Virus record (IMG/VR): IMGVR_UViG_2563366848_000003
Length of the DNA: 35,269 nucleotides
DNA from: a virus
Taxonomy: Duplodnaviria; Heunggongvirae; Uroviricota; Caudoviricetes
Reading direction: 5' to 3' (one strand)
In this document: positions 1 to 35,269 of the stretch, piece by piece
How positions within the stretch are numbered: position 1 is the first letter of the stretch
Layout: each line of letters opens with the position of its first letter
The notes under the pieces: generated by a model
Seen by the model: the letters and a program-made list of their open reading frames with translations, nothing else
What the model was told of the DNA's origin: nothing
Database searches by the model: none
Translations under genes and position numbers: made by a program

Positions 1-273
1 CGTTCAGCCCTGAAAGGTGGCGGCAGCGTGCTTGTGGTGGGAAACCGTCGTATTCCCGGCGCGTTTATTCAGCAACTGAAAAATGGCCGCTGGCATGTTA
101 TGCAGCGTGTGGCCGGGAAAAACCGTTACCCCATTGATGTGGTGAAAATCCCGATGGCGGTGCCGCTGACCACGGCGTTTAAACAGAATATTGAGCGGAT
201 ACGGCGTGAGCGTCTTCCGAAAGAGCTGGGCTATGCGCTGCAGCATCAACTGAGGATGGTAATAAAACGATGA
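1..273 (+). CDS. Z: tail completion protein Z (lambda gpZ-like); 5' end lies outside the window
   Basis: Frame 1 is open from position 1 to the stop at 271-273. The C-terminal sequence is recognised as lambda Z. The stop overlaps the U start (ATGA at 270-273). Confidence 0.8.
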   Translation, partial: RSALKGGGSVLVVGNRRIPGAFIQQLKNGRWHVMQRVAGKNRYPIDVVKIPMAVPLTTAFKQNIERIRRERLPKELGYALQHQLRMVIKR

Positions 274-665
274 AACATACTGAACTCCGTGCAGCCGTAC
301 TGGATGCACTGGAGAAGCATGACACCGGGGCGACGTTTTTTGATGGTCGCCCCGCTGTTTTTGATGAGGCGGATTTTCCGGCAGTTGCCGTTTATCTCAC
401 CGGCGCTGAATACACGGGCGAAGAGCTGGACAGCGATACCTGGCAGGCGGAGCTGCATATCGAAGTTTTCCTGCCTGCTCAGGTGCCGGATTCAGAGCTG
501 GATTCGTGGATGGAGTCCCGGATTTATCCGGTGATGAGCGATGTCCCGGCACTGTCAGATTTGATCACCAGTATGGTGGCCAGCGGCTATGACTACCGGC
601 GCGACGATGATGCGGGCCTGTGGAGTTCAGCCGATCTGACTTATGTCATTACCTATGAAATGTGA
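270..665 (+). CDS. U: tail tube terminator protein U
   Basis: 131-aa ORF ([31 protein letters not shown]...) matching lambda gpU in length and sequence; sits between Z and V as in lambda. Confidence 0.93.
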
Positions 666-672
666 GGACGAT

Positions 673-1413
673 ATGCCTGTACCAAATCCTACAATGCCGG
701 TGAAAGGGGCCGGGACCACACTGTGGGTTTATAAGGGGAACGGTGACCCTTATGCGAACCCGCTTTCAGACGTTGACTGGTCGCGTCTGGCAAAAGTTAA
801 AGACCTGACGCCCGGCGAACTGACCGCTGAGTCCTATGACGACAGTTATCTCGATGATGAGGATGCGGACTGGACTGCGACCGGGCAGGGGCAGAAATCA
901 GCCGGAGATACCAGCTTCACGCTGGCGTGGATGCCCGGAGAGCAGGGGCAGCAGGCGCTGCTGGCGTGGTTTAATGAAGGTGATACCCGTGCCTATAAAA
1001 TCCGCTTCCCGAACGGCACGGTCGATGTGTTCCGTGGCTGGGTCAGCAGTATCGGTAAGGCGGTGACGGCGAAGGAAGTGATCACCCGCACGGTGAAAGT
1101 CACCAATGTGGGACGTCCGTCGATGGCAGAAGATCGCAGCACGGTAACAGCGGCCACCGGCATGACGGTAACGCCAGCCAGTGCTTCCGTAGTGAAAGGG
1201 CAGAGCACCACGCTGACCGTGGCCTTCCAGCCGGAAGGCGCAACCGACAAGAGCTTCCGTGCGGTGTCAGCGGATAAAACAAAAGCCACCGTGTCGGTCA
1301 GTGGTATGACCATCACCGTGAACGGCGTTGCTGCAGGCAAGGTCAACATTCCGGTCGTATCCGGTAATGGTGAACTTGCTGCGGTTGCAGAAATCACCGT
1401 CACCGCCAGTTAA
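673..1413 (+). CDS. V: major tail tube protein V with C-terminal Ig-like domain
   Basis: ATG at 673 preceded by GAGGA; 246 aa beginning [22 protein letters not shown] as in lambda gpV. The tabulated ORF start at 643 is an in-frame upstream extension without a ribosome-binding site. Confidence 0.93.
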
Positions 1414-1428
1414 TCCGGGGAGTCAGCG

Positions 1429-1851
1429 ATGTTCCTGAAAACCGAATCATTTGAACATAACGGTGTGACCGTCACGCTTTCTGAACTGTCAGCCCTGCAG
1501 CGTATTGAGCATCTCGCCCTGATGAAACGGCAGGCAGAACAGGCGGAGTCAGACAGCAACCGGAAGTTTACTGTGGAAGACGCCATCAGAACCGGCGCGT
1601 TTCTGGTGGCGATGTCCCTGTGGCATAACCATCCGAAGAAGACAAAGCTGCCTTCCATGAATGAAGCCGTTAAACAGATTGAGCAGGAAGTGCTTACCAC
1701 CTGGCCCACAGAGGCAATTTCTCATGCTGAAAACGTGGTGTACCGGCTGTCCGGTATGTATGAGTTTGTGGTGAATGATGCTCCTGAACAGGCAGAGGAC
1801 GCCGGGCCTGCAGAGCCTGTTTCTGCGGGAAAGTGTTCGACGGTGAGCTGA
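1429..1851 (+). CDS. G: tail assembly chaperone G
   Basis: 140-aa ORF (MFLKTESFEHNGVTVTLSELSALQRIEHLALMKRQ...) matching lambda gpG; carries the slippery heptamer G GGA AAG near its 3' end. Confidence 0.93.
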   Translation: MFLKTESFEHNGVTVTLSELSALQRIEHLALMKRQAEQAESDSNRKFTVEDAIRTGAFLVAMSLWHNHPKKTKLPSMNEAVKQIEQEVLTTWPTEAISHAENVVYRLSGMYEFVVNDAPEQAEDAGPAEPVSAGKCSTVS

Positions 1852-2267
1852 GTTTTGCCCTGAAACTGGCGCGTGAGATGGGGCGACCCGACTGGCGCGC
1901 CATGCTTGCCGGGATGTCATCCACGGAGTATGCCGACTGGCACCGCTTTTACAGTACCCATTATTTTCATGATGTTCTGCTGGATATGCACTTTTCCGGG
2001 CTGACGTACACCGTGCTCAGCCTGTTTTTCAGCGATCCGGAGATGCATCCGCTGGATTTCAGTCTGCTGAACCGGCGCGAGGCTGACGAAGAGCCTGAAG
2101 ATGATGTGCTGATGCAGAAAGCGGCAGGGCTTGCCGGAGGCGTTCGTTTTGGCCCGGACGGGAATGAAGTTATCCCCGCTTCCCCGGATGTGGCGGACAT
2201 GACGGAGGATGACGTAATGCTGATGACAGTATCAGAAGGGATCGCAGGAGGAGTCCGGTATGGCTGA
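1429..2267 (+). CDS. T: tail assembly chaperone G-T fusion made by programmed -1 ribosomal frameshift
   Basis: The -1 frame downstream of the slippery site has no ATG but is open to 2267 (VFDGELSFALKLAREMGRPDWRAMLAGMSSTEYADWHRFY..., lambda gpT-like). The T frame overlaps the H start at 2260. Confidence 0.85.
1827..1833 (+). other. slippery heptamer G GGA AAG for the G/GT -1 frameshift
   Basis: GGGAAAG sits in the G reading frame as X XXG GGA AAG, 19 nt before the G stop. This is the canonical lambda G-T shift site. Confidence 0.85.
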
Positions 2268-4839
2268 ACCGGTAGGCGATCTGGTCGTTGATTTGAGTCT
2301 GGATGCGGCCAGATTTGACGAGCAGATGGCCAGAGTCAGGCGTCATTTTTCCGGTACGGAAAGTGATGCGAAAAAAACAGCGGCAGTCGTTGAACAGTCG
2401 CTGAGCCGACAGGCACTGGCTGCACAGAAAGCGGGGATTTCCGTCGGGCAGTATAAAGCCGCCATGCGTATGCTGCCTGCACAGTTCACCGACGTGGCCA
2501 CGCAGCTTGCAGGCGGGCAGAACCCGTGGCTGATCCTGCTGCAACAGGGTGGTCAGGTGAAGGACTCCTTCGGCGGGATGATCCCCATGTTCAGGGGGCT
2601 TGCCGGTGCGATCACCCTGCCGATGGTCGGGGCCACCTCGCTGGCGGTGGCGACCGGTGCGCTGGCGTATGCCTGGTATCAGGGCAACTCAACCCTGTCT
2701 GATTTCAACAAAACGCTGGTCCTTTCCGGTAATCAGGCAGGACTGACGGCAGATCGTATGCTGATCCTGTCCAGAGCCGGGCAGGCGGCAGGGCTGACGT
2801 TTAACCAGACCAGCGAGTCACTCAGTGCGCTGGTTAAGGCGGGGGTAAGCGGTGAGGCTCAGATTGCGTCCATCAGCCAGAGTGTGGCGCGTTTCTCCTC
2901 TGCATCCGGCGTGGAGGTGGACAAGGTCGCTGAAGCCTTCGGGAAGCTGACCACTGACCCGACGTCGGGGCTGACGGCGATGGCGCGCCAGTTCCATAAC
3001 GTGACGGCGGAGCAGATTGCGTATGTTGCTCAGTTGCAGCGTTCCGGCGATGAAGCCGGGGCATTGCAGGCGGCGAACGAGGCCGCAACGAAAGGGTTTG
3101 ATGACCAGACCCGTAAACTGAAAGATAACATGGGTACGCTGGAGACCTGGGCAGACAAGACTGCACAGGCATTCAAATCCATGTGGGATGCGGTGCTGGA
3201 TATTGGTCGCCCGGACTCCTCTGCAGATATGCTCGCCAAAGCTGAAAAGGCTTTTGATGAAGCGGATAAAAAATGGCAGTGGTATCAGAGCCGGAGCCAC
3301 CGGCGCGGTAAAACGTCAGCATTTCTTGCCAATCTCCGGGGGGCATGGGAGAAGAGAGAGAATGCGCGACTTGGGCTTTCAGCCGCCACGTTGCAGGCAG
3401 ATCTTGAAAAGGCCAGTGAGATGGCAGCAAAAGATCGGGCCGAGTCTGAGGCATCACGGCTGAAATATACCGAAGAGGCGCAGAAGGCTTACGAACGCCT
3501 GCAGACACCGCTGGAGAAATATACCGCCCGCCAGGAGGAACTGAATAAGGCTCTGAAAGACGGAAAAATCCTGCAGGCAGATTACAACACGCTGATGGCG
3601 GCGGCGAAAAAGGACTATGAAGCGACGCTGAAAAAGCCGAAGCAGTCCGGCGTGAAAGTGTCTGCGGGCGATCGTCAGGAAGACAGTGCTCATGCTGCCC
3701 TGCTGACGCTTCAGGCAGAACTCCGGATGCTGGAGAAGCATGCCGGAGCGAATGAGAAAATCAGCCAGCAGCGCCGGGATTTGTGGAAGGCAGAAAGTCA
3801 GTTCGCGGTACTGGAGGAGGCGGCGCAACGTCGCCAGCTGTCTGCACAGGAGAAATCCCTGCTGGCGCATAAAGATGAGACGCTGGAGTACAAACGCCAG
3901 CTGGCTGCACTTGGCGACAAGGTTACGTATCAGGAGCGCCTGAACGCGCTGGCGCAGCAGGCGGATAAATTCGCACAGCAGCAACGGGCAAAACGGGCCG
4001 CCATTGATGCGAAAAGCCGGGGGCTGACTGACCGGCAGGCAGAACGGGAAGCCACGGAACAGCGCCTGAAGGAACAGTATGGCGATAATCCGCTGGCGCT
4101 GAATAACGTCATGTCAGAGCAGAAAAAGACCTGGGCGGCTGAAGACCAGCTTCGCGGGAGCTGGATGGCAGGCCTGAAGTCCGGCTGGAGTGAGTGGGAA
4201 GAGAGCGCCACGGACAGTATGTCGCAGGTTAAAAGTGCAGCCACGCAGACCTTTGATGGTATTGCACAGAATATGGCAGCGATGCTGACCGGCAGTGAGC
4301 AGAACTGGCGCAGCTTCACCCGTTCCGTGCTGTCCATGATGACAGAAATTCTGCTTAAGCAGGCAATGGTGGGGATTGTCGGGAGTATCGGCAGCGCCAT
4401 TGGCGGGGCTGTTGGTGGCGGCGCATCCGCGTCAGGCGGTACAGCCATTCAGGCCGCTGCGGCGAAATTCCATTTTGCAACTGGAGGATTCACAGGAACC
4501 GGCGGCAAATATGAGCCAGCGGGGATTGTTCACCGTGGTGAATTTGTCTTCACGAAGGAGGCAACCAGCCGGATTGGCGTGGGGAATCTCTACCGGCTGA
4601 TGCGCGGCTATGCCACCGGTGGTTATGTCGGTACACCGGGCAGTCTGGCTGACAGCCGGTCGCAGGCGTCCGGGACGTTTGAGCAGAATAACCATGTGGT
4701 GATTAACAACGACGGCACGAACGGGCAGATAGGTCCGGCTGCTCTGAAGGCGGTGTATGACATGGCCCGCAAGGGTGCCATTGATGAAATTCCCACGCAG
4801 ATGCGTGATGGTGGCCTGTTCTCCGGAGGTGGACGATGA
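2260..4839 (+). CDS. H: tail tape measure protein H
   Basis: 859-aa ORF with a coiled-coil-rich centre and a Gly-rich C-terminal region; N-terminus MAEPVGDLVVDLSLDAARFDEQMARVRRHF as in lambda gpH (853 aa). Stop overlaps the M start. Confidence 0.95.
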   Translation: MAEPVGDLVVDLSLDAARFDEQMARVRRHFSGTESDAKKTAAVVEQSLSRQALAAQKAGISVGQYKAAMRMLPAQFTDVATQLAGGQNPWLILLQQGGQVKDSFGGMIPMFRGLAGAITLPMVGATSLAVATGALAYAWYQGNSTLSDFNKTLVLSGNQAGLTADRMLILSRAGQAAGLTFNQTSESLSALVKAGVSGEAQIASISQSVARFSSASGVEVDKVAEAFGKLTTDPTSGLTAMARQFHNVTAEQIAYVAQLQRSGDEAGALQAANEAATKGFDDQTRKLKDNMGTLETWADKTAQAFKSMWDAVLDIGRPDSSADMLAKAEKAFDEADKKWQWYQSRSHRRGKTSAFLANLRGAWEKRENARLGLSAATLQADLEKASEMAAKDRAESEASRLKYTEEAQKAYERLQTPLEKYTARQEELNKALKDGKILQADYNTLMAAAKKDYEATLKKPKQSGVKVSAGDRQEDSAHAALLTLQAELRMLEKHAGANEKISQQRRDLWKAESQFAVLEEAAQRRQLSAQEKSLLAHKDETLEYKRQLAALGDKVTYQERLNALAQQADKFAQQQRAKRAAIDAKSRGLTDRQAEREATEQRLKEQYGDNPLALNNVMSEQKKTWAAEDQLRGSWMAGLKSGWSEWEESATDSMSQVKSAATQTFDGIAQNMAAMLTGSEQNWRSFTRSVLSMMTEILLKQAMVGIVGSIGSAIGGAVGGGASASGGTAIQAAAAKFHFATGGFTGTGGKYEPAGIVHRGEFVFTKEATSRIGVGNLYRLMRGYATGGYVGTPGSLADSRSQASGTFEQNNHVVINNDGTNGQIGPAALKAVYDMARKGAIDEIPTQMRDGGLFSGGGR

Positions 4840-5165
4840 AAACCTTCCGCTGGAAAGTGAAACCCGGTATGGATGTGGCTTCGGCCCCTTCTGTAAGAAA
4901 GGTGCGTTTTGGTGATGGCTATTCCCAGCGAGCGCCTGCCGGGCTGAATGCCAACCTGAAAACGTACAGCGTGACGCTTTCTGTCCCCCGTGAGGAGGCC
5001 ACGGTACTGGAGTCGTTTCTGGAAGAGCACGGGGGCTGGAAATCCTTTCTGTGGACGCCGCCTTATGAGTGGCGGCAGATAAAGGTGACCTGCGCAAAAT
5101 GGTCGTCGCGGGTCAGTATGCTGCGTGTTGAGTTCAGCGCAGAGTTTGAACAGGTGGTGAACTGA
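4836..5165 (+). CDS. M: tail tip assembly protein M
   Basis: 109-aa ORF (MKTFRWKVKPGMDVASAPSVRKVRFGDGYSQRAPAGLNANLKTYSVTLSVP...) matching lambda gpM; ATGA overlap with H. Confidence 0.93.
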   Translation: MKTFRWKVKPGMDVASAPSVRKVRFGDGYSQRAPAGLNANLKTYSVTLSVPREEATVLESFLEEHGGWKSFLWTPPYEWRQIKVTCAKWSSRVSMLRVEFSAEFEQVVN

Positions 5166-5863
5166 TGCAGGATATCCGGCAGGAAACACTGAATGAATGC
5201 ACCCGTGCGGAGCAGTCGGCCAGCGTGGTGCTCTGGGAAATCGACCTGACAGAGGTCGGTGGAGAACGTTATTTTTTCTGTAATGAGCAGAACGAAAAAG
5301 GTGAGCCGGTCACCTGGCAGGGGCGACAGTATCAGCCGTATCCCATTCAGGGGAGTGGTTTTGAACTGAATGGCAAAGGCACCAGTACGCGCCCCACGCT
5401 GACGGTTTCTAACCTGTACGGTATGGTCACCGGGATGGCGGAAGATCTGCAGAGTCTGGTCGGCGGAACGGTGGTCCGGCGTAAGGTTTACGCCCGTTTT
5501 CTGGATGCGGTGAACTTCGTCAAAGGAAACAGCGATGCCGATCCGGAGCAGGAGGTGATCAGCCGCTGGCGCATCGAGCAGTGCAGCGAACTGAGCGCGG
5601 TGAGTGCCTCCTTTGTACTGTCCACGCCGACGGAAACGGATGGCGCTGTTTTTCCGGGACGTATCATGCTGGCCAACACCTGCACCTGGACCTATCGCGG
5701 TGACGAGTGCGGTTATAGCGGTCCGGCTGTCGCGGATGAATATGACCAGCCAACGTCCGATATCACGAAGGATAAATGCAGCAAATGCCTGAGCGGTTGT
5801 AAGTTCCGCAATAACGTCGGCAACTTTGGCGGCTTCCTTTCCATTAACAAACTTTCGCAGTAA
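5165..5863 (+). CDS. L: tail tip assembly protein L
   Basis: 232-aa ORF (MQDIRQETLNECTRAEQSASVVLWEIDLTEVGGERYFFCNEQNEKGE...) matching lambda gpL; C-terminal Cys cluster (CSKCLSGC). Confidence 0.93.
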   Translation: MQDIRQETLNECTRAEQSASVVLWEIDLTEVGGERYFFCNEQNEKGEPVTWQGRQYQPYPIQGSGFELNGKGTSTRPTLTVSNLYGMVTGMAEDLQSLVGGTVVRRKVYARFLDAVNFVKGNSDADPEQEVISRWRIEQCSELSAVSASFVLSTPTETDGAVFPGRIMLANTCTWTYRGDECGYSGPAVADEYDQPTSDITKDKCSKCLSGCKFRNNVGNFGGFLSINKLSQ

Positions 5864-5868
5864 ATCCC

Positions 5869-6612
5869 ATGACACAGACAGAATCAGCGATTCTGGCGCA
5901 CGCCCGGCGATGTGCGCCAGCGGAGTCGTGCGGCTTCGTGGTGAGAACGCCGGAGGAGGAAAGCTATTTTCCCTGCGTGAATATCTCCGGTGAGCCGGAG
6001 GCGTATTTCCGTATGTCGCCGGAAGACTGGCTGCAGGCAGAAATGCAGGGTGAGATTGTGGCGCTGGTCCACAGTCATCCCGGTGGTCTGCCCTGGCTGA
6101 GTGAGGCCGACCGGCGGCTGCAGGTGCAGAGTGATTTGCCGTGGTGGCTGGTCTGCCGGGGGACGATTCATAAGTTCCGCTGTGTGCCGCATCTCACCGG
6201 GCGGCGCTTTGAGCACGGTGTGACGGACTGTTACACACTGTTCCGGGATGCTTATCATCTGGCGGGGATTGAGATGCCGGACTTTCATCGTGAGGATGAC
6301 TGGTGGCGTAACGGCCAGAATCTCTATCTGGATAATCTGGAGGCGACGGGGCTGTATCAGGTGCCGTTGTCAGCGGCACAGCCGGGCGATGTGCTGCTGT
6401 GCTGTTTTGGTTCATCAGTGCCGAATCACGCCGCAATTTACTGCGGCGACGGCGAGCTGCTGCACCATATTCCTGAACAACTGAGCAAACGAGAGAGGTA
6501 CACCGACAAATGGCAGCGACGCACACACTCCCTCTGGCGTCACCGGGCATGGCGCGCATCTGCCTTTACGGGGATTTACAACGATTTGGTCGCCGCATCG
6601 ACCTTCGTGTGA
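5869..6612 (+). CDS. K: tail tip assembly protein K (JAMM/MPN + NlpC/P60 domains)
   Basis: 247-aa ORF with the JAMM metalloprotease motif HSHPGGLPWLSEAD (H-x-H-x7-S-x2-D) and a Cys/His pair in the C-terminal half consistent with NlpC/P60 (GVTDCYTLF ... HHIP). Its 3' end overlaps I by 103 nt. Confidence 0.88.
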   Translation: MTQTESAILAHARRCAPAESCGFVVRTPEEESYFPCVNISGEPEAYFRMSPEDWLQAEMQGEIVALVHSHPGGLPWLSEADRRLQVQSDLPWWLVCRGTIHKFRCVPHLTGRRFEHGVTDCYTLFRDAYHLAGIEMPDFHREDDWWRNGQNLYLDNLEATGLYQVPLSAAQPGDVLLCCFGSSVPNHAAIYCGDGELLHHIPEQLSKRERYTDKWQRRTHSLWRHRAWRASAFTGIYNDLVAASTFV

Positions 6613-7181
6613 AAACGGGGGCTGAAGCCATCCGGGCACTGGCCACACAGCTCCCGGCGTTTCGTCAGAAACTGAGCGACGGCTGGTATCAGGTACGGAT
6701 TGCCGGGCGGGACGTCAGCACGTCCGGGTTAACGGCGCAGTTACATGAGACTCTGCCTGATGGCGCTGTGATTCATATTGTTCCCAGAGTCGCCGGGGCC
6801 AAGTCAGGTGGCGTATTCCAGATTGTCCTGGGGGCTGCCGCCATTGCCGGATCATTCTTTACCGCCGGAGCCACCCTTGCAGCATGGGGGGCAGCCATTG
6901 GGGCCGGTGGTATGACCGGCATCCTGTTTTCTCTCGGTGCCAGTATGGTGCTCGGTGGTGTGGCGCAGATGCTGGCACCGAAAGCCAGAACTCCCCGTAC
7001 ACAGACAACGGATAACGGTAAGCAGAACACCTATTTCTCCTCACTGGATAACATGGTTGCCCAGGGCAATGTTCTGCCTGTTCTGTACGGGGAAATGCGC
7101 GTGGGGTCACGCGTGGTTTCTCAGGAGATCAGCACGGCAGACGAAGGGGACGGTGGTCAGGTTGTGGTGATTGGTCGCTGA
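6510..7181 (+). CDS. I: tail tip assembly protein I
   Basis: 223-aa ORF (MAATHTLPLASPGMARICLYGDLQRFGRRIDLRVKTGAEAIRALATQLPAF...) matching lambda gpI; Gly/Ala-rich hydrophobic C-terminal half. Confidence 0.9.
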   Translation: MAATHTLPLASPGMARICLYGDLQRFGRRIDLRVKTGAEAIRALATQLPAFRQKLSDGWYQVRIAGRDVSTSGLTAQLHETLPDGAVIHIVPRVAGAKSGGVFQIVLGAAAIAGSFFTAGATLAAWGAAIGAGGMTGILFSLGASMVLGGVAQMLAPKARTPRTQTTDNGKQNTYFSSLDNMVAQGNVLPVLYGEMRVGSRVVSQEISTADEGDGGQVVVIGR

Positions 7182-7198
7182 TGCAAAATGTTTTATGT

Positions 7199-7220
7199 GA
7201 AACCGCCTGCGGGCGGTTTT
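7199..7220 (+). terminator. GC stem-loop followed by a T-run between I and J
   Basis: aaCCGCCtgcGGGCGGtttt; may attenuate transcription or serve as an RNA processing site. Confidence 0.35.
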
Positions 7221-7241
7221 ATCGTTTATGGAGCATGACGA

Positions 7242-10200
7242 ATGGGTAAAGGCAGCAGTAAGGGGCATACCCCGCGCGAAGCGAAGGACAACCTGAAGTC
7301 CACGCAGCTGCTGAGTGTGATCGATGCCATCAGCGAAGGGCCGGTTGAAGGTCCGGTGGATGGATTAAAAAGCGTGCTGCTGAACAGTACGCCGGTGCTG
7401 GACAGTGAGGGGAATACCAATATATCCGGCGTCACGGTGGTGTTCCGGGCCGGTGAGCAGGAGCAGACACCGCCGGAGGGATTTGAATCCTCCGGCTCCG
7501 AGACGGTGCTCGGTACAGAAGTGAAATATGACACGCCGATCACCCGGACCATCACGTCGGCAAACATTGACCGTCTGCGTTTTACTTTCGGCGTGCAGGC
7601 ACTGGTGGAAACCACCTCAAAGGGGGACAGGAATCCATCGGAAGTCCGCCTGCTGGTTCAGATACAACGTAACGGTGGCTGGGTGACGGAAAAAGACATC
7701 ACCATTAAGGGCAAAACCACCTCGCAGTATCTGGCCTCGGTGGTGGTGGGTAACCTGCCGCCGCGCCCGTTCAATATCCGGATGCGCAGGATGACGCCGG
7801 ACAGCACCACAGACCAGCTGCAGAACAAAACGCTCTGGTCGTCATACACCGAAATCATCGATGTGAAACAGTGCTACCCGAACACGGCACTGGTCGGCGT
7901 GCAGGTGGATTCGGAGCAGTTCGGCAGCCAGCAGGTGAGCCGTAATTATCATCTGCGCGGGCGCATTCTGCAGGTGCCGTCGAACTATAACCCGCAGACG
8001 CGGCAATACAGCGGTATCTGGGACGGAACGTTTAAGCCAGCATACAGCAACAACATGGCCTGGTGTCTGTGGGATATGCTGACCCATCCGCGCTACGGCA
8101 TGGGGAAACGTCTTGGTGCGGCGGATGTGGACAAATGGGCGCTGTATGTCATCGGCCAGCATTGCGATCAGTCGGTGCCGGACGGTTTTGGCGGCACGGA
8201 GCCGCGCATCACCTGTAATGCGTACCTGACCACACAGCGCAAGGCGTGGGATGTGCTCAGTGATTTCTGCTCTGCGATGCGCTGTATGCCGGTATGGAAC
8301 GGGCAGACGCTGACGTTCGTGCAGGACCGACCGTCGGATAAGGTGTGGACCTATAACCGCAGTAATGTGGTGATGCCGGATGATGGTGCGCCGTTCCGCT
8401 ACAGCTTCAGCGCCCTGAAGGACCGCCATAATGCCGTTGAGGTGAACTGGATTGACCCGAATAACGGCTGGGAGACGGCGACAGAGCTTGTGGAGGACAC
8501 GCAGGCCATTGCCCGTTACGGTCGTAACGTCACGAAGATGGATGCTTTTGGCTGTACCAGCCGGGGGCAGGCACACCGCGCCGGGCTGTGGCTGATTAAA
8601 ACAGAACTGCTGGAAACGCAGACCGTGGACTTCAGCGTGGGTGCCGAAGGGCTTCGCCATGTACCGGGCGATGTCATTGAAATCTGCGATGATGACTATG
8701 CCGGTATCCGCACCGGCGGGCGCGTGCTGGCGGTAAACAGCCAGACCCGGACGCTGACGCTCGACCGTGAAATCACGCTGCCATCTTCCGGCACCACGCT
8801 GATAAGCCTGGTTGACGGGCAGGGGAGTCCGGTCAGCGTGGAGGTTCAGTCCGTCACCGACGGCGTGAAGGTGAAAGTGAGCCGTGTTCCTGACGGCGTT
8901 GCTGAATACAGCGTATGGGGGCTGAAGCTGCCGACGTTGCGCCAGCGCCTGTTCCGCTGCGTGAGTATCCGTGAGAACGACGACGGCACGTATGCCATCA
9001 CCGCCGTGCAGCATGTACCGGAAAAAGAGGCCATCGTGGATAACGGGGCGCACTTTGACGGCGACCAGAGCGGCACGGTAAATGGTGTCACGCCGCCAGC
9101 GGTGCAGCACCTGACCGCAGAAGTCACCGCAGACAGCGGGGAATACCAGGTGCTGGCCCGCTGGGACACGCCGAAGGTGGTGAAGGGCGTGAGCTTCCTG
9201 CTTCGCCTGACCGTGGCAGCGGATGACGGCCGTGAGCGGCTGGTCAGCACGGCCCGGACGACGGAAACCACTTACCGCTTCACACAACTGGCTCTGGGGA
9301 ACTACAGGCTGACAGTCCGGGCAGTAAATGCGTGGGGGCAGCAGGGCGATCCGGCGTCGGTATCGTTCCGGATTGCCGCACCGGCAGCGCCGTCGCGGAT
9401 TGAGCTGACGCCGGGCTATTTTCAGATAACCGCCACGCCGCATCTTGCGGTTTATGACCCGACGGTACAGTTTGAGTTCTGGTTCTCGGAAAAACGGATT
9501 GCGGATATCAGGCAGGTTGAAACCAGCGCGCGTTATCTTGGTACGGCACTGTACTGGATAGCCGCCAGTATCAATATCAAACCGGGCCATGATTATTATT
9601 TTTACGTTCGCAGTGTGAACACCGTTGGCAAATCGGCATTCGTGGAGGCTGTCGGTCAGCCGAGTGATGATGCATCAGGCTATCTGGATTTTTTCAAAGG
9701 CGAGATAGGGAAAACCCATCTGGCTCAGGAGCTGTGGACGCAGATTGATAACGGTCAGCTTGCGCCTGACCTGGCTGAAATCAGGACGTCCATTACGGAT
9801 GTCAGCAATGAAATCACACAGACCGTCAATAAGAAACTGGAAGACCAGAGTGCAGCGATCCAGCAGATACAGAAGGTTCAGGTTGATACAAATAATAATC
9901 TGAACAGCATGTGGGCTGTGAAGCTGCAACAGATGAAGGACGGACGCCTTTATATTGCGGGTATCGGTGCCGGTATTGAGAATACGCCAGCAGGAATGCA
10001 GAGTCAGGTGCTGCTGGCGGCAGACAGGATTGCGATGATTAATCCTGCGAATGGCAACACAAAACCGATGTTTGTTGGTCAGGGTGATCAGATATTCATG
10101 AATGAAGTGTTCCTGAAGCGCCTGACGGCCCCCACCATTACCAGCGGCGGCAATCCTCCGGCCTTTTCCCTGACACCGGACGGAAAGCTGACCGCTAAAA

Positions 10201-10724
10201 ATGCGGATATCAGTGGCAGTGTGAATGCGAACTCCGGGACGCTCAACAACGTCACGATTAATGAGAACTGTCAGATTAAGGGGAAACTGTCAGCCAATCA
10301 GATTGAAGGCGATATTGTCAAAACGGTCAGCAAGTCTTTCCCCCGCACGAGCACTTATGCCAGTGGCACCATCACGGTAAGAATCAGTGATGATCAGAAA
10401 TTTGACCGGCAGGTCATGATACCGCCAGTGTTATTCCGCGGTGGTAAGCATGAGAATTTCAACAGTAATAACCAACAGTCATACTGGTATTCAACCTGCC
10501 GGTTAAGAGTGACCCGCAATGGTCAGGAGATTTTTAATCAGTCCACGACGGATGCTCAGGGCGTATTTTCCTCCGTTATAGATATGCCTGCCGGACAGGG
10601 GACGCTGACACTGACATTCACCGTATCTTCATCAGGAGCGAATAACTGGACACCAACAACCAGTATCAGCGATCTGCTGGTTGTGGTGATGAAAAAATCC
10701 ACAGCAGGTATCAGTATCAGCTGA
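7242..10724 (+). CDS. J: tail tip central fibre / host specificity protein J
   Basis: 1160-aa ORF; N-terminal ~950 aa read as lambda gpJ ([54 protein letters not shown]...). The last ~250 aa carry the receptor-binding region. Confidence 0.95.
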
Positions 10725-10741
10725 ATTTTATAACCCAGAAC

Positions 10742-10767
10742 GGGCGTCAGAAATGACGCCTTTTTTA
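10742..10767 (+). terminator. rho-independent terminator after J
   Basis: GGCGTCAgaaaTGACGCC hairpin followed by TTTTTT. Confidence 0.6.
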
Positions 10768-10790
10768 TTGCAGAAAAGCGAGAGGTAATT

Positions 10791-11390
10791 ATGCGTAAAC
10801 TTTATGCCGCCATTTTGTCCGCAGCCATCTGTCTGGCCGTATCCGGTGCGCCTGCATGGGCGTCTGAACATCAGTCCACGCTGAGCGCGGGCTATCTTCA
10901 TGCCTCGACGAACGTTTCCGGCAGCGATGATCTGAACGGGATTAACGTGAAATACCGTTATGAGTTTACGGACACGCTGGGAATGGTGACGTCATTCAGC
11001 TATGCAGGAGACAAGAATCGCCAGCTTACCCGTTACAGCGATACCCGCTGGCATGAAGATTCCGTGCGTAACCGCTGGTTCAGCGTAATGGCGGGGCCGT
11101 CTGTGCGCGTGAATGAATGGTTCAGCGCGTATGCGATGGCGGGTGTGGCTTACAGCCGTGTGTCGACTTTCTCCGGGGATTATCTCCGCGTAATTGACAA
11201 CAAGGGGAAAACGCACGACGTGCTGACCGGAAGTGATGACGGTCGCCACAGCAACACGTCTCTGGCGTGGGGAGCTGGCGTGCAGTTTAACCCGACCGAA
11301 TCCGTGGCCATTGATATTGCTTATGAAGGCTCCGGCAGTGGTGACTGGCGCACTGACGGTTTCATCGTGGGTGTCGGTTATAAATTCTGA
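10791..11390 (+). CDS. lom: Lom outer-membrane beta-barrel protein (Ail/Lom family)
   Basis: 199-aa ORF with a signal peptide ([24 protein letters not shown]), alternating beta-strand pattern and C-terminal ...GVGYKF; located after J as in lambda. SD GAGAGG upstream. Confidence 0.9.
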
Positions 11391-11416
11391 TTAGCCAGGT
11401 AACACAGTGTTATGAC

Positions 11417-11443
11417 AGCCCGCCGGTTCAGGCGGGCTTTTTT
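11417..11443 (+). terminator. rho-independent terminator after lom
   Basis: AGCCCGCCggttcaGGCGGGCT followed by TTTTT. Confidence 0.6.
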
Positions 11444-11454
11444 GTGGGGGGAAT

Positions 11455-14349
11455 ATGGCAGTACGGATTTCAGGTGTACTGAAAGATGGCGCAGGTAAGC
11501 CGATACAAAACTGCACCATTCAGCTAAAGGCCAGGCGCAACAGCACCACGGTGGTGGTGAACACAGTGGCCTCAGAAAACCCGGATGAAGCCGGGCGTTA
11601 CACAATGGACGTCGAGTATGGTCAGTACAGCGTCAGTCTGTTGGTGGAGGGATTCCCGCCGTCACACGCCGGGATTATCACCGTATATGAGGACTCAAAG
11701 CCGGGCACACTGAATGATTTCCTCGGTGCAATGACGGAGGATGATGTCCGGCCAGAGGCACTGCGCCGTTTTGAACTGATGGTGGAAGAGGTGGCGCGTA
11801 ACGCGTCCGCAGTGGCACAGAACACGGCAGCCGCGAAGAAGTCAGCCGGCGATGCCGGCACATCTGCCCGTGAGGCGGCAACCCATGCGACTGATGCTGC
11901 AGGCTCAGCACGCGCAGCCAGCACGTCAGCCGGACAGGCCGCTTCGTCGGCTCAGTCAGCGTCTTCCAGCGCAGGAACGGCATCAGCAAAGGCCACTGAA
12001 GCATCAAAAAGTGCTGCCGCTGCAGAGTCCTCAAAAAGCGCGGCGGCCACCAGTGCCGCTGCGGCAAAAACGTCAGAAACGAATGCGGCAGCGTCACAAC
12101 AATCAGCAGCCACTTCAGCATCCACCGCAACCACGAAAGCGTCAGAAGCTGCCACCTCAGCCCGGGATGCGTCGGCTTCAAAAGAGGCGGCAAAATCATC
12201 AGAAACGAGCGCAGCCTCGAGCGCCAGCAGCGCAGCTTCCTCGGCAACGGCGACAGCAAATTCTGCGAAGGCGGCAAAAACGTCCGAGACGAACGCCAAG
12301 GCTTCTGAAACGGCAGCGGGACAGAGTGCCTCAGCTGCGGCAGGCTCAAAAACAGCGGCTGCGTCGTCTGCCAGTGCCGCGTCAACAAGTGCCGGGCAGG
12401 CCTCAGCCAGTGCCACCGCCGCCGGAAAATCGGCAGAAAGTGCTGCATCGTCCGCTTCAACAGCCACAACGAAGGCTGGCGAAGCCGCTGTACAGGCCAG
12501 CGCAGCAGCGAGGTCTGCTTCCGCAGCGAAGACATCCGAAACGAATGCGAAAGCGTCGGAAACCCGTGCAGAATCCTCAAAAACGGCAGCCGCATCGTCC
12601 GCCAGTTCGGCAGCGTCATCGGCATCATCTGCGTCTGCTTCAAAAGATGAGGCGACCAGACAGGCGTCAGCAGCGAAGGGCAGCGCCACGACGGCATCCA
12701 CGAAAGCAACAGAGGCGGCAGGCAGTGCGACGGCAGCATCTCAGAGCAAAACTGCTGCTGAATCCGCTGCGACCCGTGCGGAAGCTGCTGCTGATCGTGC
12801 TGAAGAGATTGCCGGTGCAGTTGCGATGGAAGACGCAAGCCTTACAACTAAAGGTGTTGTGAAACTTAGCAGTGCTGTTGATAGCACCAGTGAATCGCTG
12901 GCCGCAACGCCAAAAGCAGTTAAAGCAGCCAATGACAATGCGAATAGCAGGGTGCCATCTAACCGAAAAGTTAACGGAAAAGCACTGACTGCGGATATAA
13001 CATTAACGCCGAAAGATATTGGTACTTTAAATTCAGTAACGATGTCTTTCTCTGGCGGGGCTGGGTGGTTCAAACTGGCTACGGTTACCATGCCACAAGC
13101 GAGTTCCATCGTTTACATCGCATTGATTGGTGGCGCTGGTTACAACGTCGGTTCCCCACATCAGGCAGGCATTTCAGAACTGGTTCTACGAGCAGGCAAT
13201 GGAAACCCCAAAGGAATTACCGGGGCTTTGTGGAAGCGTACAGCCGTCGGATTAACGAATTTCGCCTGGATCAACACATCCGGCGATACATATGATATTT
13301 ACGTTGAGATTGGCAATTATGCGACTCGTGTAAATATCCATTGGGATTGTACTGCAAATGCGACAGTTTCTATTTATACATCGCCAACATATTCAGCGAG
13401 TAAGCCTTCCAGCGTTACCGATGGTGTTGTTTATACGATGTATAGCACACATCAGAAACCGACGCCGTTAGATATTGGAGCACTGCCAACAACCGGAGGA
13501 ACAGTTTCAGGTCCGTTGTCTGTTACAGGTGGATTAACTGGTTCATTGAATGGTAATGCAAGTACAGCCACGAAATTGCAGACGGCAAGATCTATCGGTG
13601 GAGTTGTTTTCGACGGTTCTGCAAATATTAACCTTCCAGGTGTAAACACTACGGGTAATCAGAACACCACTGGTAATGCTGCAACTGCCACAAAACTACA
13701 GACTGCACGGAATATCAACGGCGTTCCGTTTGACGGCACGAAGGATATTACGCTTACGCCTAAAGATCTGGATGCCTACAGCAAAAGCGAAGTACAGAGC
13801 GCACTGGCGGGCAAACAACCGCTGGACAATACGCTGACTAATTTGAGTGGAAAGGATGTAGCTGGTCTTCTCGCATACCTTGGTTTGGGCGAAACGATAA
13901 ATAAAGCCTCCGGAGCTATGCAGAAATCGGCTAATGGAGCTGATATTTCTGATGTATCAGCCTTCCGAAATGCGCTCCAGTTAGGGACCGCCGCAACACG
14001 AGATGTTGGAGCAGATAATGCCTCGAAGTTACTGGATTTAGACAGCTTCAGGTCAATGATGTCAGGGAATGGCTACATCTACATTCCATGCATTGCGACG
14101 ACAGGAAACCCGGTGAAACTTATGTTGCAGTGGGGAACGGTGGCAACACAAAAGGGAGCTGATGCTGGATATGCCTTACCATTTGCTTTTCCCTATGCAG
14201 GCTTATTTGCGACCGGAAACCGTGGAACATCTGGCTACAATGCCGCGATGAATGTGCGTATTGCCAGCAGAACGCATATCAGTATTCAGAACTGGTCGCC
14301 ATCCGGAGAGGGCACCGAAGATTGTTGTTTTATCGCGCTGGGGTATTAA
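11455..14349 (+). CDS. stf: side tail fibre protein Stf (extended, 964 aa)
   Basis: N-terminus MAVRISGVLKDGAGKPIQNCTIQLKARRNSTTVVVNTVASENPDEAGRY as in lambda Stf; ~300-aa Ala/Ser/Thr-rich region; two phage tail fibre repeat motifs (ATKLQTAR-x-I-x-GV-x-FDG); distinct C-terminal domain ending ...FIALGY. Confidence 0.9.
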   Translation: MAVRISGVLKDGAGKPIQNCTIQLKARRNSTTVVVNTVASENPDEAGRYTMDVEYGQYSVSLLVEGFPPSHAGIITVYEDSKPGTLNDFLGAMTEDDVRPEALRRFELMVEEVARNASAVAQNTAAAKKSAGDAGTSAREAATHATDAAGSARAASTSAGQAASSAQSASSSAGTASAKATEASKSAAAAESSKSAAATSAAAAKTSETNAAASQQSAATSASTATTKASEAATSARDASASKEAAKSSETSAASSASSAASSATATANSAKAAKTSETNAKASETAAGQSASAAAGSKTAAASSASAASTSAGQASASATAAGKSAESAASSASTATTKAGEAAVQASAAARSASAAKTSETNAKASETRAESSKTAAASSASSAASSASSASASKDEATRQASAAKGSATTASTKATEAAGSATAASQSKTAAESAATRAEAAADRAEEIAGAVAMEDASLTTKGVVKLSSAVDSTSESLAATPKAVKAANDNANSRVPSNRKVNGKALTADITLTPKDIGTLNSVTMSFSGGAGWFKLATVTMPQASSIVYIALIGGAGYNVGSPHQAGISELVLRAGNGNPKGITGALWKRTAVGLTNFAWINTSGDTYDIYVEIGNYATRVNIHWDCTANATVSIYTSPTYSASKPSSVTDGVVYTMYSTHQKPTPLDIGALPTTGGTVSGPLSVTGGLTGSLNGNASTATKLQTARSIGGVVFDGSANINLPGVNTTGNQNTTGNAATATKLQTARNINGVPFDGTKDITLTPKDLDAYSKSEVQSALAGKQPLDNTLTNLSGKDVAGLLAYLGLGETINKASGAMQKSANGADISDVSAFRNALQLGTAATRDVGADNASKLLDLDSFRSMMSGNGYIYIPCIATTGNPVKLMLQWGTVATQKGADAGYALPFAFPYAGLFATGNRGTSGYNAAMNVRIASRTHISIQNWSPSGEGTEDCCFIALGY
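11850..12800 (+). repeat. intragenic low-complexity Ala/Ser/Thr coding repeats within stf
   Basis: Reiterated peptide units (AAKTSETNAKASE, SAASSASSAASSA) and matching DNA motifs such as gcggcaaaaacgtc[ac]ga[ag]acgaa at ~12061 and ~12274; similar unit at ~12523. These drive the long shadow ORFs on both strands (11678-12838, 11852-12862, 11952-12701). Confidence 0.8.
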
Positions 14350-14351
14350 GA

Positions 14352-14762
14352 ATGAATAAATTTTATAAAGGCTCTTTCTATCCGAAAGCACTAAAAGAGG
14401 TATATATCAGCGCCGGTTCATGGCCTGAAAATGGCGTTGATGTTGATGATGAAACAATGGCAATTTACACAGGCGTAGCGCCACAAGGCAAAACGCTGGG
14501 GGCTGATAAAAATGGTAATCCTGCGTGGATTGATATCCCGCCACTCTCCGCTGAACAACAGATTATTCAGGCTGAACAGAAAAGAACGGTATTGCGTTCT
14601 ATGGCTGATAAGGAAATAGCCTGGAGACAGGATGCTTTTGATGCGGAAATCGCGACGGCAGAAGAAACCGCCGCGTTATCTGAATGGAAAAAATACCGGG
14701 TCTTGCTGATGCGCGTTGATACAGCAAAACCCGTATGGCCTGTCAATCCGCAGGATATTTAA
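14352..14762 (+). CDS. tfa: tail fibre assembly protein Tfa
   Basis: ATG at 14352 directly after the stf stop (MNKFYKGSFYPKALKEVY...); conserved Tfa C-terminal motif ETAALSEWKKYRVLLMRVDTAKPVWPVNP. The tabulated start at 14322 overlaps stf and is less likely. Confidence 0.85.
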   Translation: MNKFYKGSFYPKALKEVYISAGSWPENGVDVDDETMAIYTGVAPQGKTLGADKNGNPAWIDIPPLSAEQQIIQAEQKRTVLRSMADKEIAWRQDAFDAEIATAEETAALSEWKKYRVLLMRVDTAKPVWPVNPQDI

Positions 14763-14976
14763 CGGGGGCGTTGTAGGTGGTGACATATTCAAGCAGTTCT
14801 GTTGGATATGTCACCGTTGCTGCATCTCGCTCTACGTTAAATGTATCCGCTCCCCAGATAACACACTCCCTCAAAAATGCCTCCACCTCTGGCGAGACTT
14901 CAACCGCATCATCAGGTCGCTCTTGTTCAGAAACATAAAAACCAACGGTCGTTGGGCTGAAATACATATTCTCCAT
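14743..14976 (-). pseudogene. inverted alternative tail-fibre assembly gene tfa' (N-terminal 77 aa only)
   Basis: Minus-strand ORF MENMYFSPTTVGFYVSEQ... has a Tfa-type N-terminus (YFS...GFY) but lacks the conserved Tfa C-terminal domain; its 3' end overlaps tfa. Confidence 0.45.
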
Positions 14977-14978
14977 AT

Positions 14979-15452
14979 TTAGTATCCTATTGCTTCAAAA
15001 TGCAAAGTCGGAATTTCGCCGAGATTGGGTGTCGTATACGACACAGTGAATCGCGTTCTTGATACGTCAGTGCCAGAATCAGTATCGCGATGCGTTGCCA
15101 GTGATTTCCCAGCCATTGTTGCCTGGGTCGAAAAGCTGTAACTCGCTAGTGTTGCCAGCGTTGCTATTTGTGCATTTGGGAATTGTCTGGGGAAATTAAC
15201 CCTGTAGTAATGGGTGTAGTACAGCACTCCACCAAGAGTAATTGCGTTGAAATTACCAACAGGCGTCAGTGTCACAGTACCAACCTGTCGAATCATACCA
15301 TTTGGGAGAATATCCCAGGCAGTTTGTCCGTTTCGCGACATACCAAATGCGGACATGTCCGGGAGTTGATTATTACCGGTTCCGACATTACGTTTTGCCG
15401 CTTCTCCCAATTGAACGTTTATGAAAATGCAGAAATAGCGCGCAAATGGCAT
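14979..15452 (-). pseudogene. inverted alternative tail-fibre C-terminal segment (Sv'-like), no start of its own
   Basis: Minus-strand frame ending ...PTLHFEAIGY, paralleling the stf C-terminus ...CCFIALGY and sharing a D-x-SAF motif. Position and orientation (stf-tfa / tfa'-Sv' / pin) match Mu G, P1 C and e14 P invertible segments. Confidence 0.5.
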
Positions 15453-15481
15453 CGTTCCTGTTTTTGTCAGGAGGAGCTATC

Positions 15482-15610
15482 ATGCTTATTGGCTATGTTC
15501 GCGTATCAACAAATGACCAGAACACAGATCTACAACGTAATGCGCTGAACTGTGCAGGATGCGAGCTGATTTTTGAAGACAAGATAAGCGGTACAAAGTC
15601 CGAAACCTAG
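15482..15610 (+). pseudogene. pin: truncated serine DNA invertase (Pin/Gin/Hin family), first 42 codons only
   Basis: MLIGYVRVSTNDQNTDLQRNALNCAGCELIFEDKISGTKSET* matches the N-terminus of Pin/Gin including the catalytic Ser in VRVSTNDQ; the frame stops at TAG 15608-15610 and similarity is lost thereafter. Confidence 0.8.
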
Positions 15611-15657
15611 GGCTGACACTGCTGTTCTTGTTGCAAATTAAAGGATTTAATAGTGAG

Positions 15658-15685
15658 TAGCGGCCTTACTAATGTAAGGCCGCTA
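15658..15685. terminator. perfect 12-bp-stem hairpin at the pin'/cargo junction
   Basis: TAGCGGCCTTACtaatGTAAGGCCGCTA lies 21 nt downstream of the minus-strand DUF262 gene stop and 48 nt after the pin' stop. Confidence 0.4.
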
Positions 15686-15705
15686 TAATCATTTTATTAA
15701 TTGCA

Positions 15706-17595
15706 TTAATCGTGTTTTGGCCATACTTTCAATGCAATTTCCCCCAACTTTTTACCCCGCTCCAGGATTTCATCCTCATCCCATTTATCCTTAACTATAA
15801 GTGGAATGTTCAGTCGTAGATTGGTGTGGACGATGAGAGCATCACGTTTTTTCAGAAATACAGCATTCTGAACAGAACGGTTTACGCTAAGGTTAAGCAA
15901 AGTTAGATTTCCCAACGTAGCTATCGCTTGTTGCCGTTTCCTTACCAGTAGCTGTTCTGGGGTAAGATCGGTTCCAGACAGAACAATTTGGTTCAATACC
16001 GTAGCATCTGAATTTGTCACCATATGACCATTTTCGAGAGGCCAACAGGAATACCAACTTTGAGGCATAAGATGATCGATATCGAGGTTAGAAAGATTTG
16101 GAACATCAGGCTTCTCTGTCTTCACTTGGCGACAAAGTTCTCTTTCAAGTTCCGTTAACATTGAGCGCATTTTCGGTGCGTCGAGCCTGCCAGGATAAAG
16201 TGGAGCATTGATGCAAGCGTTGAGAAATTCTGAGTCCCCAGGCCAACGTGAGGCTTCGCCATTTAAGCTATTGAGGATATTACGTAACTCAACACTGGAA
16301 ATTTCTGTTTTAGACAAGTGCCGCAATACATTCATAAATACATTGTTGTAATTCTTTGGCGTCAGGCCACATACGGCTCTTCGTACTACGTAGGAGACAA
16401 GATCATTATACATGGCTGCTTTCTCATCATCGGCGATGTTAGCTATCGAAATGAACAAAGCAAGCGGATAAAGTGTCGTCACATCATAGGCTGCGATGCG
16501 ATGTCCAAAGTGTGAGATGGGGGTTGTGCCAAAACCACCAACCAATTCTTTATATTGTGATGCATATTGTTTGAGGCGCTTTACTTGCAGATCTGCTCGT
16601 TGTGAAGGCAAGTCCTTACTTACATAATCACGATACTCATTGTAAAGACGAGACAGATCGATTTCACGTTGCCTTTCTGATTGCAATGTTGCATGCACTA
16701 GCCACTCCATGCGTGGTTTATTAATACGACCACGACGTTGTCTTTCTGACCAGTACGTATCTTCAAAGATCTTCCACTCATTCTCATATAATTCAACAGC
16801 ATTAATATTTTCATGTTCAGCGCACATAAAAATATAATTGCGAATAAGATCTGTGGCATGAAGTTCCGCACCTCTGCCATTTAATGTTTCAAAAATTATT
16901 TGAGCGTCATCTTCAGCCTCGAGAAATATGCTTACTAGTTTCAGATCCGTCAAGACAGCCTCAATTAATGCTACAGCATTTTCTCGTGGTGAGTGATTTT
17001 CTATTTTAATCCACTTTATAAAGGCTTCAGTAAAAAAACATAATGCTTCTAGTGATGGCGGGTGATTAAAATGCTTACGCAACGTACCATGCTGCGTGAA
17101 ACTATCAGAGAATACATTCCGGATATCGTCAATATTTTCAACATTAAAACTTTGAATAAAATGAGTTTGATCCCGAAAAGTTGGCCACAGTTTGAAGCGC
17201 TCTACTTCTTTATTTCGCATTGTGTCTTCGTTTGAGTTTTTCAGGCAAGACGAAATGAGAGGCTCTAAGTTGGAAAGATCTGTCGCACGTAATGCTAATC
17301 GGATGGATGCCAGAACATATTGAAGAGTGGTCAATCGTTGCTGACCATCAATAATATGTATGGAATCTACACCGAATAATCCTTTTTTTGGTTGAGGTTC
17401 CAGTACCACTGCACCAAGGAAATGGGGAGTTGGTTTTGTACCCGAGAGCCGGGATTGTGCTTTCTCTAGGATATCCTCCAGTAGAGCTGACCATTGGTTT
17501 CGCTGAGTCCATACATAGGCACGTTGATAGAATGGAACACAGTATTGTCGGCGGTCTTGAAAAAGTTGTTGGACAGTTAGCGTCTCGGATTTCAT
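15706..17595 (-). CDS. DUF262 (ParB-like NTPase, DGQQR) + DUF1524 (His-Me finger nuclease) protein; GmrSD-family putative type IV restriction endonuclease
   Basis: N-terminal motifs PFYQRAYVWT and IIDGQQRLTTL; C-terminal LDIDHLMPQS...N; about 630 aa. Start chosen at the ATG (17595) preceded by AGG, giving MKSETLTVQQLF...; an upstream in-frame ATG at 17655 has no SD. AT-rich relative to the flanking phage genes. Confidence 0.8.
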   Translation of the reverse strand: MKSETLTVQQLFQDRRQYCVPFYQRAYVWTQRNQWSALLEDILEKAQSRLSGTKPTPHFLGAVVLEPQPKKGLFGVDSIHIIDGQQRLTTLQYVLASIRLALRATDLSNLEPLISSCLKNSNEDTMRNKEVERFKLWPTFRDQTHFIQSFNVENIDDIRNVFSDSFTQHGTLRKHFNHPPSLEALCFFTEAFIKWIKIENHSPRENAVALIEAVLTDLKLVSIFLEAEDDAQIIFETLNGRGAELHATDLIRNYIFMCAEHENINAVELYENEWKIFEDTYWSERQRRGRINKPRMEWLVHATLQSERQREIDLSRLYNEYRDYVSKDLPSQRADLQVKRLKQYASQYKELVGGFGTTPISHFGHRIAAYDVTTLYPLALFISIANIADDEKAAMYNDLVSYVVRRAVCGLTPKNYNNVFMNVLRHLSKTEISSVELRNILNSLNGEASRWPGDSEFLNACINAPLYPGRLDAPKMRSMLTELERELCRQVKTEKPDVPNLSNLDIDHLMPQSWYSCWPLENGHMVTNSDATVLNQIVLSGTDLTPEQLLVRKRQQAIATLGNLTLLNLSVNRSVQNAVFLKKRDALIVHTNLRLNIPLIVKDKWDEDEILERGKKLGEIALKVWPKHD

Positions 17596-18065
17596 GGTAT
17601 ACCTGTAAGCGACATTGTACAAAAGTGAGGAGTTAATCTGATTTAGAACAATCATTTTATGTTGCTATGATACAACGTATTTGTTACCGGTTAAGTAAAA
17701 AACGCGTCTGAACGCTGACGTTTTAGGGCTTTACTAGTTATTCTTTCTTATCTCTTCATCATCCCATCGGCATCCTGTCGAGGTTGTTGACTTGTTGTTA
17801 TTTATTTTGTTTAGGCGCTGTTTAATTATTATTGATGGGACTGGTGGTGAGAGGTGATTGAAACCGCAGACAGGTCGTATGCAAGACGTGCTGCGGTTGG
17901 CTGATGCACTTTTGATAGTGCAAGTATTGAATGATTGCCAGTCACAGCGGATTGTACTTAGGTAATATGACGGTTCAAGGCGTTTAAACTGAAACCATCC
18001 ACATATCAGTCTCTTCAAACATTTCCTAAATCGTTCGGCTTATCTGTTCTTTCTCACGTTTGCTG

Positions 18066-18460
18066 ACGTCAGTGCTGATTGCCGGCAGTGTCATCATCGG
18101 TTTTACACGATACCCTTTGCGTTGAACGAGTCGTACTACTGTAACAGCGCGTCGGTGAAGCTGCTCATCCCGACACAGGACAGTCGGGATATCATTGCAG
18201 TAGCAACGGGGAGTCTGGATGCAATATGGAAAGACGGACACCGATATCAGAAAGCCGGGGTAATGCTGGGGGACTTCTTCAGTCAGAGCATGCCCTAACC
18301 TATTCGACGATAACGCGCTGGGTCCTGGGAGCGAAAAGTTAATGAGCGTGCTGGAGCACCTCAATGCAAAAGACGGGAAGGAAACACTCTGTTTCGCTGG
18401 GCAGGGCATTCAGCAGCAGTGGCAGATGAAACGCGAGATATTTTCGCACCGGTATACAAC
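18066..18460 (+). pseudogene. umuC: 3' remnant of umuC-like Y-family polymerase gene, frameshifted
   Basis: Translation reads ...RFYTIPFALNESYYCNSASVKLLIPTQDSRDIIAVATGSLDAIWKDGHRYQKAGVMLGDFFSQ then, after a frame break, ...LMSVLEHLNAKDGKETLCFAGQGIQQQWQMKRE..., matching the C-terminal ~120 aa of UmuC. No N-terminal portion or umuD is present. Confidence 0.6.
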
Positions 18461-18525
18461 TAGATTTTCTGGCATTTTAGGTGGTTAGATAGATATTTAT
18501 GCTCTACGCAATGAATATGAGAGAA

Positions 18526-19191
18526 TTAATTGTCTAAGCTGGTATAATATGAATAAAGGCTTTTTCCCATTATTTTCTCTAAATCCTTTTTGTTTCTAAA
18601 GAAAATGTTTGAGATATGCTGATGATAATACTTTATAATGATTCTCATCAGCGCCGATACTACTTCATGAAGTTTTTTCACCATTTTATGCTGTGTTGAA
18701 TTACAATCTCCCTCCATAAGTGATATAAATGTTGATGTAACATTTAGGTTCGCTTGGGGGGAGGAGTGAACATAATAACAGGCGTTGATATAGACATTAT
18801 GTAAATAAGACCAGCCTTCATCGACTTGTTGGGCTTTTAAGAAGTCAAAGTCTCTACGACGTACAGTTTGGTCAAAATCCCCACCATTGTAGTTCTTATT
18901 GAGGCTTATTCTGGCCACATGCTCCACCATTGAGCGGAAGTTCAGTTGGAGATACCGTTCTCTTTTTTTTATAATGGCAATTAAGGAGTTTAAGGTATCA
19001 TATATAAAACCTTTTATATAAGAAGAGTGATTTAGATTAGGATTGTGACTTAAAATTGTATTACAAAGACTTATTTGCCTAAATATTGATACTGATTTGT
19101 TTATTTCATCAGTGGTTCTGAGGTGCTTTTGCACCTCCGCTCTAAAATAATTTACATCTCTTCCAATGTTGAAGGGATCCTGCGTGAGCAT
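18526..19191 (-). CDS. hypothetical protein (221 aa), third gene of the ParA-like operon
   Basis: AT-rich ORF; its start overlaps the stop of the upstream 132-aa gene (translational coupling). No family recognised by eye. Confidence 0.6.
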   Translation of the reverse strand: MLTQDPFNIGRDVNYFRAEVQKHLRTTDEINKSVSIFRQISLCNTILSHNPNLNHSSYIKGFIYDTLNSLIAIIKKRERYLQLNFRSMVEHVARISLNKNYNGGDFDQTVRRRDFDFLKAQQVDEGWSYLHNVYINACYYVHSSPQANLNVTSTFISLMEGDCNSTQHKMVKKLHEVVSALMRIIIKYYHQHISNIFFRNKKDLEKIMGKSLYSYYTSLDN

Positions 19192-19589
19192 TATTCTTCT
19201 TCCTTTTTATTTGCATTAATCCAAATATTTAAATTCCTTATAGCATGCTTGCTTTTAGATGTGGATTTTTGGCTTGTTTTATTTGCATCATTAAAAATAA
19301 TGTCTAATGTGTTAATGTTGTTTAAGAAATGCGTATAAGCCATCTTTATGTCATTCTCACTTAATTCATTAATATGTCTGCAAATTTTAGCGCACATCAA
19401 AGTTCTTGACCGTACAGCATAATTCAAAAAAGATATTTTGAAGGTTTTGTTAATAAATTTACTAACATCAAAATTTGATCTAAAAACCTCTTTTGAAAGA
19501 ATCAACATAATTACCAAGCCTAAGAAGTTTTCTTTGGTCATGGGCATATTATTAGCTTTATTGAGCGCTTTAATTAATTGTTTATTCAT
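19191..19589 (-). CDS. hypothetical small protein (132 aa), second gene of the ParA-like operon
   Basis: Start overlaps the ParA-like gene 3' end by 8 nt; Lys/Asn-rich; no family recognised. Could be a small centromere-binding or adaptor protein. Confidence 0.5.
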   Translation of the reverse strand: MNKQLIKALNKANNMPMTKENFLGLVIMLILSKEVFRSNFDVSKFINKTFKISFLNYAVRSRTLMCAKICRHINELSENDIKMAYTHFLNNINTLDIIFNDANKTSQKSTSKSKHAIRNLNIWINANKKEEE

Positions 19590-20427
19590 TTGTGTTACCT
19601 TCCAAGTGAGCCACTCTGTTAATAAATTCGTTACAGATCTTTTCTATATCTTGGCGTGACTTTGAATAACAAGAAGGAATATTTCCTTGATAACCTACCA
19701 TTAAATCACGCACGTAGGTTAATTGATTTTCAAAGAAATAAAAATTTGTAAATTGAGTATGGTTTTCGAATTGTTCTTTAATTTCCCTTGTTTTATTGGT
19801 CATTTCAGCATCAGTGTTTGTATAAATGTAACCGACTTGCTTGATTTCTTTCTCATGATGTGTGCGCATATTTCTTATAACGCTATTTAAACTGCTTGCT
19901 CCAAGCACCGAGTAGTGATCAATTTTAACCGGAGTAAGATAATAATCAGAAGCAAGGAGTGCGGTATCTGTAAATAATGAGATTGTTGGGGGGCTATCGA
20001 TAAAGATATAGTCGTAACTTTCTTTTAAGTCATTTTCGGTGATGAATTTACGCAACATTTTTATTCTAATACCCTCTTGGTTAGTATCAAAGATAATGTT
20101 TATATCACCTAAGATAATATCAAGATTGTCTGAAACTTTAGTAATGACCTGTTCTGGTGTCACTTTCTTTTCATCTTCCATTAATGAATTTGGAAGCTCA
20201 AAAATCTTTCGAATGGTTTGATTATTAGGGCGAAGGGCAGTCATATATTCTTCTACTCGATCATAATGCCCCATTAAGGACTGAGTGGCATTAAATTGAG
20301 GATCAATATCGATAACTAGAACCTTGCGCCCCATATGGTTGGCTAAAAACTCAGCAATCCCAACGCATAAAGTTGTTTTACCAACCCCACCTTTCATATT
20401 GATAAAACTAATTACTGGTGCAGTCAT
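19582..20427 (-). CDS. ParA/MinD-family P-loop ATPase (deviant Walker A)
   Basis: N-terminal FINMKGGVGKTTLCVGIAEFLA (KGGxGKT deviant Walker A), VIDIDPQ and downstream DSPP motifs typical of ParA/Soj; SD AAGGA 6-8 nt upstream of the ATG at 20427. Confidence 0.8.
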   Translation of the reverse strand: MTAPVISFINMKGGVGKTTLCVGIAEFLANHMGRKVLVIDIDPQFNATQSLMGHYDRVEEYMTALRPNNQTIRKIFELPNSLMEDEKKVTPEQVITKVSDNLDIILGDINIIFDTNQEGIRIKMLRKFITENDLKESYDYIFIDSPPTISLFTDTALLASDYYLTPVKIDHYSVLGASSLNSVIRNMRTHHEKEIKQVGYIYTNTDAEMTNKTREIKEQFENHTQFTNFYFFENQLTYVRDLMVGYQGNIPSCYSKSRQDIEKICNEFINRVAHLEGNTNE

Positions 20428-20450
20428 TTTTTCATCCTTAATTATGTAGT

Positions 20451-20465
20451 GTGAAATAGATTCAC
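20451..20465. promoter_or_regulatory. candidate operator palindrome upstream of the ParA-like gene
   Basis: GTGAA-ataga-TTCAC inverted repeat 24-38 nt upstream of the ParA-like start codon. Confidence 0.25.
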
Positions 20466-21175
20466 TATGCTGAAAGCATTTTTTAGCTTAATTTTTATAC
20501 TGCGCGTTGACTTATCACCCTATCATATATGATTTTTAGGTGTTGCATAGACTGGTTTTATATCAGGGGCTTAGGTTGTATGTGGCGTCACAGAATCACT
20601 AATCATTGAACTTTGTACATGTAACAGTCCGGTTAAATAATATATAATGGGTTGTTAAGTTGGCTCTCTGATTCCTGATGCCCCAAGGACGCGCGTCATT
20701 GCGTGCCAGATTAACTTTTCGTCGGGCACAGTGCTATCGGCAATTATTTCCTCAGCCTCTTTCCCGCATAGGTCTTGGCGCATCCATTTTCTTGCTATGA
20801 AATCTCCAGCCGGTCAGACTGAAAGTATAGAAGAGAATATGCGAATCGCTGTTCCGGTGTTTCTGGGAGAGCTTATGTCGGAGTAATTCCCCGGTAATTG
20901 AATCTCTTTTGCTCGCTCATAACAGACATTCACTACAGTTATGGTAGAAAGTATGTATGCTGATTGGGGAAAGTGTGAAAGAAAAGAAGACTGCTGCGCT
21001 GTTTGTCGTCACGTTTATCTTCATTGGCTATGCAAGTCATAATACAAGGTGGGACAAAACTGAGACACATAAGGCCTCACAATGGCTTGCAAGGCTTTAC
21101 ATGTTTTGATGTGGTGGGACGTGTGAGCACAGTGTTGATGGGGTAATACTTTGAATTAGAAGCGGATTCTTATAA

Positions 21176-21220
21176 TTCGTAATGCGAAGGTCGTAGGTTC
21201 GACTCCTATTATCGGCACCA
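21176..21220 (+). other. 45-bp 3' fragment of tRNA-Thr(CGU) (thrW-like): attachment-site remnant
   Basis: attcgtaatgcgaaggtcgtaggttcgactcctattatcggcacca contains the anticodon loop (CGT), T-arm GGTTCGACTCC and the 3' acceptor with CCA, but the preceding 30 nt do not form the D-arm or 5' acceptor, so it is not a complete tRNA gene. Confidence 0.75.
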
Positions 21221-21383
21221 TCTCAACTTCCTCAAACGTCCATATTTGTCCATAAATACCCTGATTTATAAAGACTTTTCTGCTTTTAAGTCCATCTTTG
21301 TCCGTAACCATCCAGTAGAATCCGATACGGAATGTGTATAGGATTGTGTATATGTTTCTGTTCTGTCCTGGATTCCTATACAC

Positions 21384-22553
21384 ATGCCTTTAAACGATAT
21401 GCAGATTCGTCGCGCTAAGCCTGAAGAGAAACCCTATACGCTTGGGGATGGTCAAGGCTTGTCATTACTTATAGAACCTAATGGGAGCAAGAGCTGGCGG
21501 TTTCGCTATCGCTATGCCGGTAAACCCAAAATGATCTCGCTTGGTGTTTACCCAACGATCACCCTTGCCGATGCTCGTTCCCGTCGTGACGAAGCCCGCA
21601 AATTGGTCGCCGAAGGAAAGAATCCGAGTGAGGTTCGAAAAGAGCAGAAGATTGCTTTGCAAACCGAGTCTGAAAGCGCGTTCGAAAAGATAGCGACAGA
21701 GTGGCACCAGATGAAATCTGCCAAATGGTCGGCCGGTTATGCATCAGACATCATGGAAGCTTTTCAGAACGATATTTTCCCTTATGTAGGTAAAAGGCCA
21801 ATTGGCGAAATAAAACCGCTAGAATTGCTTAATGTGCTGCGTAAAATTGAAAAACGAGGTGCGTTGGAGAAAATGCGGAAAGTGCGACAGCGTTGCTCGG
21901 AGGTTTTCCGTTATGCCATTGCTACAGGTAGAGCCGAGTTTAATCCTGCGGCAGATCTCTCAAGTGCCCTCGAAGTGCATCAATCCAATCATTTCCCGTT
22001 CCTTAAAGCTGATGAGTTACCTGATTTTTTGCGTGCTCTAGACAGTTACACAGGGAGTCGGCTTGTCCTTATTGCTACGAAGTTACTGATGATTACGGGC
22101 GTAAGAACCATTGAATTACGTGCAGCTTTATGGTCGGAATTTGATCTGGATAACGCTATTTGGGAAATACCAGCAGAAAGGATGAAAATGCGTAGGGCAC
22201 ACCTTGTGCCACTATCGACTCAAGCGTTAGATTTACTTAATGAACTCAAAGCGATGACAGGAAACTACCGTTATGTTTTTCCTGGACGAAATGATCCGAA
22301 TAAGCCAATGAGTGAGGCAAGTGTAAACCAAGTAATCAAACGCATTGGCTTTGGTGGCAAGGTTACAGGGCACGGATTCAGACATTCAATGTCTACTATT
22401 TTGCATGAGCAAGGATTTGAATCGAGTTGGATAGAGATGCAATTAGCTCATGTTGATAAAAACAGTATCCGAGGCACTTATAACCATGCTCAGTATTTTG
22501 ATAAACGCAGAGTTATGATGCAGTGGTATGCTGATTATGTACAGGGGAAATAA
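21384..22553 (+). CDS. int: P4-type tyrosine integrase
   Basis: 389-aa ORF with the P4-type N-terminal domain (IRRAKPEEKPYTLGDGQGLSLLIEPNGSKSWRFRYRYAGKPK) and a C-terminal catalytic domain (HGFRHSMSTILHEQGF ... HVDKNSIRGTYNHAQY); lies 164 bp downstream of the tRNA fragment. Confidence 0.95.
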   Translation: MPLNDMQIRRAKPEEKPYTLGDGQGLSLLIEPNGSKSWRFRYRYAGKPKMISLGVYPTITLADARSRRDEARKLVAEGKNPSEVRKEQKIALQTESESAFEKIATEWHQMKSAKWSAGYASDIMEAFQNDIFPYVGKRPIGEIKPLELLNVLRKIEKRGALEKMRKVRQRCSEVFRYAIATGRAEFNPAADLSSALEVHQSNHFPFLKADELPDFLRALDSYTGSRLVLIATKLLMITGVRTIELRAALWSEFDLDNAIWEIPAERMKMRRAHLVPLSTQALDLLNELKAMTGNYRYVFPGRNDPNKPMSEASVNQVIKRIGFGGKVTGHGFRHSMSTILHEQGFESSWIEMQLAHVDKNSIRGTYNHAQYFDKRRVMMQWYADYVQGK

Positions 22554-24053
22554 ATGCAAACTTCGAGAGCTATTAATAAAAATGTCGGGGGAAATGACTC
22601 TGAAAAATATCTTTCTAAGCTGTGTGAAAGAACTTTTTTAAGCTTGTGGAGTTATCCAAATGTTTATACTGATGAAGGAAAAAAAACGGCGTCGGGAGAT
22701 GGGAAGGAACTCTGTGATCTTCTAGTTGTATTTGAAAATCATGTCATAATATTTTCCGATAAAGATATTTCGTTTAAGGATTCAGGGGATTTAAAAGTTG
22801 ATTGGGGGCGTTGGGTTAAAAGGGCTGTTATTAAATCCGCAGTTCAACTTTATGGTGCCGAGTCATCATTAAAAGAGAGACCCGGTAGGTTATTTCTTGA
22901 TGCTAAGTGTAATGTCCCTTTTCCAATTAAAGTGCCAAAGTGTGACGAAATTATCGTTCACCGAATTGCTGTTGCAAAGAATGCATCAAAAAAATTCCAA
23001 GAGCATTCTGGCGGTTCTGGGAGTTTGATTATATGTCCGCGCATAGTGGGAAACCAACATTTTGATACTCCGTTTATGATCGGTCAGCCCATTGCTGACA
23101 AGCCTTATGTGCATGTTTTTGATGATATTGCTTTAGATATTATACTTTCTGAACTCGATACAATTGCTGATTTTATAGATTATCTTAGTAAGAAGGAAGA
23201 ATTTATTGCTTCAGGAGGACTAAACTCGGCAGCGGGAGAGGAAGAACTTTTAGCATGGTACTATATAAATGCTAAAGATGGGCGTGAGCCGGGGTTTTAT
23301 ATAGAGAAAGGAGTATCAGCTTTGATTGTTGAGGGGGCCTATGAATCTCTTAAAAACCTTCCTCAGTTTATTAGAGGGAAAGAACTAAATTCTAATTCTT
23401 ATTTTTGGGATGCCTGTATAGAAAATTTTGCGAAACATATGCTTAGTGGGACAATATTGTCCGAAGGGGATTTTTCATTTGATGAGATGACTCGTGGTCT
23501 AAGAATTATGGCATCCGAGACGAGATTTTCAAGGCGTATACTATCAAATGCAATAATTGAAAAAGTCACCTCCATCCCTCATGGGCAAAGAGGTGTTAGA
23601 GTTTTGGTCTCTCCCAGTAACAGCGATAATGGGTATGTTTGGCTAGTGGTTCCGGTGCCAGAATGTTGCACATCATATGATGACTATAGAAAATATCGTA
23701 AAGATACTCTCTCTGTTTACTGTGCTTCAGCAAAGCTACTTTTCCCGGATATGAAATATATAGTTGGAGTTGCCACAGAACCGATGGGGGGGAATGGAGG
23801 GGAAGATATGGTGTTTATTGATTCAACTCAGTGGACAGAGGATGACTACGAAAGAGCTCGAAAAGATAGAGATGAATTTAAAGCTTTACTTCCGGATAAT
23901 ATTAAAAGAACTGATGATCACGATTATCAATTCCCTATTCTTCCTGGAGACTATCCTGAAAAAGAAACTTTAAGGGTTGAAAAGAATAGTAAGGCTAGAA
24001 TAAAACGAATTAAAAAGGCGCAAAAAAAAGCCCGTAGAAATAACAGAAAATGA
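22554..24053 (+). CDS. hypothetical protein (499 aa), cargo at the integrase-proximal position; possible nuclease-like N-terminal region, basic C-terminal tail
   Basis: ATG immediately follows the int stop (TAAATG) with SD AGGGGA; AT-rich. N-terminal segment ELCDLLVVFENHVIIFSDKD is loosely reminiscent of a PD-(D/E)xK core (unverified); C-terminus KNSKARIKRIKKAQKKARRNNRK is highly basic. Confidence 0.7.
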   Translation: MQTSRAINKNVGGNDSEKYLSKLCERTFLSLWSYPNVYTDEGKKTASGDGKELCDLLVVFENHVIIFSDKDISFKDSGDLKVDWGRWVKRAVIKSAVQLYGAESSLKERPGRLFLDAKCNVPFPIKVPKCDEIIVHRIAVAKNASKKFQEHSGGSGSLIICPRIVGNQHFDTPFMIGQPIADKPYVHVFDDIALDIILSELDTIADFIDYLSKKEEFIASGGLNSAAGEEELLAWYYINAKDGREPGFYIEKGVSALIVEGAYESLKNLPQFIRGKELNSNSYFWDACIENFAKHMLSGTILSEGDFSFDEMTRGLRIMASETRFSRRILSNAIIEKVTSIPHGQRGVRVLVSPSNSDNGYVWLVVPVPECCTSYDDYRKYRKDTLSVYCASAKLLFPDMKYIVGVATEPMGGNGGEDMVFIDSTQWTEDDYERARKDRDEFKALLPDNIKRTDDHDYQFPILPGDYPEKETLRVEKNSKARIKRIKKAQKKARRNNRK

Positions 24054-24091
24054 GTTATGATCAAATCAAGGGCCTTTTTAAGGCCTTTGAA

Positions 24092-24874
24092 TCAATCTTT
24101 GGCGTGTGATTTAAATTTAAATGATATTTTTCTCTTGGTATTTCTTAAGGATTTTGAAATTCGCCATTTTAAATTGAATAAAGTATCCAATAGCTTTTCT
24201 GAGTTCTGCTTATTTAGTAGTCTGTGTTCTTGTCTTATCATAAGGAATATTTCAAGGTATGGGTCGTCAATTTTTTCTTCCAGTTCTTCACAAGAGTAGC
24301 TGTTGACACGTTCAAGAGCGATATATTCCATCCTTATCTCATTTGGTTCCCTTAAACTTGTTTTTTCCCATTCTAATCTAATTGGCTTACTAAAAAGGGA
24401 TATGTTCTCCTTAATATGTGCCATAACACGTCTAAAACGATTGTTAAATTCTTCATTATCAGTATGCATAACTGGTGATTGATTTCCTAATAATGTTGAA
24501 CTTTTTTCTCTTTGGAATTTGTAATATTCCTCTGATACTTTTTTGCTAAAGCTGGCTTGATCTGATTTATTCTTGAAGCTTATATGTTCATAACTATCCG
24601 GACCATATATTTGTTCCATCCAGTGCAACTGACTAAATTGATTGACGGCTTGTTCTAAATCTTTATCTTCTGATGTGTATGTTTTCTGTGATTTTATTTT
24701 GTAGTCGAAAAGTAGTAAGTCGCAAACATCGAAGTAGATTTTGTCATAAGTTCTTAGACGTTCTATTTTTCTATTGTATTTTGACTGGCGAATGGTATTT
24801 AAAAATCCTAGGCAGGATATGATAAAACCACCTATAGAAATATATAAAGAAATTGAAGTGTTATCCTGCACCAA
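24092..24874 (-). CDS. hypothetical membrane-anchored protein (260 aa) with an N-terminal transmembrane helix
   Basis: N-terminus MVQDNTSISLYISIGGFIISCLGFLNTI is a predicted TM helix followed by a charged domain of unknown function. Convergent with the 499-aa gene (38-bp gap); AT-rich. Confidence 0.65.
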   Translation of the reverse strand: MVQDNTSISLYISIGGFIISCLGFLNTIRQSKYNRKIERLRTYDKIYFDVCDLLLFDYKIKSQKTYTSEDKDLEQAVNQFSQLHWMEQIYGPDSYEHISFKNKSDQASFSKKVSEEYYKFQREKSSTLLGNQSPVMHTDNEEFNNRFRRVMAHIKENISLFSKPIRLEWEKTSLREPNEIRMEYIALERVNSYSCEELEEKIDDPYLEIFLMIRQEHRLLNKQNSEKLLDTLFNLKWRISKSLRNTKRKISFKFKSHAKD

Positions 24875-24980
24875 CTTTCTCCCCTCTGAAAAATAGAATT
24901 CTTAAACCTAAAATTAATTGCATCTTCGGATAAGCTTTTCTATCTCAAAAAATTTAAATGGTCAACTATATTGGTGCGCA

Positions 24981-24999
24981 ATGCTCTCCCCGCCACGCC
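24981..24999 (-). other. P2/P4-type cos-like site
   Basis: Reverse complement GGCGTGGCGGGGAGAGCAT matches the P2/P4 19-nt cohesive end GGCGAGGCGGGGAAAGCAC (recalled from memory) at 16 of 19 positions; located between the integrase-side cargo and psu, where cos sits in integrated P4. Confidence 0.5.
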
Positions 25000-25004
25000 T
25001 GCCC
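24987..25004. repeat. 18-bp direct repeat ccccgccacgcctgcccg, copy 1 (overlaps the cos-like site)
   Basis: Identical 18-mer found again at 25433-25450. Confidence 0.8.
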
Positions 25005-25432
25005 GTTTAAGAAGTCGCTTTTAATGCCGTTGCAACGGCGTACTCTGGCCGCGCCGCGAATGGCGCTAGCAGGGATTACAGCGACAGGAAAACACCTGCA
25101 AAACCATGCCTCGTTTGGATGCATTGCTTAAATCGGGAAAAATGACGGTATTTAGGAGGGGCAGGTTACTGAGCGGTAGTTCGGCGCGGTTATGGAGGTA
25201 AATTACACTCTATTCATTCGTGAAATTTTTAAAATTTTTTCACCCATCAAGCAGCGTCAAGCTTGGAATACTTGCTACCACGCTGTTCTGCACTAACCTG
25301 CTGATCTTCGCCCTTGTTCCTTATGTTTCAACAGCGCACCGCAGAGGCGAGATTCCCCCCGTCTTGACCATGCCAGCTCGTTGAAATTTGAAAAGATAAG
25401 CACCATTTAACATCTTAGCGCGCGCTCGTAGC

Positions 25433-25450
25433 CCCGCCACGCCTGCCCGC
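25433..25450. repeat. 18-bp direct repeat ccccgccacgcctgcccg, copy 2
   Basis: Identical to 24987-25004; the flanking sequence diverges from the cos consensus. Confidence 0.8.
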
Positions 25451-25602
25451 TTTATGTAGTGGTTTTCATGCAGGTGCATGAACGGTTCTCATCCATGCCG
25501 CGTGCGGTCTGAGAGGTAAAAATACCAGTACATAAAGTCATGCGGTTTCATGCAGCATAGCCATGCACTCTCAGCATCAACGGGAAAGTCAGAAAGTTGG
25601 CA

Positions 25603-25627
25603 TAAAAAACCGGCATAAAAGCCGGTT
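25603..25627 (-). terminator. rho-independent terminator downstream of the delta-like gene
   Basis: On the minus strand: AACCGGCttttatGCCGGTT followed by TTTTT, about 20 nt after the delta stop. Confidence 0.55.
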
Positions 25628-25646
25628 CGAGGATTGCTTTGAGCCG

Positions 25647-25922
25647 TCAGACAGGAATTTGCTGGCGGTTTGAGAGCCTGGAGGCTGCGCCATATTTTCC
25701 GAGTGTGTGAGCTGACTTCTCTGATTGCTCGCTTGCGGTTTCATCCTTGGTCTCAACCTTGTTAGGCCGGGCAATAATCGTGTCCACGCTCTCCAGTGCG
25801 GTGAATGTGCATGAGCACTCCAGGTTTTTGCACTGATAGTAAGTCCGCTTTATGGATGGGGCCTCATAAAAGCTTGAACGGGCATGTGAGATTGCGCCGC
25901 ACTCAGGACACTGTAAAGCCAT
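25647..25922 (-). CDS. Ogr/Delta-family zinc-finger late transcription activator
   Basis: MALQCPECGAISHARSSFYEAPSIKRTYYQCKNLECSCTFTALESV has the Ogr/Delta C-x2-C-x22-C-x4-C arrangement; start at 25922 with SD GGAGGA 6 nt upstream (the tabulated ORF begins 5 codons earlier). Confidence 0.85.
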   Translation of the reverse strand: MALQCPECGAISHARSSFYEAPSIKRTYYQCKNLECSCTFTALESVDTIIARPNKVETKDETASEQSEKSAHTLGKYGAASRLSNRQQIPV

Positions 25923-26475
25923 AGGCTTCCTCCGCAAGTTTCAGGCGCTTGAGCCTGTCCTGAAAAGTTTTATGCTTCGCCGGAGTGAATCTCTTCGAGG
26001 CATCCATGCGCATTGATGCATCAGGCGATAAACCTGATTCATCAAGGATTTCACGGCAGGACTCAAGCAGTTCTGGAGCATTGAGTTCCGAATAATGCGC
26101 CAGCGCCAAACGCAGCACACGTGCAGCAACATCAAGGCCAAAGGGGCCGTTCAGATAAGGTGCCAGCGCTGAGGTCAGCGCCTTGCCCGAATTTGCCATA
26201 AATTCACTCAAGGCATTATCAACACAGGCATCCACGACACTTCTCTGCGCGTAGAGACCATCATTTGCCGCACAGCTGATCTGCCATTCAAGCACTTCTA
26301 GCTTTTCTCTGAGAGTTTCAACCTGCCAGGCATAATTGTAAGGCTTATCTGCAGACAGCAACAATGCCTGCAGCCGTAGTTGGGCTGTACTTTGCTCGTT
26401 GCGAAGTGATAGCCAGCTCTGAGAAGCATCCCGGTAGTGATGCAGCGCTTCCTTAGGGGTAATTGTGGTGTCCAT
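25903..26475 (-). CDS. psu: Psu-like protein (polarity suppression / capsid decoration homologue)
   Basis: 190 aa, the same length as P4 Psu; recalled similarity in the C-terminal half (ALTSALAP..., KRFTPAKHKTF vs P4 ALAAALAP..., EKFTPAQNMIF). Confidence 0.65.
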   Translation of the reverse strand: MDTTITPKEALHHYRDASQSWLSLRNEQSTAQLRLQALLLSADKPYNYAWQVETLREKLEVLEWQISCAANDGLYAQRSVVDACVDNALSEFMANSGKALTSALAPYLNGPFGLDVAARVLRLALAHYSELNAPELLESCREILDESGLSPDASMRMDASKRFTPAKHKTFQDRLKRLKLAEEAYGFTVS

Positions 26476-26569
26476 CAGCTTTGCTGCGTATTACCGTGAA
26501 GGAGATCGGTGAGTAACATCGATGGAGATCGGTTCGTGTCACTTTCACAGAACCGTTTTTAAATTACCT

Positions 26570-27319
26570 TCACTGATCTCCTTCGGTCAACGGAGATTGT
26601 ATTTTCCGCATTGATTCTCCTTTAAGTTCGATCTTGATACTGCCATGAACCAGTCGATCTAGGATGGCATCCGCATGTGTGGAGTCTCCGATCATTTTGT
26701 ACCAGTTTTCCACCGGCAACTGGCTCACTACGATGATTGAGCCTCGTTGGTACATCAGATCCACTATTTCCAGCAGGTCGCTACGCTGTTCTGATGAGAG
26801 AGGTTCCAGCCCCCAGTCATCCAGAAGCAGCAGATCGCTATTATTCAGCCTGGTCAAAAGTTTGCTGTATCTTCCATCAGCATGCCCCTGATAGCACTGT
26901 TCCATCAGCGCTTTAAGGCGATAATAGTAGACCTTGTATCCCTGTCGGCAGGCATTATGACCAAGTGCACATGCCAGGAACGTTTTACCGCTGCCGGTGG
27001 CCCCGGTCAGTAAAATATTTTGTTTCAGGGTTAACCAGTTTCCCTGACTGAGTGAACGGATGAGGGCCCTGTCCAGCCCTCTATTGTTACGATAATCCAG
27101 CTTTGATAACTCAGCATTAAGTCTGAACCGTGCATGTTTGATCAGACGCTCTGCCTTCCTGTTTTCACGGCAGGTTAGTTCTTCTGCTGTCAGTAATGAC
27201 AGGCGTTCTTCGAAGCCCAGCTCCTGGTATGTGCCCGGCTGAGCAAGTTGCTTTTTAAGCGCATCACGGAAGCCGGTGAGTTTAAGTGCGGTCAGTTGTT
27301 CGTAAAGATGATTCATCAT
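26570..27319 (-). CDS. istB: IS21-family transposition helper ATPase IstB
   Basis: 249 aa with Walker A GATGSGKT and Walker B LLLLDDWG, IstB/DnaC-like. Confidence 0.93.
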   Translation of the reverse strand: MMNHLYEQLTALKLTGFRDALKKQLAQPGTYQELGFEERLSLLTAEELTCRENRKAERLIKHARFRLNAELSKLDYRNNRGLDRALIRSLSQGNWLTLKQNILLTGATGSGKTFLACALGHNACRQGYKVYYYRLKALMEQCYQGHADGRYSKLLTRLNNSDLLLLDDWGLEPLSSEQRSDLLEIVDLMYQRGSIIVVSQLPVENWYKMIGDSTHADAILDRLVHGSIKIELKGESMRKIQSPLTEGDQ

Positions 27320-27330
27320 TGGATCCCGTA

Positions 27331-28872
27331 TCAGTGGTAATACTCACTGCCGCGTACGTTTTCGTGTTCCATCGTGGATAACAGATCTGGTTTTGGATCC
27401 TGAACAGGTTGTTTATCCAGACCTTTTTCCAGGATCGATTTAATACCTGACAGACGCCATACCTTTGTTTTCAGAGCTCTTGCACATGCTGCATTAAGTC
27501 TGGCTTTACTGTATTTTTTATGAAGGTTCAGGAGTCCAAGGCAGAAGCGATAGCTTTGTTCCGGATGTGGACGAGAGTTCAGTATATGAAGCACATAACT
27601 ATGAGTTTCACTGCCTATGTGCCCCGCCCATTCCAGAAGACGCTCTGGCGTCCAGGTGGCATGCTGTCGATGAGCTTCAGGCATGTGCTCGTTGCGGGTA
27701 CTGTAGCCATAAGTACGCTTGCGCGGGTGCACAGCAACCTCCTGCCCCTGATTGAAGAGTCTTACCAGTTCTCCGGAGATCCATGCTTCCAGTTGCTGGC
27801 CTAACAGCGAACATGGAACCGAGTAGTAATGTTTGTCGATTTCCACGTGGTAATCGGCATGAACTCTGACTTTCTTCACCAGGGTGTAACTGTAACTGGC
27901 TTCAGGAAGAGGCTTCAGTGCGGGTTTATCAAGCTGGATGAAGAGTTCTGCACGTGAATAACCCAACTTCTGCATTATTTTGTTATTCAGTCTTTCCAGC
28001 AACTCCCGAATGCGCTGATTAAGCGATGCAAGGCTGTAGAAGATCTCATGCCTGATTCGGGCCATGATCCAGCGTTCAACAACCTGAACGCCAACTTCAG
28101 CTTTGGCTTTATCTTTCGGTTTACGTGGCCGCGCAGGCAAAACTGCGACATTATAATGCTCAAGCATCTGCTGGTAGGTAGGGTTAACGTCAGGATCATA
28201 CTTACATGCCCTGGATGTGGCGCTTTTCAGATTGTCCGGAACAACAAGTTCAGGAACGCCACCCAACCACTGGAAGCAGCGAACATGACTCATCACCCAG
28301 TCTTCAAGCTGCTGAGACCAGGTGGCCTCTGCCCATGTGTAACTTGATGCCCCGAGAACAGCTACGATGACCTGAGCAGTTCTTATTTCTCCGGTCTCAG
28401 GGTCGGTAACGCCAACGGTAGGTCCACAGTAATCAACGAAAAGTTTTTCGCCAGCTTTATGTACCTGACGCATTGATGGTGAAGTGGTTTTGAGCCATTC
28501 ACGGTACATCCGGCAGTAATGGTTATAGCTGTAAAAACCGCCTGGATTACGCTCACAGTATTCTTCCCAGAGTAGCTGCAGCGTCACGCATTTATTACGC
28601 AGTTCCCGGTGTACTGTAGCCCAGTCAGGCAGAGAGTGCTTCTTCATCTTAACCTGGGTCTGAAGGAACGCATGTTTTAGTTTTGTATCATCCCATCCTG
28701 TAGGTAAGGGCCACTGCTTTATGCCAAGTTGAGCCGCCCGATTAGCATATCTGGATACAACGGAAGGGGAGATTGCAAGACTACGACCAATTTGTCGATG
28801 GCTGAGTCCAACACCGTATTTAAGCCTAAGAATTTCTTTAAGTTTTCTCATAGAAATTGGAACTGTTGGCAT
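27331..28872 (-). CDS. istA: IS21-family transposase IstA
   Basis: 513 aa with an N-terminal HTH (LKYGVGLSHRQIGRSLAISPSVVSRY) and a DDE core; located 11 nt upstream of istB. Confidence 0.93.
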   Translation of the reverse strand: MPTVPISMRKLKEILRLKYGVGLSHRQIGRSLAISPSVVSRYANRAAQLGIKQWPLPTGWDDTKLKHAFLQTQVKMKKHSLPDWATVHRELRNKCVTLQLLWEEYCERNPGGFYSYNHYCRMYREWLKTTSPSMRQVHKAGEKLFVDYCGPTVGVTDPETGEIRTAQVIVAVLGASSYTWAEATWSQQLEDWVMSHVRCFQWLGGVPELVVPDNLKSATSRACKYDPDVNPTYQQMLEHYNVAVLPARPRKPKDKAKAEVGVQVVERWIMARIRHEIFYSLASLNQRIRELLERLNNKIMQKLGYSRAELFIQLDKPALKPLPEASYSYTLVKKVRVHADYHVEIDKHYYSVPCSLLGQQLEAWISGELVRLFNQGQEVAVHPRKRTYGYSTRNEHMPEAHRQHATWTPERLLEWAGHIGSETHSYVLHILNSRPHPEQSYRFCLGLLNLHKKYSKARLNAACARALKTKVWRLSGIKSILEKGLDKQPVQDPKPDLLSTMEHENVRGSEYYH

Positions 28873-29050
28873 AGGTATCCTTTACCGGAATGGCAAAAGA
28901 TACAGATCAACACACCTGTGAAGTTCCAATAACATTGATGGAGATCACTGAATAACAAAATGAGTCAAAAGTGATCTCCATCGATGTTATTCAGCGATCT
29001 GTTCAAATGTTATTACCCGATCTCGATGGAAGTTATTGAGTGATCTCCTT

Positions 29051-29812
29051 TCATGAAAATACGCAGCTTTGCCCCTTCTTCGCTTTTTCACGCTGTTTTT
29101 GTATGCGGATTTGCGCCGCCGGGCTGGGGGCGTTCTGAATATCCTGATAGGCACTATTATCAGCAAGTACACCAATTTTATTCAGGAAAGGGTCACTCTG
29201 CAGAGAGGCATTCTGTTTCAACGCCGGATTAGTGATTGAAGAAGTAATGAAATCCCGCAATAGCGTTTCAGGATCATTCACAGAATGGACAACACCAATT
29301 ACAGAGCTGGCACTTCTCCCTTTTGTCACTTTGAGAAGGCTTAAAAGCTGGATAAGGGTTTGACCATGCTGCTTCATAAAATCATGCCAAAGCTGGTTAA
29401 CATGGGTTTCGATAAGATTATCATGTGCCTGAATGTAACCACGGGCCAGTTCCGCCGTTTTCCATGGGAGATACTCATTCTCTCCGGCATGGGCCGCAAG
29501 CAGATCATCAAACTCGTCGAGTGTTTCACGCCCCAGGGCAATCTCAGCCCTTAGTTTTTTCATTTTCGGCGTTACCTGTCCCTGGTTTTCATGAAACATC
29601 TGACGCCATTCTTCATTTTGCGCCTTTGCCTCCGTTTCCGTTTCTACACGGCGTTTACGGATTGTTGCGAGCATCGCAGCAGCATCAATTTGTTTGCGAC
29701 GGGCTTCCGTCCAGGCTGATTTGGCAGCATTCACTTTTTCAAGCGCCTGTTGTGTCGCAGCAGGGATAGAAATATCAGCAGTCGATTTATTGCTCTGGTC
29801 TGGGATAGTCAT
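29051..29812 (-). CDS. sid: Sid-like capsid size determination protein, C-terminus altered by the IS21 insertion
   Basis: N-terminus MTIPDQSNKSTADISIPAATQQALEKVNAAKSAW resembles P4 Sid; about 250 aa, coiled-coil rich. The last 4 codons and stop (CVFS*) are read from the IS end. Confidence 0.6.
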   Translation of the reverse strand: MTIPDQSNKSTADISIPAATQQALEKVNAAKSAWTEARRKQIDAAAMLATIRKRRVETETEAKAQNEEWRQMFHENQGQVTPKMKKLRAEIALGRETLDEFDDLLAAHAGENEYLPWKTAELARGYIQAHDNLIETHVNQLWHDFMKQHGQTLIQLLSLLKVTKGRSASSVIGVVHSVNDPETLLRDFITSSITNPALKQNASLQSDPFLNKIGVLADNSAYQDIQNAPSPAAQIRIQKQREKAKKGQSCVFS

Positions 29813-30049
29813 GTCAGCACCTTGTTGTTTGTGTTGGTGTCAATTGTGCTGTGATGCATACAAAGCCGCCATTGAACGCCATTGTGCGAGCGACAAGACA
29901 AAGACCTCTTTTGGCTAGCCAAGAAAGGCCTCGTTTAACTGAGTCAGTTTCAGACTTACATTAACTGTTCACTACTATTCACTTAGGTAAAAAAATAGAT
30001 AATACAGTAGGTTATAAGGTGAAGGGTTGGCATGGCAGTATTCATCGAC

Positions 30050-30067
30050 TGTTCATAACTGTTCACA
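30050..30067. promoter_or_regulatory. TGT-N12-ACA motif (Ogr/Delta-type activator site) upstream of sid
   Basis: TGTtcataactgttcACA, ~240 bp upstream of the sid start in an AT-rich divergent intergenic region that also holds repeated ctgttca / ctattcac motifs (29943-29968, 30046-30070, 30131-30170). Confidence 0.3.
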
Positions 30068-30729
30068 TGGGAATAAAATTATTTATGGTATTTTTTCATA
30101 ATGGATGGTTTTTTATTCCTCGTAGCTATTTGTTTTTTGCTCCTCACCACTATTCACCCTTATTCAGTAGTATTCGACAGGCGCTGAAATAGACTGCCTG
30201 TTATTGCCGGGAAATAACATTTTCGCCTCTGACCATGGTGTTGCATTTCATACTGATTTTTATAAAACTAGAACTGTCCGGTTCTTTATGGATTCATGCG
30301 GATATATTTTAAGATTTAAGATGAAATTATTTAATATCAAGGTTTTTATGCAGACCCAATGTTTATAAGTTGGATGCGATTCAAAAATATGCCCGGAAAT
30401 TGGGGCCTGCAATGCAAGGCCTCGTGTAGAAGTTGTACTGCCTTGCTGTATTGGCGGTGGGGTCAGCACTATCAGGTGCAATGACCCATGGGGTAGTTAA
30501 CTCATTGATGAATGGTAGTTCCTATTAATGCTCCTATATTTATAGCCCGCAGGCATAGTATTTATTATGTTGTTTTATATGGTTTGATCGGGTTTTAAGT
30601 TTCATGAAATCAATATGTGACGCTAAATAAATAATGCGTGCGCAGGCGGTTTATATACACATAATAAGGAACTACCTGAACCCGGATAAATTCATCAGGT
30701 CTGTTGTGGAAATTAAAGAGGGTAGATAA

Positions 30730-30990
30730 ATGCGTAATATTTCTGTGTCTGCGCCAGCTCCGGCTGCGCCATTATTTCCTGTACCGAACCAGCATGAACG
30801 ATTTTTACGCCTGCCTGAGGTGATGCACTTATGCGGGTTGTCCCGTTCGACCATTTACGACCTGATCAGTCGCGATGCGTTTCCGAAGCAGATCCCGCTT
30901 GGCGGTAAAAATGTTGCCTGGGCACAGTCTGAGGTCAGCGCATGGATGGCGGACCGTATCAGCGCCCGTGGGCGGGGATGTGATGCATGA
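30730..30990 (+). CDS. alpA: AlpA/Vis-family DNA-binding regulator (phage-island excisionase-like)
   Basis: [53 protein letters not shown] is the AlpA helix-turn-helix signature; SD AGAGGG 8 nt upstream of the ATG at 30730. Confidence 0.8.
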
Positions 30991-31117
30991 TGATACCTGA
31001 ATACAATAAATACCTTTTTTCAGGCTTGCTTACTGTCGTCATTTCCAGGTATAGTTTTTCCGCTGTCGCAAAATCGGCAGCCGGAATTGGCGTTCCGCGA
31101 AACTCAATGGCGACACC

Positions 31118-31141
31118 AGACGCGCCAGGCGTCTTTTTTTT
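31118..31141 (+). terminator. rho-independent terminator after alpA
   Basis: AGACGCgccagGCGTCT followed by TTTTTTTT. Confidence 0.55.
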
Positions 31142-31349
31142 CGTCGTAGCTCAGGCACACCCATTTTCCGGGCTGTGGTGTTTGTGTGTACACCGTAGTT
31201 CTTTCGAGATAATGGCAGTCCGGGCGGGGCAGCCTTCGGGCTGGCCGGTATCCATTGAGGCCGGTTACGCCAACCCCGTTCGGGCTGCCACCAGTGAAAT
31301 TGGCGTTTCCGGTGGTAGCAATAACCGCTACTCAATGGAGGCTGCCATC

Positions 31350-31544
31350 ATGGCTACAATCCTCACCCCGTCATATCCGCAATATGTCTTTGTGTTTGCC
31401 GCAATCCGCCGTGCTGACACTCAACCCCGCATTTGTATGCTTCGCACTGTCGCCTGCGATGAGCGTTCCGCGCGCCGTTCGCTGGTCCGTGATTATGTGC
31501 TCTCCCTTTCTGCACGCCTGCCTGCCGGGGAGGTGACGCTATGA
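31350..31544 (+). CDS. small hypothetical protein (64 aa)
   Basis: ATG with SD GGAGG 8 nt upstream ([64 protein letters not shown]). The tabulated 185-aa ORF (30987-31544) spans the alpA terminator, so only this 3' portion is taken as coding. Confidence 0.5.
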
Positions 31545-31762
31545 ACCAGTTTGAGATTTCTTACGACGATGTTGTAAGGCTGAAACATTTACGCAATGTG
31601 GGTGAGTATGTAACTGGCATGGCAGCCCTGCAGGACTGTTATGAAAAGCCAGCAGGTGCCCAATGCGAACAACTGGTTTCCCTCATTTATCTGATGACAG
31701 AGCAACTGGATGGAGTGGTGCAACGCTGCCATGACGACCTGATGAATGCGGAGGTGGCCTGA
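31541..31762 (+). CDS. small hypothetical protein (73 aa)
   Basis: ATGA overlap with the preceding ORF (translational coupling); no family recognised. Confidence 0.5.
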
Positions 31763-32085
31763 TGAAATGCTGTGAATCTCATCTGGTACTTCGTGCCGCT
31801 CTGTATCGCCGTGCCGTAGCCTGTGCCTGGCTGACTATCAGTTGTCAGCAGGAACGTTATTCCGGCCTGACGCTCGCTGAACTTGAAGATGCCATAGCCC
31901 GCGAGCTGGAAGGGTTCTATCTGCGCCAGCATGGGCAGCAAAGAGGACTGGAAATTGCCTGCGCGTTGCTTTCGGATCTGATGGAGTCGGGGCCGCTTAA
32001 AGCCTGTCCGGTTCTCTCACTGCTCGGAATGACGGTCATGGATGAACTTTGTTCCCGTCACCTCAACAAACCAGCGCTGCACTGA
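31762..32085 (+). CDS. hypothetical protein (107 aa)
   Basis: Start overlaps the stop of the preceding ORF; ends 13 nt before the primase start; no family recognised. Confidence 0.5.
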
Positions 32086-32098
32086 GGAGGGCCGCACA

Positions 32099-34432
32099 AT
32101 GTCAGGAATGAAAGTTAGCCAGGCAGAGAAAGCAGCTCGTGGTCACTGGTCAAGAATTTTACCTGCACTGGGTGTAACCGTACTGAAAAATCGGCACCAG
32201 CCCTGCCCGGTCTGTGCCGGGAAAGACCGCTTTCGATTTGATGACCAGGAAGGGCGGGGAACGTGGTTCTGTAACCAGTGCGGGGCAGGTGATGGCCTGG
32301 CGCTAGTAAGTAAAGTACTGGATGTAGGCATTAGTGAAGCGGCAGACAGAATAAACGGTATTACCGGAAACCTGCCGCCAGTATCTCAGGAAATGCATGA
32401 ATCTGGTTCTCCTGAAAAAGAGGACGGGAAAAAAGCTGCAGCAGTGCTGGCTGCCCGTTTGTTTGATAAGTCCCGTCAGACCACAGGCAATGCCTATCTG
32501 ACGAGTAAAGGGTTTCCTGCACTGCCTTGCCGGGAATTAACCGCCATGCATAAAGTCGGTGGTGTGGCATTTCGCGCGGGAGATCTTATCGTTCCATTGT
32601 ATGCAGATGGAGAGCTGGTAAATCTGCAGTTAATCAACGCTGATGGGGGCAAATGCTTCCTTAAAGGCGGTCAGGTTAAGAATGCCTTTTACCTGATTGA
32701 AGGTACTGCCAAAGCAGCCAAACGGCTCTGGATAGCGGAAGGATATGCCACCGCACTCACTATCAACCATCTGACTGGCGATGCTGTCATGGTGGCCTTT
32801 TCATCCGTCAATTTCCTTTCCCTGGCGAGCATTGCCTGCAGTCAGTACCCAACGCGCCAGATAATTATTGCTGCTGACCGCGATCTCAACGGTGCGGGGC
32901 AAACAAGGGGCGAAGCTGCTGCCAGGGCCTGCAATTGCACAATGGCGCTCCCACCTGTGTATGGTGACTGGAACGATGCATTCACGCAGAACGGCGAAGA
33001 AGCCACCCGGCTGGCAATTTATGAAGTAATAAAACCAGTTGTTGCCAGCCCTTTCGACACAATGAGCGAAGCTGAATTTACCGCTCTGAGTGTCAGCGAA
33101 AAAGCGCAGAGGGTAGTGGATCACTATAAAAATTCACTGGCAGTAGACCCGAACGGGCAGCTCCTTTCACGCTATGAGGCGGGGGCCTGGAAAGTTATCT
33201 ATTACGCCGATTTTGCCCGTGATGTCGCTGCGCTGTTTCAGCGCCTCGACGCACCTTTTTCATCCGCGAAAATTGCGTCTCTCGTGGAAACCCTCAAACT
33301 GATCGTTCCGCAACAGCAGAATCCGGCGCGGCAACTTATCGGATTTCGCAACGGTGTGCTCGATACCCGGACAGGATTGTTCAGCCCGCACGATAAGAAG
33401 CACTGGTTACGTACGCTGTGCGAGGTGGATTACACGCAGCCCGTTGACGGCGAGTCACTGGAAACCCATGCCCCGGCATTCTGGCGCTGGCTGGATCGTG
33501 CCGCAGGTTTTAATCCTGAAAAGCGGGACATTATTCTGGCTGCATTGTTTATGGTGCTGGCTAACCGTTATGACTGGCAGCTTTTTCTGGAGGTCACTGG
33601 CCCTGGCGGAAGTGGAAAGAGTATTCTTGCTGAAATAGCAACCATGCTGGCGGGTGAAGATAACGCTACCTCGGCAACCATTGAAATGCTTGAGTCGCCA
33701 AGAGAACGAGCTGCGTTAATAGGTTTTTCACTGATTCGACTTCCCGACCAGGAAAAGTGGAGCGGTGACGGGGCCGGACTAAAAGCCATCACTGGCGGCG
33801 ATGCGGTATCCGTTGATCCCAAATATCAGAACGCCTATTCAACTCACATCCCGGCGGTCATCCTGGCTGTGAACAATAACCCGATGCGTTTCACTGATCG
33901 TAGTGGTGGAGTTTCACGCCGAAGGGTGATCCTGCATTTCCCCGACCAGATAGCACCGGAGGAACGAGATACTCAGCTCAAAGAGAAGATTGCCAGCGAG
34001 CTGGCGGTAATTGTTCGCCAGCTTATGCAGCGTTTCAGTGATCCAATGAGCGCAAGAGCATTACTTCAGTCGCAGCAGAATTCCGATGAAGCACTCACCA
34101 TCAAACGTGATGCTGATTCAGCGTTTGATTTTTGCGGCTACCTTGAAGTCCTGCCTGACACCACGGGCATGTTTATGGGTAATGCTAACATTGTCCCACG
34201 TCAGCCTCGTACATACCTTTACCATGCCTATCTGGTCTATATGGAGGCTAACGGCTATAAAAACACGCTCAGTCTGACCATGTTTGGCAAGGGGCTGCCG
34301 TTAATGCTGAAAGAGTATGGGCTGCAGTACGAGAAGCGGCGGACCAATCAGGGAATGCAGACTAACCTGGCCCTCAGGGAGGAAAGCAATGCTGACTGGC
34401 TACCTAAATGCGATGATCCTGTATCTACTTAA
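32099..34432 (+). CDS. P4 alpha-type primase-helicase (zinc-binding, TOPRIM primase and P-loop helicase domains)
   Basis: 777 aa from the ATG at 32099 (SD GAGGAGG 8 nt upstream), the same length as P4 alpha. Zinc-binding motif HQPCPVCAGKDRFRFDDQEGRGTWFCNQCG; TOPRIM-like segment; Walker A GPGGSGKS. The tabulated ORF starts 19 codons earlier. Confidence 0.9.
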   Translation: MSGMKVSQAEKAARGHWSRILPALGVTVLKNRHQPCPVCAGKDRFRFDDQEGRGTWFCNQCGAGDGLALVSKVLDVGISEAADRINGITGNLPPVSQEMHESGSPEKEDGKKAAAVLAARLFDKSRQTTGNAYLTSKGFPALPCRELTAMHKVGGVAFRAGDLIVPLYADGELVNLQLINADGGKCFLKGGQVKNAFYLIEGTAKAAKRLWIAEGYATALTINHLTGDAVMVAFSSVNFLSLASIACSQYPTRQIIIAADRDLNGAGQTRGEAAARACNCTMALPPVYGDWNDAFTQNGEEATRLAIYEVIKPVVASPFDTMSEAEFTALSVSEKAQRVVDHYKNSLAVDPNGQLLSRYEAGAWKVIYYADFARDVAALFQRLDAPFSSAKIASLVETLKLIVPQQQNPARQLIGFRNGVLDTRTGLFSPHDKKHWLRTLCEVDYTQPVDGESLETHAPAFWRWLDRAAGFNPEKRDIILAALFMVLANRYDWQLFLEVTGPGGSGKSILAEIATMLAGEDNATSATIEMLESPRERAALIGFSLIRLPDQEKWSGDGAGLKAITGGDAVSVDPKYQNAYSTHIPAVILAVNNNPMRFTDRSGGVSRRRVILHFPDQIAPEERDTQLKEKIASELAVIVRQLMQRFSDPMSARALLQSQQNSDEALTIKRDADSAFDFCGYLEVLPDTTGMFMGNANIVPRQPRTYLYHAYLVYMEANGYKNTLSLTMFGKGLPLMLKEYGLQYEKRRTNQGMQTNLALREESNADWLPKCDDPVST

Positions 34433-34443
34433 CGATTCATCGA

Positions 34444-34466
34444 CCCGGCGAATGCCGGGTTTTTTT
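34444..34466 (+). terminator. rho-independent terminator after the primase gene
   Basis: CCCGGCgaatGCCGGG followed by TTTTTTT. Confidence 0.65.
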
Positions 34467-34716
34467 ATGCCTCAAGGCTAAATGTAGAGTTTGGTGTTCA
34501 CTCTACACTATATTGTTAACTTCTATTTTATTGATATTAATAGTAATAATCTGGTGGTGAACAGTATGAATGGTTTGCTCAAGAAAAAGTATTTTGTTGG
34601 ATATTGAGATGAGTGATTTTTGAACGCCTTTGCCAGTGTGTATAGCTATGTGTATAGGATTATTTTTCGATAAAAATAAATAATTTAAAAACAATGCCTT
34701 GACATCTATTTTTCAT

Positions 34717-34732
34717 TCCTATTATCGCACCA
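34717..34732 (+). repeat. imperfect direct repeat of the tRNA-Thr 3' end (putative right att core of the P4-like element)
   Basis: tcctattatcgcacca versus tcctattatcggcacca at 21204-21220 (one-base deletion); lies between the primase terminator and the host LysR gene in an AT-rich stretch. Confidence 0.55.
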
Positions 34733-34858
34733 TTAAAATCAAAGAGTTACCCCATATTTAAATACACCACGTTTCCTCCTGTGCCGTATTTGTGCCATTG
34801 TAACCTTGGCAATTCATCAAAATACTGTTCTGACATCAGGCAGTGCAGGTGCAGACAT

Positions 34859-35269
34859 TTAAGCCAATTGCTGCCGCCATTCTTTGACGTAGTCAATCAG
34901 GGCGCGGAGCTTTGGTGCAATATTGCGACGCTGTGGGAAATACAGATAGAAGCCCGGAAATTGTGGAAGAAAGTCATCAAGCAGCGATACAAGCTTACCG
35001 CTTTCAATATATGGCCTGAAAGTTTCCTGAGTGGCAATTGTTATTCCTCCGCCGGCAAGAGCCAGCCTCAACATCAGACGCAGATCATTAGTCGTAATCT
35101 GCGGTTCAATCGCAAGGTCGAAAGTTCTCCCGTTTTCTTCAAATGGCCAGCGATAAGGCGCAACCTCCGGGGACTGACGCCAGCCGATACACTTATGGGT
35201 ATTTCCCCCGGAGGCGAGAAAGCGCTCTCCACGCCCGGCCGCAAGGATCAGGACGACGGGGGCAGGCAT
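34859..35269 (-). CDS. LysR-family transcriptional regulator, C-terminal substrate-binding part (N-terminus outside the window)
   Basis: Minus-strand frame is open to the window edge; the sequence (...LMLRLALAGGGITIATQETFRPYIESGKLVSLLDDFLPQFPGFYLYFPQRRNIAPKLRALIDYV) is typical of LysR effector-binding domains; ~50% GC, host-like. Confidence 0.8.
   Translation of the reverse strand: MPAPVVLILAAGRGERFLASGGNTHKCIGWRQSPEVAPYRWPFEENGRTFDLAIEPQITTNDLRLMLRLALAGGGITIATQETFRPYIESGKLVSLLDDFLPQFPGFYLYFPQRRNIAPKLRALIDYVKEWRQQLA

What the first reader, a model, noticed from the sequence alone, without database searches (positions are those of the whole stretch)
1827..1833. Programmed -1 frameshift site for G/GT tail chaperones is conserved
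The slippery heptamer GGGAAAG sits in the correct phase near the end of G, and the -1 frame continues open through the T region with no start codon of its own. This supports a functional tail assembly module.
Basis: partly seen in the sequence, partly recalled or inferred. Interest (0 to 1): 0.25.

Follow-up and report, generated by a model that had tools for sequence, protein, structure and literature searches.

The report
Lambda G/GT tail-chaperone frameshift site
This is the textbook phage-lambda ribosomal slip site that makes a short and a long tail-assembly chaperone from one message, sitting unchanged in a lambda-like prophage, so it is real but ordinary.

Summary
GGGAAAG lies at 1827-1833 (+), phased G_GGA_AAG in gene G (1429-1851), five codons before G's stop. 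The -1 frame then runs 144 codons to TGA 2265-2267, overlapping the tape-measure (H) start. G-T DNA is 100% identical to phage 434 and 98% to lambda, where this same heptamer is the published G/GT -1 frameshift site (about 4% slippage).

The heptamer alone is not significant: 8 copies in the window against 4.3 expected. The context is. Of 48 in-phase slippery heptamers in 30 window genes, only this one extends far past the zero-frame stop.

The site is kept in 79 of 80 close viral-contig relatives. The same position is kept, as GGGAAAG, AAAAAAG or GGAAAAG, in homologues down to 28% G identity.

One clause needs correcting. The -1 frame does contain start codons (GTG 1833, which RefSeq and PGAP use to annotate T, and several ATGs). 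None has a ribosome-binding site.

All tail genes U to J, stf and tfa are intact, so a working tail module is plausible but unproven.

Verdict: already known, low interest.

The parts
673..1413 (+). Gene V, major tail tube protein; upstream neighbour of G and the partner bound by the T domain
   Evidence: 246 aa, 98.4% identical to lambda V. Matches PF16461 and Big_2.
1417..1422 (+). Shine-Dalgarno sequence GGGGAG of gene G
   Evidence: Anti-SD duplex -7.6 kcal/mol. An RBS is annotated at the equivalent position in phage 434.
1429..1851 (+). Gene G, zero-frame product gpG (140 aa, 15.6 kDa), tail assembly chaperone
   Evidence: ORF. PF06894 E=2e-59 and TIGR01674 equivalog E=4e-64. 96.4% identical to lambda G.
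1827..1833 (+). Slippery heptamer G_GGA_AAG, the -1 ribosomal frameshift site
   Evidence: Sequence and phase. Identical to lambda and phage 434. Kept in 79 of 80 related viral contigs. Published lambda site (PMC3296357).
1833..2267 (+). T segment in the -1 frame (144 codons plus TGA), translated only as the C-terminal half of gpGT
   Evidence: Open frame. PF06223 and TIGR01715 equivalog E=1.6e-56. No SD before any in-frame start. Variation among relatives falls mainly on third positions of this frame, 30 of 52.
1429..2267 (+). gpGT fusion, join(1429..1833,1833..2267): 279 aa, 31.1 kDa, junction ...PVSAGK-VFDGEL...
   Evidence: Constructed, mass. Carries both Pfam domains. The same join is annotated in phage 434, OL657226.
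2260..4839 (+). Gene H, tape-measure protein (859 aa), the substrate of gpG/gpGT. Its ATG overlaps the T stop (ATGGCTGA)
   Evidence: ORF. PF06791 and PF09718. 92% identical to lambda H, 6 aa longer. Overlap context.

Best explanation
This is the lambda-type G/GT programmed -1 ribosomal frameshift site in a lambdoid prophage.

Ribosomes start at the G ATG (1429). Most read through to TGA 1849 and release gpG (140 aa). A few per cent slip, with tRNA-Gly on GGA in the P site and tRNA-Lys on AAG in the A site. They move back one base to GGG_AAA, read GUG (Val, 1833) next, and continue 144 codons to TGA 2265. The product is gpGT (279 aa).

gpG and the G half of gpGT coat the tape-measure protein H. 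The T half recruits the tube protein V. Both chaperones leave before the tail is finished. The fixed slip rate sets the roughly 30:1 G:GT ratio.

Shown here: the anatomy, phase, open frame, family membership, lack of an independent start, conservation, and sequence identity with the characterised lambda site. Inferred from lambda work: the slip frequency, the protein interactions, and the requirement for both products.
For: - Heptamer in phase five codons before the G stop, with the -1 frame open for 144 codons.
- 100% DNA identity to phage 434 G-GT, which is annotated as a join.
- 17 of 839 differences from lambda, none near the site. 11 are synonymous and 6 are not; 4 of the 5 in the T part are synonymous in the -1 frame.
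- G and T hit lambda equivalog models.
- It is the only one of 48 in-phase slippery heptamers in the window with a long extension past the stop.
- 79 of 80 IMG/VR relatives keep the site. Variable columns in the T-only part fall 30 of 52 on the third position of the T frame.
- Homologues at 69-28% G identity keep an in-phase slip site at the same place, as GGGAAAG, AAAAAAG or GGAAAAG, followed by a 113-152 codon T homologue.
- T-frame starts lack an SD.
- There is no strong flanking structure (z = -1.6 and -1.8), which fits a low-efficiency slip on the heptamer alone.
- Published: GGGAAAG is the lambda site, the zero frame is kept about 96% of the time, and slippage depends on tRNA-Lys U34 modification (PMC3296357). 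The 30:1 ratio, G binding H, T binding V, and absence of both from virions are in PMC5009743.
Against: Nothing in the sequence argues against it. There is no expression or protein evidence for this particular element. The promoter and antiterminator for late transcription are outside the window. Public annotation (lambda RefSeq, PGAP) lists T as a separate CDS starting at GTG, which read at face value would imply independent initiation.
Confidence: 0.95

Rival explanations
1. T is an independent gene, translated from its own start (GTG 1833 or a downstream ATG), as many database records annotate it. On this view the heptamer is incidental.
For: A GTG at 1833 and ATGs at 1878, 1902 and 1914 lie in the T frame. 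Lambda RefSeq and PGAP E. coli annotations list T as a separate CDS from that GTG.
Against: - None of these starts has SD complementarity: -1.5 to -2.2 kcal/mol against -5.6 to -10.8 for neighbouring genes.
- In diverged homologues the T frame opens only 0-21 codons upstream of the slip site, and the conserved T sequence begins right at the slip position.
- The literature describes T only as part of gpGT.
- From my own recall, not verified here: Levin et al. 1993 found no separate T product.
Confidence: 0.02
2. The site is intact but idle. The prophage is defective or never induced, so G/GT is a well-preserved relic rather than evidence of a working tail module.
For: - The window begins in Z, so head, lysis and regulatory genes are unseen.
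- The region downstream shows decay and insertions: a truncated invertase at 15446-15610, an IS21, and a satellite insertion.
- Related tail modules occur in 4010 of 5426 complete E. coli genomes, with a median of 2 places per genome that has any. I would expect many of these to be cryptic, though this was not examined.
Against: - All tail ORFs from U to tfa are full length, and U to I are 92-100% identical to lambda.
- Substitutions relative to lambda and among relatives are mostly synonymous in the correct frames.
- A close relative in E. coli TL-14 has capsid and head-completion genes directly upstream.
Confidence: 0.15
3. The long product arises by transcriptional slippage (RNA polymerase stuttering) rather than ribosomal slippage.
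For: None specific. It would give the same fusion protein.
Against: The site has runs of only three G and three A. Established knowledge is that transcriptional slippage needs long homopolymer runs, typically 8 or more. In lambda, slippage responds to tRNA-Lys U34 modification, which is a ribosomal property (PMC3296357).
Confidence: 0.01
4. The heptamer is a chance occurrence with no function.
For: The bare motif is not enriched in the window: 8 copies against 4.3 expected.
Against: It is unique in context among 48 in-phase heptamers. It is conserved in position across homologues down to 28% identity and in 79 of 80 close relatives. It is identical to an experimentally characterised site.
Confidence: 0.005

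Closest known systems
Phage lambda G / G-T tail assembly chaperones with programmed -1 frameshift (NC_001416 9711-10549; Levin, Hendrix & Casjens 1993; Xu, Hendrix & Duda 2004, 2013, 2014)
   Same: Same heptamer, same phase, same distance to the G stop (5 codons), same 140 aa and 279 aa products, same V-G-T-H gene order and the same T-stop/H-start overlap. 98% DNA identity; G is 96.4% and T 99.3% identical.
   Different: Six amino-acid substitutions in total: five in G (K70Q, K73Q, L74M, D117N, A122T, written window to lambda) and one in T (E/D). The tape measure H is 6 aa longer. None touches the slip site.
Phage 434 tape measure protein chaperones CPT_434_14/15 (OL657226)
   Same: G-T DNA is 100% identical over 839 nt, and the record annotates the frameshifted join.
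   Different: The rest of the window is not phage 434. No phage record covers more than 51% of the first 25 kb.
N15 / HK225 / phi80 / cdtI / Gifsy-1 type gpG-gpT homologues
   Same: Same family, same gene position, -1 extension of 113-120 codons. The slip site is at the aligned position with an in-phase A_AAG core.
   Different: The heptamer is GGAAAAG, which is not a canonical X_XXY_YYZ. G identity is only 28-46% and T is shorter.
E. coli dnaX tau/gamma -1 frameshift at A_AAA_AAG
   Same: Same mechanistic class: tandem -1 slippage that uses the single E. coli tRNA-Lys on an AAG codon (established knowledge).
   Different: From my own knowledge: dnaX has an upstream SD-like stimulator and a downstream hairpin and shifts about 50% of the time. 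No such elements are detectable here, and lambda shifts about 4%. The proteins are unrelated.

Membership tests
Lambda-type G/GT tail assembly chaperone frameshift (Xu et al. 2004 class) | Two overlapping ORFs located between the major tail protein gene and the tape-measure gene | tested here: met
   V 673-1413, G 1429-1851, T frame 1833-2267, H 2260-4839.
Lambda-type G/GT tail assembly chaperone frameshift (Xu et al. 2004 class) | [quoted passage not shown] | tested here: met
   G_GGA_AAG at 1827-1833, five codons before the stop.
Lambda-type G/GT tail assembly chaperone frameshift (Xu et al. 2004 class) | Downstream ORF in the -1 frame, open from the slip site, without its own translation initiation signal | tested here: met
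   144 open codons. Start codons exist, but anti-SD pairing is only -1.5 to -2.2 kcal/mol, against -5.6 to -10.8 for most real tail-gene starts.
Lambda-type G/GT tail assembly chaperone frameshift (Xu et al. 2004 class) | Sequence homology of both halves to gpG and gpT | tested here: met
   PF06894 199 bits and TIGR01674 214 bits for G. PF06223 54 bits and TIGR01715 189 bits for T. All are above the curated cut-offs.
Lambda-type G/GT tail assembly chaperone frameshift (Xu et al. 2004 class) | Slip site and -1 extension conserved among homologues | tested here: met
   79 of 80 IMG/VR loci. Nine diverged homologues keep the site at the aligned position.
Lambda-type G/GT tail assembly chaperone frameshift (Xu et al. 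2004 class) | Two protein products made at about 30:1 (about 4% frameshifting) | not testable with these tools
   Known for lambda. Inferred here from identical site and flanks.
Lambda-type G/GT tail assembly chaperone frameshift (Xu et al. 2004 class) | Both products required for tail assembly and absent from mature virions; G binds H, T binds V | not testable with these tools
   Literature on lambda only (PMC5009743).

The most novel reading that the evidence does not exclude
The evidence does not exclude that this intact lambda-type tail module, with its working G/GT ratio device, is kept by the host as a domesticated tail-like particle or bacteriocin, or otherwise behaves differently from lambda. 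For example, its five G substitutions and 6-aa-longer tape measure might change slip efficiency. The upstream half of the element is not in the window.
Probability: 0.03. Interest if true: 0.3.

Novelty: already known. Interest (0 to 1): 0.04.

Why it matters
The biological significance is nil, because the site has been a textbook case since 1993. The practical value is for annotation. The correct feature is a joined CDS, join(1429..1833,1833..2267), encoding a 279-aa gpGT alongside the 140-aa gpG. It is not a free-standing 'T' gene starting at GTG, as RefSeq lambda and PGAP list it. An intact site, together with intact U to J, stf and tfa, is one necessary indicator that the prophage's tail arm has not decayed.

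Tried and rejected
- Downstream stimulatory RNA structure: folds of 1834-1900, 1838-1960 and 1800-1900 gave z-scores of -1.6, -1.8 and -1.1. There is no stable helix at the usual 5-9 nt spacing, so no stimulator is claimed.
- Upstream SD-like stimulator: none, at -2.2 kcal/mol.
- Solved structure for G, T or GT: no PDB sequence match at E <= 0.01.
- Primary papers: Xu et al. 2013 and 2014 and a Casjens & Hendrix review were not held. Levin et al. 1993 and Xu et al. 2004 were seen only as citations. Published facts are taken from PMC5009743 and PMC3296357, and anything beyond them is marked as recall.
- The genome-contig scan mostly returned lambda DNA contaminating unrelated assemblies, so only L017, L018 and L020 were informative.
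- L024 (Shigella flexneri) is full of indels, either a decayed copy or a noisy assembly, and was set aside.
- The viral-contig scan with a diverse G alignment kept only 96-100% relatives. It gave a count of intact sites but no extra depth.
- The bare-motif enrichment test is not significant. Significance rests on context.
- tRNA scan of the window: none found.

Full report
**Observation**

The heptamer GGGAAAG is at 1827-1833 on the + strand. Gene G is the ORF 1429-1851 (140 aa). Its codons around the site are GCG (1825), GGA (1828), AAG (1831), so the heptamer is phased G_GGA_AAG, the arrangement needed for tandem -1 slippage. Five codons (C S T V S) and TGA 1849-1851 follow.

The -1 frame is open from 1788 to TGA 2265-2267. 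Reading on from base 1833 gives 144 further codons and a 279-aa, 31.1-kDa fusion, against 15.6 kDa for G alone. The T stop overlaps the start of the tape-measure gene (ATGGCTGA, H ATG at 2260).

**Is it more than chance?**

On its own the motif is not. It occurs 8 times in the window on both strands against 4.34 +/- 2.09 expected. The context is what counts.

I listed all in-phase X_XXY_YYZ heptamers in 30 genes of the window, covering 29.6 kb of coding sequence. There are 48. Only the G site yields a -1 product that runs substantially past the zero-frame stop: 416 nt, against 29 nt for the next best. Every other extension ends inside its own gene.

**What it is**

- The 839-nt G-T stretch is 100% identical to phage 434, whose record annotates the product as a two-piece joined CDS, 'tape measure protein chaperone'.
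- It differs from lambda at 17 of 839 positions. The nearest differences lie 18 nt upstream and 65 nt downstream of the heptamer.
- Of those 17 changes, 11 are synonymous in the frame in use. In the T-only part, 4 of 5 are synonymous in the -1 frame.
- G matches PF06894 and the NCBIfam equivalog TIGR01674. The -1 segment matches PF06223 and the equivalog TIGR01715. All scores are well above the curated cut-offs.
- The gene order is V-G-T-H-M-L-K-I-J.

**Conservation**

- Among 80 IMG/VR loci with 96-100% G identity, which hold 59 distinct G-T DNA sequences, 79 carry GGGAAAG in phase five codons before the G stop, and 76 have the full 144-codon extension.
- The one exception, L089, reads AGGAAAG through a change that is synonymous in G.
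- Variable columns fall mostly on third codon positions: 29 of 45 in the G frame upstream of the site, and 30 of 52 in the T frame downstream of the G stop. Each frame is therefore under purifying selection where it is read.
- In diverged homologues the shift position is retained although the heptamer changes:
  - GGGAAAG in Stx2a_2499 and an E. albertii prophage (68-69% G identity)
  - AAAAAAG in Stx2_14040 (43%)
  - GGAAAAG, an in-phase A_AAG core, in HK225, phi80, cdtI and Gifsy-1 (45-28%)
- In each case the -1 frame opens only 0-21 codons upstream of the site. It then encodes a 113-152-residue T homologue that begins at the slip position.

**The 'no start codon' clause**

This is literally incorrect. 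The first -1 codon is GTG (1833), and several ATGs follow. Lambda RefSeq and PGAP annotate T as a separate CDS from that GTG. Predicted pairing to the 16S anti-SD is only -1.5 to -2.2 kcal/mol for the first four of these starts, against -5.6 to -10.8 for G, H, U, V, M, L, I, J, lom and stf. The substance of the claim therefore stands: T has no credible independent initiation.

**Mechanism**

From the literature:
- Lambda's G/GT slippery sequence is GGGAAAG. The zero frame is kept about 96% of the time, and thiolation of tRNA-Lys U34 modulates the slip (PMC3296357).
- The products are needed at about 30:1. gpG and the G part of gpGT bind the tape measure gpH, and the T part binds the tube protein gpV. 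Neither product is in the virion (PMC5009743).

From the window:
- I found no significant RNA structure at stimulator spacing (z = -1.6 to -1.8).
- There is no SD-like element upstream.
- Both results fit a low-efficiency slip on the heptamer alone.
- Because the site and its flanks are identical to lambda's, I infer the same behaviour here. That inference was not measured.

**Is the tail module functional?**

- U, V, G, T, M, L and I are the same length as in lambda and 96-99.6% identical.
- H is 92% identical and 6 aa longer.
- K's 199-aa lambda-annotated part is 100% identical.
- J is 83.5% identical.
- stf is an uninterrupted 964-aa ORF.

This is consistent with a working tail arm but does not prove it. 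The window starts inside Z and lacks the head, lysis and late-control genes. A close relative in E. coli TL-14 has capsid and head-completion genes directly upstream.

**Comparison and novelty**

This is a member of the lambda G/GT class in every feature testable by sequence. Related tail modules are present in 4010 of 5426 complete E. coli genomes. It is already known, and the only practical consequence is correct annotation of the join.

**Surroundings**

The window is composite:
- A lambdoid tail arm runs to about 15.5 kb.
- Prophage cargo follows: a GmrSD type IV restriction enzyme, and two unknown ORFs with a ParA-like ATPase.
- From about 21.2 to 34.7 kb lies a P4-like satellite inserted next to the prophage end. 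It is bounded by a thrW-like tRNA 3' fragment and a degenerate repeat, and it carries an IS21.

Noticed in passing
window 1833-2267; L002 2116-2550; L003 3156-3590: Lambda RefSeq and PGAP E. coli annotations list T as a free-standing CDS starting at the GTG that overlaps the heptamer. Only the phage 434 record annotates the frameshifted G-T join. Automated annotation routinely misses this recoding event.
   Followed up: yes
L030 1599, L032 1608, L033 1575, L034 1584, L031 1599; L089 about 1899: The slip site varies across the gpG family while its position is fixed. It reads GGGAAAG, AAAAAAG, or the non-canonical GGAAAAG (HK225, phi80, cdtI, Gifsy-1). One close relative has AGGAAAG through a change synonymous in G. 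The constant core is an in-phase A_AAG.
   Followed up: partly
loci L004-L016, L019, L021-L023, L025-L028: Lambda G-T DNA at 89-100% protein identity turns up in assemblies of unrelated organisms (Neobacillus, Pseudomonas, Shewanella, Kitasatospora, Chromatium, Paenibacillus and others). It often sits on very low-coverage contigs, some about 48.4 kb long. This almost certainly reflects lambda DNA contamination of sequencing libraries.
   Followed up: no
window 2260-4839: The tape-measure protein H is 859 aa, against 853 in lambda and phage 434. It is 92% identical with 10 gap positions and is the most diverged of the core tail proteins U to I.
   Followed up: partly
window 5869-6612: K is a 247-aa ORF with JAB/MPN and NlpC/P60 domains. 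The lambda RefSeq K (199 aa) is 100% identical to residues 49-247, so the lambda annotation appears to start too late and cuts into the JAB domain.
   Followed up: partly
window 11455-15610: The side tail fibre stf is intact (964 aa) and followed by tfa. An oppositely oriented second set follows: a tfa-like N-terminus at 14743-14976 (-) and a fibre C-terminus at 14979-15452 (-). After that comes only the first 40 or so residues of a serine invertase (MLIGYVRVSTNDQ..., within ORF 15446-15610). This looks like a dead Gin/Pin-type invertible host-range segment. No long inverted repeats remain.
   Followed up: partly
window 15706-17655 (-): A full-length GmrSD-type type IV (modification-dependent) restriction enzyme lies in the prophage's distal accessory region (PF03235 and PF07510; PADLOC mREase_IV, 1439 bits).
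   Followed up: partly
window 18526-20427 (-): A three-gene block of two proteins of unknown function (221 and 132 aa; only PHROG unknown-function families) followed by a ParA-like ATPase. It is conserved next to the prophage end in E. coli TL-14.
   Followed up: no
window about 21155-34735: A P4-like satellite of about 13.5 kb is inserted between the prophage end and a LysR-gene fragment. E. coli TL-14 lacks it.
- Boundaries: a thrW-like tRNA 3' fragment ending TCCTATTATCGGCACCA (21204-21220) and a degenerate copy at about 34719-34734.
- Genes: integrase 21384-22553, Ogr/Delta, Psu, a Psu-like (Sid-like) protein, Ash, DUF5375, and an alpha-type primase-helicase 32042-34432.
- Rfam RNAs: C4 antisense RNA 31208-31295 and isrK 31062-31139.
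   Followed up: partly
window 26570-28872 (-): An IS21-family element (istA 513 aa, istB 249 aa) is inserted inside the satellite, between the psu and sid-like genes.
   Followed up: no
window 22554-24053 (+) and 24092-24874 (-): Two ORFs (499 and 260 aa) lie between the satellite integrase and the delta/psu genes, the position where P4-like satellites are reported to carry variable anti-phage cargo (my own recall). Neither has a Pfam, NCBIfam or PADLOC match. The larger hits only PHROG 18195, of unknown function. They are a candidate uncharacterised defence cargo.
   Followed up: partly
L024 1501-2330 (Shigella flexneri SFBU0723): A copy of G-T that keeps the heptamer but is riddled with single-base indels and premature stops. 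It is either a decayed prophage or a noisy long-read assembly.
   Followed up: no

Follow-up and report, generated by a model that had tools for sequence, protein, structure and literature searches.

Gene K of phage lambda and its homologues are the closest described relatives of the gene analyzed here. Lambda K was listed among the JAMM proteins in 2003 (PMC300881), in a paper that also gives the motif E-x(n)-H-S/T-H-x7-S-x2-D. Iyer et al. (2006; PMC1779556) described TAPK as a JAB domain joined to an NlpC/P60 domain, beside TAPI, whose N terminus adopts a ubiquitin fold of the ThiS/MoaD type that ends with a conserved Gly, and predicted that K releases this ubiquitin-like domain. The two-domain architecture of K was published in these two papers, and PGAP already gives the longer product, so that neither is new. 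In the lambda reference (J02459 and NC_001416), K is annotated at 14276 to 14875 as a product of 199 aa, leaving a gap of 148 nt after gene L. UniProt TIPK_LAMBD also gives 199 aa, compared to 247 aa in the PGAP annotation, and a 2020 review (PMC7291167) that analyzed "199 residues" saw only the peptidase domain.

Here, we followed up an earlier note on K in a 35,269-nt stretch of DNA from a tailed phage (IMG/VR record IMGVR_UViG_2563366848_000003), hereafter the window. The new elements are that the 199-aa figure is traced to a single base missing from the reference and that the short form is shown to be still propagating. We consider it very likely that K is a 247-aa protein with two peptidase domains, acting as a nonstructural tip assembly factor whose JAB domain cleaves gpI, and that the 199-aa K is an artifact of annotation.

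The K gene of the window and its two peptidase domains

The full-length K coding sequence occupies positions 5869 to 6612 of the plus strand as an unbroken open reading frame (ORF) with an ATG start (247 aa, 28.3 kDa). The earlier note had described a continuous ORF of this length directly after L, and the gene map agrees: gene L (5165 to 5863, plus strand; minor tail or tail tip protein, 232 aa; Pfam Phage_tail_L, E = 8 × 10−101) ends with TAA at 5861 to 5863, followed by a 5-nt spacer (ATCCC) and then the ATG of K, which begins 6 nt past the L stop. Downstream, gene I (6510 to 7181, plus strand; 223 aa; Pfam Lambda_tail_I), which encodes the protein that K is proposed to cleave, shares 103 nt (6510 to 6612) with the end of K in a different frame. 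By Pfam and sequence comparison, gpI carries an N-terminal ubiquitin-like domain (residues 14 to 97, nt 6549 to 6800) ending in ...VPRVAG96-A, then a hydrophobic linker rich in Gly and, at the C terminus, a plug domain. Gene J (7242 to 10724, plus strand; central tail fiber and host specificity, 1,160 aa), identified from the ORF list and the annotation of near-identical Escherichia coli prophages, completes the conserved block L-K-I-J. Together with gene H (2260 to 4839, 859 aa), the order H, M, L, K, I, J is that of a typical lambda tail-tip module. K therefore has the placement expected of TAPK and lambda gpK, between L and I/J and beside a gpI with a ubiquitin-like domain. The exact protein is already present in RefSeq (WP_001619149.1, "C40 family peptidase," from E. 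coli KTE154), and 4,403 of 5,426 complete E. coli genomes have close copies of this region (median, three copies). Window K is an ordinary, very common gene of a lambda-like prophage.

Residues 3 to 104 of K (5875 to 6180, plus strand) form a JAB/MPN+ (JAMM) metallopeptidase domain, matching Pfam Prok-JAB (PF14464) at positions 3 to 112 of 114 (E = 2 × 10−14; 53.8 bits against a cut-off of 25). A JAMM motif had been noted previously in this ORF, and we found it to be complete: E19 ... H68-S69-H70-x7-S78-x2-D81, with the catalytic Glu (E19) encoded at 5923 to 5925 (plus strand), upstream of Met49, and the block from H68 to D81 at nt 6070 to 6111. In 26 sequences of 33 to 58% identity, H68, S69, H70, and D81 were invariant, and E19 and S78 were each present in at least 90%. 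The earlier note was right that HSHPGG...SEAD is present, but this block lies downstream of Met49 and is common to the 199- and 247-aa forms; missing from the shorter form are the first helix, two β-strands, and the catalytic Glu of the JAB domain. In the AF2 model (pLDDT 86 to 93 for residues 1 to 40; 74 to 93 for residues 1 to 70), residues 3 to 36, comprising one helix and two strands, sit within the JAB fold. Foldseek assigned an MPN fold, with the best matches to Pyrococcus furiosus JAMM1 (5lda and 5ld9), followed by Rpn11 and CSN5; 2kks was also matched, and in the PDB sequence comparison its alignment begins at K residue 4. No solved structure of K or a close homologue was found in the PDB.

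The C-terminal half (residues 111 to 224; 6199 to 6540, plus strand) is an NlpC/P60 (C40) cysteine peptidase domain that matches the whole of Pfam PF00877 (NLPC_P60; profile positions 1 to 105 of 105; E = 6 × 10−13; 49.2 bits against a cut-off of 23). The Cys/His pair previously thought to fit this family corresponds to a putative triad in the sequence, C121 (6229 to 6231), H187 (6427 to 6429), and H199 (6463 to 6465), all on the plus strand. In distant homologues, C121 was retained in at least 90%, and H187 and H199 were invariant. The structural model of this half was of moderate confidence (pLDDT 49 to 89), and Foldseek matched it to the NlpC/P60 autolysins 9ubf and 4hpe at E values of about 10−3. 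We also considered filing K under NCBIfam TIGR02219 (phage_NlpC_fam, putative phage cell wall peptidase); this assignment was rejected, since the score of 23.9 is below the curated cut-off of 81.9.

A missing base in the lambda reference and the start of K

The earlier note had given a reference K of about 199 aa, in line with the J02459 and NC_001416 annotations, and had suggested alignment with lambda K entries. This alignment showed that window K is 99% identical to the 247-aa K of resequenced lambda and that one G is absent from J02459 and NC_001416. The base, at window position 6003 (plus strand), falls between reference positions 14266 and 14267 in the context GGAGGC[G]TATTTCC, about 10 nt upstream of the annotated reference ATG. 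In J02459, the ORF directly after L runs out of frame past "...EPEA" and stops after 76 codons, leaving a separate ORF of 199 aa. The short annotation can thus be explained by the missing G, which shifts the first 45 codons out of frame, such that the next in-frame ATG (Met49) was taken as the start.

The G-less allele was present in 4 of 125 matching phage records (J02459, NC_001416, OR474059, and OR974322), whereas all other lambda and lambda-hybrid records carried the G (DE3, imm434, imm21, KT232076, PV340536, and LC730321). In IMG/VR, a 27-mer containing the G was found in at least 120 contigs, and the corresponding G-less 26-mer matched 0 contigs. The lambda gt10 transgene of the MutaMouse, sequenced by NGS, carries "14266 C>CG" in all of its copies when compared with the sequence derived from the reference (PMC6760142, Table 5). 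This variant table was the only trace of the discrepancy in the literature that we searched; we found no paper on the K start or on the 14266 discrepancy as such, and PMC11739229, PMC3224144, PMC10695390, and PMC5737525 are silent on both. The lambda record LC730321 differs from J02459 by 12 single nucleotide polymorphisms and 3 indels, one of which is the additional G. These differences rule it out as a resequencing of the J02459 stock; it represents an independent lineage and is not a direct test of sequencing error.

The simplest reading of these sequence comparisons is that the 1982 record contains an error here or a change private to it. Contexts such as GGC[G]T, in which the base lies, are prone to band compression on early sequencing gels. 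Alternatively, the stock sequenced in 1982 could truly have carried the deletion as a mutation, which would imply a viable phage with a split or truncated K. OR474059 and OR974322 share the G-less allele and might be taken as support for this reading. However, OR474059 (strain lambdaS3243) is flagged "UNVERIFIED" and has reference coordinates, and OR974322, a lambda record of 48,496 bp obtained from cloacal swabs of chickens, matches the reference in coordinates and gene naming, leading us to suspect that it was assembled or annotated against the reference. A further point in favor of a real mutation is phage mEp332, which has another frameshift in the same region. Given the band compression context, the presence of the G in every other lambda record and in lambda gt10, and the lack of G-less contigs in IMG/VR, we regard a real mutation as very unlikely. 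As a separate observation, the frameshift in the mEp332 record (PV340541), from a viable laboratory phage, is a different 1-nt deletion in the N-terminal region and lies in a homopolymer; should this deletion be genuine and not a sequencing error in the run of five G, the JAB N terminus would not need to be intact.

The question of whether K is 247 aa, 199 aa, or both turns on codons 1 to 48 (5869 to 6012, plus strand), which encode helix 3 to 15, strands 20 to 26 and 31 to 36, and E19 and are missing from the 199-aa annotation. If translation began only at the internal ATG at 6013, K would be an NlpC/P60 protein of 199 aa and 5869 to 6012 an untranslated spacer. This is the annotation not only in J02459, NC_001416, and UniProt TIPK_LAMBD but also in OM418626, and about 11,000 member sequences fall in four 199-aa clusters among the matches listed, compared to more than 35,000 in 247-aa clusters. 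However, the putative spacer has the properties of coding sequence. The 48-residue N-terminal fragment alone matches Prok-JAB positions 3 to 41 (E = 1.8 × 10−5) and bears the conserved catalytic Glu. On the same profile, the 199-aa form reaches 23.3 bits, under the Pfam cut-off of 25. In 13 homologues of 68 to 95% identity, 18 of the 48 N-terminal positions were invariant. Conservation extended down to 33% identity: across 25 more distant homologues, G22 and N38 were invariant, and P17, E19, C21, and F47 were retained in at least 90%; the element P-x-E-x-CG in this stretch contains the JAMM catalytic glutamate. Most homologues have Ile or Val at position 49 and therefore lack an internal start codon there.

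Selection on the region was measured against the orthologues of Stx phages (84 to 85% nucleotide identity). pN/pS was 0.12 to 0.18 for codons 1 to 48 versus 0.16 to 0.17 for codons 49 to 214; the N-terminal 48 residues are under purifying selection indistinguishable from that on the rest of the gene. Related viral contigs were of only 96 to 99% identity and useless for measuring divergence. A pN/pS of 0.55 for codons 1 to 48, obtained from IMG/VR loci fetched by an exact 27-mer, was discarded as misleading because the loci had been selected on that very region and the three substitutions of the window were counted every time.

Homologues were collinear with the longer protein. By tblastn, a homologue was found in 1,744 phage genomes, including HK97, T1-like, Klebsiella, Vibrio, Pseudomonas, Acinetobacter, and Ralstonia phages; the match covered at least 80% of the 247-aa query in 1,717 of these, and among the matches listed it usually started at query residue 3 to 8. 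In a search of 1.8 billion representatives, most of the distant full-length homologues listed likewise had their N termini within about 10 residues of the K start. In HK97 and ES18, the annotated homologues (K, 236 aa, and gp27, 239 aa, respectively) also start at the L stop. An intact 247-codon ORF was present in 99 of 106 fully covered IMG/VR loci, all of which had been selected with an exact 27-mer from within the N-terminal region. The earlier note had argued for the longer protein from the continuity of the ORF. The longer protein is supported, but openness by itself is weak evidence, given the chance probability of ∼0.15 for an open 48-codon extension in DNA of this local composition; the weight comes instead from homology and conservation, that is, from the JAB profile match, the invariant residues, pN/pS, and the collinear homologues.

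One argument for the internal start is its putative ribosome binding site. No Shine-Dalgarno sequence precedes 5869 (anti-SD duplex, +0.7 kcal/mol), whereas an SD-like GGAGG at 5997 to 6001 precedes the internal ATG (Met49, 6013 to 6015; 5997 to 6015 in all, plus strand) with a 10-nt gap and an anti-SD duplex of −9.5 kcal/mol; a ribosome binding site is annotated there in OM418626. Gene callers that weight SD sequences would consequently pick Met49 even on an intact ORF. Consistent with this explanation, both of the 199-aa gene calls examined (2/2) sit on intact 247-codon ORFs starting 6 nt after L, and the reference annotation was built on a record with the missing base. Given these data, we attach almost no credence to translation from 6013 only. 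Because no SD is present at 5869, K is probably translated from this start by coupling to the termination of L.

The same SD-like site raises a second alternative, in which K is made as two isoforms, the 247-aa protein and an internally started 199-aa protein (NlpC/P60 with a crippled JAB), with separate roles, comparable to C/Nu3 and S105/S107 of lambda. In favor of this reading, Met49 was kept in 81 of 81 distinct close relatives. Beyond the closest lambda group, however, neither Met49 nor the SD is kept, and Stx phages, at 85% nucleotide identity, already have Ile49. Moreover, GGAGG arises from codons 42 to 45 (GAG CCG GAG GCG), which encode E42, P43, and E44. In the closer homologues E42 is invariant and P43 nearly so, indicating that the site can be a by-product of coding, and its spacing of 10 to 11 nt exceeds the optimum. 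Separate roles for two isoforms therefore appear improbable to us, although in a lesser variant an internally started 199-aa isoform may also exist in the lambda subgroup. Taken together, the sequence, domain, conservation, and selection data all favor the 247-aa K as the predicted product.

The consequences of the short form are practical. J02459, NC_001416, and UniProt TIPK_LAMBD carry a K without 48 residues, including the deubiquitinase-like catalytic Glu, and anyone expressing, modeling, or mutating lambda K from the reference entry works with a truncated enzyme. Thousands of automatic gene calls still truncate K, and, for the close homologues of K that were listed, the short form makes up roughly one in four member sequences. 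Two groups have used this lambda reference for CRISPRi guide design or Ribo-seq mapping.

Proposed role of K in tail-tip assembly

In the mechanism that we propose, translation of K would begin at the ATG at 5869, 6 nt past the stop codon of L, and would probably be coupled to L termination. The resulting protein has two predicted activities: a deubiquitinase-type JAB/MPN+ zinc metallopeptidase at the N terminus (E19, H68, H70, S78, and D81) and a C-terminal papain-like NlpC/P60 cysteine peptidase (C121, H187, and H199). The JAB domain would remove the N-terminal ubiquitin-like domain of gpI, probably by cutting after the conserved Gly (G96) in ...VPRVAG-A. Cleavage would be timed after gpI has joined J, L, and the C terminus of the tape measure protein in the tip complex and would constitute a proteolytic checkpoint in tail-tip assembly.

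Several published observations bear on this model. A summary of a 2025 meeting plenary (PMC12908700) states that the deubiquitinase-like domain of gpK cuts the ubiquitin-like domain off gpI; the summary credits the cleavage to the deubiquitinating (JAB) domain and does not mention the NlpC/P60 domain, which is just as conserved. By cryo-electron microscopy, the lambda tip shows only residues 134/135 to 222/223 of gpI, bound to the C terminus of gpH (PMC12617516 and PMC10721106). gpK is required for tail assembly (PMC12617516), yet mass spectrometry of lambda virions did not find it (PMC10721106), and it is present in no tail-tip map (PMC12617516 and PMC10721106). In the F-pyocin system, the N terminus of PA0640, the gpI homologue, can be seen in stalled tips but is missing from mature particles; deletion of the K homologue PA0639 yields tip-less tubes; and PA0639 itself is absent from the particles (bioRxiv 10.64898/2026.02.24.707460). 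The absence of K from virions despite its requirement in assembly, together with the F-pyocin parallels, suggests that K is a nonstructural maturation peptidase.

These observations also bear on an alternative in which K is mainly a cell wall hydrolase whose NlpC/P60 domain cuts peptidoglycan cross-links at infection in the manner of tail-associated lysins. The NlpC/P60 family is known chiefly for its peptidoglycan endopeptidases, the Foldseek matches include Clostridium difficile autolysins, and K has a weak similarity to TIGR02219 and is named "cell wall-associated hydrolase" in some database entries. However, an enzyme acting at infection fits poorly with a protein that is missing from lambda virions, tail-tip maps, and F-pyocin particles alike and whose deletion in the F-pyocin causes an assembly defect. 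In addition, the TIGR02219 similarity falls well short of the family cut-off, and the NlpC/P60 domain of K is fused to a deubiquitinase-type domain and encoded beside a protein carrying a ubiquitin-like domain. Given the absence of K from particles and the low TIGR02219 score, a role as peptidoglycan hydrolase is distinctly unlikely.

If K is a maturation peptidase, its second domain could have a target of its own. One idea is that the NlpC/P60 domain is the protease that cuts the tape measure protein gpH to gpH* and gpHC, making K a two-headed enzyme that times both cleavages; we consider this rather doubtful. The catalyst of the gpH cleavage is still stated to be unknown (PMC12617516). Separately, we note that the C terminus of gpH sits directly on gpI in the tip.

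Comparison with known systems

Window K is closest to lambda gpK (UniProt TIPK_LAMBD/AAA96551, 199 aa; 247 aa in corrected records such as PV340536), with 244 of 247 residues identical. The C-terminal 199 residues are 100% identical, and the three differences between lambda and the window (R26S, E30G, and S32R) are all located in a variable loop of the N-terminal segment. The DNA of L-K-I is 99.2% identical to that of phage lambda, and the order L-K-I-J, the 103-nt overlap of K with I, and the domains of K are the same in both. In contrast, H is 853 aa in lambda and 859 aa in the window, and J is 1,132 aa and 1,160 aa, respectively, indicating that the window is a relative of lambda and not lambda itself. 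Compared to the canonical reference, the only larger difference in K is the 48 residues that the reference lacks through its missing G. Other K homologues (27 to 50% identity in distant members) share the two-domain architecture, the place between L and I/J, and the conserved JAMM and Cys-His-His residues, with no substantive difference from window K.

With the NlpC/P60 (MEROPS C40) endopeptidases, K shares the whole-profile match to PF00877 and the Cys/His/His residues, and its model, of moderate confidence in this half, matched autolysin catalytic domains. K differs from these enzymes and from TIGR02219 in that it is absent from virions and its knockout is an assembly defect; the substrate of its NlpC/P60 domain may be protein rather than murein.

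The N-terminal half of K resembles the JAMM/MPN+ isopeptidases, including P. furiosus JAMM1 (5lda, with SAMP2), the desampylase HvJAMM1, Rpn11, and CSN5. They share the E...HxH...S..D motif and a fold that matches K with a Foldseek TM score of 0.66 to 0.67 (target normalized) and an rmsd of 2.7 Å over about 110 columns. We considered and rejected an assignment of K as a desampylase, since its score on the equivalog model NF041370 (29.4 bits) is far under the cut-off of 130; K is related to these enzymes in fold and is not a desampylase orthologue. As for K, the partner of these isopeptidases is a ubiquitin-like β-grasp domain ending in Gly. Unlike them, K would cut a peptide bond within gpI rather than an isopeptide conjugate, and, unlike the archaeal and eukaryotic enzymes, it is fused to a second peptidase domain.

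Start of gene I

Gene I, the 3' neighbor of K, carries two competing start assignments. In the lambda reference, it begins with an ATG at window position 6510 (6510-7181), encodes 223 aa, and overlaps K by 103 nt. In contrast, PGAP and the resequenced lambda record PV340536 place the start at a GTG at 6609, overlapping the K stop codon, to give a product of 190 aa. Gene I was located at 1710-2282 in the sequence with handle L215 and at 1745-2317 in that with handle L004. As an observation on the annotation itself, the problem with gene I is the mirror image of that with K. When the two forms of gpI were matched to the Pfam profile of the ubiquitin-like (Ubl) domain, the 223-aa form covered profile positions 2 to 83, whereas the 190-aa form covered only positions 26 to 83. 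For the 223-aa form, both Met1 and the Shine-Dalgarno sequence (-8.5 kcal/mol) are conserved. In Stx phages, residue 14 of gpI is Leu. Because of this profile coverage, the conserved Met1 and Shine-Dalgarno sequence, and Leu14 in the Stx phages, the 190-aa call probably truncates the Ubl domain of gpI.

N-terminal region of K and the opposite strand

The K proteins of the window and lambda differ at three residues (R26S, E30G, and S32R), with the other 244 residues identical. All three fall within residues 26 to 32 (window 5944-5964), in a single short loop that connects beta-strands 1 and 2 of the JAB domain; in family alignments, this loop is the most variable N-terminal stretch. The record of phage mEp332 (PV340541) carries a 1-nt deletion in a GGGGG run in the K N-terminal region (about 706-712 in the sequence with handle L207, corresponding to about 5955-5960 in the window), which is distinct from the 1-nt change in the lambda reference J02459. 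K of mEp332 is annotated as 233 aa, with a start further downstream. Either this is a sequencing error in a homopolymer, or mEp332 is viable despite a disruption of the JAB N terminus.

Three long antisense ORFs lie on the minus strand opposite L (5063-5875; 270 aa), K (5884-6288; 134 aa), and J (7842-9590; 582 aa). These are presumably shadow frames, which commonly contain few stop codons where coding DNA is GC-rich.

Discrepancies among lambda records

Relative to J02459, the independent lambda lineage LC730321 has an additional G at 14266/7, a G deleted at 138, a C inserted at 20833 (where laboratory lambda has its known stf frameshift), and 12 SNPs. Since the position 138 deletion is common to LC730321 and lambda gt10, whose variant list also contains it (137 AG>A; PMC6760142), this position may be a second reference-specific discrepancy of J02459.

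GenBank also files lambda-identical sequence under unrelated hosts. L-K-I of MW057783 ("Campylobacter phage CJLB-4") is 99.2% identical, and assemblies of Staphylococcus aureus and Bacillus paralicheniformis are also named as sources of the 199-aa lambda K. OR974322 ("isolate P6/2022/SA," from a chicken cloacal swab) has the allele lacking G at 14266/7, found elsewhere among 125 phage records only in the reference and OR474059. These records appear to stem from contamination with lambda control DNA or from assembly guided by the reference.

Relationship of the window to lambda

The tape-measure protein H (2260-4839) is 859 aa in the window versus 853 aa in lambda, and J (7242-10724) is 1,160 aa versus 1,132 aa. 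Downstream of J (10791-14349) are a 199-aa ORF and then a 964-aa ORF (11455-14349). These differences mark the window as a lambda relative whose host-range end differs, rather than as lambda itself.

Follow-up and report, generated by a model that had tools for sequence, protein, structure and literature searches.

A Mu G/e14 P-type invertible tail fibre cassette beside a truncated invertase gene in a lambda-like prophage

Introduction

In phages Mu (G segment, invertase Gin) and P1 (C segment, invertase Cin), a constant fibre part (Sc) is joined to either of two variable parts with their partner genes (Sv-U or Sv′-U′) by inversion between 26-bp sites, and the invertase gene abuts one of these sites. 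The Mu/P1 invertase gene holds the recombinational enhancer in its 5′ end. Crossover sites of the Din family measure only 26 bp and are inherently imperfect. Inversion of the Mu G and P1 C segments switches host range (PMC12529663). The P segment of e14 in E. coli K-12, which is turned by PinE, shows the gene order stfP-tfaP / tfaE-stfE-pinE. Invertases of this family also act on segments other than their own: the e14 P segment is turned by PinQ (of Qin) as well as by PinE, which in addition inverts the Mu G segment and the H segment of Salmonella, and Fin (of Fels-2) inverts H (PMC12529663). In the case of Hin, the enhancer measures 65 bp, is located approximately 100 bp from hixL and carries ATTTA and TAATG between two Fis sites (PMC3798978).

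In this study, we analysed a viral sequence of 35,269 nucleotides (IMG/VR record IMGVR_UViG_2563366848_000003; the whole stretch is referred to below as the window), for which a model working from the sequence alone had proposed a tail fibre switch that had decayed and become fossilised in one orientation. The locus shares with Mu G and P1 C a constant fibre part joined to alternative tips by inversion between 26-bp sites, with an invertase gene abutting one site, yet its segment is smaller (1536 bp), is carried on a siphovirus side fibre and is without a functional cis invertase. With e14 it has the gene order and the Gp53-like tips in common; its constant part, however, is an 809-codon lambdoid Stf, whereas that of e14 is a short fibre stub, its cis invertase is a pseudogene, and one of its partner genes is of a 77-aa type and not a canonical Tfa. 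The segment would be turned by an invertase from elsewhere, as in the known cases of trans-inversion; the targets in those cases usually keep their own invertase, whereas the cis gene is dead here and trans action, judging from comparative genomics, would be obligatory.

Results

Organisation of the cassette

The features of the locus are listed in Table 1. The layout foreseen by the original prediction, i.e. that of Mu G, P1 C and e14 P, was recovered: Sc is followed by Sv-tfa, a convergent partner-Sv′ pair and the invertase gene, and the constant 5′ part of the fibre is in frame with either 3′ part. Each of the tip genes has a small partner of its own downstream, tfa starting 2 nt past the stf stop codon and the 77-aa gene 2 nt past that of Sv′, and the partner genes point towards each other at mid-segment. 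In the present orientation Stf comprises 964 aa. The inverted ORF that had been read as an alternative fibre C-terminus is indeed one, carrying a Gp53-like_C domain and matching tail fibre families of PHROG (best E value 2.4e-15), and its tip and the C-terminus of a P2-like H fibre of 420 aa share 83% identity. As called mechanically, this ORF extends to an ATG at 15452 (14979-15452, minus strand, 157 codons). The low DNA identity between the two tips, also pointed out at the outset, was borne out: Sv and Sv′ have hardly any identity in DNA or protein sequence (48%, confined to 33 aa), which is normal for invertible fibre cassettes and no sign of decay. A scan of 13700-15750 for sigma-70-like promoters found none, where 3.5 were expected, leaving independent expression of the silent cassette unsupported.

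Table 1. Features of the invertible cassette and its surroundings (window coordinates).
Feature	Position	Strand	Remarks
stf constant part, Sc (codons 1-808 and first base of Leu809)	11455..13879	+	within the 964-aa ORF; N-terminal Pfam phage_tail_N 1.2e-71
Left crossover site, TTCTCGCATACC TT GGTTTGGGCGAA	13868..13893	+	inside stf, codons ...LLAYLGLGE; central TT 13880-13881
Sv, expressed variable fibre tip, 155 aa, ends ALGY	13882..14349	+	Gp53-like_C, Pfam 3.3e-7, Stf residues 889-964
tfa, canonical tail fibre assembly protein, 136 aa, partner of Sv	14352..14762	+	Pfam Caudo_TAP 2.4e-31; phrog_188 3.8e-42
77-aa gene, partner of Sv′	14743..14976	-	fibre-assembly slot; putative function
Sv′, silent alternative fibre tip, 144 aa after crossover, ends EAIGY	14979..15413	-	Gp53-like_C, Pfam 2.2e-6
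Right crossover site, TTCTCCCAATTG AA CGTTTATGAAAA	15402..15427	+	central AA 15414-15415; defined via natural recombinants
pin′, invertase pseudogene	15482..15610	+	42 codons, then 1-nt deletion and TAG; weak residual homology to about 15632
Putative Fis-dependent recombinational enhancer	15503..15566	.	by position only
Hairpin, 13-bp stem, edge of replacement cargo	15657..15686	.	context, outside the switch
GmrSD	15706-17655	-	GmrSD_N and GmrSD_C domains; context, outside the switch

Crossover sites and in silico inversion

A generic inverted-repeat search revealed no long inverted repeat around the segment that could be used for homologous recombination (RecA), and it missed the crossover sites because these are too short and imperfect. 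Using the e14 repeat (PMC12529663) as query, the left site was the sole match in the window to the derived palindrome TTCTCCCAAACCWWGGTTTGGGAGAA at up to three mismatches (none expected by chance). It is located 90 bp upstream of a candidate near 13960-13990, which had been considered owing to the similarity of FRNALQLG to FINVQLG and was rejected for a spacing 3 nt off and a poor DNA match; the true site was located from the fusion point in phage phi458. The original prediction had recognised neither site, suggesting a search for residual ones at the Sc/Sv junction in stf and near 15400-15480; the left site falls outside the stretch it reported (14743-15610).

The two sites are 26-bp inverted elements with a shared TT/AA 2-bp core, and the four half-sites agree with the TTCTCCCAAACC-like half-site of e14 at 8-11 of 12 positions. 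In genomes carrying the segment in the other orientation the left site reads TTCTCGCATACC TT CAATTGGGAGAA and the right site TTCGCCCAAACC AA CGTTTATGAAAA, i.e. in natural recombinants the exchange of half-sites is reciprocal and exact at the 2-bp core. Both sites of the window are identical to those of copies that demonstrably flipped. When the invertible unit, 13880-15415 (1536 bp, between the central TT and AA), was inverted in silico, an in-frame Stf of 953 aa ending in EAIGY was obtained, followed directly by the 77-aa ORF.

The 77-aa partner gene

The ORF downstream of Sv′ had been regarded as an inverted partial copy of tfa lacking its C-terminal domain, an assignment that did not survive comparison. 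No Pfam family (including Caudo_TAP, PF02413) matched the ORF at E values up to 0.1, and profile comparison found its family to be unrelated to the adjacent Tfa (hhalign probability 0.8%); of the similarity to fibre or Tfa proteins expected for both inverted ORFs, which was found for Sv′, only that of residues 1-31 to the N-terminus of Tfa phrog_188 (E=8e-5) was observed in the 77-aa protein. Furthermore, comparison with intact modules, proposed as a check, spoke against a truncated gene, as the length of 77 aa is unchanged where the invertase is intact. About 25 homologues (59-97% identity) have a constant length of about 77 aa, and the AF2 model of the protein has a mean pLDDT of 92. A sequence search against the PDB yielded no match, and the best hit of a structure search in BFVD had an E value of 0.03.

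The gene stands directly downstream of a fibre gene and is co-inherited with that tip. In P2-like prophages it sits exactly in the position of gene G in the P2 H-G pair, and at three non-invertible P2-like prophage loci nothing but a member of the family separates H from the sheath gene. Identities of the tip (83% and 50%) are tracked by those of the 77-aa protein (74% and 59%), and the same pairing with an Sv′-type tip is found in Klebsiella phage KP12. On this comparative evidence the Sv′ tip has its native partner in the 77-aa gene, which is full-length and no truncated tfa, and the product of this gene may serve as a fibre-tip chaperone.

The truncated invertase gene and a putative enhancer

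As proposed originally, the gene adjoining the right site retains the first 42 codons of a Pin/Gin-type invertase. Its product is assigned to the serine DNA invertases by the N-terminal Resolvase domain (Pfam, 6.6e-9) and by PHROG ('DNA invertase', 5e-30), and relative to intact pinE genes it ends in a frameshift and stop; alignments to an intact pinE (184 aa) and a P2-like invertase (188 aa) stop at about 15604-15632. It is of the right family and in the right place, but a pseudogene; relatives carry intact 184- and 188-aa invertases at this position. Where the window has GmrSD, intact relatives have the pinE 3′ end, a GIY-YIG gene and a restriction-modification system.

The putative enhancer lies wholly within the retained part of pin′. 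Two G...C 15-mers have their centres at a distance of 95.5 and 144.5 bp from that of the crossover site, and between them are found ATCTA (15528-15532) and TAATG (15538-15542). By analogy with Hin, the retained pin′ DNA may constitute a functional enhancer.

Both orientations occur in sister genomes

Near-identical prophages were found in both orientations, and among sister genomes Sc is joined to either tip; where the segment is inverted, Sv is on the opposite strand and adjoins pin′. Phage phi458 has exactly the predicted inverted arrangement, with 2 mismatches to the inverted window over 12800-15003, and strain 32-4 is collinear with the inverted window in a single alignment over 12891-21226 and encodes an intact, full-length Stf-Sv′ ORF; in both, Sv′ is fused in frame to Sc. 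Among copies free of insertion sequences that have the same pin′-GmrSD junction, five genomes display the orientation of the window, while four (32-4, WCHEC025985, 3090 and BDSF8-3) possess both predicted inverted junctions.

E. coli strains 164 and WCHEC005784 form a further pair, having in common an IS3 within Sv′, the frameshift in pin′ and the GmrSD block. Their flanks are 100% and 99.94% identical. The 2852 bp that lie between the sites are turned round in one strain relative to the other, with 1 of 2852 bases differing, and the left junction shows an overlap of 2 bp. Import of a module, considered on account of a jump in identity near the left crossover of WCHEC005784, was rejected, as the 460 bp preceding the site match perfectly (last mismatch at 13420). 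Nor did the inverted segments of this pair and of strain 32-4 bear signatures distinct from those of the resident copy. Since both orientations occur among copies with the same truncation of pin, inversion must have happened after loss of the invertase. Complete assemblies give one orientation per strain, and rare events over evolutionary time would produce this same pattern.

The cassette is not confined to this prophage type: with an intact invertase it was found in a P2-like prophage, in Mu/e14-like prophages and in the same lambdoid prophage. In some strains this Sv/Tfa/77-aa/Sv′ cassette resides in an e14-like (ymfQ-linked) prophage, where the neighbouring pinE is intact and has 95% identity to pin′, and the Sv′ and 77-aa pair also occurs, at about 97% identity, on E. 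coli plasmids of 90-118 kb, which may be P1-like. Of 5426 complete E. coli genomes, 4689 (86%) contain sequence resembling the 3′ end of pinE, in a median of 2 places per genome.

Discussion

The region 13868-15632, at the 3′ end of the stf gene of a lambda-like prophage, is very probably a complete invertible host-range cassette of the Din family (Gin/Cin/Pin/Hin type), and as such is an ordinary switch of the Mu G/e14 P type. The central claim of the original prediction, a decayed switch locked in its present orientation with a truncated invertase, a degraded tfa′ and decayed crossover sites, is compatible with the 42 codons left of pin′, with segment flanks that are devoid of a long inverted repeat, with the missing Caudo_TAP domain of the 77-aa ORF and with the single orientation in ST167-type genomes with IS903B abutting pin′ (17/17 among the matches listed, although these are clonal isolates and carry little weight). 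However, short and imperfect sites are the natural state of Din systems, the 77-aa gene is equally long in intact modules and non-invertible phages, and prophages with the very same truncation exist in both orientations with a base-exact exchange of half-sites; a locked fossil is thus extremely improbable. Alternatively, a prophage or P1-like plasmid in the same cell, bearing the cassette in the opposite orientation, might have generated the two orientations through homologous recombination or gene conversion, with no site-specific inversion in trans. Donors are common, the cassette being 95-99% identical in P2-like, Mu/e14-like and lambdoid prophages and on 90-118 kb plasmids, and the constant part of stf is visibly mosaic among strains. 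This route is nevertheless very unlikely: in strains 164 and WCHEC005784 the IS3 marker was carried along, and the near-perfect identity of the segment indicates a single piece of DNA in two orientations. The 2-bp core coincides exactly with the junctions, the flanking DNA matches at 100% as far as the sites themselves, and only about 200 bp of homology would be available on the right-hand side.

A different role, besides or instead of host-range switching, would be that of an inversion-controlled anti-phage device, in which the ATG-initiated ORF adjacent to pin′ (157 aa in the present orientation and 168 aa in the inverted one) encodes a free fibre-tip protein that masks a surface receptor like StfE2 of e14. 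Receptor masking has been reported for the e14 P segment (PMC12529663), the ATG located 13 codons upstream of the crossover is conserved in P2-like and e14-like copies, and defence genes (GmrSD) adjoin the locus. Against this stand the outcome of the promoter scan and a weak ribosome-binding context, and the ORF start may be a by-product of the DNA between the crossover site and pin, so that we consider such a function unlikely.

The preferred reading is that of an orphan switch flipped in trans. Late transcription would run from Sc (stf codons 1-809) into whichever tip faces it, giving Sv with the canonical Tfa in the orientation of the window and, following inversion at the central TT/AA of the two sites, Sv′ with the 77-aa protein; the two tips probably recognise different receptors. 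The cis invertase would have been destroyed when the cargo at the right end of the prophage was replaced by the GmrSD-containing block. The crossover sites and the first 120-150 bp of pin, the part in which Din enhancers are located, survive. With these parts present, the cassette could act as an orphan substrate for Din invertases encoded elsewhere, and it is presumably by such enzymes, encoded elsewhere in the genome, that the pin-less copies are flipped; as to which invertase acts, we infer one of this kind. The prophage itself is possibly defective, as a frameshift affects its terminase in TL-14, and lambda-like phages have side tail fibres as accessory structures.

More tentatively, and in our estimation rather doubtfully when taken as a whole, the pin-less cassette could be a stable 'slave' switch set by the invertases of co-resident prophages or plasmids, with one invertase co-ordinating the fibres of lambdoid, P2-like, e14-like and plasmid-borne elements, the 77-aa protein being a minimal new class of chaperone without Caudo_TAP and the pin-proximal tip ORF possibly serving an StfE2-like defence.

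The understanding of invertible fibre systems is unchanged by the present results, the type of cassette being already known. The small, well-conserved 77-aa family, which has no Pfam match, is likely to represent the assembly partner of one type of Gp53-like tip, and would be useful for the engineering of fibres or tailocins. A truncated invertase beside an invertible segment does not imply a locked switch, since Din invertases work in trans and several of them are usually present in an E. coli genome. The receptor specificity of the prophage's side fibres may still vary between sister strains, as a result of which pipelines label the fibre gene or the silent tip as 'partial' or 'hypothetical'.

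Organisation of the fibre cassette

The window represents the tail end of a lambda-like E. coli prophage, in which J, lom, stf and tfa are followed by two inverted ORFs of 77 and 157 aa and the start of an invertase gene (pin'), all three as listed in the original prediction, and then by GmrSD, other cargo and a P4-like satellite. The 3' ends of the 77-aa ORF and tfa overlap by 20 nt, and the 157-aa product terminates in EAIGY as compared to ALGY in Stf. The proposed layout of the Mu G, P1 C and e14 P segments was borne out, with a constant fibre part (Sc), an expressed tip (Sv) and a silent alternative tip (Sv'). Near-identical copies are present in several complete E. coli genomes, e.g. TL-14 (99.6% over 14300-15700).

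Additionally, a 14-bp inverted repeat (GGTGACATATTCAA / TTGGATATGTCACC, 9-nt loop) lies just past the tfa stop codon, where it overlaps the end of the 77-aa coding sequence, and is conserved in the P2-like copy; it might terminate transcription where the two convergent gene sets meet. RefSeq calls the lambdoid stf 'partial, missing C-terminus' in several genomes (loci L001, 17156-19336; L014, 5275-7455; L015, 9070-11394), despite an intact stf ORF in the window and in strain 32-4, and lists the silent tip as a 'phage tail protein' in its own right. Both labels are probably annotation artefacts that stem from the invertibility of the fibre genes.

Features of the fibre cassette, adjacent cargo and satellite (window coordinates)
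Feature	Position	Strand	Remarks
J	7242-10724		
lom	10791-11390		
stf	11455-14349		side tail fibre, 964 aa; Pfam phage_tail_N and Gp53-like_C
Left crossover site	13868-13893		TTCTCGCATACC TT GGTTTGGGCGAA
tfa	14352-14762		canonical; Caudo_TAP, 2.4e-31
77-aa ORF	14743-14976	minus	
Inverted repeat	14779-14815		candidate terminator
157-aa ORF (Sv')	14979-15452	minus	Gp53-like_C fibre-tip domain, E=2.2e-6
Right crossover site	15402-15427		TTCTCCCAATTG AA CGTTTATGAAAA
pin'	15482-15610	plus	42 codons, then stop; Pfam Resolvase 6.6e-9; PHROG 'DNA invertase' 5e-30
Putative enhancer	15503-15566		
Cargo block	15633-20427		replaces pin 3' end; includes dinI and umuC fragments
GmrSD	15706-17655	minus	GmrSD_N and GmrSD_C
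Two cargo ORFs	18526-19191; 19191-19589	minus	no Pfam match
ParA-like ATPase	19582-20427	minus	
P4-like satellite	21384-35269		
Satellite integrase	21384-22553		
Two satellite ORFs	22554-24053; 24092-24874	plus; minus	no Pfam match
IS21 (istA/istB)	26570-28872		inserted in satellite
Psu-like protein	29051-29812	minus	satellite
Primase/D5 helicase	32042-34432		satellite

Identification of the crossover sites

A generic inverted-repeat search gave nothing convincing for crossover sites; these were located by means of phage phi458, to which the 77-aa ORF gave a 100% identical tblastn match. There, the 77-aa gene directly follows the fibre gene on the same strand, and the fibre junction reads ...KDVAGLLAYL/QLGEAAKRN...EAIGY, as compared to ...KDVAGLLAYL/GLGETINKA...ALGY in the window. 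The point of divergence between the two fibres defines a left and a right 26-bp site, in the regions where the original prediction had suggested that repeats be sought (in stf and near 15400-15480). The left site is the sole match in the window, at three or fewer mismatches, to a palindrome derived from the e14 P-segment repeat as published (TTGGTTTGGGAGAAGG; PMC12529663), with none expected by chance. In silico inversion of 13880-15415 generates an in-frame Stf of 953 aa ending in EAIGY, with the 77-aa gene beginning 2 nt past stf (the same spacing as stf-tfa), and the predicted sequence differs from phi458 at only two positions over 12800-15003.

Loss of the invertase gene

From its ATG, pin' encodes MLIGYVRVSTNDQ..., the N-terminus of a serine DNA invertase. 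Alignment with intact relatives (the 184-aa pinE and a 188-aa P2-like invertase) revealed a 1-nt deletion and a TAG codon after ...GTKSE, followed by weak residual homology to approximately position 15632 and no invertase sequence beyond. In 2017.15.02CC, which carries the same lambdoid prophage, an intact pinE is followed by a GIY-YIG gene and a C5-methyltransferase/type II restriction pair, and the Mu-like prophage of CRE1493 has the same right end; this prophage end thus acts as a variable defence-cargo spot. In the window lineage, pin from approximately codon 42-50 onward was replaced by GmrSD, the dinI and umuC fragments, two unknown ORFs and the ParA gene, which makes its truncation look like a side effect of an exchange of cargo at the prophage right end. 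P4-like elements often hold defence genes directly after the integrase, the position occupied by two ORFs in the satellite.

Inversion after loss of the invertase

The predicted inverted right junction, together with pin' and the 3' end of GmrSD, was used as a query against 5,426 complete E. coli genomes, of which six matched its entire length without a break (99.7% in five, 98.7% in W21). The query in window orientation identified five full-length genomes, about ten further genomes carrying an IS3-family element in Sv' at position 15212, and ST167-type genomes (17 among the matches listed) with an IS903B directly next to pin', at 15653. In such ST167-type strains, e.g. L013 (NZ_CP083869.1), IS903B sits 40 bp past the stop codon of pin' and none of the GmrSD block is present; all 17 listed carry the cassette in window orientation.

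The IS3 insertion (L005, L007), present in about 11 genomes in all, breaks the alternative tip and spares the crossover sites, and is an internal marker that the segment still inverts. Strains 164 and WCHEC005784 do not differ in their J, Lom, IS3 transposase and GmrSD proteins, carry the same frameshifted pin' and have flanks of 100% and 99.94% identity, while the 2852 bp between their crossover sites, IS3 included, are inverted with a single mismatch. This pair is decisive for inversion of the segment. The half-sites are exchanged exactly at the central dinucleotide: uninverted genomes carry TTCTCGCATACC-TT-GGTTTGGGCGAA (left) and TTCTCCCAATTG-AA-CGTTTATGAAAA (right), inverted genomes TTCTCGCATACC-TT-CAATTGGGAGAA and TTCGCCCAAACC-AA-CGTTTATGAAAA. 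Furthermore, the IS-free strains 32-4, WCHEC025985, 3090 and BDSF8-3 harbour both predicted inverted junctions along with pin'-GmrSD, and 32-4 aligns to the inverted window in one block from 12891 to 21226 with the full-length Stf-Sv' ORF intact. Since the pin truncation junction (and IS3 in one pair) represents a single event present in both orientations, at least one inversion occurred after the invertase gene was lost. The switch is thus not, as had been claimed, decayed and fossilised in one orientation.

RecA-type recombination is an unlikely cause of this inversion, as the crossover sites have only a few bases in common, and import of an inverted segment from another prophage is likewise unlikely, as the inverted DNA is the same DNA, internal IS included. 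A Din-family (Gin/Cin/Pin/Hin) invertase encoded elsewhere in the genome would flip the cassette in trans. Cross-action within this family is established: PinE inverts not only the e14 P segment, which PinQ of Qin also inverts, but Mu G and the Salmonella H segment as well, and Fin of Fels-2 inverts H (PMC12529663). Of the 5,426 genomes, 4,689 contain sequence similar to the 3'-terminal 422 nt of pinE (the part missing from the window), at a median of two places per genome. Din inversion also requires a Fis-bound enhancer in cis. The Hin enhancer comprises 65 bp at ~100 bp from hixL, and its Fis sites enclose ATTTA and TAATG elements (PMC3798978). The positional equivalent in the window, inside the retained part of pin', contains ATCTA (15528-15532) and TAATG (15538-15542) with a G...C 15-mer on either side, the centres of these 15-mers lying 95.5 and 144.5 bp away from that of the crossover, and its position points to a putative Fis enhancer.

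The 77-aa partner of the alternative tip

The 77-aa ORF had been interpreted as a partial tfa copy. The gene is of identical length in modules with an intact invertase, namely those of EC11 (P2-like prophage), Res13-Lact-EB12-05 and CRE1493 (Mu/e14-like) and 2017.15.02CC (same lambdoid prophage), and profile comparison found its product unrelated to the adjacent Tfa; a truncated tfa was therefore rejected. Comparison with intact modules thus upheld the truncation of pin' but not that of the 77-aa gene.

A database search identified 34 relatives in E. coli, Citrobacter, Enterobacter, Phytobacter and metagenomes, 24 of which were taken as full-length (77-84 aa, 59-97% identity), none of these 24 with a Pfam domain. 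Klebsiella phage KP12 carries an unannotated, 48.6%-identical copy at the corresponding position, the order being invertase, tip and 77-aa gene, followed by Tfa and the fibre in convergent orientation. A gene of this type is also the only one between fibre gene H and the sheath gene in three P2-like loci that are not invertible, which is the place of P2 gene G, the fibre assembly protein; the H C-termini there are 83% and 50% identical to Sv', tracking small-protein identities of 74% and 59%. An AlphaFold model displayed a confident, compact alpha/beta structure (pLDDT 92) with no significant PDB relative; its best viral match is weak (E=0.03), to a 60-aa annotated tail fibre assembly protein, and only residues 1-31 resemble the N-terminus of a Tfa PHROG (8e-5). 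Judged by these comparisons, the 77-aa protein is complete and is the native partner of the Sv' tip; synteny and co-variation suggest that it is most likely a short assembly factor.

Relation to known switches

The cassette works in the manner of the e14 P, Mu G and P1 C segments, with which it has in common the Sc/Sv/Sv' architecture, crossover sites that share a core, and demonstrated inversion. Its adjacent invertase gene survives only as a pseudogene, and its enhancer is putative. It is common to lambdoid, P2-like and Mu/e14-like prophages at 95-99% identity, and the Sv'-plus-77-aa pair is also found on many 90-118 kb E. coli plasmids (~97% identity), a size in the P1-like phage-plasmid range, which suggests that the same tip/partner pair is also part of plasmid-borne fibre cassettes. 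Horizontal exchange of fibre modules has long been known, and this spread fits such exchange. The cassette is a real, well-formed example of the known invertible fibre switches, and only two aspects of it are mildly new: a copy lacking its invertase is documented to have flipped, and the family of the 77-aa partner has no Pfam match.

What the first reader, a model, noticed from the sequence alone, without database searches (positions are those of the whole stretch)
15482..17660. GmrSD-like DUF262/DUF1524 nuclease gene replacing the 3' part of the pin invertase gene
The pin reading frame ends after 42 codons. Immediately downstream, on the opposite strand and separated by a perfect 12-bp-stem hairpin, lies a ~630-aa DUF262 + DUF1524 protein, the architecture of GmrSD-type modification-dependent (type IV) restriction enzymes. 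This parallels prophage e14, where the type IV enzyme gene mcrA follows pin, pointing to the invertase-distal prophage end as a recurring defence locus. The insertion appears to have inactivated tail-fibre switching.
Basis: partly seen in the sequence, partly recalled or inferred. Interest (0 to 1): 0.6.

Follow-up and report, generated by a model that had tools for sequence, protein, structure and literature searches.

The report
Known GmrSD restriction gene beside truncated pin
The gene is an ordinary allele of GmrSD, the well-studied E. coli prophage enzyme that cuts the sugar-modified DNA of T4-like phages. Its place next to a cut-off tail-fibre invertase gene is the standard, already reported setting of this enzyme.

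Summary
A 42-codon pin stub (15482-15610), a perfect 12-bp hairpin (15658-15685) and a convergent 629-aa DUF262+DUF1524 gene (15706-17595, minus strand) are all present.

The gene is GmrSD itself, not merely GmrSD-like. It is 606/629 aa identical to the characterised UTI89 enzyme. It has DGQQR at 83-87 and D507/H508/N522 at the positions mutated in Eco94GmrSD. It matches PADLOC's type IV model end to end (1439 bits).

The gene occurs in 306 of 5426 complete E. coli genomes, and 303 have the same pin-stub junction. The literature already places gmrSD next to tail-fibre genes and a phage invertase.

Two nearly identical prophages, both with the dead pin and the same IS3 insertion, differ by a precise inversion at the centres of the 26-bp crossover sites. 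So flipping still occurs, presumably through invertases from other prophages.

Small additions:
- The stop codon comes from a 1-nt deletion; pin homology runs to about 15632.
- The stub keeps the region that corresponds to the Fis enhancer.
- The same slot holds rnlAB, mcrA or a restriction-modification (RM) system in other prophages.

Verdict: already known, low interest.

The parts
13868..13893 (.). Left 26-bp crossover site (pixL) inside the side-tail-fibre gene: TTCTCGCATACC|TT|GGTTTGGGCGAA
   Evidence: Found by fuzzy matching to the site next to pin. Strain WCHEC005784 carries the reciprocal hybrid sites expected after inversion.
13881..15414 (.). Invertible tail-fibre segment, about 1.53 kb. 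It holds the Stf C-terminal variable part, tfa (14322-14762, +), a short alternative ORF (14743-14976, -) and the alternative gp53-like fibre tip (14979-15452, -).
   Evidence: ORFs and Pfam hits Caudo_TAP and Gp53-like_C. The segment lies in the opposite orientation in Res13 and WCHEC005784, with breakpoints at the site centres.
15402..15427 (.). Right 26-bp crossover site (pixR): TTCTCCCAATTG|AA|CGTTTATGAAAA
   Evidence: Unique in the window, 0 expected by chance. It differs at 3 positions from the K-12 e14 site next to pinE.
15482..15610 (+). pin stub: 42 codons of a Pin/Gin-family serine invertase. The catalytic-serine region is present; the rest of the catalytic domain and the DNA-binding domain are absent.
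   Evidence: Pfam Resolvase, profile positions 2-48 of 145. Alignment with intact pinE genes. RefSeq annotates it as an incomplete 'recombinase family protein'.
15503..15566 (.). Putative Fis-dependent recombinational enhancer retained inside the stub. Two candidate 15-bp Fis sites, 15503-15517 and 15552-15566.
   Evidence: Inference only. These stretches are nearly invariant between pin and Mu gin, including third codon positions. The first lies about 95 bp from the pixR centre. The native Hin enhancer lies about 100 bp from hixL (PMC3798978).
15633..17937 (.). gmrSD cassette of about 2.3 kb that replaced the 3' part of pin. It comprises the terminator hairpin, the gene and about 340 bp of upstream sequence.
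   Evidence: Left edge: loss of pin homology. Right edge: homology to the UTI89 and PK8276 loci ends at 17939 and 17935. GC is 36-44%, against 45-62% in the tail-fibre region.
15658..15685 (.). Perfect 12-bp hairpin between the convergent pin stub and gmrSD. It is probably the gmrSD terminator and lies in cassette DNA, not in pin DNA.
   Evidence: The core GGCCTTAC/GTAAGGCC is conserved in the UTI89 and PK8276 loci.
15706..17595 (-). gmrSD: single-chain type IV modification-dependent restriction endonuclease, 629 aa (RefSeq WP_000834404.1)
   Evidence: Pfam GmrSD_N and GmrSD_C. PADLOC mREase_IV 1439 bits over 1-629/629. 606/629 identical to UTI89_C2960. DGQQR at 83-87; D507, H508, N522 present. 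The exact protein is recorded on 708 contigs.
17596..17937 (-). Non-coding upstream region of gmrSD with a promoter-like site: TTAACC, 16-nt spacer, TATCAT at 17694-17667.
   Evidence: Consensus scan only. The -10 hexamer is invariant in three alleles, while indels of 9, 5 and 7 nt argue against coding.

Best explanation
The locus is the standard prophage-borne gmrSD cassette of E. coli.

**The enzyme.** The 629-aa protein is a stand-alone type IV restriction endonuclease. By family knowledge, its N-terminal ParB/Srx-like DUF262 domain (DGQQR motif) binds or hydrolyses NTP. Its C-terminal DUF1524 His-Me finger (D507-H508...N522) cuts DNA that carries glucosyl-5-hydroxymethylcytosine or 5-hydroxymethylcytosine. 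That would exclude T-even phages unless they inject a matching inhibitor such as IPI*.

**The cassette.** About 2.3 kb (hairpin terminator, gene and its own upstream region) replaced the 3' three-quarters of a Pin-family invertase gene in one old event. Since then the unit has travelled together with the pin stub between unrelated prophage types.

**The stub.** It cannot make an invertase. The adjacent tail-fibre segment keeps both 26-bp crossover sites and probably the Fis enhancer inside the stub. It is still flipped, most likely by Pin-family invertases encoded elsewhere in the cell.

**Shown here:** identity, motifs, junction, distribution, and precise inversion between near-identical prophages.
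**Inferred:** enzymatic activity of this allele, promoter, terminator, enhancer function, and which invertase acts in trans.
For: **Family and motifs**
- Pfam GmrSD_N and GmrSD_C both score above their cut-offs.
- PADLOC mREase_IV matches full length at 1439 bits.
- The protein is 96% identical to the UTI89 enzyme and 594/629 identical to the PK8276 allele.
- DGQQR, D507, H508 and N522 are present. These are the positions shown by mutagenesis to be critical in the 629-aa Eco94GmrSD (PMC4437046).

**Distribution**
- The gene is in 306 of 5426 genomes.
- The pin-stub/hairpin/gmrSD junction is in 303.

**Cassette boundaries**
- The same junction and the same right end occur in a lambdoid prophage (window, TL-14), in an SfII/e14-like myovirus-type prophage at ssrA (UTI89), and in a third tail type next to retron Ec67 (PK8276).

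**Inversion**
- L011 and L007 are 100% identical over the 3582-nt left flank.
- The 2852-nt segment, including the shared IS3, is inverted at 99.965% identity.
- The 7101-nt right flank is 99.93% identical.
- The crossover sites are reciprocal hybrids.
- Both chromosomes have two further loci that match the pin 3' half.
- PinQ of prophage Qin has been shown to invert the e14 segment in trans (PMC12529663).
Against: - No experiment was done on this allele.
- It differs from the UTI89 enzyme at 23 residues, and the three alleles compared differ mostly within residues 1-205 of the DUF262 domain. Phage range and inhibitor sensitivity therefore cannot be read off. The UT and CT/Eco94 enzymes are reported to differ in exactly these respects (PMC4437046).
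- The promoter is only a 9/12 consensus match, and such matches were not enriched over shuffles.
- The hairpin has no clean T-run on the gmrSD strand.
- The extra pin-like loci were not checked for intactness.
- Assemblies report only the majority orientation of an invertible segment.
Confidence: 0.9

Rival explanations
1. The gene is an unexpressed or inactive relic riding in a decaying prophage and no longer provides restriction.
For: The surrounding prophage shows decay: dinI and umuC fragments, and an IS3 in the tail-fibre segment in some strains. In NDM6 the gene was lost next to IS903B. No sequenced phage in the phage collection carries the cassette.
Against: The reading frame is intact and all catalytic residues are present. 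The identical protein is seen on 708 contigs. 300 of 306 genomes cover at least 80% of the gene. In strain IH5 the cassette survives although almost all of the prophage is gone, as expected for a selected gene. Close alleles are active in vivo and in vitro (PMC4437046).
Confidence: 0.06
2. The protein works as part of a larger system, as BrxU does within BREX or SspE within Ssp, or together with the neighbouring ParA-like three-gene cluster.
For: PADLOC also gives weaker hits to HEC-06, Orf5 and SspE models. A low-GC three-gene cluster with a ParA-like ATPase lies 0.9 kb away at 18526-20427.
Against: The SspE hits cover only the N-terminal ~120 residues. No BREX or Ssp genes are in the window. 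The UTI89 and PK8276 cassettes lack the ParA cluster and have other neighbours. Eco94GmrSD restricts when expressed alone (PMC4437046).
Confidence: 0.03
3. The two orientations seen in prophages with the dead pin arose by homologous recombination with another prophage carrying the segment in the other orientation, not by site-specific inversion in trans. Switching would then be frozen.
For: Tail-fibre modules are exchanged between prophages: identity to the window drops from 99.7-99.8% in the segment and right flank to 92-95% left of pixL in L007. The same segment occurs in P2-like and SfII-like prophages.
Against: Strains 164 and WCHEC005784 share the same IS3 insertion inside the segment and have 100% identical left flanks. 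The breakpoints fall on the 2-nt centre of the 26-bp sites, with reciprocal hybrid half-sites. That is the signature of serine-invertase exchange. Trans action of Pin-family enzymes is documented (PMC12529663).
Confidence: 0.1

Closest known systems
EcoUTI89 GmrSD (UTI89_C2960, the 'UT enzyme')
   Same: 629 aa, 606/629 identical, same motifs. It has the same pin-stub/hairpin junction and the same cassette right end, followed by a dinI-like pseudogene.
   Different: 23 substitutions. It is carried by an SfII/e14-like contractile-tail prophage at ssrA, whereas the window's copy is in a lambdoid prophage beside yagP/pao.
Eco94GmrSD / EcoCT596 GmrSD (prototype, inhibited by T4 IPI*)
   Same: 629-aa single chain. 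Catalytic D507/H508/N522 are at identical positions. It is prophage-borne and lies immediately downstream of tail-fibre genes (PMC4437046).
   Different: Whether the window allele is IPI*-sensitive is unknown.
e14 pinE-mcrA (E. coli K-12)
   Same: A type IV restriction gene in the slot just beyond the tail-fibre invertase at the prophage end.
   Different: In e14, pinE is intact, mcrA runs in the same direction as pin, and McrA is an unrelated HNH enzyme that targets methylated cytosine.
BrxU (GmrSD-family enzyme embedded in BREX) and SspE
   Same: DUF262 plus DUF1524 architecture and modification-dependent cleavage (PMC8565348 and PMC12373910, listed).
   Different: Only distant sequence similarity: PADLOC SspE hits cover the N-terminus only, and no PDB hit except 9jfl at E 1.6e-07. 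The window's gene is stand-alone.
Phage Mu gin-com-mom
   Same: An invertible tail-fibre segment, then the invertase, then cargo for the DNA-modification arms race at the genome end.
   Different: The Mu cargo is an anti-restriction DNA modification function, and gin is intact.

Membership tests
GmrSD type IV restriction endonucleases | N-terminal DUF262 (ParB/Srx-like) domain with the near-invariant DGQQR motif | tested here: met
   Pfam GmrSD_N E 7.8e-34, full profile 1-199. DGQQR at residues 83-87. The motif definition comes from PMC4619093.
GmrSD type IV restriction endonucleases | C-terminal DUF1524 His-Me finger with (D/E/H)HxxP and a downstream catalytic Asn | tested here: met
   Pfam GmrSD_C E 5.1e-20. 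DHLMP at 507-511 and N522. D507, H508 and N522 are critical in Eco94GmrSD (PMC4437046).
GmrSD type IV restriction endonucleases | Close sequence relationship to an experimentally characterised member | tested here: met
   606/629 identical to the UTI89 enzyme with no gaps. PADLOC mREase_IV 1439 bits over 1-629/629.
GmrSD type IV restriction endonucleases | Stand-alone, with no cognate methyltransferase | tested here: met
   The cassette 15633-17937 holds one gene. No methyltransferase domain was found in the ORFs scanned across 14322-34432. The cassette neighbours differ in UTI89 and PK8276.
GmrSD type IV restriction endonucleases | NTP-stimulated cleavage of glc-5hmC / 5hmC DNA and restriction of T-even phages | not testable with these tools
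   Requires phage plating and nuclease assays. Known for the Eco94, CT596 and UT alleles (PMC4437046).
Pin/Gin/Hin/Cin DNA invertases (applied to the pin stub) | Complete serine-recombinase catalytic domain plus C-terminal helix-turn-helix, about 185-190 aa | tested here: not met
   Only 42 codons, matching Resolvase profile positions 2-48 of 145. Intact PinE is 184 aa.
Pin/Gin/Hin/Cin DNA inversion systems (cis elements) | Two inverted 26-bp crossover sites flanking the segment | tested here: met
   Sites at 13868-13893 and 15402-15427. Reciprocal hybrid sites occur in the inverted state.
Pin/Gin/Hin/Cin DNA inversion systems (cis elements) | Fis-bound recombinational enhancer about 100 bp from one crossover site | tested here: inconclusive
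   Candidate sites at 15503-15517 and 15552-15566 lie in stretches invariant between pin and gin and at the right distance (PMC3798978). No binding or functional test was possible.
BREX-associated BrxU / Ssp-associated SspE | Embedded in a BREX or Ssp (phosphorothioate) gene cluster | tested here: not met
   No such genes were found in the window. SspE models match only the first ~120 residues.

The most novel reading that the evidence does not exclude
The slot just beyond the tail-fibre invertase may be a cassette-exchange hotspot shared by unrelated prophage morphotypes. Defence genes such as gmrSD, rnlAB, mcrA and RM systems would be swapped there by recombination anchored in the conserved crossover site and pin 5' end. 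On this reading the pin stub is kept because it carries the Fis enhancer, not as debris. That would let the tail-fibre segment go on switching with invertases borrowed from co-resident prophages.
Probability: 0.3. Interest if true: 0.35.

Novelty: already known. Interest (0 to 1): 0.15.

Why it matters
There is little new here.

- GmrSD is the founding glucosyl-hmC-dependent restriction enzyme.
- Its prophage location beside tail-fibre and invertase genes is published.
- This allele is common in sequenced E. coli.

The practical value is in annotation. RefSeq calls the gene only 'DUF262 domain-containing protein', so strains carrying it should be flagged as likely resistant to T-even-type therapeutic phages that lack a matching inhibitor.

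Two minor additions concern prophage evolution. The truncated-pin junction is a fixed hallmark of the cassette. Tail-fibre inversion also outlives the loss of the cis invertase.

Tried and rejected
- Default inverted-repeat searches did not reveal the crossover sites. They were found only by fuzzy matching to the site next to pin.
- A first guess that the sequence TCGTTCCTGTTTTTGTCAGGAGG just upstream of pin was the crossover site was dropped. It has no partner anywhere in the window.
- The Rfam scan of 15300-18600 gave only chance hits far below the gathering scores.
- The PDB sequence search gave one weak hit, 9jfl at E 1.6e-07, and no close structure.
- NCBIfam has no model for the protein.
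- The phage collection holds no phage with the cassette, only pin 5' matches.
- The 2007 papers by Bair, Rifat and Black could not be read because they are not held. I therefore cannot say whether the truncation of the invertase was noted there.
- I did not run the large protein-database searches or structure prediction, because 96% identity to a characterised enzyme made them unnecessary.
Full report
**1. What is in the sequence**

The window is the tail end of a lambdoid prophage. It carries tape-measure, L, J, Lom and a 964-aa side tail fibre, and it is colinear with a prophage of E. coli TL-14 that lies next to yagP/paoABCD.

The reported elements are all present.
- At 15482 a reading frame starts MLIGYVRVSTNDQ and stops after 42 codons at 15608-15610. 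It matches only the first third of the Pfam Resolvase profile.
- A perfect 12-bp stem with a TAAT loop lies at 15658-15685. It is far more stable than shuffled sequence, z about -7.
- On the minus strand, 15706-17595 encodes a 629-aa protein with Pfam GmrSD_N (DUF262) and GmrSD_C (DUF1524).
- An upstream in-frame ATG at 17655 would give 649 aa. RefSeq, the literature and the PADLOC model all use the 629-aa form.

**2. What the gene is**

It is GmrSD itself, not a distant GmrSD-like protein.
- The PADLOC model 'mREase_IV' matches residues 1-629 of 629 with 1439 bits.
- The DNA is 96.6% identical to UTI89_RS14420, which corresponds to UTI89_C2960, the 'UT enzyme'. The protein is 606/629 identical to it, without gaps.
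- DGQQR lies at 83-87 and DHLMP at 507-511. D507, H508 and N522 occupy the positions shown by mutagenesis to be critical in the 629-aa Eco94GmrSD (PMC4437046).
- The exact protein is recorded on 708 contigs.
- The gene is present in 306 of 5426 complete E. coli genomes, always on the chromosome.
- RefSeq names it only 'DUF262 domain-containing protein', WP_000834404.1.

The mechanism follows from the family. A ParB/Srx-like NTP-binding N-terminal domain and a His-Me finger nuclease cut glucosyl-hmC and hmC DNA, which excludes T-even phages unless they inject a matching inhibitor (PMC4437046, PMC4619093, PMC12373910). This allele's activity is inferred, not shown. Across the three alleles compared, substitutions concentrate in residues 1-205. 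Phage range and inhibitor sensitivity therefore cannot be predicted.

**3. The junction with pin**

- Alignment with intact pin genes (K-12 e14, Res13, E223) shows clean homology up to about 15605 and decayed homology to about 15632, roughly pin codon 50.
- The stop at codon 43 results from a 1-nt deletion. The PK8276 allele lacks it and reads 61 codons.
- The same junction is found in UTI89 and PK8276. Homology among the three loci ends on the far side at 17935-17939.
- The cassette is therefore about 2.3 kb (15633-17937): hairpin, gene and about 340 bp of non-coding upstream DNA.
- A query spanning pin stub, hairpin and the gmrSD 3' end is covered by at least 80% in 303 genomes, against 306 with the gene. 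The truncation is thus one old event that travels with the cassette.
- The hosts differ: a lambdoid prophage (window, TL-14), an SfII/e14-like contractile-tail prophage at ssrA (UTI89), and a third tail type next to retron Ec67 (PK8276).
- In strain IH5 the cassette persists although the prophage is almost gone. In NDM6 it was lost next to IS903B.
- No phage genome in the phage collection carries it.

**4. Is tail-fibre switching dead?**

The cis invertase is dead, but the segment still flips.
- The two 26-bp crossover sites are intact at 13868-13893 and 15402-15427.
- Strain 164 (L011) and strain WCHEC005784 (L007) carry the same prophage, both with the truncated pin and gmrSD.
- Their left flanks are 100% identical over 3582 nt, and their right flanks are 99.93% identical over 7101 nt.
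- The 2852-nt block between the site centres, including a shared IS3 insertion, is inverted with one mismatch.
- The sites in the two states are exact reciprocal hybrids of each other.
- The inversion therefore happened after the IS3 insertion, long after the pin truncation, which is shared with the 95.5%-identical UTI89 locus.
- Both chromosomes contain two further loci matching the pin 3' half that the stub lacks. Trans action of a Pin-family enzyme on another prophage's segment is published: PinQ acts on e14 (PMC12529663).

The stub retains 15503-15566. These stretches are invariant between pin and Mu gin even at third codon positions. They lie about 95 bp from the pixR centre, and the Hin enhancer lies about 100 bp from hixL (PMC3798978). 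That the stub still supplies the Fis enhancer is my inference and is untested.

**5. Is the slot a recurring defence locus?**

In a small sample, yes.

| Locus | Cargo beyond the invertase |
|---|---|
| e14 and relatives | mcrA |
| SfII-like prophages | GIY-YIG gene, then Dcm methyltransferase and type II endonuclease |
| O55:H7 CB9615 and ECZP248 | a protein annotated DUF4145 in ECZP248 (hypothetical in CB9615) |
| Mu | com-mom |
| 5CRE51, same lambdoid prophage as the window | pin cut at about codon 96, then rnlAB |

The 5CRE51 case is a second, independent replacement that also bites into pin. In a P2-like prophage (E223) the invertase lies between the fibre and sheath genes, with no cargo. 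This is a sample, not a census.

**6. Comparison with the literature and verdict**

- He et al. [quoted passage not shown]
- Machnicka et al. 2015, citing Bair et al. [quoted passage not shown]

The gene, its function and its neighbourhood are thus known. The following may not have been stated explicitly:
- The invertase is a stub with a fixed junction.
- The stop comes from a 1-nt deletion.
- The stub probably keeps the enhancer.
- Inversion continues in trans.
- rnlAB can occupy the same slot.

These are incremental points. Novelty: already known. Interest: low.

Noticed in passing
window 21222-34716: A 13.5-kb insertion relative to strain TL-14 that looks like a P4-like satellite. It has an integrase (21384-22553), Psu (25903-26475), a second Psu-like gene (29051-29812), Ash, DUF5375 and a primase/D5 protein (32042-34432), and is interrupted by IS21 istA/istB (26570-28872).
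   Followed up: partly
window 22554-24874: Two low-GC ORFs lie between the satellite's integrase and psu: 22554-24053 (+, 499 aa) and 24092-24874 (-, 260 aa). From memory, this is the position of the P4 defence hotspot. Neither has a Pfam, PADLOC or NCBIfam hit; the first matches only PHROG 18195 of unknown function. They are candidate uncharacterised defence cargo.
   Followed up: partly
window 18526-20427 (minus strand): A very low-GC (28-37%) three-gene cluster: a 221-aa and a 132-aa protein of unknown function (PHROGs 7540 and 6264) plus a ParA-like AAA_31 ATPase of 281 aa. No PADLOC system matches. It sits between the gmrSD cassette and the satellite and is conserved in TL-14, strain 164, WCHEC005784 and IH5.
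   Followed up: partly
window 18026-18488: Fragments of a dinI-family gene (18026-18112, -) and of a umuC-like DUF4113 gene (18107-18488, +). Both are annotated as pseudogenes in the equivalent TL-14 locus. UTI89 also has a dinI-like pseudogene right after the cassette.
   Followed up: no
L010 (E. coli 5CRE51) 6383-8230: In the same lambdoid prophage, pin is truncated at about codon 96 and followed by the rnlA-rnlB toxin-antitoxin pair in place of gmrSD.
   Followed up: partly
L003 (E. coli PK8276) 3369-5203: A retron Ec67-family reverse transcriptase/endonuclease gene lies directly beyond the gmrSD cassette, so two defence genes are stacked at the prophage end.
   Followed up: no
L007 and L011, inside the invertible segment (window equivalent about 15212-15216): An IS3-family element is inserted in the alternative fibre-tip gene in several strains. 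It served here as a time marker for the inversion. The blast blocks overlap by about 5 nt at the insertion point.
   Followed up: partly

Follow-up and report, generated by a model that had tools for sequence, protein, structure and literature searches.

Three coupled minus-strand genes led by a ParA-type ATPase are located in the terminal part of a lambdoid prophage in the window, i.e., the whole stretch of 35,269 nucleotides analyzed here, and they raise the question whether such a block serves DNA partition or defence. Reading frames of 281, 132 and 221 aa were found as initially annotated (Table 1). Neighboring frames share 8 nt at the first junction (ATGAATAA) and 1 nt at the second (TAATG). 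Also the reported AT-richness holds, with a G+C content of 0.29-0.36 in the block vs 0.55-0.63 in the tail genes. The operon is located past the tail fibre, Tfa and GmrSD genes. Its placement "between tfa and attR" is approximate. Next come what remains of an SRAP (SOS response-associated peptidase) gene and, after it, a 48-nt 3' fragment of tRNA-Thr (21175-21222), with which a separate P4-like satellite begins. Fragments of DinI and UmuC genes are further pseudogene neighbors besides the SRAP remnant. An Rfam scan of positions 18300-21500 gave no match.

Table 1. Features of the three-gene locus at 18526-20427 and of its upstream region
Feature	Position	Strand	Description
remA-like gene	19582..20427	-	ParA/Soj-type ATPase, 281 aa; Walker A KGGVGKT (deviant), Walker B DSPP
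remI-like gene	19191..19589	-	small all-helical protein (predicted), 132 aa; RemI immunity protein counterpart
remN-like gene	18526..19191	-	HEPN-fold nuclease (predicted), 221 aa; R86-S-M-V-E-H91 (R-x4-H)
upstream non-coding region, presumed promoter-bearing	20428..20700	-	GTGAA-N5-TTCAC 20451-20465; perfect 12-bp palindrome ATCATATATGAT 20522-20533

The assignment of the 281-aa protein as a ParA/MinD-like ATPase was borne out by matches to the Pfam families AAA_31 (E 7.9e-38) and CbiA (7e-17). In PHROGs it matched phrog_164 (2.2e-57), and its nearest solved structure was H. pylori Soj (6iub, E 1.5e-18). The motifs FINMKGGVGKTTLC, DPQFN and PPTIS are invariant from E. coli through Bacillus and Desulfosporosinus; in the Bacillus relative (L014), Walker B reads DCPP instead of DSPP, with cysteine in place of serine. 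The enzyme is genuinely of the ParA/Soj type, and its deviant Walker A motif is intact; with a gene for a small protein next in line, an order resembling parF-parG, it would not be out of place in a type Ib partition cassette. NCBIfam matches to ParA_partition and PrgP point in the same direction, but both are sub-threshold, and every partition match in this collection stayed far under its cut-off (77 vs 180 bits for ParA_partition).

For the 132-aa and 221-aa proteins, profile searches of Pfam and NCBIfam found no family, in agreement with their initial description; PHROGs contains families for all three proteins. A search of the phage GenBank collection by megablast or tblastn gave no match to the operon. 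The decisive relative was a triad in Salmonella (L002), located next to the repressor gene of a lambdoid prophage that we identified as a 14028-type Gifsy-1 from the R100-H105 motif of HepS and from gene lengths of 840 bp and 663 bp. Gifsy-1 of S. Typhimurium 14028 encodes remAIN (STM14_3218-3220; PMC13043305, PMC12724215, PMC9879122). In comparison with the L002 proteins, the E. coli ATPase is 65% identical to RemA over 275 aa (E 2e-125), the 132-aa protein 33% identical to RemI over 129 aa (E 1e-17) with a shared RSRTL motif, and the 221-aa protein 49% identical to RemN with the same R-x4-H. The operon thus most likely belongs to the RemAIN family, prophage-borne systems of defence or "prophage competition", as a diverged representative in E. 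coli. The three genes, as relatives of RemAIN, would form a defence system of an already known type rather than a partition cassette. The initial annotation had considered that a ParA-like NTPase might serve a novel system of defence or exclusion. Gene-for-gene homology to remAIN speaks for defence; novelty does not hold, since RemAIN was published in 2024.

The two smaller proteins fit this assignment. The RemI-like protein was predicted as six helices and zero strands, and comparison of its predicted fold with known structures gave no informative match. Its S-R-T-L-x-x-A core is invariant across the family. It lacks the N-terminal strand of the RHH fold and showed no ParG, ParB or HTH match. 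The 221-aa protein, described initially as an "extra gene", is rather the predicted nuclease effector: it shows a four-helix up-and-down HEPN fold in the predicted structure, and by homology it is probably a HEPN anticodon nuclease. R86 and H91 are present and invariant in this protein and in 30 close homologs. In the wider RemN family, position 91 is asparagine in 60 of 81 sequences, while R86, E90, Y134 and H142 are invariant, and R-x4-H is hence regarded as a candidate catalytic motif. The 221-aa protein itself had no Pfam match, and none of the 81 family members matched a Pfam family named as HEPN. A single one matched MtlR (PF05068, E 0.021), which we take to be a HEPN-like fold. A PDB sequence search with the RemN family profile was empty, so no solved RemN structure was found, and a BFVD fold search with the nuclease model returned nothing below E 0.2.

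Papers citing Sargen and Helaine (2024, Cell Host Microbe 32:2063) assign RemA as the ATPase, RemI as the immunity protein and RemN as a HEPN anticodon nuclease. As relayed there, the Salmonella system described in 2024 blocks infecting phages and co-resident prophages by cleavage of tRNA anticodon loops. RemAIN lowers plaquing of external phages including ES18 and FO1 (PMC13043305, PMC12724215). Plasmid-borne remAIN did not restrict FO1 in LT2 (PMC12724215), which suggests that remAIN depends on the host or on other prophages. By homology, the RemI-like protein would act as the immunity or neutralizing partner of the RemN-like nuclease, and the RemA-like ATPase would form a functional unit with both, presumably in a controlling or sensing role; we infer that RemA and RemI together gate RemN. 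This complex would remain latent in the lysogen. Phage infection, or lytic entry of a co-resident prophage, would then unleash the nuclease to cleave the anticodon loop of particular tRNAs, so that 2',3'-cyclic phosphate ends remain. Translation would stall, and late development and lysis of the competitor would be blocked. From the present analysis come the gene anatomy, the homology to Gifsy-1, the HEPN fold and motif, the conservation of the ATPase motifs and the movement of the triad between cargo sites of mobile elements. The literature on the Salmonella system supplies the activity against phages, tRNA cleavage, the roles of the components and the requirement for an SOS or prophage-induction signal; that a variant of such divergence acts in the same way we infer.

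Each of the 14 distinct loci examined showed the order ATPase, small protein, nuclease. Relatives occur in Klebsiella, Enterobacter, Yersinia, Vibrio, Bacillus and Desulfosporosinus, and a profile search of species-representative genomes with a narrower alignment gave five loci. Conservation of the gene neighborhood, proposed initially as a check, was confirmed over a range that extends from Enterobacterales and Vibrio as far as Bacillus and Desulfosporosinus. In prophages and genomic islands the triad stays together as a unit, at many sites unrelated to each other and even in the middle of structural modules. Given their spread across genera, RemAIN-type systems are a mobile prophage-cargo cassette and not peculiar to Gifsy-1. 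Among 5,426 complete E. coli genomes, 52 contain most of the searched locus at at least 99% identity, and a further 16 gave lower-identity matches.

Could the operon instead be a three-part toxin-antitoxin or addiction module, in which a HEPN toxin, a small antitoxin and a ParA/Soj regulator mainly stabilize the prophage or arrest growth under stress and do not really act against phages in E. coli? ParA/Soj-HEPN gene pairs were predicted as toxin-antitoxin systems by Anantharaman et al. 2013 (PMC3710099). Furthermore, SOS or prophage induction activates the Salmonella triad, and external phage is not needed (PMC9879122); according to a conference talk, RemAIN keeps persisters from being lysed by their own prophages (PMC11044969). 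We nevertheless regard a pure addiction role as unlikely in view of the reduced plaquing of ES18 and FO1, and the defence-type cargo slots, here beside a GmrSD enzyme, fit defence. Both roles are compatible and not mutually exclusive. Still less probable is an inactive remnant decaying in a degraded prophage end. The pseudogene neighbors would agree with it, as would IS elements that interrupt the ParA gene in some genomes (H1-H4; L004) and a promoter scan that identified none. In contrast, all three reading frames are full length, collinear with their homologs and intact in every invariant motif, their coupling overlaps are preserved, and most of the locus recurs nearly unchanged in the 52 genomes mentioned above. 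Hardly credible, finally, is the initially proposed capture of a type Ib partition cassette, i.e., ParA, a small centromere-binding protein and an extra gene segregating an episomal phage form, which is unsupported since an RHH- or ParB-like partner and iterons are missing, and against which stand also the integrated prophages and islands that carry the triad at such varied sites, a third gene that is always present and encodes a predicted HEPN nuclease, and a Salmonella deletion effect that does not act via plasmid copy number or segregation (PMC9879122).

Also the upstream region gave no sign of a centromere. A repeat search of 20400-21250 yielded short chance matches only and no iterons or repeat family; together with the all-helical prediction, this answers the initially suggested check for a ParB/ParG-like protein with adjacent iterons in the negative. 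The palindrome GTGAA-N5-TTCAC is present as annotated, but there is little to indicate that it is meaningful. The 273-bp region holds five perfect 5-nt inverted repeats vs 3.5 +/- 2.3 in shuffled sequences, and 29% of the shuffles have at least five. The closest relative, in Enterobacter (L008), shares the region; the 12-bp palindrome is retained there, and one arm of the 5-nt palindrome is mutated. At chance level and not kept in the nearest relative, the palindrome was rejected as an operator. A sigma-70 scan of the region revealed no convincing site, and matches of the promoter and terminator scan were at shuffle level.

With the RemAIN assignment, a function can be given to genes whose annotation read only "ParA family protein plus two hypothetical proteins". 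In these E. coli lineages, infecting phages and competing prophages are predicted to meet a barrier based on tRNA cleavage, which bears on phage therapy and prophage biology. Divergent nuclease and immunity proteins beside a conserved ATPase are natural variants in which specificity and the role of the ATPase can be addressed. RemAIN-type systems escape detection with PADLOC-DB v2 (2023), which is older than the RemAIN description: no catalogued system matched, the 221-aa protein had no match at all, and weak P-loop matches were the only ones obtained (e.g., PDC-M28B, 1.9e-6 over 40 residues). More tentatively, we may speculate that the diverged variant has a different trigger and different tRNA targets, that it and its relatives in Bacillus and Desulfosporosinus could reveal how a ParA/Soj ATPase, normally a DNA-positioning motor, serves as sensor or switch of an immune nuclease, and that a non-canonical HEPN active site may underlie the R86/E90/Y134/H142 pattern with position 91 mostly asparagine.

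Several known systems share parts of this architecture. In type Ib partition (ParA/ParF with the RHH protein ParG of TP228; delta-omega of pSM19035), a small gene likewise follows that of a small ParA with deviant Walker A motif; the operon described here differs by its constantly attached HEPN nuclease gene and by the lack of an RHH/HTH centromere binder, centromere repeats and a replicon. PrrC and RloC, too, are latent anticodon nucleases tied to an NTPase and released on phage infection. Their nuclease, however, is fused to its NTPase, a domain of the ABC type; a type I restriction enzyme keeps PrrC masked, and the sequences are unrelated. In MNT-HEPN (MntA-HepT) and RnlA/LsoA, the neutralizer is an AMPylating nucleotidyltransferase or a small antitoxin, and a ParA-type ATPase is absent. 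HepS of Gifsy-1 (STM14_3211; PMC13043305), encoded 3.5 kb from remAIN in L002, is also a prophage-encoded HEPN anticodon nuclease that arrests translation. In contrast to the E. coli system, it works as a single protein that senses by itself, with the tail-tip protein J as activator, and has other tRNA targets (PMC13043305). A relationship between RemN and HepS was considered and rejected, as sequence similarity of the 221-aa protein to HepS was not detectable (BLASTP E 4.4). Closer are the ParA/Soj-HEPN pairs of the MAE_18760 family, in which the genes for a ParA/Soj-type ATPase and a HEPN RNase are coupled and the ATPase is proposed to control the nuclease. These pairs consist of two genes instead of three, and there the ATPase itself is the proposed antitoxin, whereas the E. 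coli operon has a separate, predicted small immunity protein; the RemN family, moreover, matches no Pfam family named as HEPN.

The closest counterpart is RemAIN of Gifsy-1, with the same three genes in the same order, coupled junctions and a lambdoid prophage as carrier. In Gifsy-1 the triad is part of the immunity region and follows the repressor gene. Unlike the Gifsy-1 copy, the E. coli copy does not adjoin a repressor gene; it occupies the distal end of the late region, past tfa, GmrSD and umuC remnants, and has its own upstream region. The sequences have strongly diverged, RemI and RemN most. With only 33% and 49% identity of these two proteins to their Salmonella counterparts, the targets, trigger or even activity of the E. 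coli variant could differ from those of Salmonella RemAIN.

The three-gene operon is not a new system: it belongs to the RemAIN family, as a diverged E. coli relative of the Salmonella Gifsy-1 defence system composed of a RemA ATPase, a RemI immunity protein and a RemN HEPN nuclease. A novel defence system using a ParA-like NTPase had been proposed in the initial annotation; homology to RemAIN upholds the defence part of this proposal, but not its novelty, as the family was published in 2024. The operon was not recognised by PADLOC-DB v2 (2023), which does not recognise RemAIN, and hence it looked unassigned.

All three minus-strand reading frames were found exactly as first described, including their overlapping stop and start codons. 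The ATPase and small-protein genes overlap by 8 nt at the junction ATGAATAA, and the small-protein and 221-aa genes by 1 nt at TAATG, usually a sign of translational coupling. The AT-richness of the block relative to the tail genes also held (G+C 0.29-0.36 versus 0.55-0.63 for tail genes at 1-12500). The GTGAA-N5-TTCAC palindrome reported upstream does exist, but carries no weight: 5 perfect 5-nt inverted repeats occur in the 273 bp upstream of the operon versus 3.5 ± 2.3 in shuffles, 29% of which reached at least 5, and Enterobacter locus L008, the nearest relative, has a mutation in one arm. We consider the better operator candidate to be a perfect 12-bp palindrome, ATCATATATGAT, which is kept in L008 and sits some 100 bp upstream of the start codon of the ATPase gene.

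The 281-aa protein is, as initially assigned, a ParA/MinD/Soj-type ATPase (Pfam AAA_31, 7.9e-38; CbiA, 7e-17), and among solved structures it is closest to the Soj proteins of H. pylori and T. thermophilus. It is the most conserved member of the triad (44-97% identity across loci), with motifs FINMKGGVGKTTLC, DPQFN and PPTIS invariant; in Bacillus locus L014, the serine of the Walker B motif DSPP is replaced by cysteine (DCPP). Insertion sequences have repeatedly struck the ATPase gene, namely IS1 in Dickeya (L004, 6003-7620) and IS1, IS903B or IS3 in several E. coli genomes (H1-H4). Such insertions may mean that the system is costly to fitness or that its inactivation is selected for.

The small protein (31-83% identity) and the 221-aa protein (26-91%) have diverged far more quickly than the ATPase and, in agreement with the earlier reading, matched no family in Pfam or NCBIfam. 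Matches listed for the 221-aa protein were TT1696, a Csx1 fusion, 4nqf and 1wol, followed further down by LsoA (8.3), the HEPN toxin 7ae2 and Csm6; its family matched no Pfam family named HEPN and no PDB sequence. An R-x4-H motif on the fourth helix (R86-S-M-V-E-H91) is invariant in 31 close homologues. Across 81 distant members of the family, R86, E90, Y134 and H142 never vary and C138 rarely does. The catalytic histidine is thus not settled, since position 91 is asparagine in 60 of these 81 proteins while H142 is invariant, and this HEPN family may have a non-canonical active site.

The 221-aa protein belongs to a small family, its homologues forming 31 clusters at 90% identity, all from Enterobacterales; an exhaustive profile search retrieved 102 representatives at 50% identity. 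Gene content and order of the triad were identical in every locus read; its positions varied. It lies behind a cI-like repressor gene in a lambdoid prophage of Salmonella (L002), adjoins the integrase in the Dickeya P4-like island, neighbours a giant polymorphic toxin in an island of Yersinia enterocolitica (L005) and, at the end of a further E. coli prophage, a tail-fibre assembly gene (L010). In a Pantoea prophage it is set amid structural genes (L011), in Y. intermedia it comes directly after a lambda-type int (L018), and in the Bacillus pumilus group it follows the lysis cassette of a PBSX-like prophage (L014-17); further loci are from Erwinia, Xenorhabdus, Vibrio and Desulfosporosinus (L020-24). 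Such movement between "moron" slots in unrelated mobile elements typifies a defence module, not a housekeeping or partition function.

The window belongs to an E. coli chromosome and is 99.9% identical to many complete genomes. Upstream of the operon block lie lambdoid tail genes, Lom, the tail fibre and Tfa, and past a tRNA-Thr fragment follows a P4-like satellite with Psu, Ash and primase-helicase. The operon hence lies in the cargo region at the end of the lambdoid prophage, adjoining a second mobile element. With GmrSD between the tail-fibre genes and the operon, this prophage end forms a small defence island. In L008, at an Enterobacter prophage end, intact umuDC and SRAP genes flank the same operon, and the E. 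coli copy thus derives from an L008-like arrangement whose neighbours decayed. The gap between int and psu is reportedly, from work by Rousset and colleagues in 2022, a defence hotspot of P4-like satellites. Because the AT-rich 499-aa/260-aa gene pair lies in this gap and matched nothing in Pfam, NCBIfam or PADLOC, we regard it as an unclassified defence candidate.

Features of the operon and its surroundings (window positions)
Feature	Position	Strand	Remarks
GmrSD/DUF262 type IV (modification-dependent) restriction enzyme	15706-17655		intact, 649 aa; PADLOC mREase_IV, 1439 bits
DinI and UmuC (DUF4113) pseudogene fragments	18026-18490		after GmrSD
Third gene	18526-19191	-	221 aa
Small-protein gene	19191-19589	-	132 aa
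ATPase gene	19582-20427	-	281 aa
GTGAA-N5-TTCAC	20451-20465		
12-bp palindrome	20522-20533		
SRAP (SOS response-associated peptidase) gene remnant	20655-20900		past ATPase gene
tRNA-Thr 3' fragment	21175-21222		48 nt; 100% identical to annotated tRNA-Thr genes
P4-type integrase	21384-22553		after tRNA-Thr fragment
Satellite gene, 499 aa	22554-24053	+	only match phrog_18195
Satellite gene, 260 aa	24092-24874	-	no match
Psu	25903-26475		
istB (inserted IS21)	26570-27319		
istA (inserted IS21)	27331-28872		
Second Psu-like gene	29051-29812		
Ash	30987-31544		
Primase-helicase	32042-34432		

Kurasz et al. (2023) found that three Gifsy-1 genes of strain 14028s, STM14_3218 (ParA-like ATPase, 840 bp), STM14_3219 and STM14_3220 (663 bp), are needed to generate the signal activating RtcR, which in turn switches on transcription of the RNA repair operon. 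This signal, RNA with a 2',3'-cyclic phosphate end, arises only under SOS or prophage induction, and expression of the three genes alone is insufficient. The genes lie in the immunity region adjoining the repressor gene gfoR, and no functions were assigned to STM14_3219 or STM14_3220 (PMC9879122). Sargen et al. [quoted passage not shown] The remN product cleaves tRNA and inhibits prophage ST64B (PMC12626290). That a ParA/Soj ATPase might control a HEPN RNase had earlier been proposed from genomic evidence, for another HEPN family (Anantharaman et al. 2013, PMC3710099).

By homology, the best-supported reading of the operon is a latent three-part complex of a RemN-like HEPN anticodon nuclease, a RemI-like immunity partner and a RemA-like ParA/Soj-type ATPase. 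Lytic development of an infecting phage or a co-resident prophage would release the nuclease, which would cut tRNA anticodon loops, leaving 2',3'-cyclic phosphate ends; the resulting translation stall would block the competitor's late functions and lysis. The present analysis itself establishes the gene anatomy, the homology, the HEPN fold and motif, the conserved ATPase motifs and the cassette's mobility. Defence, tRNA cleavage, component roles and the requirement for an induction signal come from the literature on the Salmonella system; like behaviour of the diverged window variant, and gating of its nuclease by ATPase and immunity protein, we infer. A pure addiction or stress module would agree with part of the Salmonella data and may coexist with a defence role, but is at odds with the reported restriction of external phages. 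A decaying remnant is unlikely, as all three reading frames and all invariant motifs are intact. The captured type Ib partition cassette of the initial annotation fails on its defining features: the operon lacks an RHH or HTH partner, iterons and a replicon to partition, and its partition-family scores fall below threshold.

On indirect evidence, we treat L002 as the remAIN locus itself or an almost identical copy. Its repressor, CII, O and P genes are arranged as published for the Gifsy-1 variable region, and its ATPase and third genes (840 and 663 bp) have the published lengths. A 210-aa protein 3.5 kb from remAIN (L002, 2581-3213) carries exactly the published R100-H105 motif of HepS/STM14_3211 (R100-NKYA-H105; PMC13043305). 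Named members of the L002 protein cluster are mostly Salmonella enterica, including serovar Newport, with a few from Klebsiella, Enterobacter and Citrobacter, which fits the published remAIN distribution. HepS differs from RemN in being a solo HEPN anticodon nuclease and has no sequence similarity to it. The reach of the triad into Vibrio, Bacillus and Desulfosporosinus, the variety of its cargo positions and the family-wide motif pattern questioning the catalytic histidine may go beyond the RemAIN accounts consulted, although the primary paper may cover some of this. Against L002, the window ATPase is 65% identical to RemA (E 2e-125), the small protein 33% to RemI (E 1e-17) and the nuclease 49% to RemN (E 4e-77).

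Follow-up and report, generated by a model that had tools for sequence, protein, structure and literature searches.

The tRNA gene thrW is a classic integration hotspot, and the 46-bp att core that is used there was published decades ago. Integrases of the SfII/P22 type act on a 46-bp core in the phage and on the 3' portion of thrW, which is identical to it. Recombination restores a complete gene on the int side of the prophage (attL) and leaves, at the opposite end (attR) and following the P arm, 46 bp that lack the 5' part of the gene. The published 46-base att core is common to SfI, SfII, SfV, SfX and P22 (PMC3636060). Integration of two phages in tandem at this site has been made experimentally: in double lysogens of S. 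flexneri carrying SfX and SfI, serial integration at thrW left a copy of the att core between the elements, and the later arrival inserted on the attL side, the site of the intact tRNA (PMC3306764). A P4-like prophage, Sp2, has been described in E. coli O157:H7 Sakai (PMC2669165).

Here we analyzed a stretch of 35,269 nucleotides (IMG/VR record IMGVR_UViG_2563366848_000003; hereafter the window), in which a fragment of thrW lies between two mobile elements (Table 1). Positions 11384-32553 showed 0 mismatches over 21,170 nt against GCA_000352725.1 (scaffold KB733130.1:3094635-3115804), which is probably the source genome. The letters at 21175-21220, ATTCGTAATGCGAAGGTCGTAGGTTCGACTCCTATTATCGGCACCA, correspond to nt 31-76 of E. 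coli K-12 thrW, tRNA-Thr(CGU), and thus comprise 46 nt from the anticodon loop to CCA. An earlier note on this DNA had described the 3' 45 nt of a tRNA-Thr(CGU) gene at 21176-21220; the tRNA identity was right, and the start had been placed one base too late. The same note had proposed aligning the block to thrW, which gave 100% identity extending to 21221: the 47-nt block 21175-21221 matched K-12 thrW nt 31-76 plus the next base at 47 of 47 positions, and the result was the same against the attR copy of the K-12 prophage CP4-6. The 5' 30 nt of thrW are missing, and the DNA before 21175 ends in ...gcggattcttata, compared with ...gtagagcagcgc in the gene. A complete tRNA-Thr cloverleaf is absent at the fragment, which lacks the 5' strand of the acceptor stem and the D arm, and the fragment does not qualify as a functional gene.

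ARAGORN called no tRNA gene in the whole window, and Rfam returned no tRNA-like match in 20850-21400 at E≤1; the identity of the fragment is therefore based on direct comparison with thrW. The last 25 nt of the fragment occurred once in the window and in 0 of 100 shuffles, and the match to thrW is not due to chance. No second long copy of the thrW end was found in the window when up to 3 mismatches were allowed. A shorter repeat of this end, at the right border of the second element, did not appear in the mismatch search because of a 1-nt deletion and was picked up by reading the sequence.

Table 1 Features of the window, from left to right, with overlapping features listed separately.
Feature	Position	Strand	Basis or remark
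Lambdoid prophage right arm	1..20912	+	Pfam hits; PADLOC mREase_IV; 92-99.8% to WCHEC005784 thrW prophage
GmrSD type IV restriction enzyme (prophage cargo)	15706-17655	-	Full-length PADLOC mREase_IV match
ParA-like ATPase gene with 132-aa and 221-aa unknowns (three-gene set, prophage cargo)	18526-20427	-	
Phage-side arm (P arm) of lambdoid att site	20913..21174	+	Phage-genome search
44-codon ORF, hydrophobic N-terminus, common to phage 21	20975-21109	+	Phage 21: putative membrane protein
17-bp hairpin and CUCAGUUUUGU on int-sense strand	21061..21106	-	Terminator scan
att core	21175..21220	+	Read as attR core of lambdoid prophage and attL core of P4-like satellite
Integrase-proximal (P') arm and int upstream region of satellite	21221..21383	+	WCHEC005784 homology stops at 21226; solo-satellite homology from 21175
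P4-type tyrosine integrase, 389 aa	21384..22553	+	Arm-DNA-bind_3, Phage_int_M, Phage_integrase
Satellite cargo	22554..24874		499-aa ORF 22554-24053 (+); 260-aa ORF 24092-24874 (-)
Ogr/Delta-like gene and psu	25647..26475	-	NCBIfam PRK09678; Pfam Psu; Ogr_Delta gene call
IS21-family insertion (istA, istB)	26485..29065	-	Pfam IstB_IS21, rve
Rest of P4-like core: sid-like (-), alpA, ash, C4/isrK RNAs, DUF5375, alpha-type primase-helicase	29051..34432		Pfam, Rfam
isrK and C4 antisense RNA matches	31062-31295	+	Rfam; inside ash ORF region
Alpha-type primase-helicase	32042-34432		
Satellite distal arm (P arm), 284 nt	34433..34716	+	Between primase stop and att repeat
Satellite attR core, TCCTATTATCG-CACCA	34717..34732	+	
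Chromosomal flank: native DNA downstream of thrW and yagP homologue	34733..35269	-	

Lambdoid tail and cargo genes occupy the DNA left of the fragment, and to the right, the P4-type integrase starts 164 nt beyond CCA; gene content on both sides thus bears out a position between the end of a lambdoid prophage and a P4-type integrase. The fragment is the exact string of the published core (PMC3636060), and the attP cores of SfII and phi458 match it at 100%. When phage genomes were searched, 21050-21221 further proved to share 97% identity with the attP region of SfII, SfV, SfI and SfIV, with the 125 nt left of the core (21050-21174) homologous to the P arm of these phages. The DNA upstream of the fragment had been taken for prophage sequence in place of the 5' half of the tRNA, and the 97% identity of these 125 nt to the P arm of the SfII group agrees with that reading. 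On the minus strand of SfII, the order is xis, int, attP core, putative terminator and gtrA. The fragment and its left neighbor are therefore P arm plus core of an SfII/P22-type att site, as in a prophage attR. The outer part of the arm (20913-21109) was 91% identical to phage 21, and the entire 262-nt block 20913-21174 also precedes the fragment in O157:H7 TR01 and TOE3, where the DNA further upstream is unrelated. Judged by its exact 46-bp core and matching P arm, the fragment appears to be the attR of a thrW-specific lambdoid prophage of the SfII/P22 type, which is the role that the identity block had been given in the earlier note.

The prophage itself differs from the SfII group, despite the shared att site. 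Its right arm encodes, according to Pfam, a tape measure protein, L/K/I/J, Lom, a tail fiber with its assembly protein, an inverted tail-fiber segment and cargo. Unlike the SfII group, it is thus a siphovirus of the lambda type whose tail genes include J, Lom and Stf, and the genes beside its att site are restriction and ParA-like cargo, in contrast to the gtrABC O-antigen genes found there in the SfII group. The tail-fiber segment 13880-15216 was inverted in comparison with WCHEC005784, a complete E. coli genome whose copy is 99.7% identical. Since the adjacent invertase is represented only by a 42-aa Resolvase fragment, the orientation of this segment is probably frozen.

WCHEC005784 also provided a view of the far end of such a prophage. 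Positions 15399-21226 of the window were 99.8% identical to this genome and the tail region 92-96%; the homology ended at 21226, 6 nt past CCA, from where a different integrase island followed. The far end of the WCHEC005784 prophage, ~48 kb away, carries proB, proA, an intact tRNA-Thr and an integrase. This integrase shares 99% identity with SfII Int, and its stop codon is separated from the tRNA by 14 nt, as in the SfII group, where the int stop codon and the core are similarly spaced. In O157:H7 TR01, the order is proA, thrW, a broken int, cI/cro/cII, tail-fiber genes, an IS remnant, the 262-nt block, the fragment and a P4-like element. The arrangement predicted for the left of the prophage, an intact thrW beside a lambdoid int, was therefore present in the nearest available genomes. 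By extension, the source genome would likewise have thrW and an SfII-type int at the left prophage end, which lies outside the window, ~25 kb before its first position.

The second element is a P4-like satellite. Its integrase is oriented like the tRNA and begins just 3' of the tRNA end; the identical protein occurs in 158 blocks of the public collection. The int-to-delta/psu region of P4-like satellites is the usual place of anti-phage systems, and here it holds two cargo ORFs of 499 and 260 aa, neither of which had a match in Pfam, NCBIfam or PADLOC. Both ORFs, together with int, also occurred at 99% identity on a second P4-like backbone (L019 and L023). The P4 core set is complete, comprising psu, delta, a sid-like gene, alpA and the alpha primase, with psu split from the sid-like gene by the IS21 element. 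The insertion lies exactly where the stop of the sid-like gene overlaps the start of psu, is flanked by a 7-9 bp target duplication (CAGCTTTGC) and is missing from otherwise 99.98%-identical copies of the satellite; with it in place, psu and delta are probably no longer coupled to the late promoter. The isrK and C4 matches presumably mark the P4 CI-type immunity RNA locus.

Next to the distal arm of the satellite, which shows no similarity to 20913-21174, the 16-nt repeat 34717-34732 matched the last 17 nt of thrW at all 16 bases, with one G missing. The same one-G core was present in the genomes of the window, PSS-10 and O157 TR01, in each behind a different satellite arm (coordinates in the other genomes: L005 5170-5185 and L014 31489-31504). 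This recurrence suggests that the one-G core is probably the attP core of the satellite itself, which would confine strand exchange to GCACCAT. The P4-type integrase would accordingly be predicted to use just the last ~17 nt of thrW; such a restriction would explain why the integrase-proximal arm of the satellite begins right after CCA. Beyond the repeat, the flank 34733-35269 was 99.6% identical to K-12 at 297.2-297.8 kb, contained a fragment of the Pfam domain LysR_substrate and is annotated as yagP/paoD in E. coli genomes. The window ends exactly at the yagP start codon.

We then compared the satellite with copies that stand alone. In three other genomes (L018, L021 and L022), the satellite follows a complete thrW at 99.9-99.98% identity (1-4 mismatches in 11.4 kb), lacks the IS21 element, and is homologous to the window from exactly 21175 onward. 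These copies represent the phage-free state and show that 21175-21220 is also the attL core of the P4-like satellite at thrW. With the P arm on its left and the left end of the satellite on its right, the fragment would serve as lambdoid attR and satellite attL at once. The prophage accordingly ends at 21220, and the satellite extends from 21175/21221 to 34732; such base-level boundaries are useful for annotation and prophage typing.

Taken together, 21175-21220 is very probably an att core between two mobile elements at the E. coli proA-thrW...yagP locus. The layout that we propose would run from proA through an intact thrW, an SfII/P22-type int, a lambdoid prophage of ~48 kb, the P arm and the 46-bp core to the P4-like satellite of ~13.5 kb, the 16-nt core and yagP, and the prophage and the satellite are each predicted to be still able to excise alone. 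Tandem integration at thrW, the central proposal of the earlier note, has thus stood up: core, P arm, satellite repeat and flank can be read in the window, and the full layout exists in a near-identical relative.

The array resembles several described occupants of the locus and differs from each. One counterpart is the pair Sp1 and Sp2 (CP-933H/I) of O157:H7, with the same succession of proA, thrW, int, lambdoid element, P arm, 46-bp fragment and P4-like element and a junction region that is 96% identical; we take the two elements of TR01 to be Sp1 and Sp2. In O157, however, the lambdoid element is degraded to ~12 kb, has a broken int and carries an IS next to the arm, and the satellite has an integrase only ~86-89% identical, other cargo and a right flank that is not yagP. 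The att site agrees with those of SfI, SfII, SfV, SfX, SfIV and P22 in its 46-bp core and in the 97% identity of the P arm over 125 nt. The SfX and SfI double lysogens also have serially integrated elements, but both are phages with the same type of integrase and the same 46-bp core, whereas in the window one partner is a satellite whose integrase differs and whose core measures 16-17 nt. The cryptic prophage CP4-6 of K-12 occupies the same thrW-to-yagP locus, and the same 47-nt repeat marks its right border; unlike the array described here, it consists of one decayed island of 34 kb whose distal end carries intF, and neither a P4-like core nor lambdoid tail genes are annotated in it. Given the known hotspot and a textbook composite att junction, the novelty is low; this is known biology, without a new principle.

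To estimate frequency, 5,426 complete E. coli genomes were searched with short junction probes, and a genome was counted if the match covered at least 80% of the probe. An intact thrW followed by this satellite arm was present in 127 genomes, the phage arm with the fragment and this satellite arm (the design of the window) in 375 (~7%), including O157:H7, and the phage arm with the fragment and the native flank in 583, all of which are rough counts, as the probes represent one type of satellite P' arm only and the numbers are inflated by clonal O157 genomes. The tandem arrangement is routine in E. coli, and arrays of at least two elements are usual at thrW. Further combinations were seen in single genomes: in L021 (20779-21170) the same satellite was followed by a CbtA-toxin (CP4-6-like) island, in L022 (20763-21170) by a second P4-type integrase island, and in RM14723 (L024 16001-16174) a different P4-like element was followed by an SfII-type int remnant.

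Which of the two elements arrived first was then considered. We favor a history in which the satellite integrated first and the phage second, into the sole complete 46-bp site. The order that is observed would be forced by this history, because just 16 nt of the 46-bp core remain in the satellite attR; a phage arriving second, needing the 46-bp core, could enter only at the intact thrW. A satellite arriving second would have more than one site to choose from. The alternative, which we consider less probable though a serious contender, is that the lambdoid phage entered native thrW first and that the satellite later integrated into the phage attR copy, consisting of the 46-bp fragment and native flank. 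This history would produce an identical final sequence: both the last 17 nt and the native downstream flank are available at a lambdoid attR, and the 583 genomes with phage arm and native flank indicate that such targets are common. Moreover, integration with the attR of a resident prophage serving as attB has been described for Sp10 and Rac (PMC2669165). Against phage-first arrival, in addition to the forced order, stands the array in RM14723, which reads thrW, P4-like element, one-G core and SfII-type int remnant, the reverse of the window; there, a P4-like element that arrived after an SfII-type prophage sits at the intact thrW. Furthermore, this exact satellite was alone at an intact thrW in five of six places among the matches listed. 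The counts of single and tandem elements and the reverse array in RM14723 thus lend a modest preference to the satellite as the first arrival. Cores and flanks held no informative polymorphism that tells the two orders apart, and since both histories end in the same sequence, satellite-first arrival is favored short of proof.

Two other explanations of the fragment can be put aside as highly improbable. The first is that thrW was truncated by deletion, IS activity or illegitimate recombination, without site-specific integration; the locus does contain insertions and deletions (an IS remnant directly before the block in O157, the IS21 element in the satellite, and, in PSS-10, the joining of a 34-nt stub to a truncated primase), but the 5' edge of the fragment falls exactly on the published core boundary, is preceded by a matching phage attP arm and recurs in hundreds of genomes as well as in free phage genomes. 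The second, that the 262-bp block represents the right terminus of an older P4-like element and the array consists of two tandem satellites with no phage attR, draws on the 100% match of the first 34 nt of the block beside a P4-family primase pseudogene in PSS-10; we rejected it, as these 34 nt adjoin a primase without its N-terminus and therefore mark a deletion joint, the post-primase arm of the window's own satellite is unrelated to the block, and the block lies beside int in the free lambdoid phages SfII, SfV, phage 21 and phi458.

Finally, we examined the P arm of the lambdoid attR, which contains a small ORF on one strand and a hairpin on the other. The 44-codon ORF may be expressed, and it had no match in Pfam or NCBIfam. 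In Cronobacter phage ENT47670, the 3' half of the ORF is not kept as protein, with many replacements and loss of the stop, and the pairing of the opposite-strand hairpin is kept; on these grounds, we rejected the ORF as the conserved feature. The hairpin folded with z = -2.95 on the - strand vs. -1.39 on the + strand. In its consensus fold, 2 of the 17 pairs are compensatory, both in a 79%-identical Cronobacter phage copy, so that the covariation comes from one diverged sequence. The depositors of SfII annotated a putative rho-independent terminator at this place. A U-rich run follows the hairpin, which lies just beyond attP on the int-sense strand, a layout that we take to be that of lambda tI/sib, and the hairpin is probably a terminator that follows int across attP.

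The hairpin belongs to a 75-nt module (21051-21125) that is 96-100% identical between sites whose att cores differ in specificity. The adjoining core is that of thrW for the window and SfII, argU for DLP12, a tRNA with the annotation Pro for phage Turner, and icd for phage 21, whose copy contains only the first 59 nt of the module. By analogy with lambda, we tentatively raise the idea that the module might be a tI/sib-like element that makes int expression depend on whether the phage is integrated or excised, throughout the whole SfII/P22/DLP12/21 integrase group, although we hold this to be somewhat unlikely. If it were true, the module would, in the lysogen, also protect the cargo genes next to it against transcription that arrives from the neighboring element.

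Follow-up and report, generated by a model that had tools for sequence, protein, structure and literature searches.

Two adjacent genes, ORF-A and ORF-B, lie between the integrase gene and cos of a P4-like satellite, and the question raised by this locus is whether they form one anti-phage system, two, or none. The DNA analyzed is a 35,269-nucleotide stretch from a virus of the Caudoviricetes (IMG/VR record IMGVR_UViG_2563366848_000003), referred to here as the window. A first-pass annotation, made from the letters alone, took the pair to be an undescribed defence module, in which a soluble, possibly nucleic-acid-acting protein and a membrane effector would work as sensor and effector, and named two independent single-gene systems as a fallback. 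The fallback is favored by the independent occurrence of the two genes in other genomes. We therefore put at about 0.55 the probability that ORF-A and ORF-B are functionally independent and that each is most likely a single-gene anti-phage determinant, where an anti-phage phenotype of either gene alone is something that we infer from sequence and context.

The satellite and its cargo slot

The two genes fill 2.3 kb of AT-rich DNA, which constitutes the cargo at the psu-int hotspot, beside cos, of a P4-like satellite integrated at thrW (Table 1). The satellite was identified by its P4-type integrase (int, annotated as WP_001619162.1 in E. coli B379), psu, delta, a Sid-like protein, Ash, alpha primase, CI and C4 antisense RNA, isrK and cos. 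ARAGORN found zero complete tRNAs in the window. In K. pneumoniae L005, where the integrase is 95% identical to the one found here, a full tRNA-Thr(CGT) gene lies beside int, and its 3' part has the same sequence as the 46-nt thrW piece. With int, psu, a cos-like site and the thrW fragment all in place, the integrase-proximal position first proposed for the cargo was upheld. An IS21-family element (26570-28872) breaks into the sid-psu region of the satellite.

Table 1. Coordinates of features of the satellite, given as positions of the window.
Feature	Position	Strand	Remarks
thrW 3' fragment, 46 nt of tRNA-Thr(CGT)	21175..21220	+	att-site copy; satellite border on the int side
P4-type tyrosine integrase (int), 389 aa	21384..22553	+	Pfam Arm-DNA-bind_3, Phage_int_M, Phage_integrase
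ORF-A, 499 aa	22554-24053	+	ATG directly after the int TAA (GGGAAATAAATGCAA)
GC-rich hairpin (GGCCTTAAAAAGGCC)	24071..24085		between the convergent stop codons; from a consensus scan
ORF-B, 260 aa from TTG 24874	24092-24874	-	likelier 259 aa from GTG 24871
Possible sigma-70 promoter for ORF-B	24937..24965	-	TTGACC, 17-nt spacer, TAGAAA; just downstream of cos
cos core (GGCGTGGCGGGGAGAGCAT on the minus strand)	24981..24999	-	3 mismatches to the 19-mer GGCGAGGCGGGGAAAGCAC
Ogr/Delta-like zinc-finger gene	25647-25937	-	Pfam Ogr_Delta 4e-16; far hotspot border, with psu
psu	25903-26475	-	Pfam Psu 2e-38; part of far hotspot border (25647..26475)

The 19-mer GGCGAGGCGGGGAAAGCAC is one that we take to be the cos of P2 and P4, and a match with three mismatches is expected 0.01 times by chance. 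The site in the window has a single nucleotide difference from the cos-like site upstream of an ORF-B homologue in the P2-like prophage L002, and in the Bandua fragment discussed below the kinase gene is directly followed by the reverse complement of the same 19-mer. The cargo had been described as far more AT-rich than the flanking int and psu genes, which agrees with the values obtained: GC is 0.379 for ORF-A and 0.317 for ORF-B, versus 0.448 for int, 0.511 for psu and 0.522 for alpha, and GC3 is 0.28 and 0.29, versus 0.41-0.52.

Two regions that border cos, psu-int of P4 and gpA-gpQ of P2, are defence hotspots with experimental support (PMC9122126). The P4 hotspot is a reservoir of anti-phage systems (PMC9122126; bioRxiv 10.64898/2026.02.27.708500), and when unknown P4 cargos were picked at random, six of eight protected (bioRxiv 10.64898/2026.02.27.708500). 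The slot between psu and int, by cos, is the one in which gop-beta-cII, PARIS, retrons, old/tin and TIR plus transmembrane (TM) systems are found, and validated P4 and P2 cargos are, like the genes studied here, AT-rich and rapidly swapped (PMC9122126). None of these likenesses extends to sequence for gop/beta/cII and the other cargos modeled in PADLOC: zero PADLOC 2.0 families matched ORF-A or ORF-B at E ≤ 1, with the gop, beta and cII models included, so the homology to Gop, Beta or CII that would have spoken against a new module was sought and not found for either protein. Searches of Pfam, PADLOC and NCBIfam gave nothing for either one, and tblastn against the GenBank phage collection gave no match.

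ORF-A, a relative of Bandua 4A

The coordinates of ORF-A and its start abutting the int stop are as first annotated. The protein was expected to be soluble with a very basic C-terminal tail, and it has no hydrophobic segment (maximum Kyte-Doolittle mean over 19 residues of 1.06) and 15 Lys or Arg among its last 35 residues, with a Lys/Arg-rich C-terminal helix at residues 471-498. Ahead of this helix are an N-terminal domain (residues ∼10-130) and an alpha/beta region (∼130-460). The AF2 model (pLDDT 90.2, pTM 0.88) gives substance to the nuclease-like N-terminal segment suspected earlier, since in the model this domain is a PD-(D/E)XK-type fold with the alpha-beta-beta-beta-alpha-beta core.

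Residues E52, D55, S68, D69 and K70 are invariant in an alignment of 51 family members that are ∼40% identical to ORF-A. Within the catalytic D...(D/E)-x-K signature, D55 and K70 are thus invariant and the position two before K70 is an invariant Ser (S68-D69-K70), where restriction-type PD-(D/E)XK domains usually have an acid. ORF-A is accordingly described as a predicted nuclease, in which S68 would stand in place of the canonical acid; the motif is presumably akin to the SxK variant found in the Cfr10I/NgoMIV group. Note that ORF-A differs from restriction-type domains also in adding ∼330 residues without an assigned fold, and that its identity to PD-(D/E)XK nucleases (N.BspD6I/R.BspD6I, FokI cleavage domain, Can2/Card1, Shedu SduA and Hna) is 9-15%. 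By sequence, ORF-A gave noise only against the PDB, no Pfam match at E ≤ 1 and a match to phrog_18195 at 8e-80, and no nuclease HMM matched among the 51 family members. Although NERD/PDDEXK are the Pfam domains listed for the Bandua 4A sequence (bioRxiv 10.64898/2026.02.27.708500), the NERD model (PF08378) was silent for ORF-A and for 51/51 family members at E ≤ 0.1, and a NERD domain was therefore rejected.

The label "undescribed" was wrong for ORF-A, which over 481 aa has 56.8% identity to Bandua "Unknown 4A" (blastp, E = 0; reference sequence from Dataset E1 of bioRxiv 10.64898/2026.02.27.708500). Bandua is a P4-hotspot locus of a putative nuclease and a Ser/Thr kinase that acts against Drexlerviridae and siphoviruses; the construct pFD422 (4A and the 4B kinase) reduces plating of Bas02, Bas04, Bas09, Bas11 and Bas18 by 10^3 to 10^5 (Moura de Sousa et al., bioRxiv 10.64898/2026.02.27.708500). 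The same authors attach the signature "DS-23" to 4A, assign the kinase an "Stk2 signature", note "colocalization unsure" and assayed 4A and 4B only together (bioRxiv 10.64898/2026.02.27.708500). Because of this last point the protection could stem from the kinase alone, in which case 4A would be left without functional support. Within the library searched, the literature on "DS-23" turned up nothing relevant.

Bandua 4A is like ORF-A in its length (497-499 aa), its Lys/Arg tail and its place in a P4-like satellite, where the start codon touches or overlaps the stop of int. In Bandua the 365-aa kinase 4B lies downstream of 4A in the same orientation, whereas the window has no kinase: tblastn with 4B returned only noise at E > 1, and ORF-B matched neither Pkinase nor any other Pfam model. 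The slot between ORF-A and cos is instead occupied by the unrelated, convergent ORF-B. The satellite is integrated at thrW, versus the tRNA-Sec gene for the E. coli H10 and Phytobacter copies with kinase, and exact k-mers of the ORF-A/ORF-B cassette are absent from the constructs synthesized for the preprint.

Homologues of ORF-A number >3,000 and are spread across phyla. The family is the sole cargo next to int in Yersinia P4-like elements, persists in an int-plus-A remnant and stands alone in moron slots of lambdoid prophages, once flanked by genes for a restriction endonuclease and a HEPN protein. All-versus-all clustering and a Pfam scan of the genes flanking 80 loci were used to look for a conserved partner, and none emerged: the 78 analyzable loci, from many phyla, had no recurrent neighbor (the biggest cluster had 3 members), and 142 neighboring genes carried 132 Pfam families. 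A distant kinase (24-27% identical to 4B) was found at two of the 80 loci, starting ∼1.3-1.9 kb downstream of A.

Where ORF-A has its basic helix, 19 of the 51 aligned relatives end in a SEC-C zinc knuckle; the motif (PF02810; C-terminal CxC...C(H/C)) is absent from ORF-A itself. Some relatives match the PADLOC models E2 and PDC-S12 (18-19 of the 51), which we read as tail rather than core matches because the number of members equals that with a SEC-C tail. The lactococcal single-gene system Rugutis demonstrates that a single SEC-C-bearing protein can be anti-phage, but its SEC-C is N-terminal, it has 359 aa, and its authors report no other similarity (PMC11381338).

Of the alternatives to independent action, the one that survives best holds that Bandua is an obligate pair of nuclease and kinase, that the kinase has been swapped out here, and that ORF-A is left over, without a function or with a new one, which would make ORF-B the sole source of defence, if there is any. 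The sole functional data for the family are for a 4A-plus-4B construct, and the cassette of A and kinase is conserved (85% kinase identity between the Bandua construct and Phytobacter), with A followed by a 365-aa kinase also in E. coli H10 and in Cronobacter islands without P4 context. Since this cassette recurs in several contexts, the A protein may depend on a partner, either for full activity or for any at all. Obligate pairing is nonetheless unlikely given that ORF-A is intact with all family-invariant residues kept, that most family members across phyla have no kinase neighbor, that A is the only cargo of the Yersinia elements, and that inactive or pseudogenised cargo is reported to be rare in such hotspots (bioRxiv 10.64898/2026.02.27.708500).

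ORF-B, a cos-proximal membrane protein

The 259-aa form of ORF-B (MQDNT...) is the likelier one because its homologues start one codon after the TTG, as does the RefSeq gene model at the identical locus of E. coli B379. The convergent orientation and the single N-terminal TM helix of the first annotation were both confirmed, the helix at residues 6-24 (mean hydropathy over 19 residues of 1.91). The flank that follows has a net charge of +5, from which the C-terminal domain should be cytoplasmic. The protein thus comprises a TM anchor, an all-helical, predicted cytoplasmic domain and a basic C-terminal tail. The AF2 model is all-alpha (pLDDT 80.8). No match to ORF-B was obtained in Pfam, PADLOC, NCBIfam or PDB sequences, and the fold search gave no meaningful match, so that structure prediction with fold comparison, as proposed in the first-pass annotation, was informative for ORF-A and not for ORF-B. 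With only 39 clusters in 1.84 billion representatives, ORF-B is by sequence a rare orphan family. Its invariant residues (V76, S132-P133 and D203-P204) look structural, with no catalytic signature. An assignment as HEPN RNase was considered and rejected, as ORF-B has no conserved Rx4-6H motif in a four-helix bundle.

Immediately downstream of the cos core comes ORF-B, in the same orientation. A possible promoter in this interval (Table 1), read off the sequence, was not called by the consensus scan and is kept in the P4-like copy of K. pneumoniae L005. The arrangement of cos followed by ORF-B is the same in P2-like elements: homologues (50-58% identical) stand alone between cos and the portal gene gpQ in P2-like prophages, and also in degraded P2 remnants whose packaging genes are lost. 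Prophages encode inner-membrane superinfection-exclusion or abortive-infection proteins, and ORF-B resembles this generic class by analogy only, in being small, single-pass, element-borne and located in a defence hotspot; sequence and fold similarity to such proteins were not detectable.

Genes so closely tied to int and cos might have nothing to do with defence. ORF-A could be an integrase-linked accessory of this satellite clade, and ORF-B a cos-proximal moron that serves the helper-satellite life cycle in packaging, lysis timing, or membrane or lysogenic conversion. The int stop and the A start always abut or overlap, B is always immediately beside cos in P2-like and P4-like elements, and neither protein is homologous to known defence proteins. 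Moreover, from one satellite lineage to the next, int and A have diverged together (95% for int with 95% for A; 63-65% with 58-71%), which would also be consistent with A serving the satellite itself. By these sequences int and ORF-A look like an old linked pair, making the recent acquisition first suggested for the cargo doubtful for ORF-A. Against a role outside defence are the hotspot context and the Bandua phenotype (bioRxiv 10.64898/2026.02.27.708500). Most of the A family is far from integrases, including the lambdoid moron slots by restriction and HEPN genes, and retention of B in the P2 remnants fits a host-beneficial function better than packaging. We consider this explanation improbable and rank it below the obligate Bandua pair.

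Probably two independent genes rather than one system

The co-occurrence search that the first-pass annotation had proposed found ORF-A and ORF-B together only in relatives at 82-100% identity, all within one int lineage; elsewhere each gene is alone. Copies of A that lack B are present in Yersinia, Phytobacter, E. coli H10, Cronobacter, Halomonas and lambdoid prophages, no ORF-B homologue was found at any of 80 diverse genomic loci of the ORF-A family (0/80), and all P2-like contexts examined have B and no A. The hairpin between the convergent stop codons is suggestive of a bidirectional terminator, where terminator-like sites in the region are no more numerous than in shuffled sequences. A single two-gene sensor-effector or abortive-infection system, with the nuclease-like protein sensing and the membrane protein executing, or the reverse, is the least probable of the alternatives: the genes are neighbors at a hotspot where multi-gene cargos are common (PMC9122126), E. 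coli, Klebsiella and metagenomic contigs carry the complete cassette, with identities as low as ∼86% (A) and 83% (B), and enzymes paired with TM proteins recur among validated P4 systems (Rousset et al. 2022, PMC9122126), but A and B are convergent and split by the hairpin, their families differ ∼100-fold in size, and co-occurrence within one int lineage is what simple linkage would produce.

ORF-A probably shares a transcript with int, given that its ATG directly follows the int stop codon, and it belongs to the Bandua 4A family but lacks the kinase. If the two genes act independently, ORF-A would be a soluble sensor-nuclease. The large C-terminal region would sense a phage cue, and the Lys/Arg tail, replaced by the SEC-C knuckle in many relatives, would tether the protein to a polyanion, most simply nucleic acid. 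The PD-(D/E)XK-type site (D55...S68-x-K70, with the invariant E52, or E17 or E103, as a possible third acid) would then cut DNA and halt the infection. ORF-B is transcribed away from cos, and this membrane-anchored helical protein would work at the inner membrane, through superinfection exclusion, by keeping DNA from entering, or as a self-contained abortive-infection effector.

A stronger version of independent action, which we advance tentatively and as a possibility rather than an expectation, is that Bandua-4A-type proteins are autonomous nucleases for which the kinase is dispensable and that ORF-B is a new exclusion or abortive-infection determinant moved via cos. Should the readings of ORF-A and ORF-B both fail, the locus would be one more example of a well-documented hotspot. 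The natural series of A alone, A with kinase and A with ORF-B, in the same integrase clade, offers a ready dissection of the roles of the components, and the locus offers a possible test of whether cos-mediated recombination carries defence genes between a helper and its parasite. If ORF-A protects alone, Bandua's nuclease-like half would count as a defence gene in its own right, and a function would be gained for a family of unannotated "∼500-aa SEC-C/hypothetical" proteins that number in the thousands and span bacterial phyla. If the stronger version is true, the 4A-type family would be a very large, pan-bacterial one (>3,000 members, with SEC-C or basic tails) that defence finders have missed, and ORF-B would have moved between P2-like helpers and P4-like satellites via cos, their only shared sequence, as a rare exception to the reported near-absence of cargo exchange between P2 and P4.

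Organization of the cargo locus

The element carrying ORF-A and ORF-B is a P4-like satellite. P4-type int, Psu and Ogr/Delta were identified by Pfam, and a Sid-like protein, Ash, alpha primase, the C4 antisense RNA and isrK are also present. Based on this gene set together with cos and thrW, the cargo therefore sits in the cos-proximal psu–int locus. This locus is a defence hotspot whose P2 counterpart is the cos-proximal gpA–gpQ interval (Rousset et al., PMC9122126). The thrW fragment beside int comprises only the 3' end of the gene and is identical to part of the complete thrW beside a 95%-identical int in K. pneumoniae. Upstream DNA (positions 1-21000) is another mobile element, with tail genes and GmrSD, which with the partial thrW suggests tandem integrations at thrW.

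Coordinates of the cargo genes and neighbouring features
Feature	Position	Strand	Description
GmrSD-type enzyme	15706-17655	-	649 aa
Three-gene block	18526-20427	-	GC 0.28-0.36; immediately upstream of thrW fragment
tRNA-Thr(CGT) 3' fragment	21175-21220		46 nt; borders int
ORF-A	22554-24053	+	499 aa; ATG directly after int TAA
GC-rich hairpin	24071-24085		between ORF-A and ORF-B stop codons
ORF-B	24092-24874	-	260 aa from TTG; convergent on ORF-A
cos-like core	24981-24999		
Ogr/Delta-like ORF	25647-25937		downstream of psu; 35-nt overlap with psu 3' end (25903-25937)
psu	25903-26475		
IS21-family element	26570-28872		between Sid-like gene and psu
Sid-like gene	29051-29812		

Both ORFs were recovered at the coordinates of the first-pass annotation, and its description of their composition and protein features was borne out. 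GC content is 0.379 for ORF-A and 0.317 for ORF-B, versus 0.448 for int, 0.511 for psu and 0.522 for alpha; GC3 is 0.28-0.29, versus 0.41-0.52 for the comparison genes. ORF-A has a very basic C-terminal tail (15 Lys/Arg among the last 35 residues) and no hydrophobic segment in a hydropathy scan. ORF-B has one N-terminal hydrophobic transmembrane helix (residues 6-24) with a flank of net charge +5 after it, so the bulk of the protein should be cytoplasmic. Homologues of ORF-B, like RefSeq for the identical E. coli B379 locus, have the start one codon later (GTG 24871, 259 aa).

Several features of the surrounding DNA were recorded. Immediately beyond the satellite, downstream of phage tail genes, a type IV (modification-dependent) restriction enzyme of GmrSD type is encoded; it matches Pfam GmrSD_N and GmrSD_C and, at full length, PADLOC mREase_IV (1439 bits). 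In the three-gene block, which is very AT-rich, each stop codon overlaps the next start; it encodes a ParA/AAA_31 ATPase (281 aa; weak PADLOC PDC-M28B match, 2e-6) and ORFs of 132 and 221 aa with no Pfam or PADLOC match, and may represent a further defence or partition-like module that lacks annotation. The IS21-family element, whose 513-aa and 249-aa ORFs resemble IstA and IstB on inspection, probably interrupts the satellite late operon. The genes run sid-[IS]-psu-delta in this satellite, versus sid-delta-psu in comparison loci L005 (K. pneumoniae P4-like) and L100, and the Ogr/Delta-like ORF is unusually placed relative to the other P4-like loci examined. E. coli B379 carries the same int-A-B block beside a different upstream element, truncated downstream by IS26 and a resistance region (TEM-1, mer, sul3, qacL, aadA1, cmlA1).

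ORF-A and the Bandua system

ORF-A has no match in Pfam, PADLOC or NCBIfam, and its PHROGs match is an unannotated family. Its homologues number more than 3,000, are about 500 aa long and come from Proteobacteria, Chloroflexi, Cyanobacteria, Acidobacteria, Bacteroidetes, Firmicutes, CPR and one archaeal MAG. A 51-sequence alignment shows a nearly invariant N-terminal block, GKELCDLLVVFxNHVIIFSDKD, and invariant E52, D55, S68, D69 and K70; the C-terminus is either Lys/Arg-rich, as in ORF-A, or a SEC-C zinc knuckle (19/51). The signature, D55 ... S68-D69-K70, is atypical in having Ser where an acid is expected, two residues before Lys. We take this to resemble the SxK variant seen in Cfr10I-like enzymes, whose site is completed by an acid located elsewhere. 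The nuclease-like N-terminus proposed earlier holds for the predicted fold and for homology; nuclease activity is presumed.

The suggestion that ORF-A is undescribed had to be given up, because its family is already known as part of Bandua. Of eight random “unknown” P4 hotspot cargos tested in a 2026 preprint, six gave protection (Moura de Sousa et al., doi 10.64898/2026.02.27.708500). Among them, Bandua (pFD422) pairs “Unknown 4A”, a putative NERD/PDDEXK nuclease, with “Unknown 4B”, a Ser/Thr kinase, and reduces plating of Bas02, Bas04, Bas09, Bas11 and Bas18 by 10^3 to 10^5. When the synthesised sequence from Dataset E1 of the preprint was translated, 4A (497 aa) shared 56.8% identity with ORF-A across 481 residues (E = 0) and 4B was a 365-aa kinase. 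The authors describe “colocalization unsure” and a Stk2-like signature for the kinase, so either 4A or 4B could confer the protection. None of their constructs carries the exact A+B cassette. Both Bandua and this locus have a 4A-type gene; the window contains no kinase gene.

Arrangements of ORF-A family genes
Context	Layout
P4-like, tRNA-Sec gene site (E. coli H10, Phytobacter)	int-A-kinase-cos/psu (Bandua layout)
P4-like, Yersinia	int-A, no other cargo
int-plus-A remnant	int-A, then chromosomal genes
Cronobacter islands outside any P4 context	A-kinase
Lambdoid prophage	lone A flanked by RusA and Q
E. coli lambdoid prophage	SEC-C-type A flanked by restriction endonuclease and HEPN protein
Halomonas chromosome	A alone

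ORF-A could be an orphaned Bandua component without its partner, and some relatives do adjoin a kinase gene. Across 80 loci from GTDB species genomes, a distant kinase occurred in only two, starting about 1.3-1.9 kb downstream of A. Neighbour clustering of these loci gave no family in more than three, 132 distinct Pfam families were spread over 142 flanking proteins, and no locus had an ORF-B homologue beside A; with no recurrent neighbour, the family essentially stands alone. In P4-like lineages the divergence of A tracks that of int (int 95% with A 95%; int 63-65% with A 58-71%) and the int stop always abuts or overlaps the A start, which makes int-A an old linked pair. The variable slot is between A and cos, and is empty or holds the kinase or ORF-B.

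The SEC-C-type member at L101, a lambdoid prophage locus (E. coli 210205630, NZ_CP015912.1 497277-509551), lies between replication gene P and DinI/RusA, flanked by genes annotated “restriction endonuclease” and “HEPN domain-containing protein”. Together these genes look like a small defence cluster within the NinR-type moron region.

The ORF-B family

Nothing was found for ORF-B in Pfam, PADLOC or NCBIfam, for its distant members in Pfam, or by sequence in the PDB. A word-indexed search gave 20 homologous clusters, all from Enterobacterales, and a full HMM profile search gave 39 among 1.84 billion representatives. The AF2 model is all-helical (pLDDT 80.8), and V76, S132-P133 and D203-P204 are invariant in the family. 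A tempting Rx6H motif was set aside, as it is not conserved. The only fusion seen was a distant metagenomic relative, P0151 (618 aa), whose B-like domain spans residues 371-615 including the TM segment; its N-terminal ~370 residues have a signal-peptide-like start and a sub-threshold TPR match.

Homologues at 82-91% identity lie within the same int-A-B cassette, which is rare (1/5,426 complete E. coli genomes, B379), and those at 47-58% lie outside it. In P2-like prophages of Klebsiella and its relatives, a diverged homologue is the sole gene separating cos from gpQ, the portal gene; others occur in two degraded remnants, one reading HicB, B, truncated portal gene and the other an Erwinia islet. 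A single base distinguishes the window's cos core from that of a Klebsiella P2-like prophage, and in both elements B lies downstream of cos with matching orientation. ORF-B is therefore cos-proximal cargo common to helper-type phages and satellites.

Probably independent genes in a shared hotspot

We favour two independent genes, the fallback of the first-pass annotation, over the sensor-effector pair it also considered. A true A+B two-gene system would fit the shared cassette, but the genes converge, their phyletic distributions can be separated, the two families differ about 100-fold in size, and each occurs alone in a recognised defence hotspot. That both are non-defence morons is a further alternative. 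As independent genes, ORF-A may act as a kinase-less sensor-nuclease of the Bandua 4A type, with its activity, trigger and tail function all postulated, and ORF-B, whose topology and context are established, would by analogy be a membrane-anchored protein of exclusion or abortive infection. For ORF-A this account depends chiefly on 4A-type proteins protecting without the kinase.

The hotspot, and the A family as part of Bandua, are already known. New here are a kinase-less arrangement that includes an orphan membrane protein, and the cos-adjacent position of ORF-B common to P2 and P4. The latter is of some interest because P2 and P4 reportedly almost never share defence genes (doi 10.64898/2026.02.27.708500).

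Follow-up and report, generated by a model that had tools for sequence, protein, structure and literature searches.

The window analysed here is a stretch of 35,269 nucleotides whose host is E. coli; its left flank, up to position ~21226, is 99.9% identical to many strains of this species. Beyond this flank, the features are found in the order int, a low-GC cargo, a first cos-like site (cos1), a spacer, a second cos-like site (cos2), a hairpin, an ogr/delta-like gene, psu, an IS21-family element, sid, a C4/isrK region and the alpha primase gene (Table 1). The element contains the core genes by which P4-like satellites are recognised, with Pfam domains for integrase, Psu, Sid (Psu-like), Ogr_Delta, primase/D5, Ash and DUF5375. 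Rfam matches to isrK, c4-a1b1 and the C4 antisense RNA, which overlap an ORF of the Ash family, correspond to the cI-type RNA immunity region of P4. A scan for promoters and terminators in the region returned no more candidates than expected by chance.

Table 1. Features of the window discussed in the text (cohesive-end positions refer to the 19-nt end of each cos site)
Feature	Position	Strand	Remarks
Lambda-like tail module	1-14762		tape measure, tail-tip proteins, J-like tip attachment protein, tail fibre
int	21384-22553	+	
Low-GC cargo, int-cos hotspot	22554-24874		boundary to conserved DNA 5-15 nt past cos1
Cargo ORF, 499 aa	22554-24053	+	
Cargo ORF, 260 aa	24092-24874	-	
cos1, 19-nt cohesive-end homologue GGCGTGGCGGGGAGAGCAT	24981-24999	-	GCAT class, 'AGAGCAT' variant
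18-mer copy 1	24988-25005	+	12 nt of the cos1 end and 6 nt of the cos1 flank
cos1 P4-type right-end flank, degenerate	25000-25139	-	one of four TGCAT motifs (-124, -111, -101, -29) left
Degenerate P4-type psu 3' remnant	25140-25235 (about)	-	in-frame stops and an indel
Spacer	25236-25410		found in dual-cos elements only; no sign of coding or structured RNA
cos2, 19-nt cohesive-end homologue GGCGTGGCGGGGCTACGAG	25425-25443	-	CGAG / Fels-2 class; predicted functional cos
18-mer copy 2	25432-25449	+	
cos2 proximal flank (...CATGCACCTGCATGAAAACCACTACATAAAGCGGGCA)	25444-25488	-	helper-like; TGCAT at -29 intact
cos2 distal block (GTGCATGGCTATGCTGCATGAAACCGCATGAC)	25537-25570	-	fixed distance -123, CGAG-class specific
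Intrinsic-terminator-like hairpin and U-run	25603-25628	-	-16.5 kcal/mol, z = -2.6; downstream of the ogr/delta-like gene, upstream of cos2
Ogr/Delta-like zinc-finger gene, 96 aa	25647-25937	-	PF04606, E=4e-16; final late gene ahead of cos2
psu, 190 aa	25903-26475	-	PF07455, E=2e-38
IS21-family element	26499-29050		multi-repeat terminal inverted repeats
istB	26570-27319		
istA	27331-28872		
sid	29051-29812	-	
isrK, c4-a1b1, C4 antisense RNA (Rfam)	31049-31295		overlap Ash-family ORF

The late genes do not follow the canonical order of P4. In P4 the order is sid-delta-psu-cos, with a delta gene of 166 aa, and here it is sid, the IS21-family insertion, psu, ogr (96 aa) and cos2. The succession psu-ogr is also present in E. 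coli S21, LR-45 and Res13, and relatives (loci L007-L009) often carry an extra gene encoding a Sid/Psu-like protein of ~270 aa between ogr and cos. The non-canonical order is that of a sub-lineage of P4-like satellites and gives no ground to exclude the element from the family; the sid-psu-ogr-cos satellites are a distinct P4-like sub-lineage that uses a cos site of the class found in phage Fels-2, as described below. The IS21-family element sits exactly between the stop of sid (29051) and the start of psu (26475). It is probably polar on the expression of psu and ogr, and the element of the window, carrying this insertion, may not be mobilisable whichever cos site is intact.

Two further parts of the window are of interest with respect to the satellite. 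The two cargo ORFs have a GC content of 30-40% and are present as the same pair in E. coli B379 and in a metagenome contig (L011); neither had a match in Pfam or PADLOC, and they are candidates for an uncharacterised anti-phage system. At the other end of the window, the tail module is part of a neighbouring siphovirus prophage that is lambda-like and provides no P2-like helper. The possibility of a helper resident in the window was therefore rejected, as the prophage at 1-14.7 kb is lambda-like and not P2-like. The tail module and the satellite are separated by a small island that contains DUF262, ParA and recombinase genes.

The earlier note had pointed to a P2/P4-like cohesive end on the minus strand at 24981-24999 and to an 18-mer that recurs nearby within different flanks. 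The end, GGCGTGGCGGGGAGAGCAT, indeed matches the P4 cohesive end GGCGAGGCGGGGAAAGCAC, verified to span bases 1-19 of record NC_001609 of P4, at 16 of 19 positions (3 mismatches), and it lies where cos does in P4, with the low-GC cargo on one side and the psu/ogr late genes on the other. The recurrence of the 18-mer, CCCCGCCACGCCTGCCCG, is also exact and the DNA just outside the two copies does differ; the coordinates of the second copy were one base off (25432-25449, not 25433-25450) and the two copies are 444 bp apart instead of 446. The 18-mer is present exactly twice in the 35-kb window, both copies being oriented to psu as cos is in P4. Allowing up to 3 mismatches revealed no further site in the window, for 0.02 matches expected by chance.

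The homology of cos1 to P4 extends well beyond the cohesive end. The P4 cos site was described by Ziermann and Calendar in 1990, as cited in later papers (PMC9122126, PMC3931495), and the P2/P4 ends finish with ...aaagcac (PMC3931495). Positions 24976-25142 of the window align with the circularised P4 junction (11482-11624 plus 1-24) over 170 bp at 71% identity (E=6e-19). The alignment of the flanks that had been proposed as a check thus identifies cos1 as a true homologue of P4 cos. The cos1 end is identical to that of five single-cos P4-type satellites (L019, L072, L103, L107 and L127), in which the order is delta-psu-cos and Psu is 62-99% identical to that of P4. Homology to L019 extends 262 nt upstream of cos1, so that window positions 24976-25229 enter the last ~90 nt of the psu ORF of L019; in the window this segment is a remnant.

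Three features of P2-family cos sites were considered. Firstly, the 19-nt G+C-rich cohesive end, of the form GGCG(A/T)GGCGGGG followed by 7 nt, is present both in cos1 (GGCGTGGCGGGGAGAGCAT) and in cos2 (GGCGTGGCGGGGCTACGAG). Secondly, a conserved region of ~55 bp comprises TGCAT at -29, AAGCGGGC at -8 to -1 and (T/C)GCGCGC after the end. Over this region cos2 shows no violation of positions conserved at 95% or more and reaches a position weight matrix (PWM) score of 117.3, whereas cos1 shows three violations, GGCAT for TGCAT at -29 (25024-25028), AAAC for AAGC and GCGCAC for GCGCGC, with a PWM score of 67.7. This failure of cos1 is not absolute: taken one at a time, two of these violations are also seen in single-cos satellites that are presumably functional (AAACGGGCA in L009, GCGCAC in L082). 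Thirdly, sites carry a distal feature, an array of TGCAT motifs at -124, -111 and -101 in the class with GCAx ends and a block at -123 in the class with CGAG ends, which was defined here by comparison and is no established criterion. In cos2, TGCAT is present at -124, -111 and -29 together with the -123 block; in cos1 only the -124 motif is retained, compared to four out of four motifs in eight single-cos P4-type satellites.

For the second copy of the 18-mer, a duplicated or decoy cos or a site bound by some protein had been suggested; this copy belongs instead to a complete cos site of another class with a helper-like flank of ~125 bp. The minus strand across cos2 reads ...CATGCACCTGCATGAAAACCACTACATAAAGCGGGCA, then the end GGCGTGGCGGGGCTACGAG, then CGCGCGC. 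This end is identical to those of 6 P2-like phages and 10 satellites among the loci surveyed, and is a single base away from the SEN8/Fels-2 cos ggcgtggcggggatacgag, reported for the Fels-2-like phage SEN8 (PMC5427200); the cos of SEN4/5, ggcgaggcgggggaacgag, also finishes with ...CGAG, and that of PSP3 is ggcgtggcggggaaagcat (PMC5261728). The cos2 stretch is 89-94% identical over 68-81 bp to Fels-2, whose cos region was inspected directly, to RE2010 and to many P2-like phages of Klebsiella, Salmonella and Yersinia. A 64-bp part of cos2 also aligns to the P4 cos junction, but the flank differs.

The two sites of the window were set against a survey of 120 IMG/VR loci carrying the core motif, together with E. 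coli and metagenome loci; the IMG/VR loci are only presumably functional. As these loci were picked by an exact 18-nt pattern, the invariance of positions -6 to +12 in the survey is forced by the sampling. Two classes were found. Ends in ...ACGAG are followed by CGCGCGC and preceded by the flank TGCATGAAAAC, and the large terminase subunit of the phages concerned is 83-100% identical to gpP of a Fels-2-like E. coli prophage. Ends in ...AGCA[CT] are followed by TGCGCGC and usually preceded by the flank TGCATTAAAAC, and gpP is then only 60-70% identical to the Fels-2-like gpP. The gpP identity ranges of the two classes do not overlap, with the single exception of the atypical locus L018 (end ...GTACGAC, gpP 60%). 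The distal block, a 19-nt motif GCATG.CTAT.CTGCATGA located exactly 123 nt upstream of the end, is present in 30 of 36 phages of the CGAG class and in all 14 satellite sites of this class, window cos2 included, and is absent from all 51 phages of the GCAx class. Satellites of the P4 type carry AAAGCAC or AGAGCAT ends and those of the sid-psu-ogr type CTACGAG ends; P2-like prophages of both classes are present in E. coli. Combined, these comparisons show that enterobacterial P2-family cos sites fall into two classes tracking the terminase clade, with the satellites in matching classes. Since the backbone of the window's element belongs to the sid-psu-ogr group with CGAG ends, cos2 is the native site and cos1 the foreign one.

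Two observations from the survey concern the composition of satellite ends. The ...AGAGCAT end was found in satellites only, with no occurrence at the ~90 phage sites sampled, where the ends of the GCAx class are AAAGCAC, AAAGCAT, ATAGCAT or ATAGCAC; the cohesive end of a satellite therefore does not have to equal that of any helper. Locus L009 (E. coli Res13-Sevr-PER07-33) has a single cos site in which a GCAT-class end, GGCGTGGCGGGGGTAGCAT, is joined to a CGAG-class flank with the -123 block. It is a natural chimera, and could show which part of cos sets the specificity for the helper.

The tandem arrangement of the two sites is not peculiar to the window. The order cos1-spacer-cos2 with a spacing of 444-446 bp was found in E. 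coli PCP06022 and 700462, in five metagenome contigs and in one IMG/VR locus (L082), and E. coli B379 has the window's element in a form truncated by IS26 after 25293. The arrangement is rare, with 3 occurrences in 5,426 complete E. coli genomes; a scan for the dual-cos pattern gave no match among GTDB species representatives and no exact match in IMG/VR, L082 being recovered by blast. These elements form about six lineages that are 70-84% identical over the spacer and cos1 and that carry unrelated cargo (Hachiman-like, reverse transcriptase or of unknown type). Between lineages with unrelated cargo, homology ends 5-15 nt past cos1, and the int genes on the other side are 80-85% identical. The late region is damaged in all four E. 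coli dual-cos elements, the window's included, the other lesions being an IS100 in ogr (PCP06022), a psu pseudogene (700462) and the IS26 truncation (B379).

The spacer itself matched, among complete E. coli genomes, only PCP06022, 700462 and B379. A coding function was considered and rejected, the only ORF (25220-25384) being broken by a 1-nt indel with respect to the 99%-identical contigs L011 and L012; searching the spacer by tblastn with the Psu, Delta, Sid and Gop proteins of P4 and of the window detected nothing. A structured RNA was likewise rejected, as RNAalifold on five lineages gave no covariation support on either strand (terms +3.5 and +0.6), and Rfam had no match between 24100 and 31000.

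Contig L011 (OGZI01002510.1) deserves separate mention. It is 98.8% identical to the window over 21175-25570, that is, from int through the cargo, cos1 and the spacer to cos2, and only ~68% identical over sid, psu and ogr; the part lying right of cos2 is similar to the 700462 lineage, and position 13 of its cos2 end is A rather than C. The comparison shows a recent exchange of a whole arm with a breakpoint at or just right of cos2. With late genes at ~68% identity against 98.8% elsewhere, whole modules have therefore been exchanged around cos2.

To what extent the two sites are maintained was assessed from the mean pairwise identity among five dual-cos lineages, five or six being the number of independent lineages available. 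For cos2, the identity is 1.00 in the cohesive end, 0.88 in the proximal flank and 0.91 in the distal block, and falls to 0.66 in the DNA between these two blocks. For cos1, it is 0.89 in the end, and 0.77 and 0.72 in the flanks, the same as the background of 0.76 given by the spacer; on the cargo side it is 0.44. The sites were also scored with PWMs built from 64 non-redundant GCAx sites and 58 CGAG sites. All cos2 sites lie within their class, with scores of 98-120 (5th percentile of the CGAG class 89.5, median 121) and no violation of positions conserved at 95% or more. All cos1 sites score below the lowest bona fide GCAx site (71.2; median 105.8), with 67.7 in the window lineage, 61.2 in L004, 47.7 in L014, 45.3 in L015 and -15 in L005 and L013. 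The three violations of the window's cos1 fall outside positions -6 to +12, and the mutations of the core in L004, L005 and L014 are judged against a sample biased at these positions.

The fate of the TGCAT motifs is consistent with these scores. All four motifs (-124, -111, -101 and -29) are present in 8 of 8 single-cos P4-type satellites, P4 included, and of 113 non-redundant sites of both classes only one lacks the -29 motif. In cos1, the -29 and -101 motifs are gone from every dual-cos lineage. The substitutions at -29 are specific to each lineage, with GGCAT in the window, TGCAA in L004, AGCAT in L005 and L014, and AGAGT in L015; differing substitutions of this kind are what independent decay under relaxed selection would produce.

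Taken together, the results lead us to propose, with a probability of roughly 0.7, that cos2 is the working packaging site, for helpers of the Fels-2 class, and that cos1 is a decaying relic of recombination with a P4-type satellite, located at the edge of the cargo hotspot. The site at 25425-25443, with its flank up to ~25570, would mimic a Fels-2-class cos through its ...CTACGAG end, the TGCAT at -29 and the block at -123. The gpP/gpM terminase of a Fels-2-class helper would recognise the proximal flank and the distal block, the conserved motifs being the predicted recognition elements, and would introduce staggered nicks generating the 19-nt end GGCGTGGCGGGGCTACGAG as a 5' overhang. The satellite genome would then be packaged with cos1 as an internal passenger that is not cleaved. 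The earlier expectation that the element retains a packaging site would accordingly apply, for a cos region of an integrated P4-like satellite is present; the comparative evidence favours cos2 rather than cos1 as the functional site.

As to the origin of the arrangement, an ancestor probably recombined with a P4-type satellite, cos1 arriving together with ~140 bp of P4-type flank and a 3' fragment of psu. The psu fragment beside the cos1 flank and the sharing of the spacer indicate one ancestral event, joining a sid-psu-ogr-type satellite at or just past its cos2 to a P4-type segment that extended from inside psu over cos1 and the cargo up to int. From then on, cos1 would no longer have been selected for recognition by a terminase and would decay, persisting as the edge of the variable-cargo hotspot. 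We also reasoned that a single terminase cutting both sites could initiate packaging at one cos and terminate it at the other, which would generate genomes deprived of the 444-bp segment, with ends matching at 12 of 19 positions only; such mismatched ends would entail selection against two active sites for one enzyme, which is consistent with one of the sites decaying. Several observations go against cos1 being a relic. Its core (6 nt of flank and the 19-nt end) is perfect in the window lineage, the identity of the core across lineages is somewhat above the background (0.89 vs 0.76), and the PWM score of the window's cos1 is just under the lowest bona fide value (67.7 vs 71.2). Moreover, the change of cargo at its edge could reflect a past or present activity of cos1 in cos-linked exchange.

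These observations are also those on which other interpretations can be built. If both sites were functional, the satellite would have a wider range of helpers, with cos1 cut by terminases of the P2/186/PSP3 class (GCAx) and cos2 by those of the Fels-2 class (CGAG). The classes of the two sites follow two different terminase clades, prophages of both classes are available in E. coli, and the tandem has kept its fixed spacing of 444-446 bp through ~25% of sequence divergence. In addition, both the window lineage and L015 have an intact cos1 core, and the window's cos1 is only marginally under the bona fide range, with two of its three deviations known singly from L009 and L082. We nevertheless regard this interpretation as unlikely. 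In every lineage cos1 has lost the near-universal -29 TGCAT and lacks 2-3 of the 4 motifs found at fixed positions; its substitutions are lineage-specific, as predicted by neutral decay; its flank is conserved no better than the spacer; its PWM scores are under those of all 64 bona fide GCAx sites; and the G-rich core itself is mutated in L004, L005, L013 and L014. If the interpretation were nevertheless true, satellite-helper specificity in Enterobacteria would be determined by, and could be read from, the class of the cos end. A conceptual analogue is provided by satellites of the SaPIbov5 type, which are reported by Quiles-Puchalt et al. (2014, PNAS) to carry two packaging signals for two kinds of helpers. 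They constitute a different satellite family in which a cos-type and a pac-type mechanism are combined, and here one of the two sites appears degenerate.

A second interpretation, which we hold to be quite unlikely as an account of the arrangement, is that cos1 is dead for packaging and has been kept or exapted as a recombination landing pad for the exchange of defence cargo with P4-type satellites. The ~30-bp core of cos1, identical to that of P4-type satellites, and int on the opposite side would provide the homology for cassette exchange, and P4-type satellites would be by far the more abundant partners. The abrupt end of homology 5-15 nt past cos1 between lineages with unrelated cargo, with int genes still 80-85% identical, argues for such a role, as does the conservation of the 19-nt cos1 end above that of its surroundings, and cos-linked exchange at the hotspot has been proposed by Rousset et al. 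(PMC9122126). The excess of conservation, however, concerns 19 nt in five lineages, and the exchange could go back to a period in which cos1 was still active. A role as landing pad adds to the interpretation of cos1 as a relic and is compatible with it.

An assignment of roles in which cos1 is the functional site and the second copy a duplicated or decoy cos, or an unrelated site bound by a protein, is very improbable. In its favour, cos1 adjoins the cargo directly, like the cos of P4, and has an end resembling that of P4; against it, cos2 is no copy of cos1, since its flanks and the last 7 nt of its end are of a different class, and it is perfectly conserved and constitutes the sole cos of related single-cos satellites such as S21 and LR-45. 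Finally, an 18-mer pair due to chance or to a common genomic repeat with no link to packaging can practically be discarded: nothing counts for it, two matches were observed for 0.02 expected, both copies lie within extended alignments to known cos regions, P4 cos included, and elsewhere the motif, which is the conserved core shared by P2-family cos sites, adjoins portal/terminase genes or psu/ogr genes.

The cos site is the only cis element that a P4-like satellite needs to steal the capsid of its helper. With cos2 as the probable packaging site and cos1 as its decaying neighbour, the class of the cos site offers a handle, at the level of sequence, on the helper dependence of a satellite, and the consensus of the P4 end would pick the wrong cos in elements of this kind. 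The locus also documents that two satellite lineages recombined where cos meets the hotspot, a finding relevant to the shuffling of defence cargo. The cos sites of P2 and P4, the conserved region of ~55 bp and the cos-adjacent hotspot are already known; among the papers searched, none describes a P4-like satellite with tandem cos sites that belong to two classes, a class-specific distal block or a match between satellite cos class and terminase clade.

Comparison with known systems places each site next to its closest relatives. With P4 cos, cos1 shares 16 of 19 nt of the end and ~140 bp of right-end flank, at the same position and in the same orientation between psu and cargo/int. P4, however, has one cos only, which follows psu at 164 bp and in which four TGCAT motifs occupy fixed positions, whereas cos1 keeps one of the four, follows only a fragment of psu and lies 444 bp downstream of a cos of the other class. 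With P2-like phages of the Fels-2 class (Fels-2, NC_010463; SEN8; the E. coli ECONIH5 prophage), cos2 has in common the class of the end, at one base of difference, the proximal flank and the -123 distal block. In these phages cos is situated between the portal gene Q and the accessory/replication region, whereas cos2 follows ogr/delta in a satellite, and the cos2 end has C at position 13, a base shared by all satellites of the class and a minority of its phages. The defence hotspot described by Rousset et al. (2022, PMC9122126) adjoins cos in P4-like satellites and P2-like phages, and the change of cargo 5-15 nt past cos1 fits this idea of a cos-adjacent hotspot: there too, the interval from cos to int is occupied by variable cargo that is directly bounded by a cos site. 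That description assumes one cos per element, whereas here the boundary lies at the decayed cos1 and the conserved cos2 is found 444 bp inside. The single-cos satellites of the sid-psu-ogr type (E. coli S21 and LR-45; L028, L059 and L104) have the same cos2 sequence, flank and position after the late genes; in these the hotspot begins ~20 nt past the end, and the spacer, the psu remnant and cos1 are absent.
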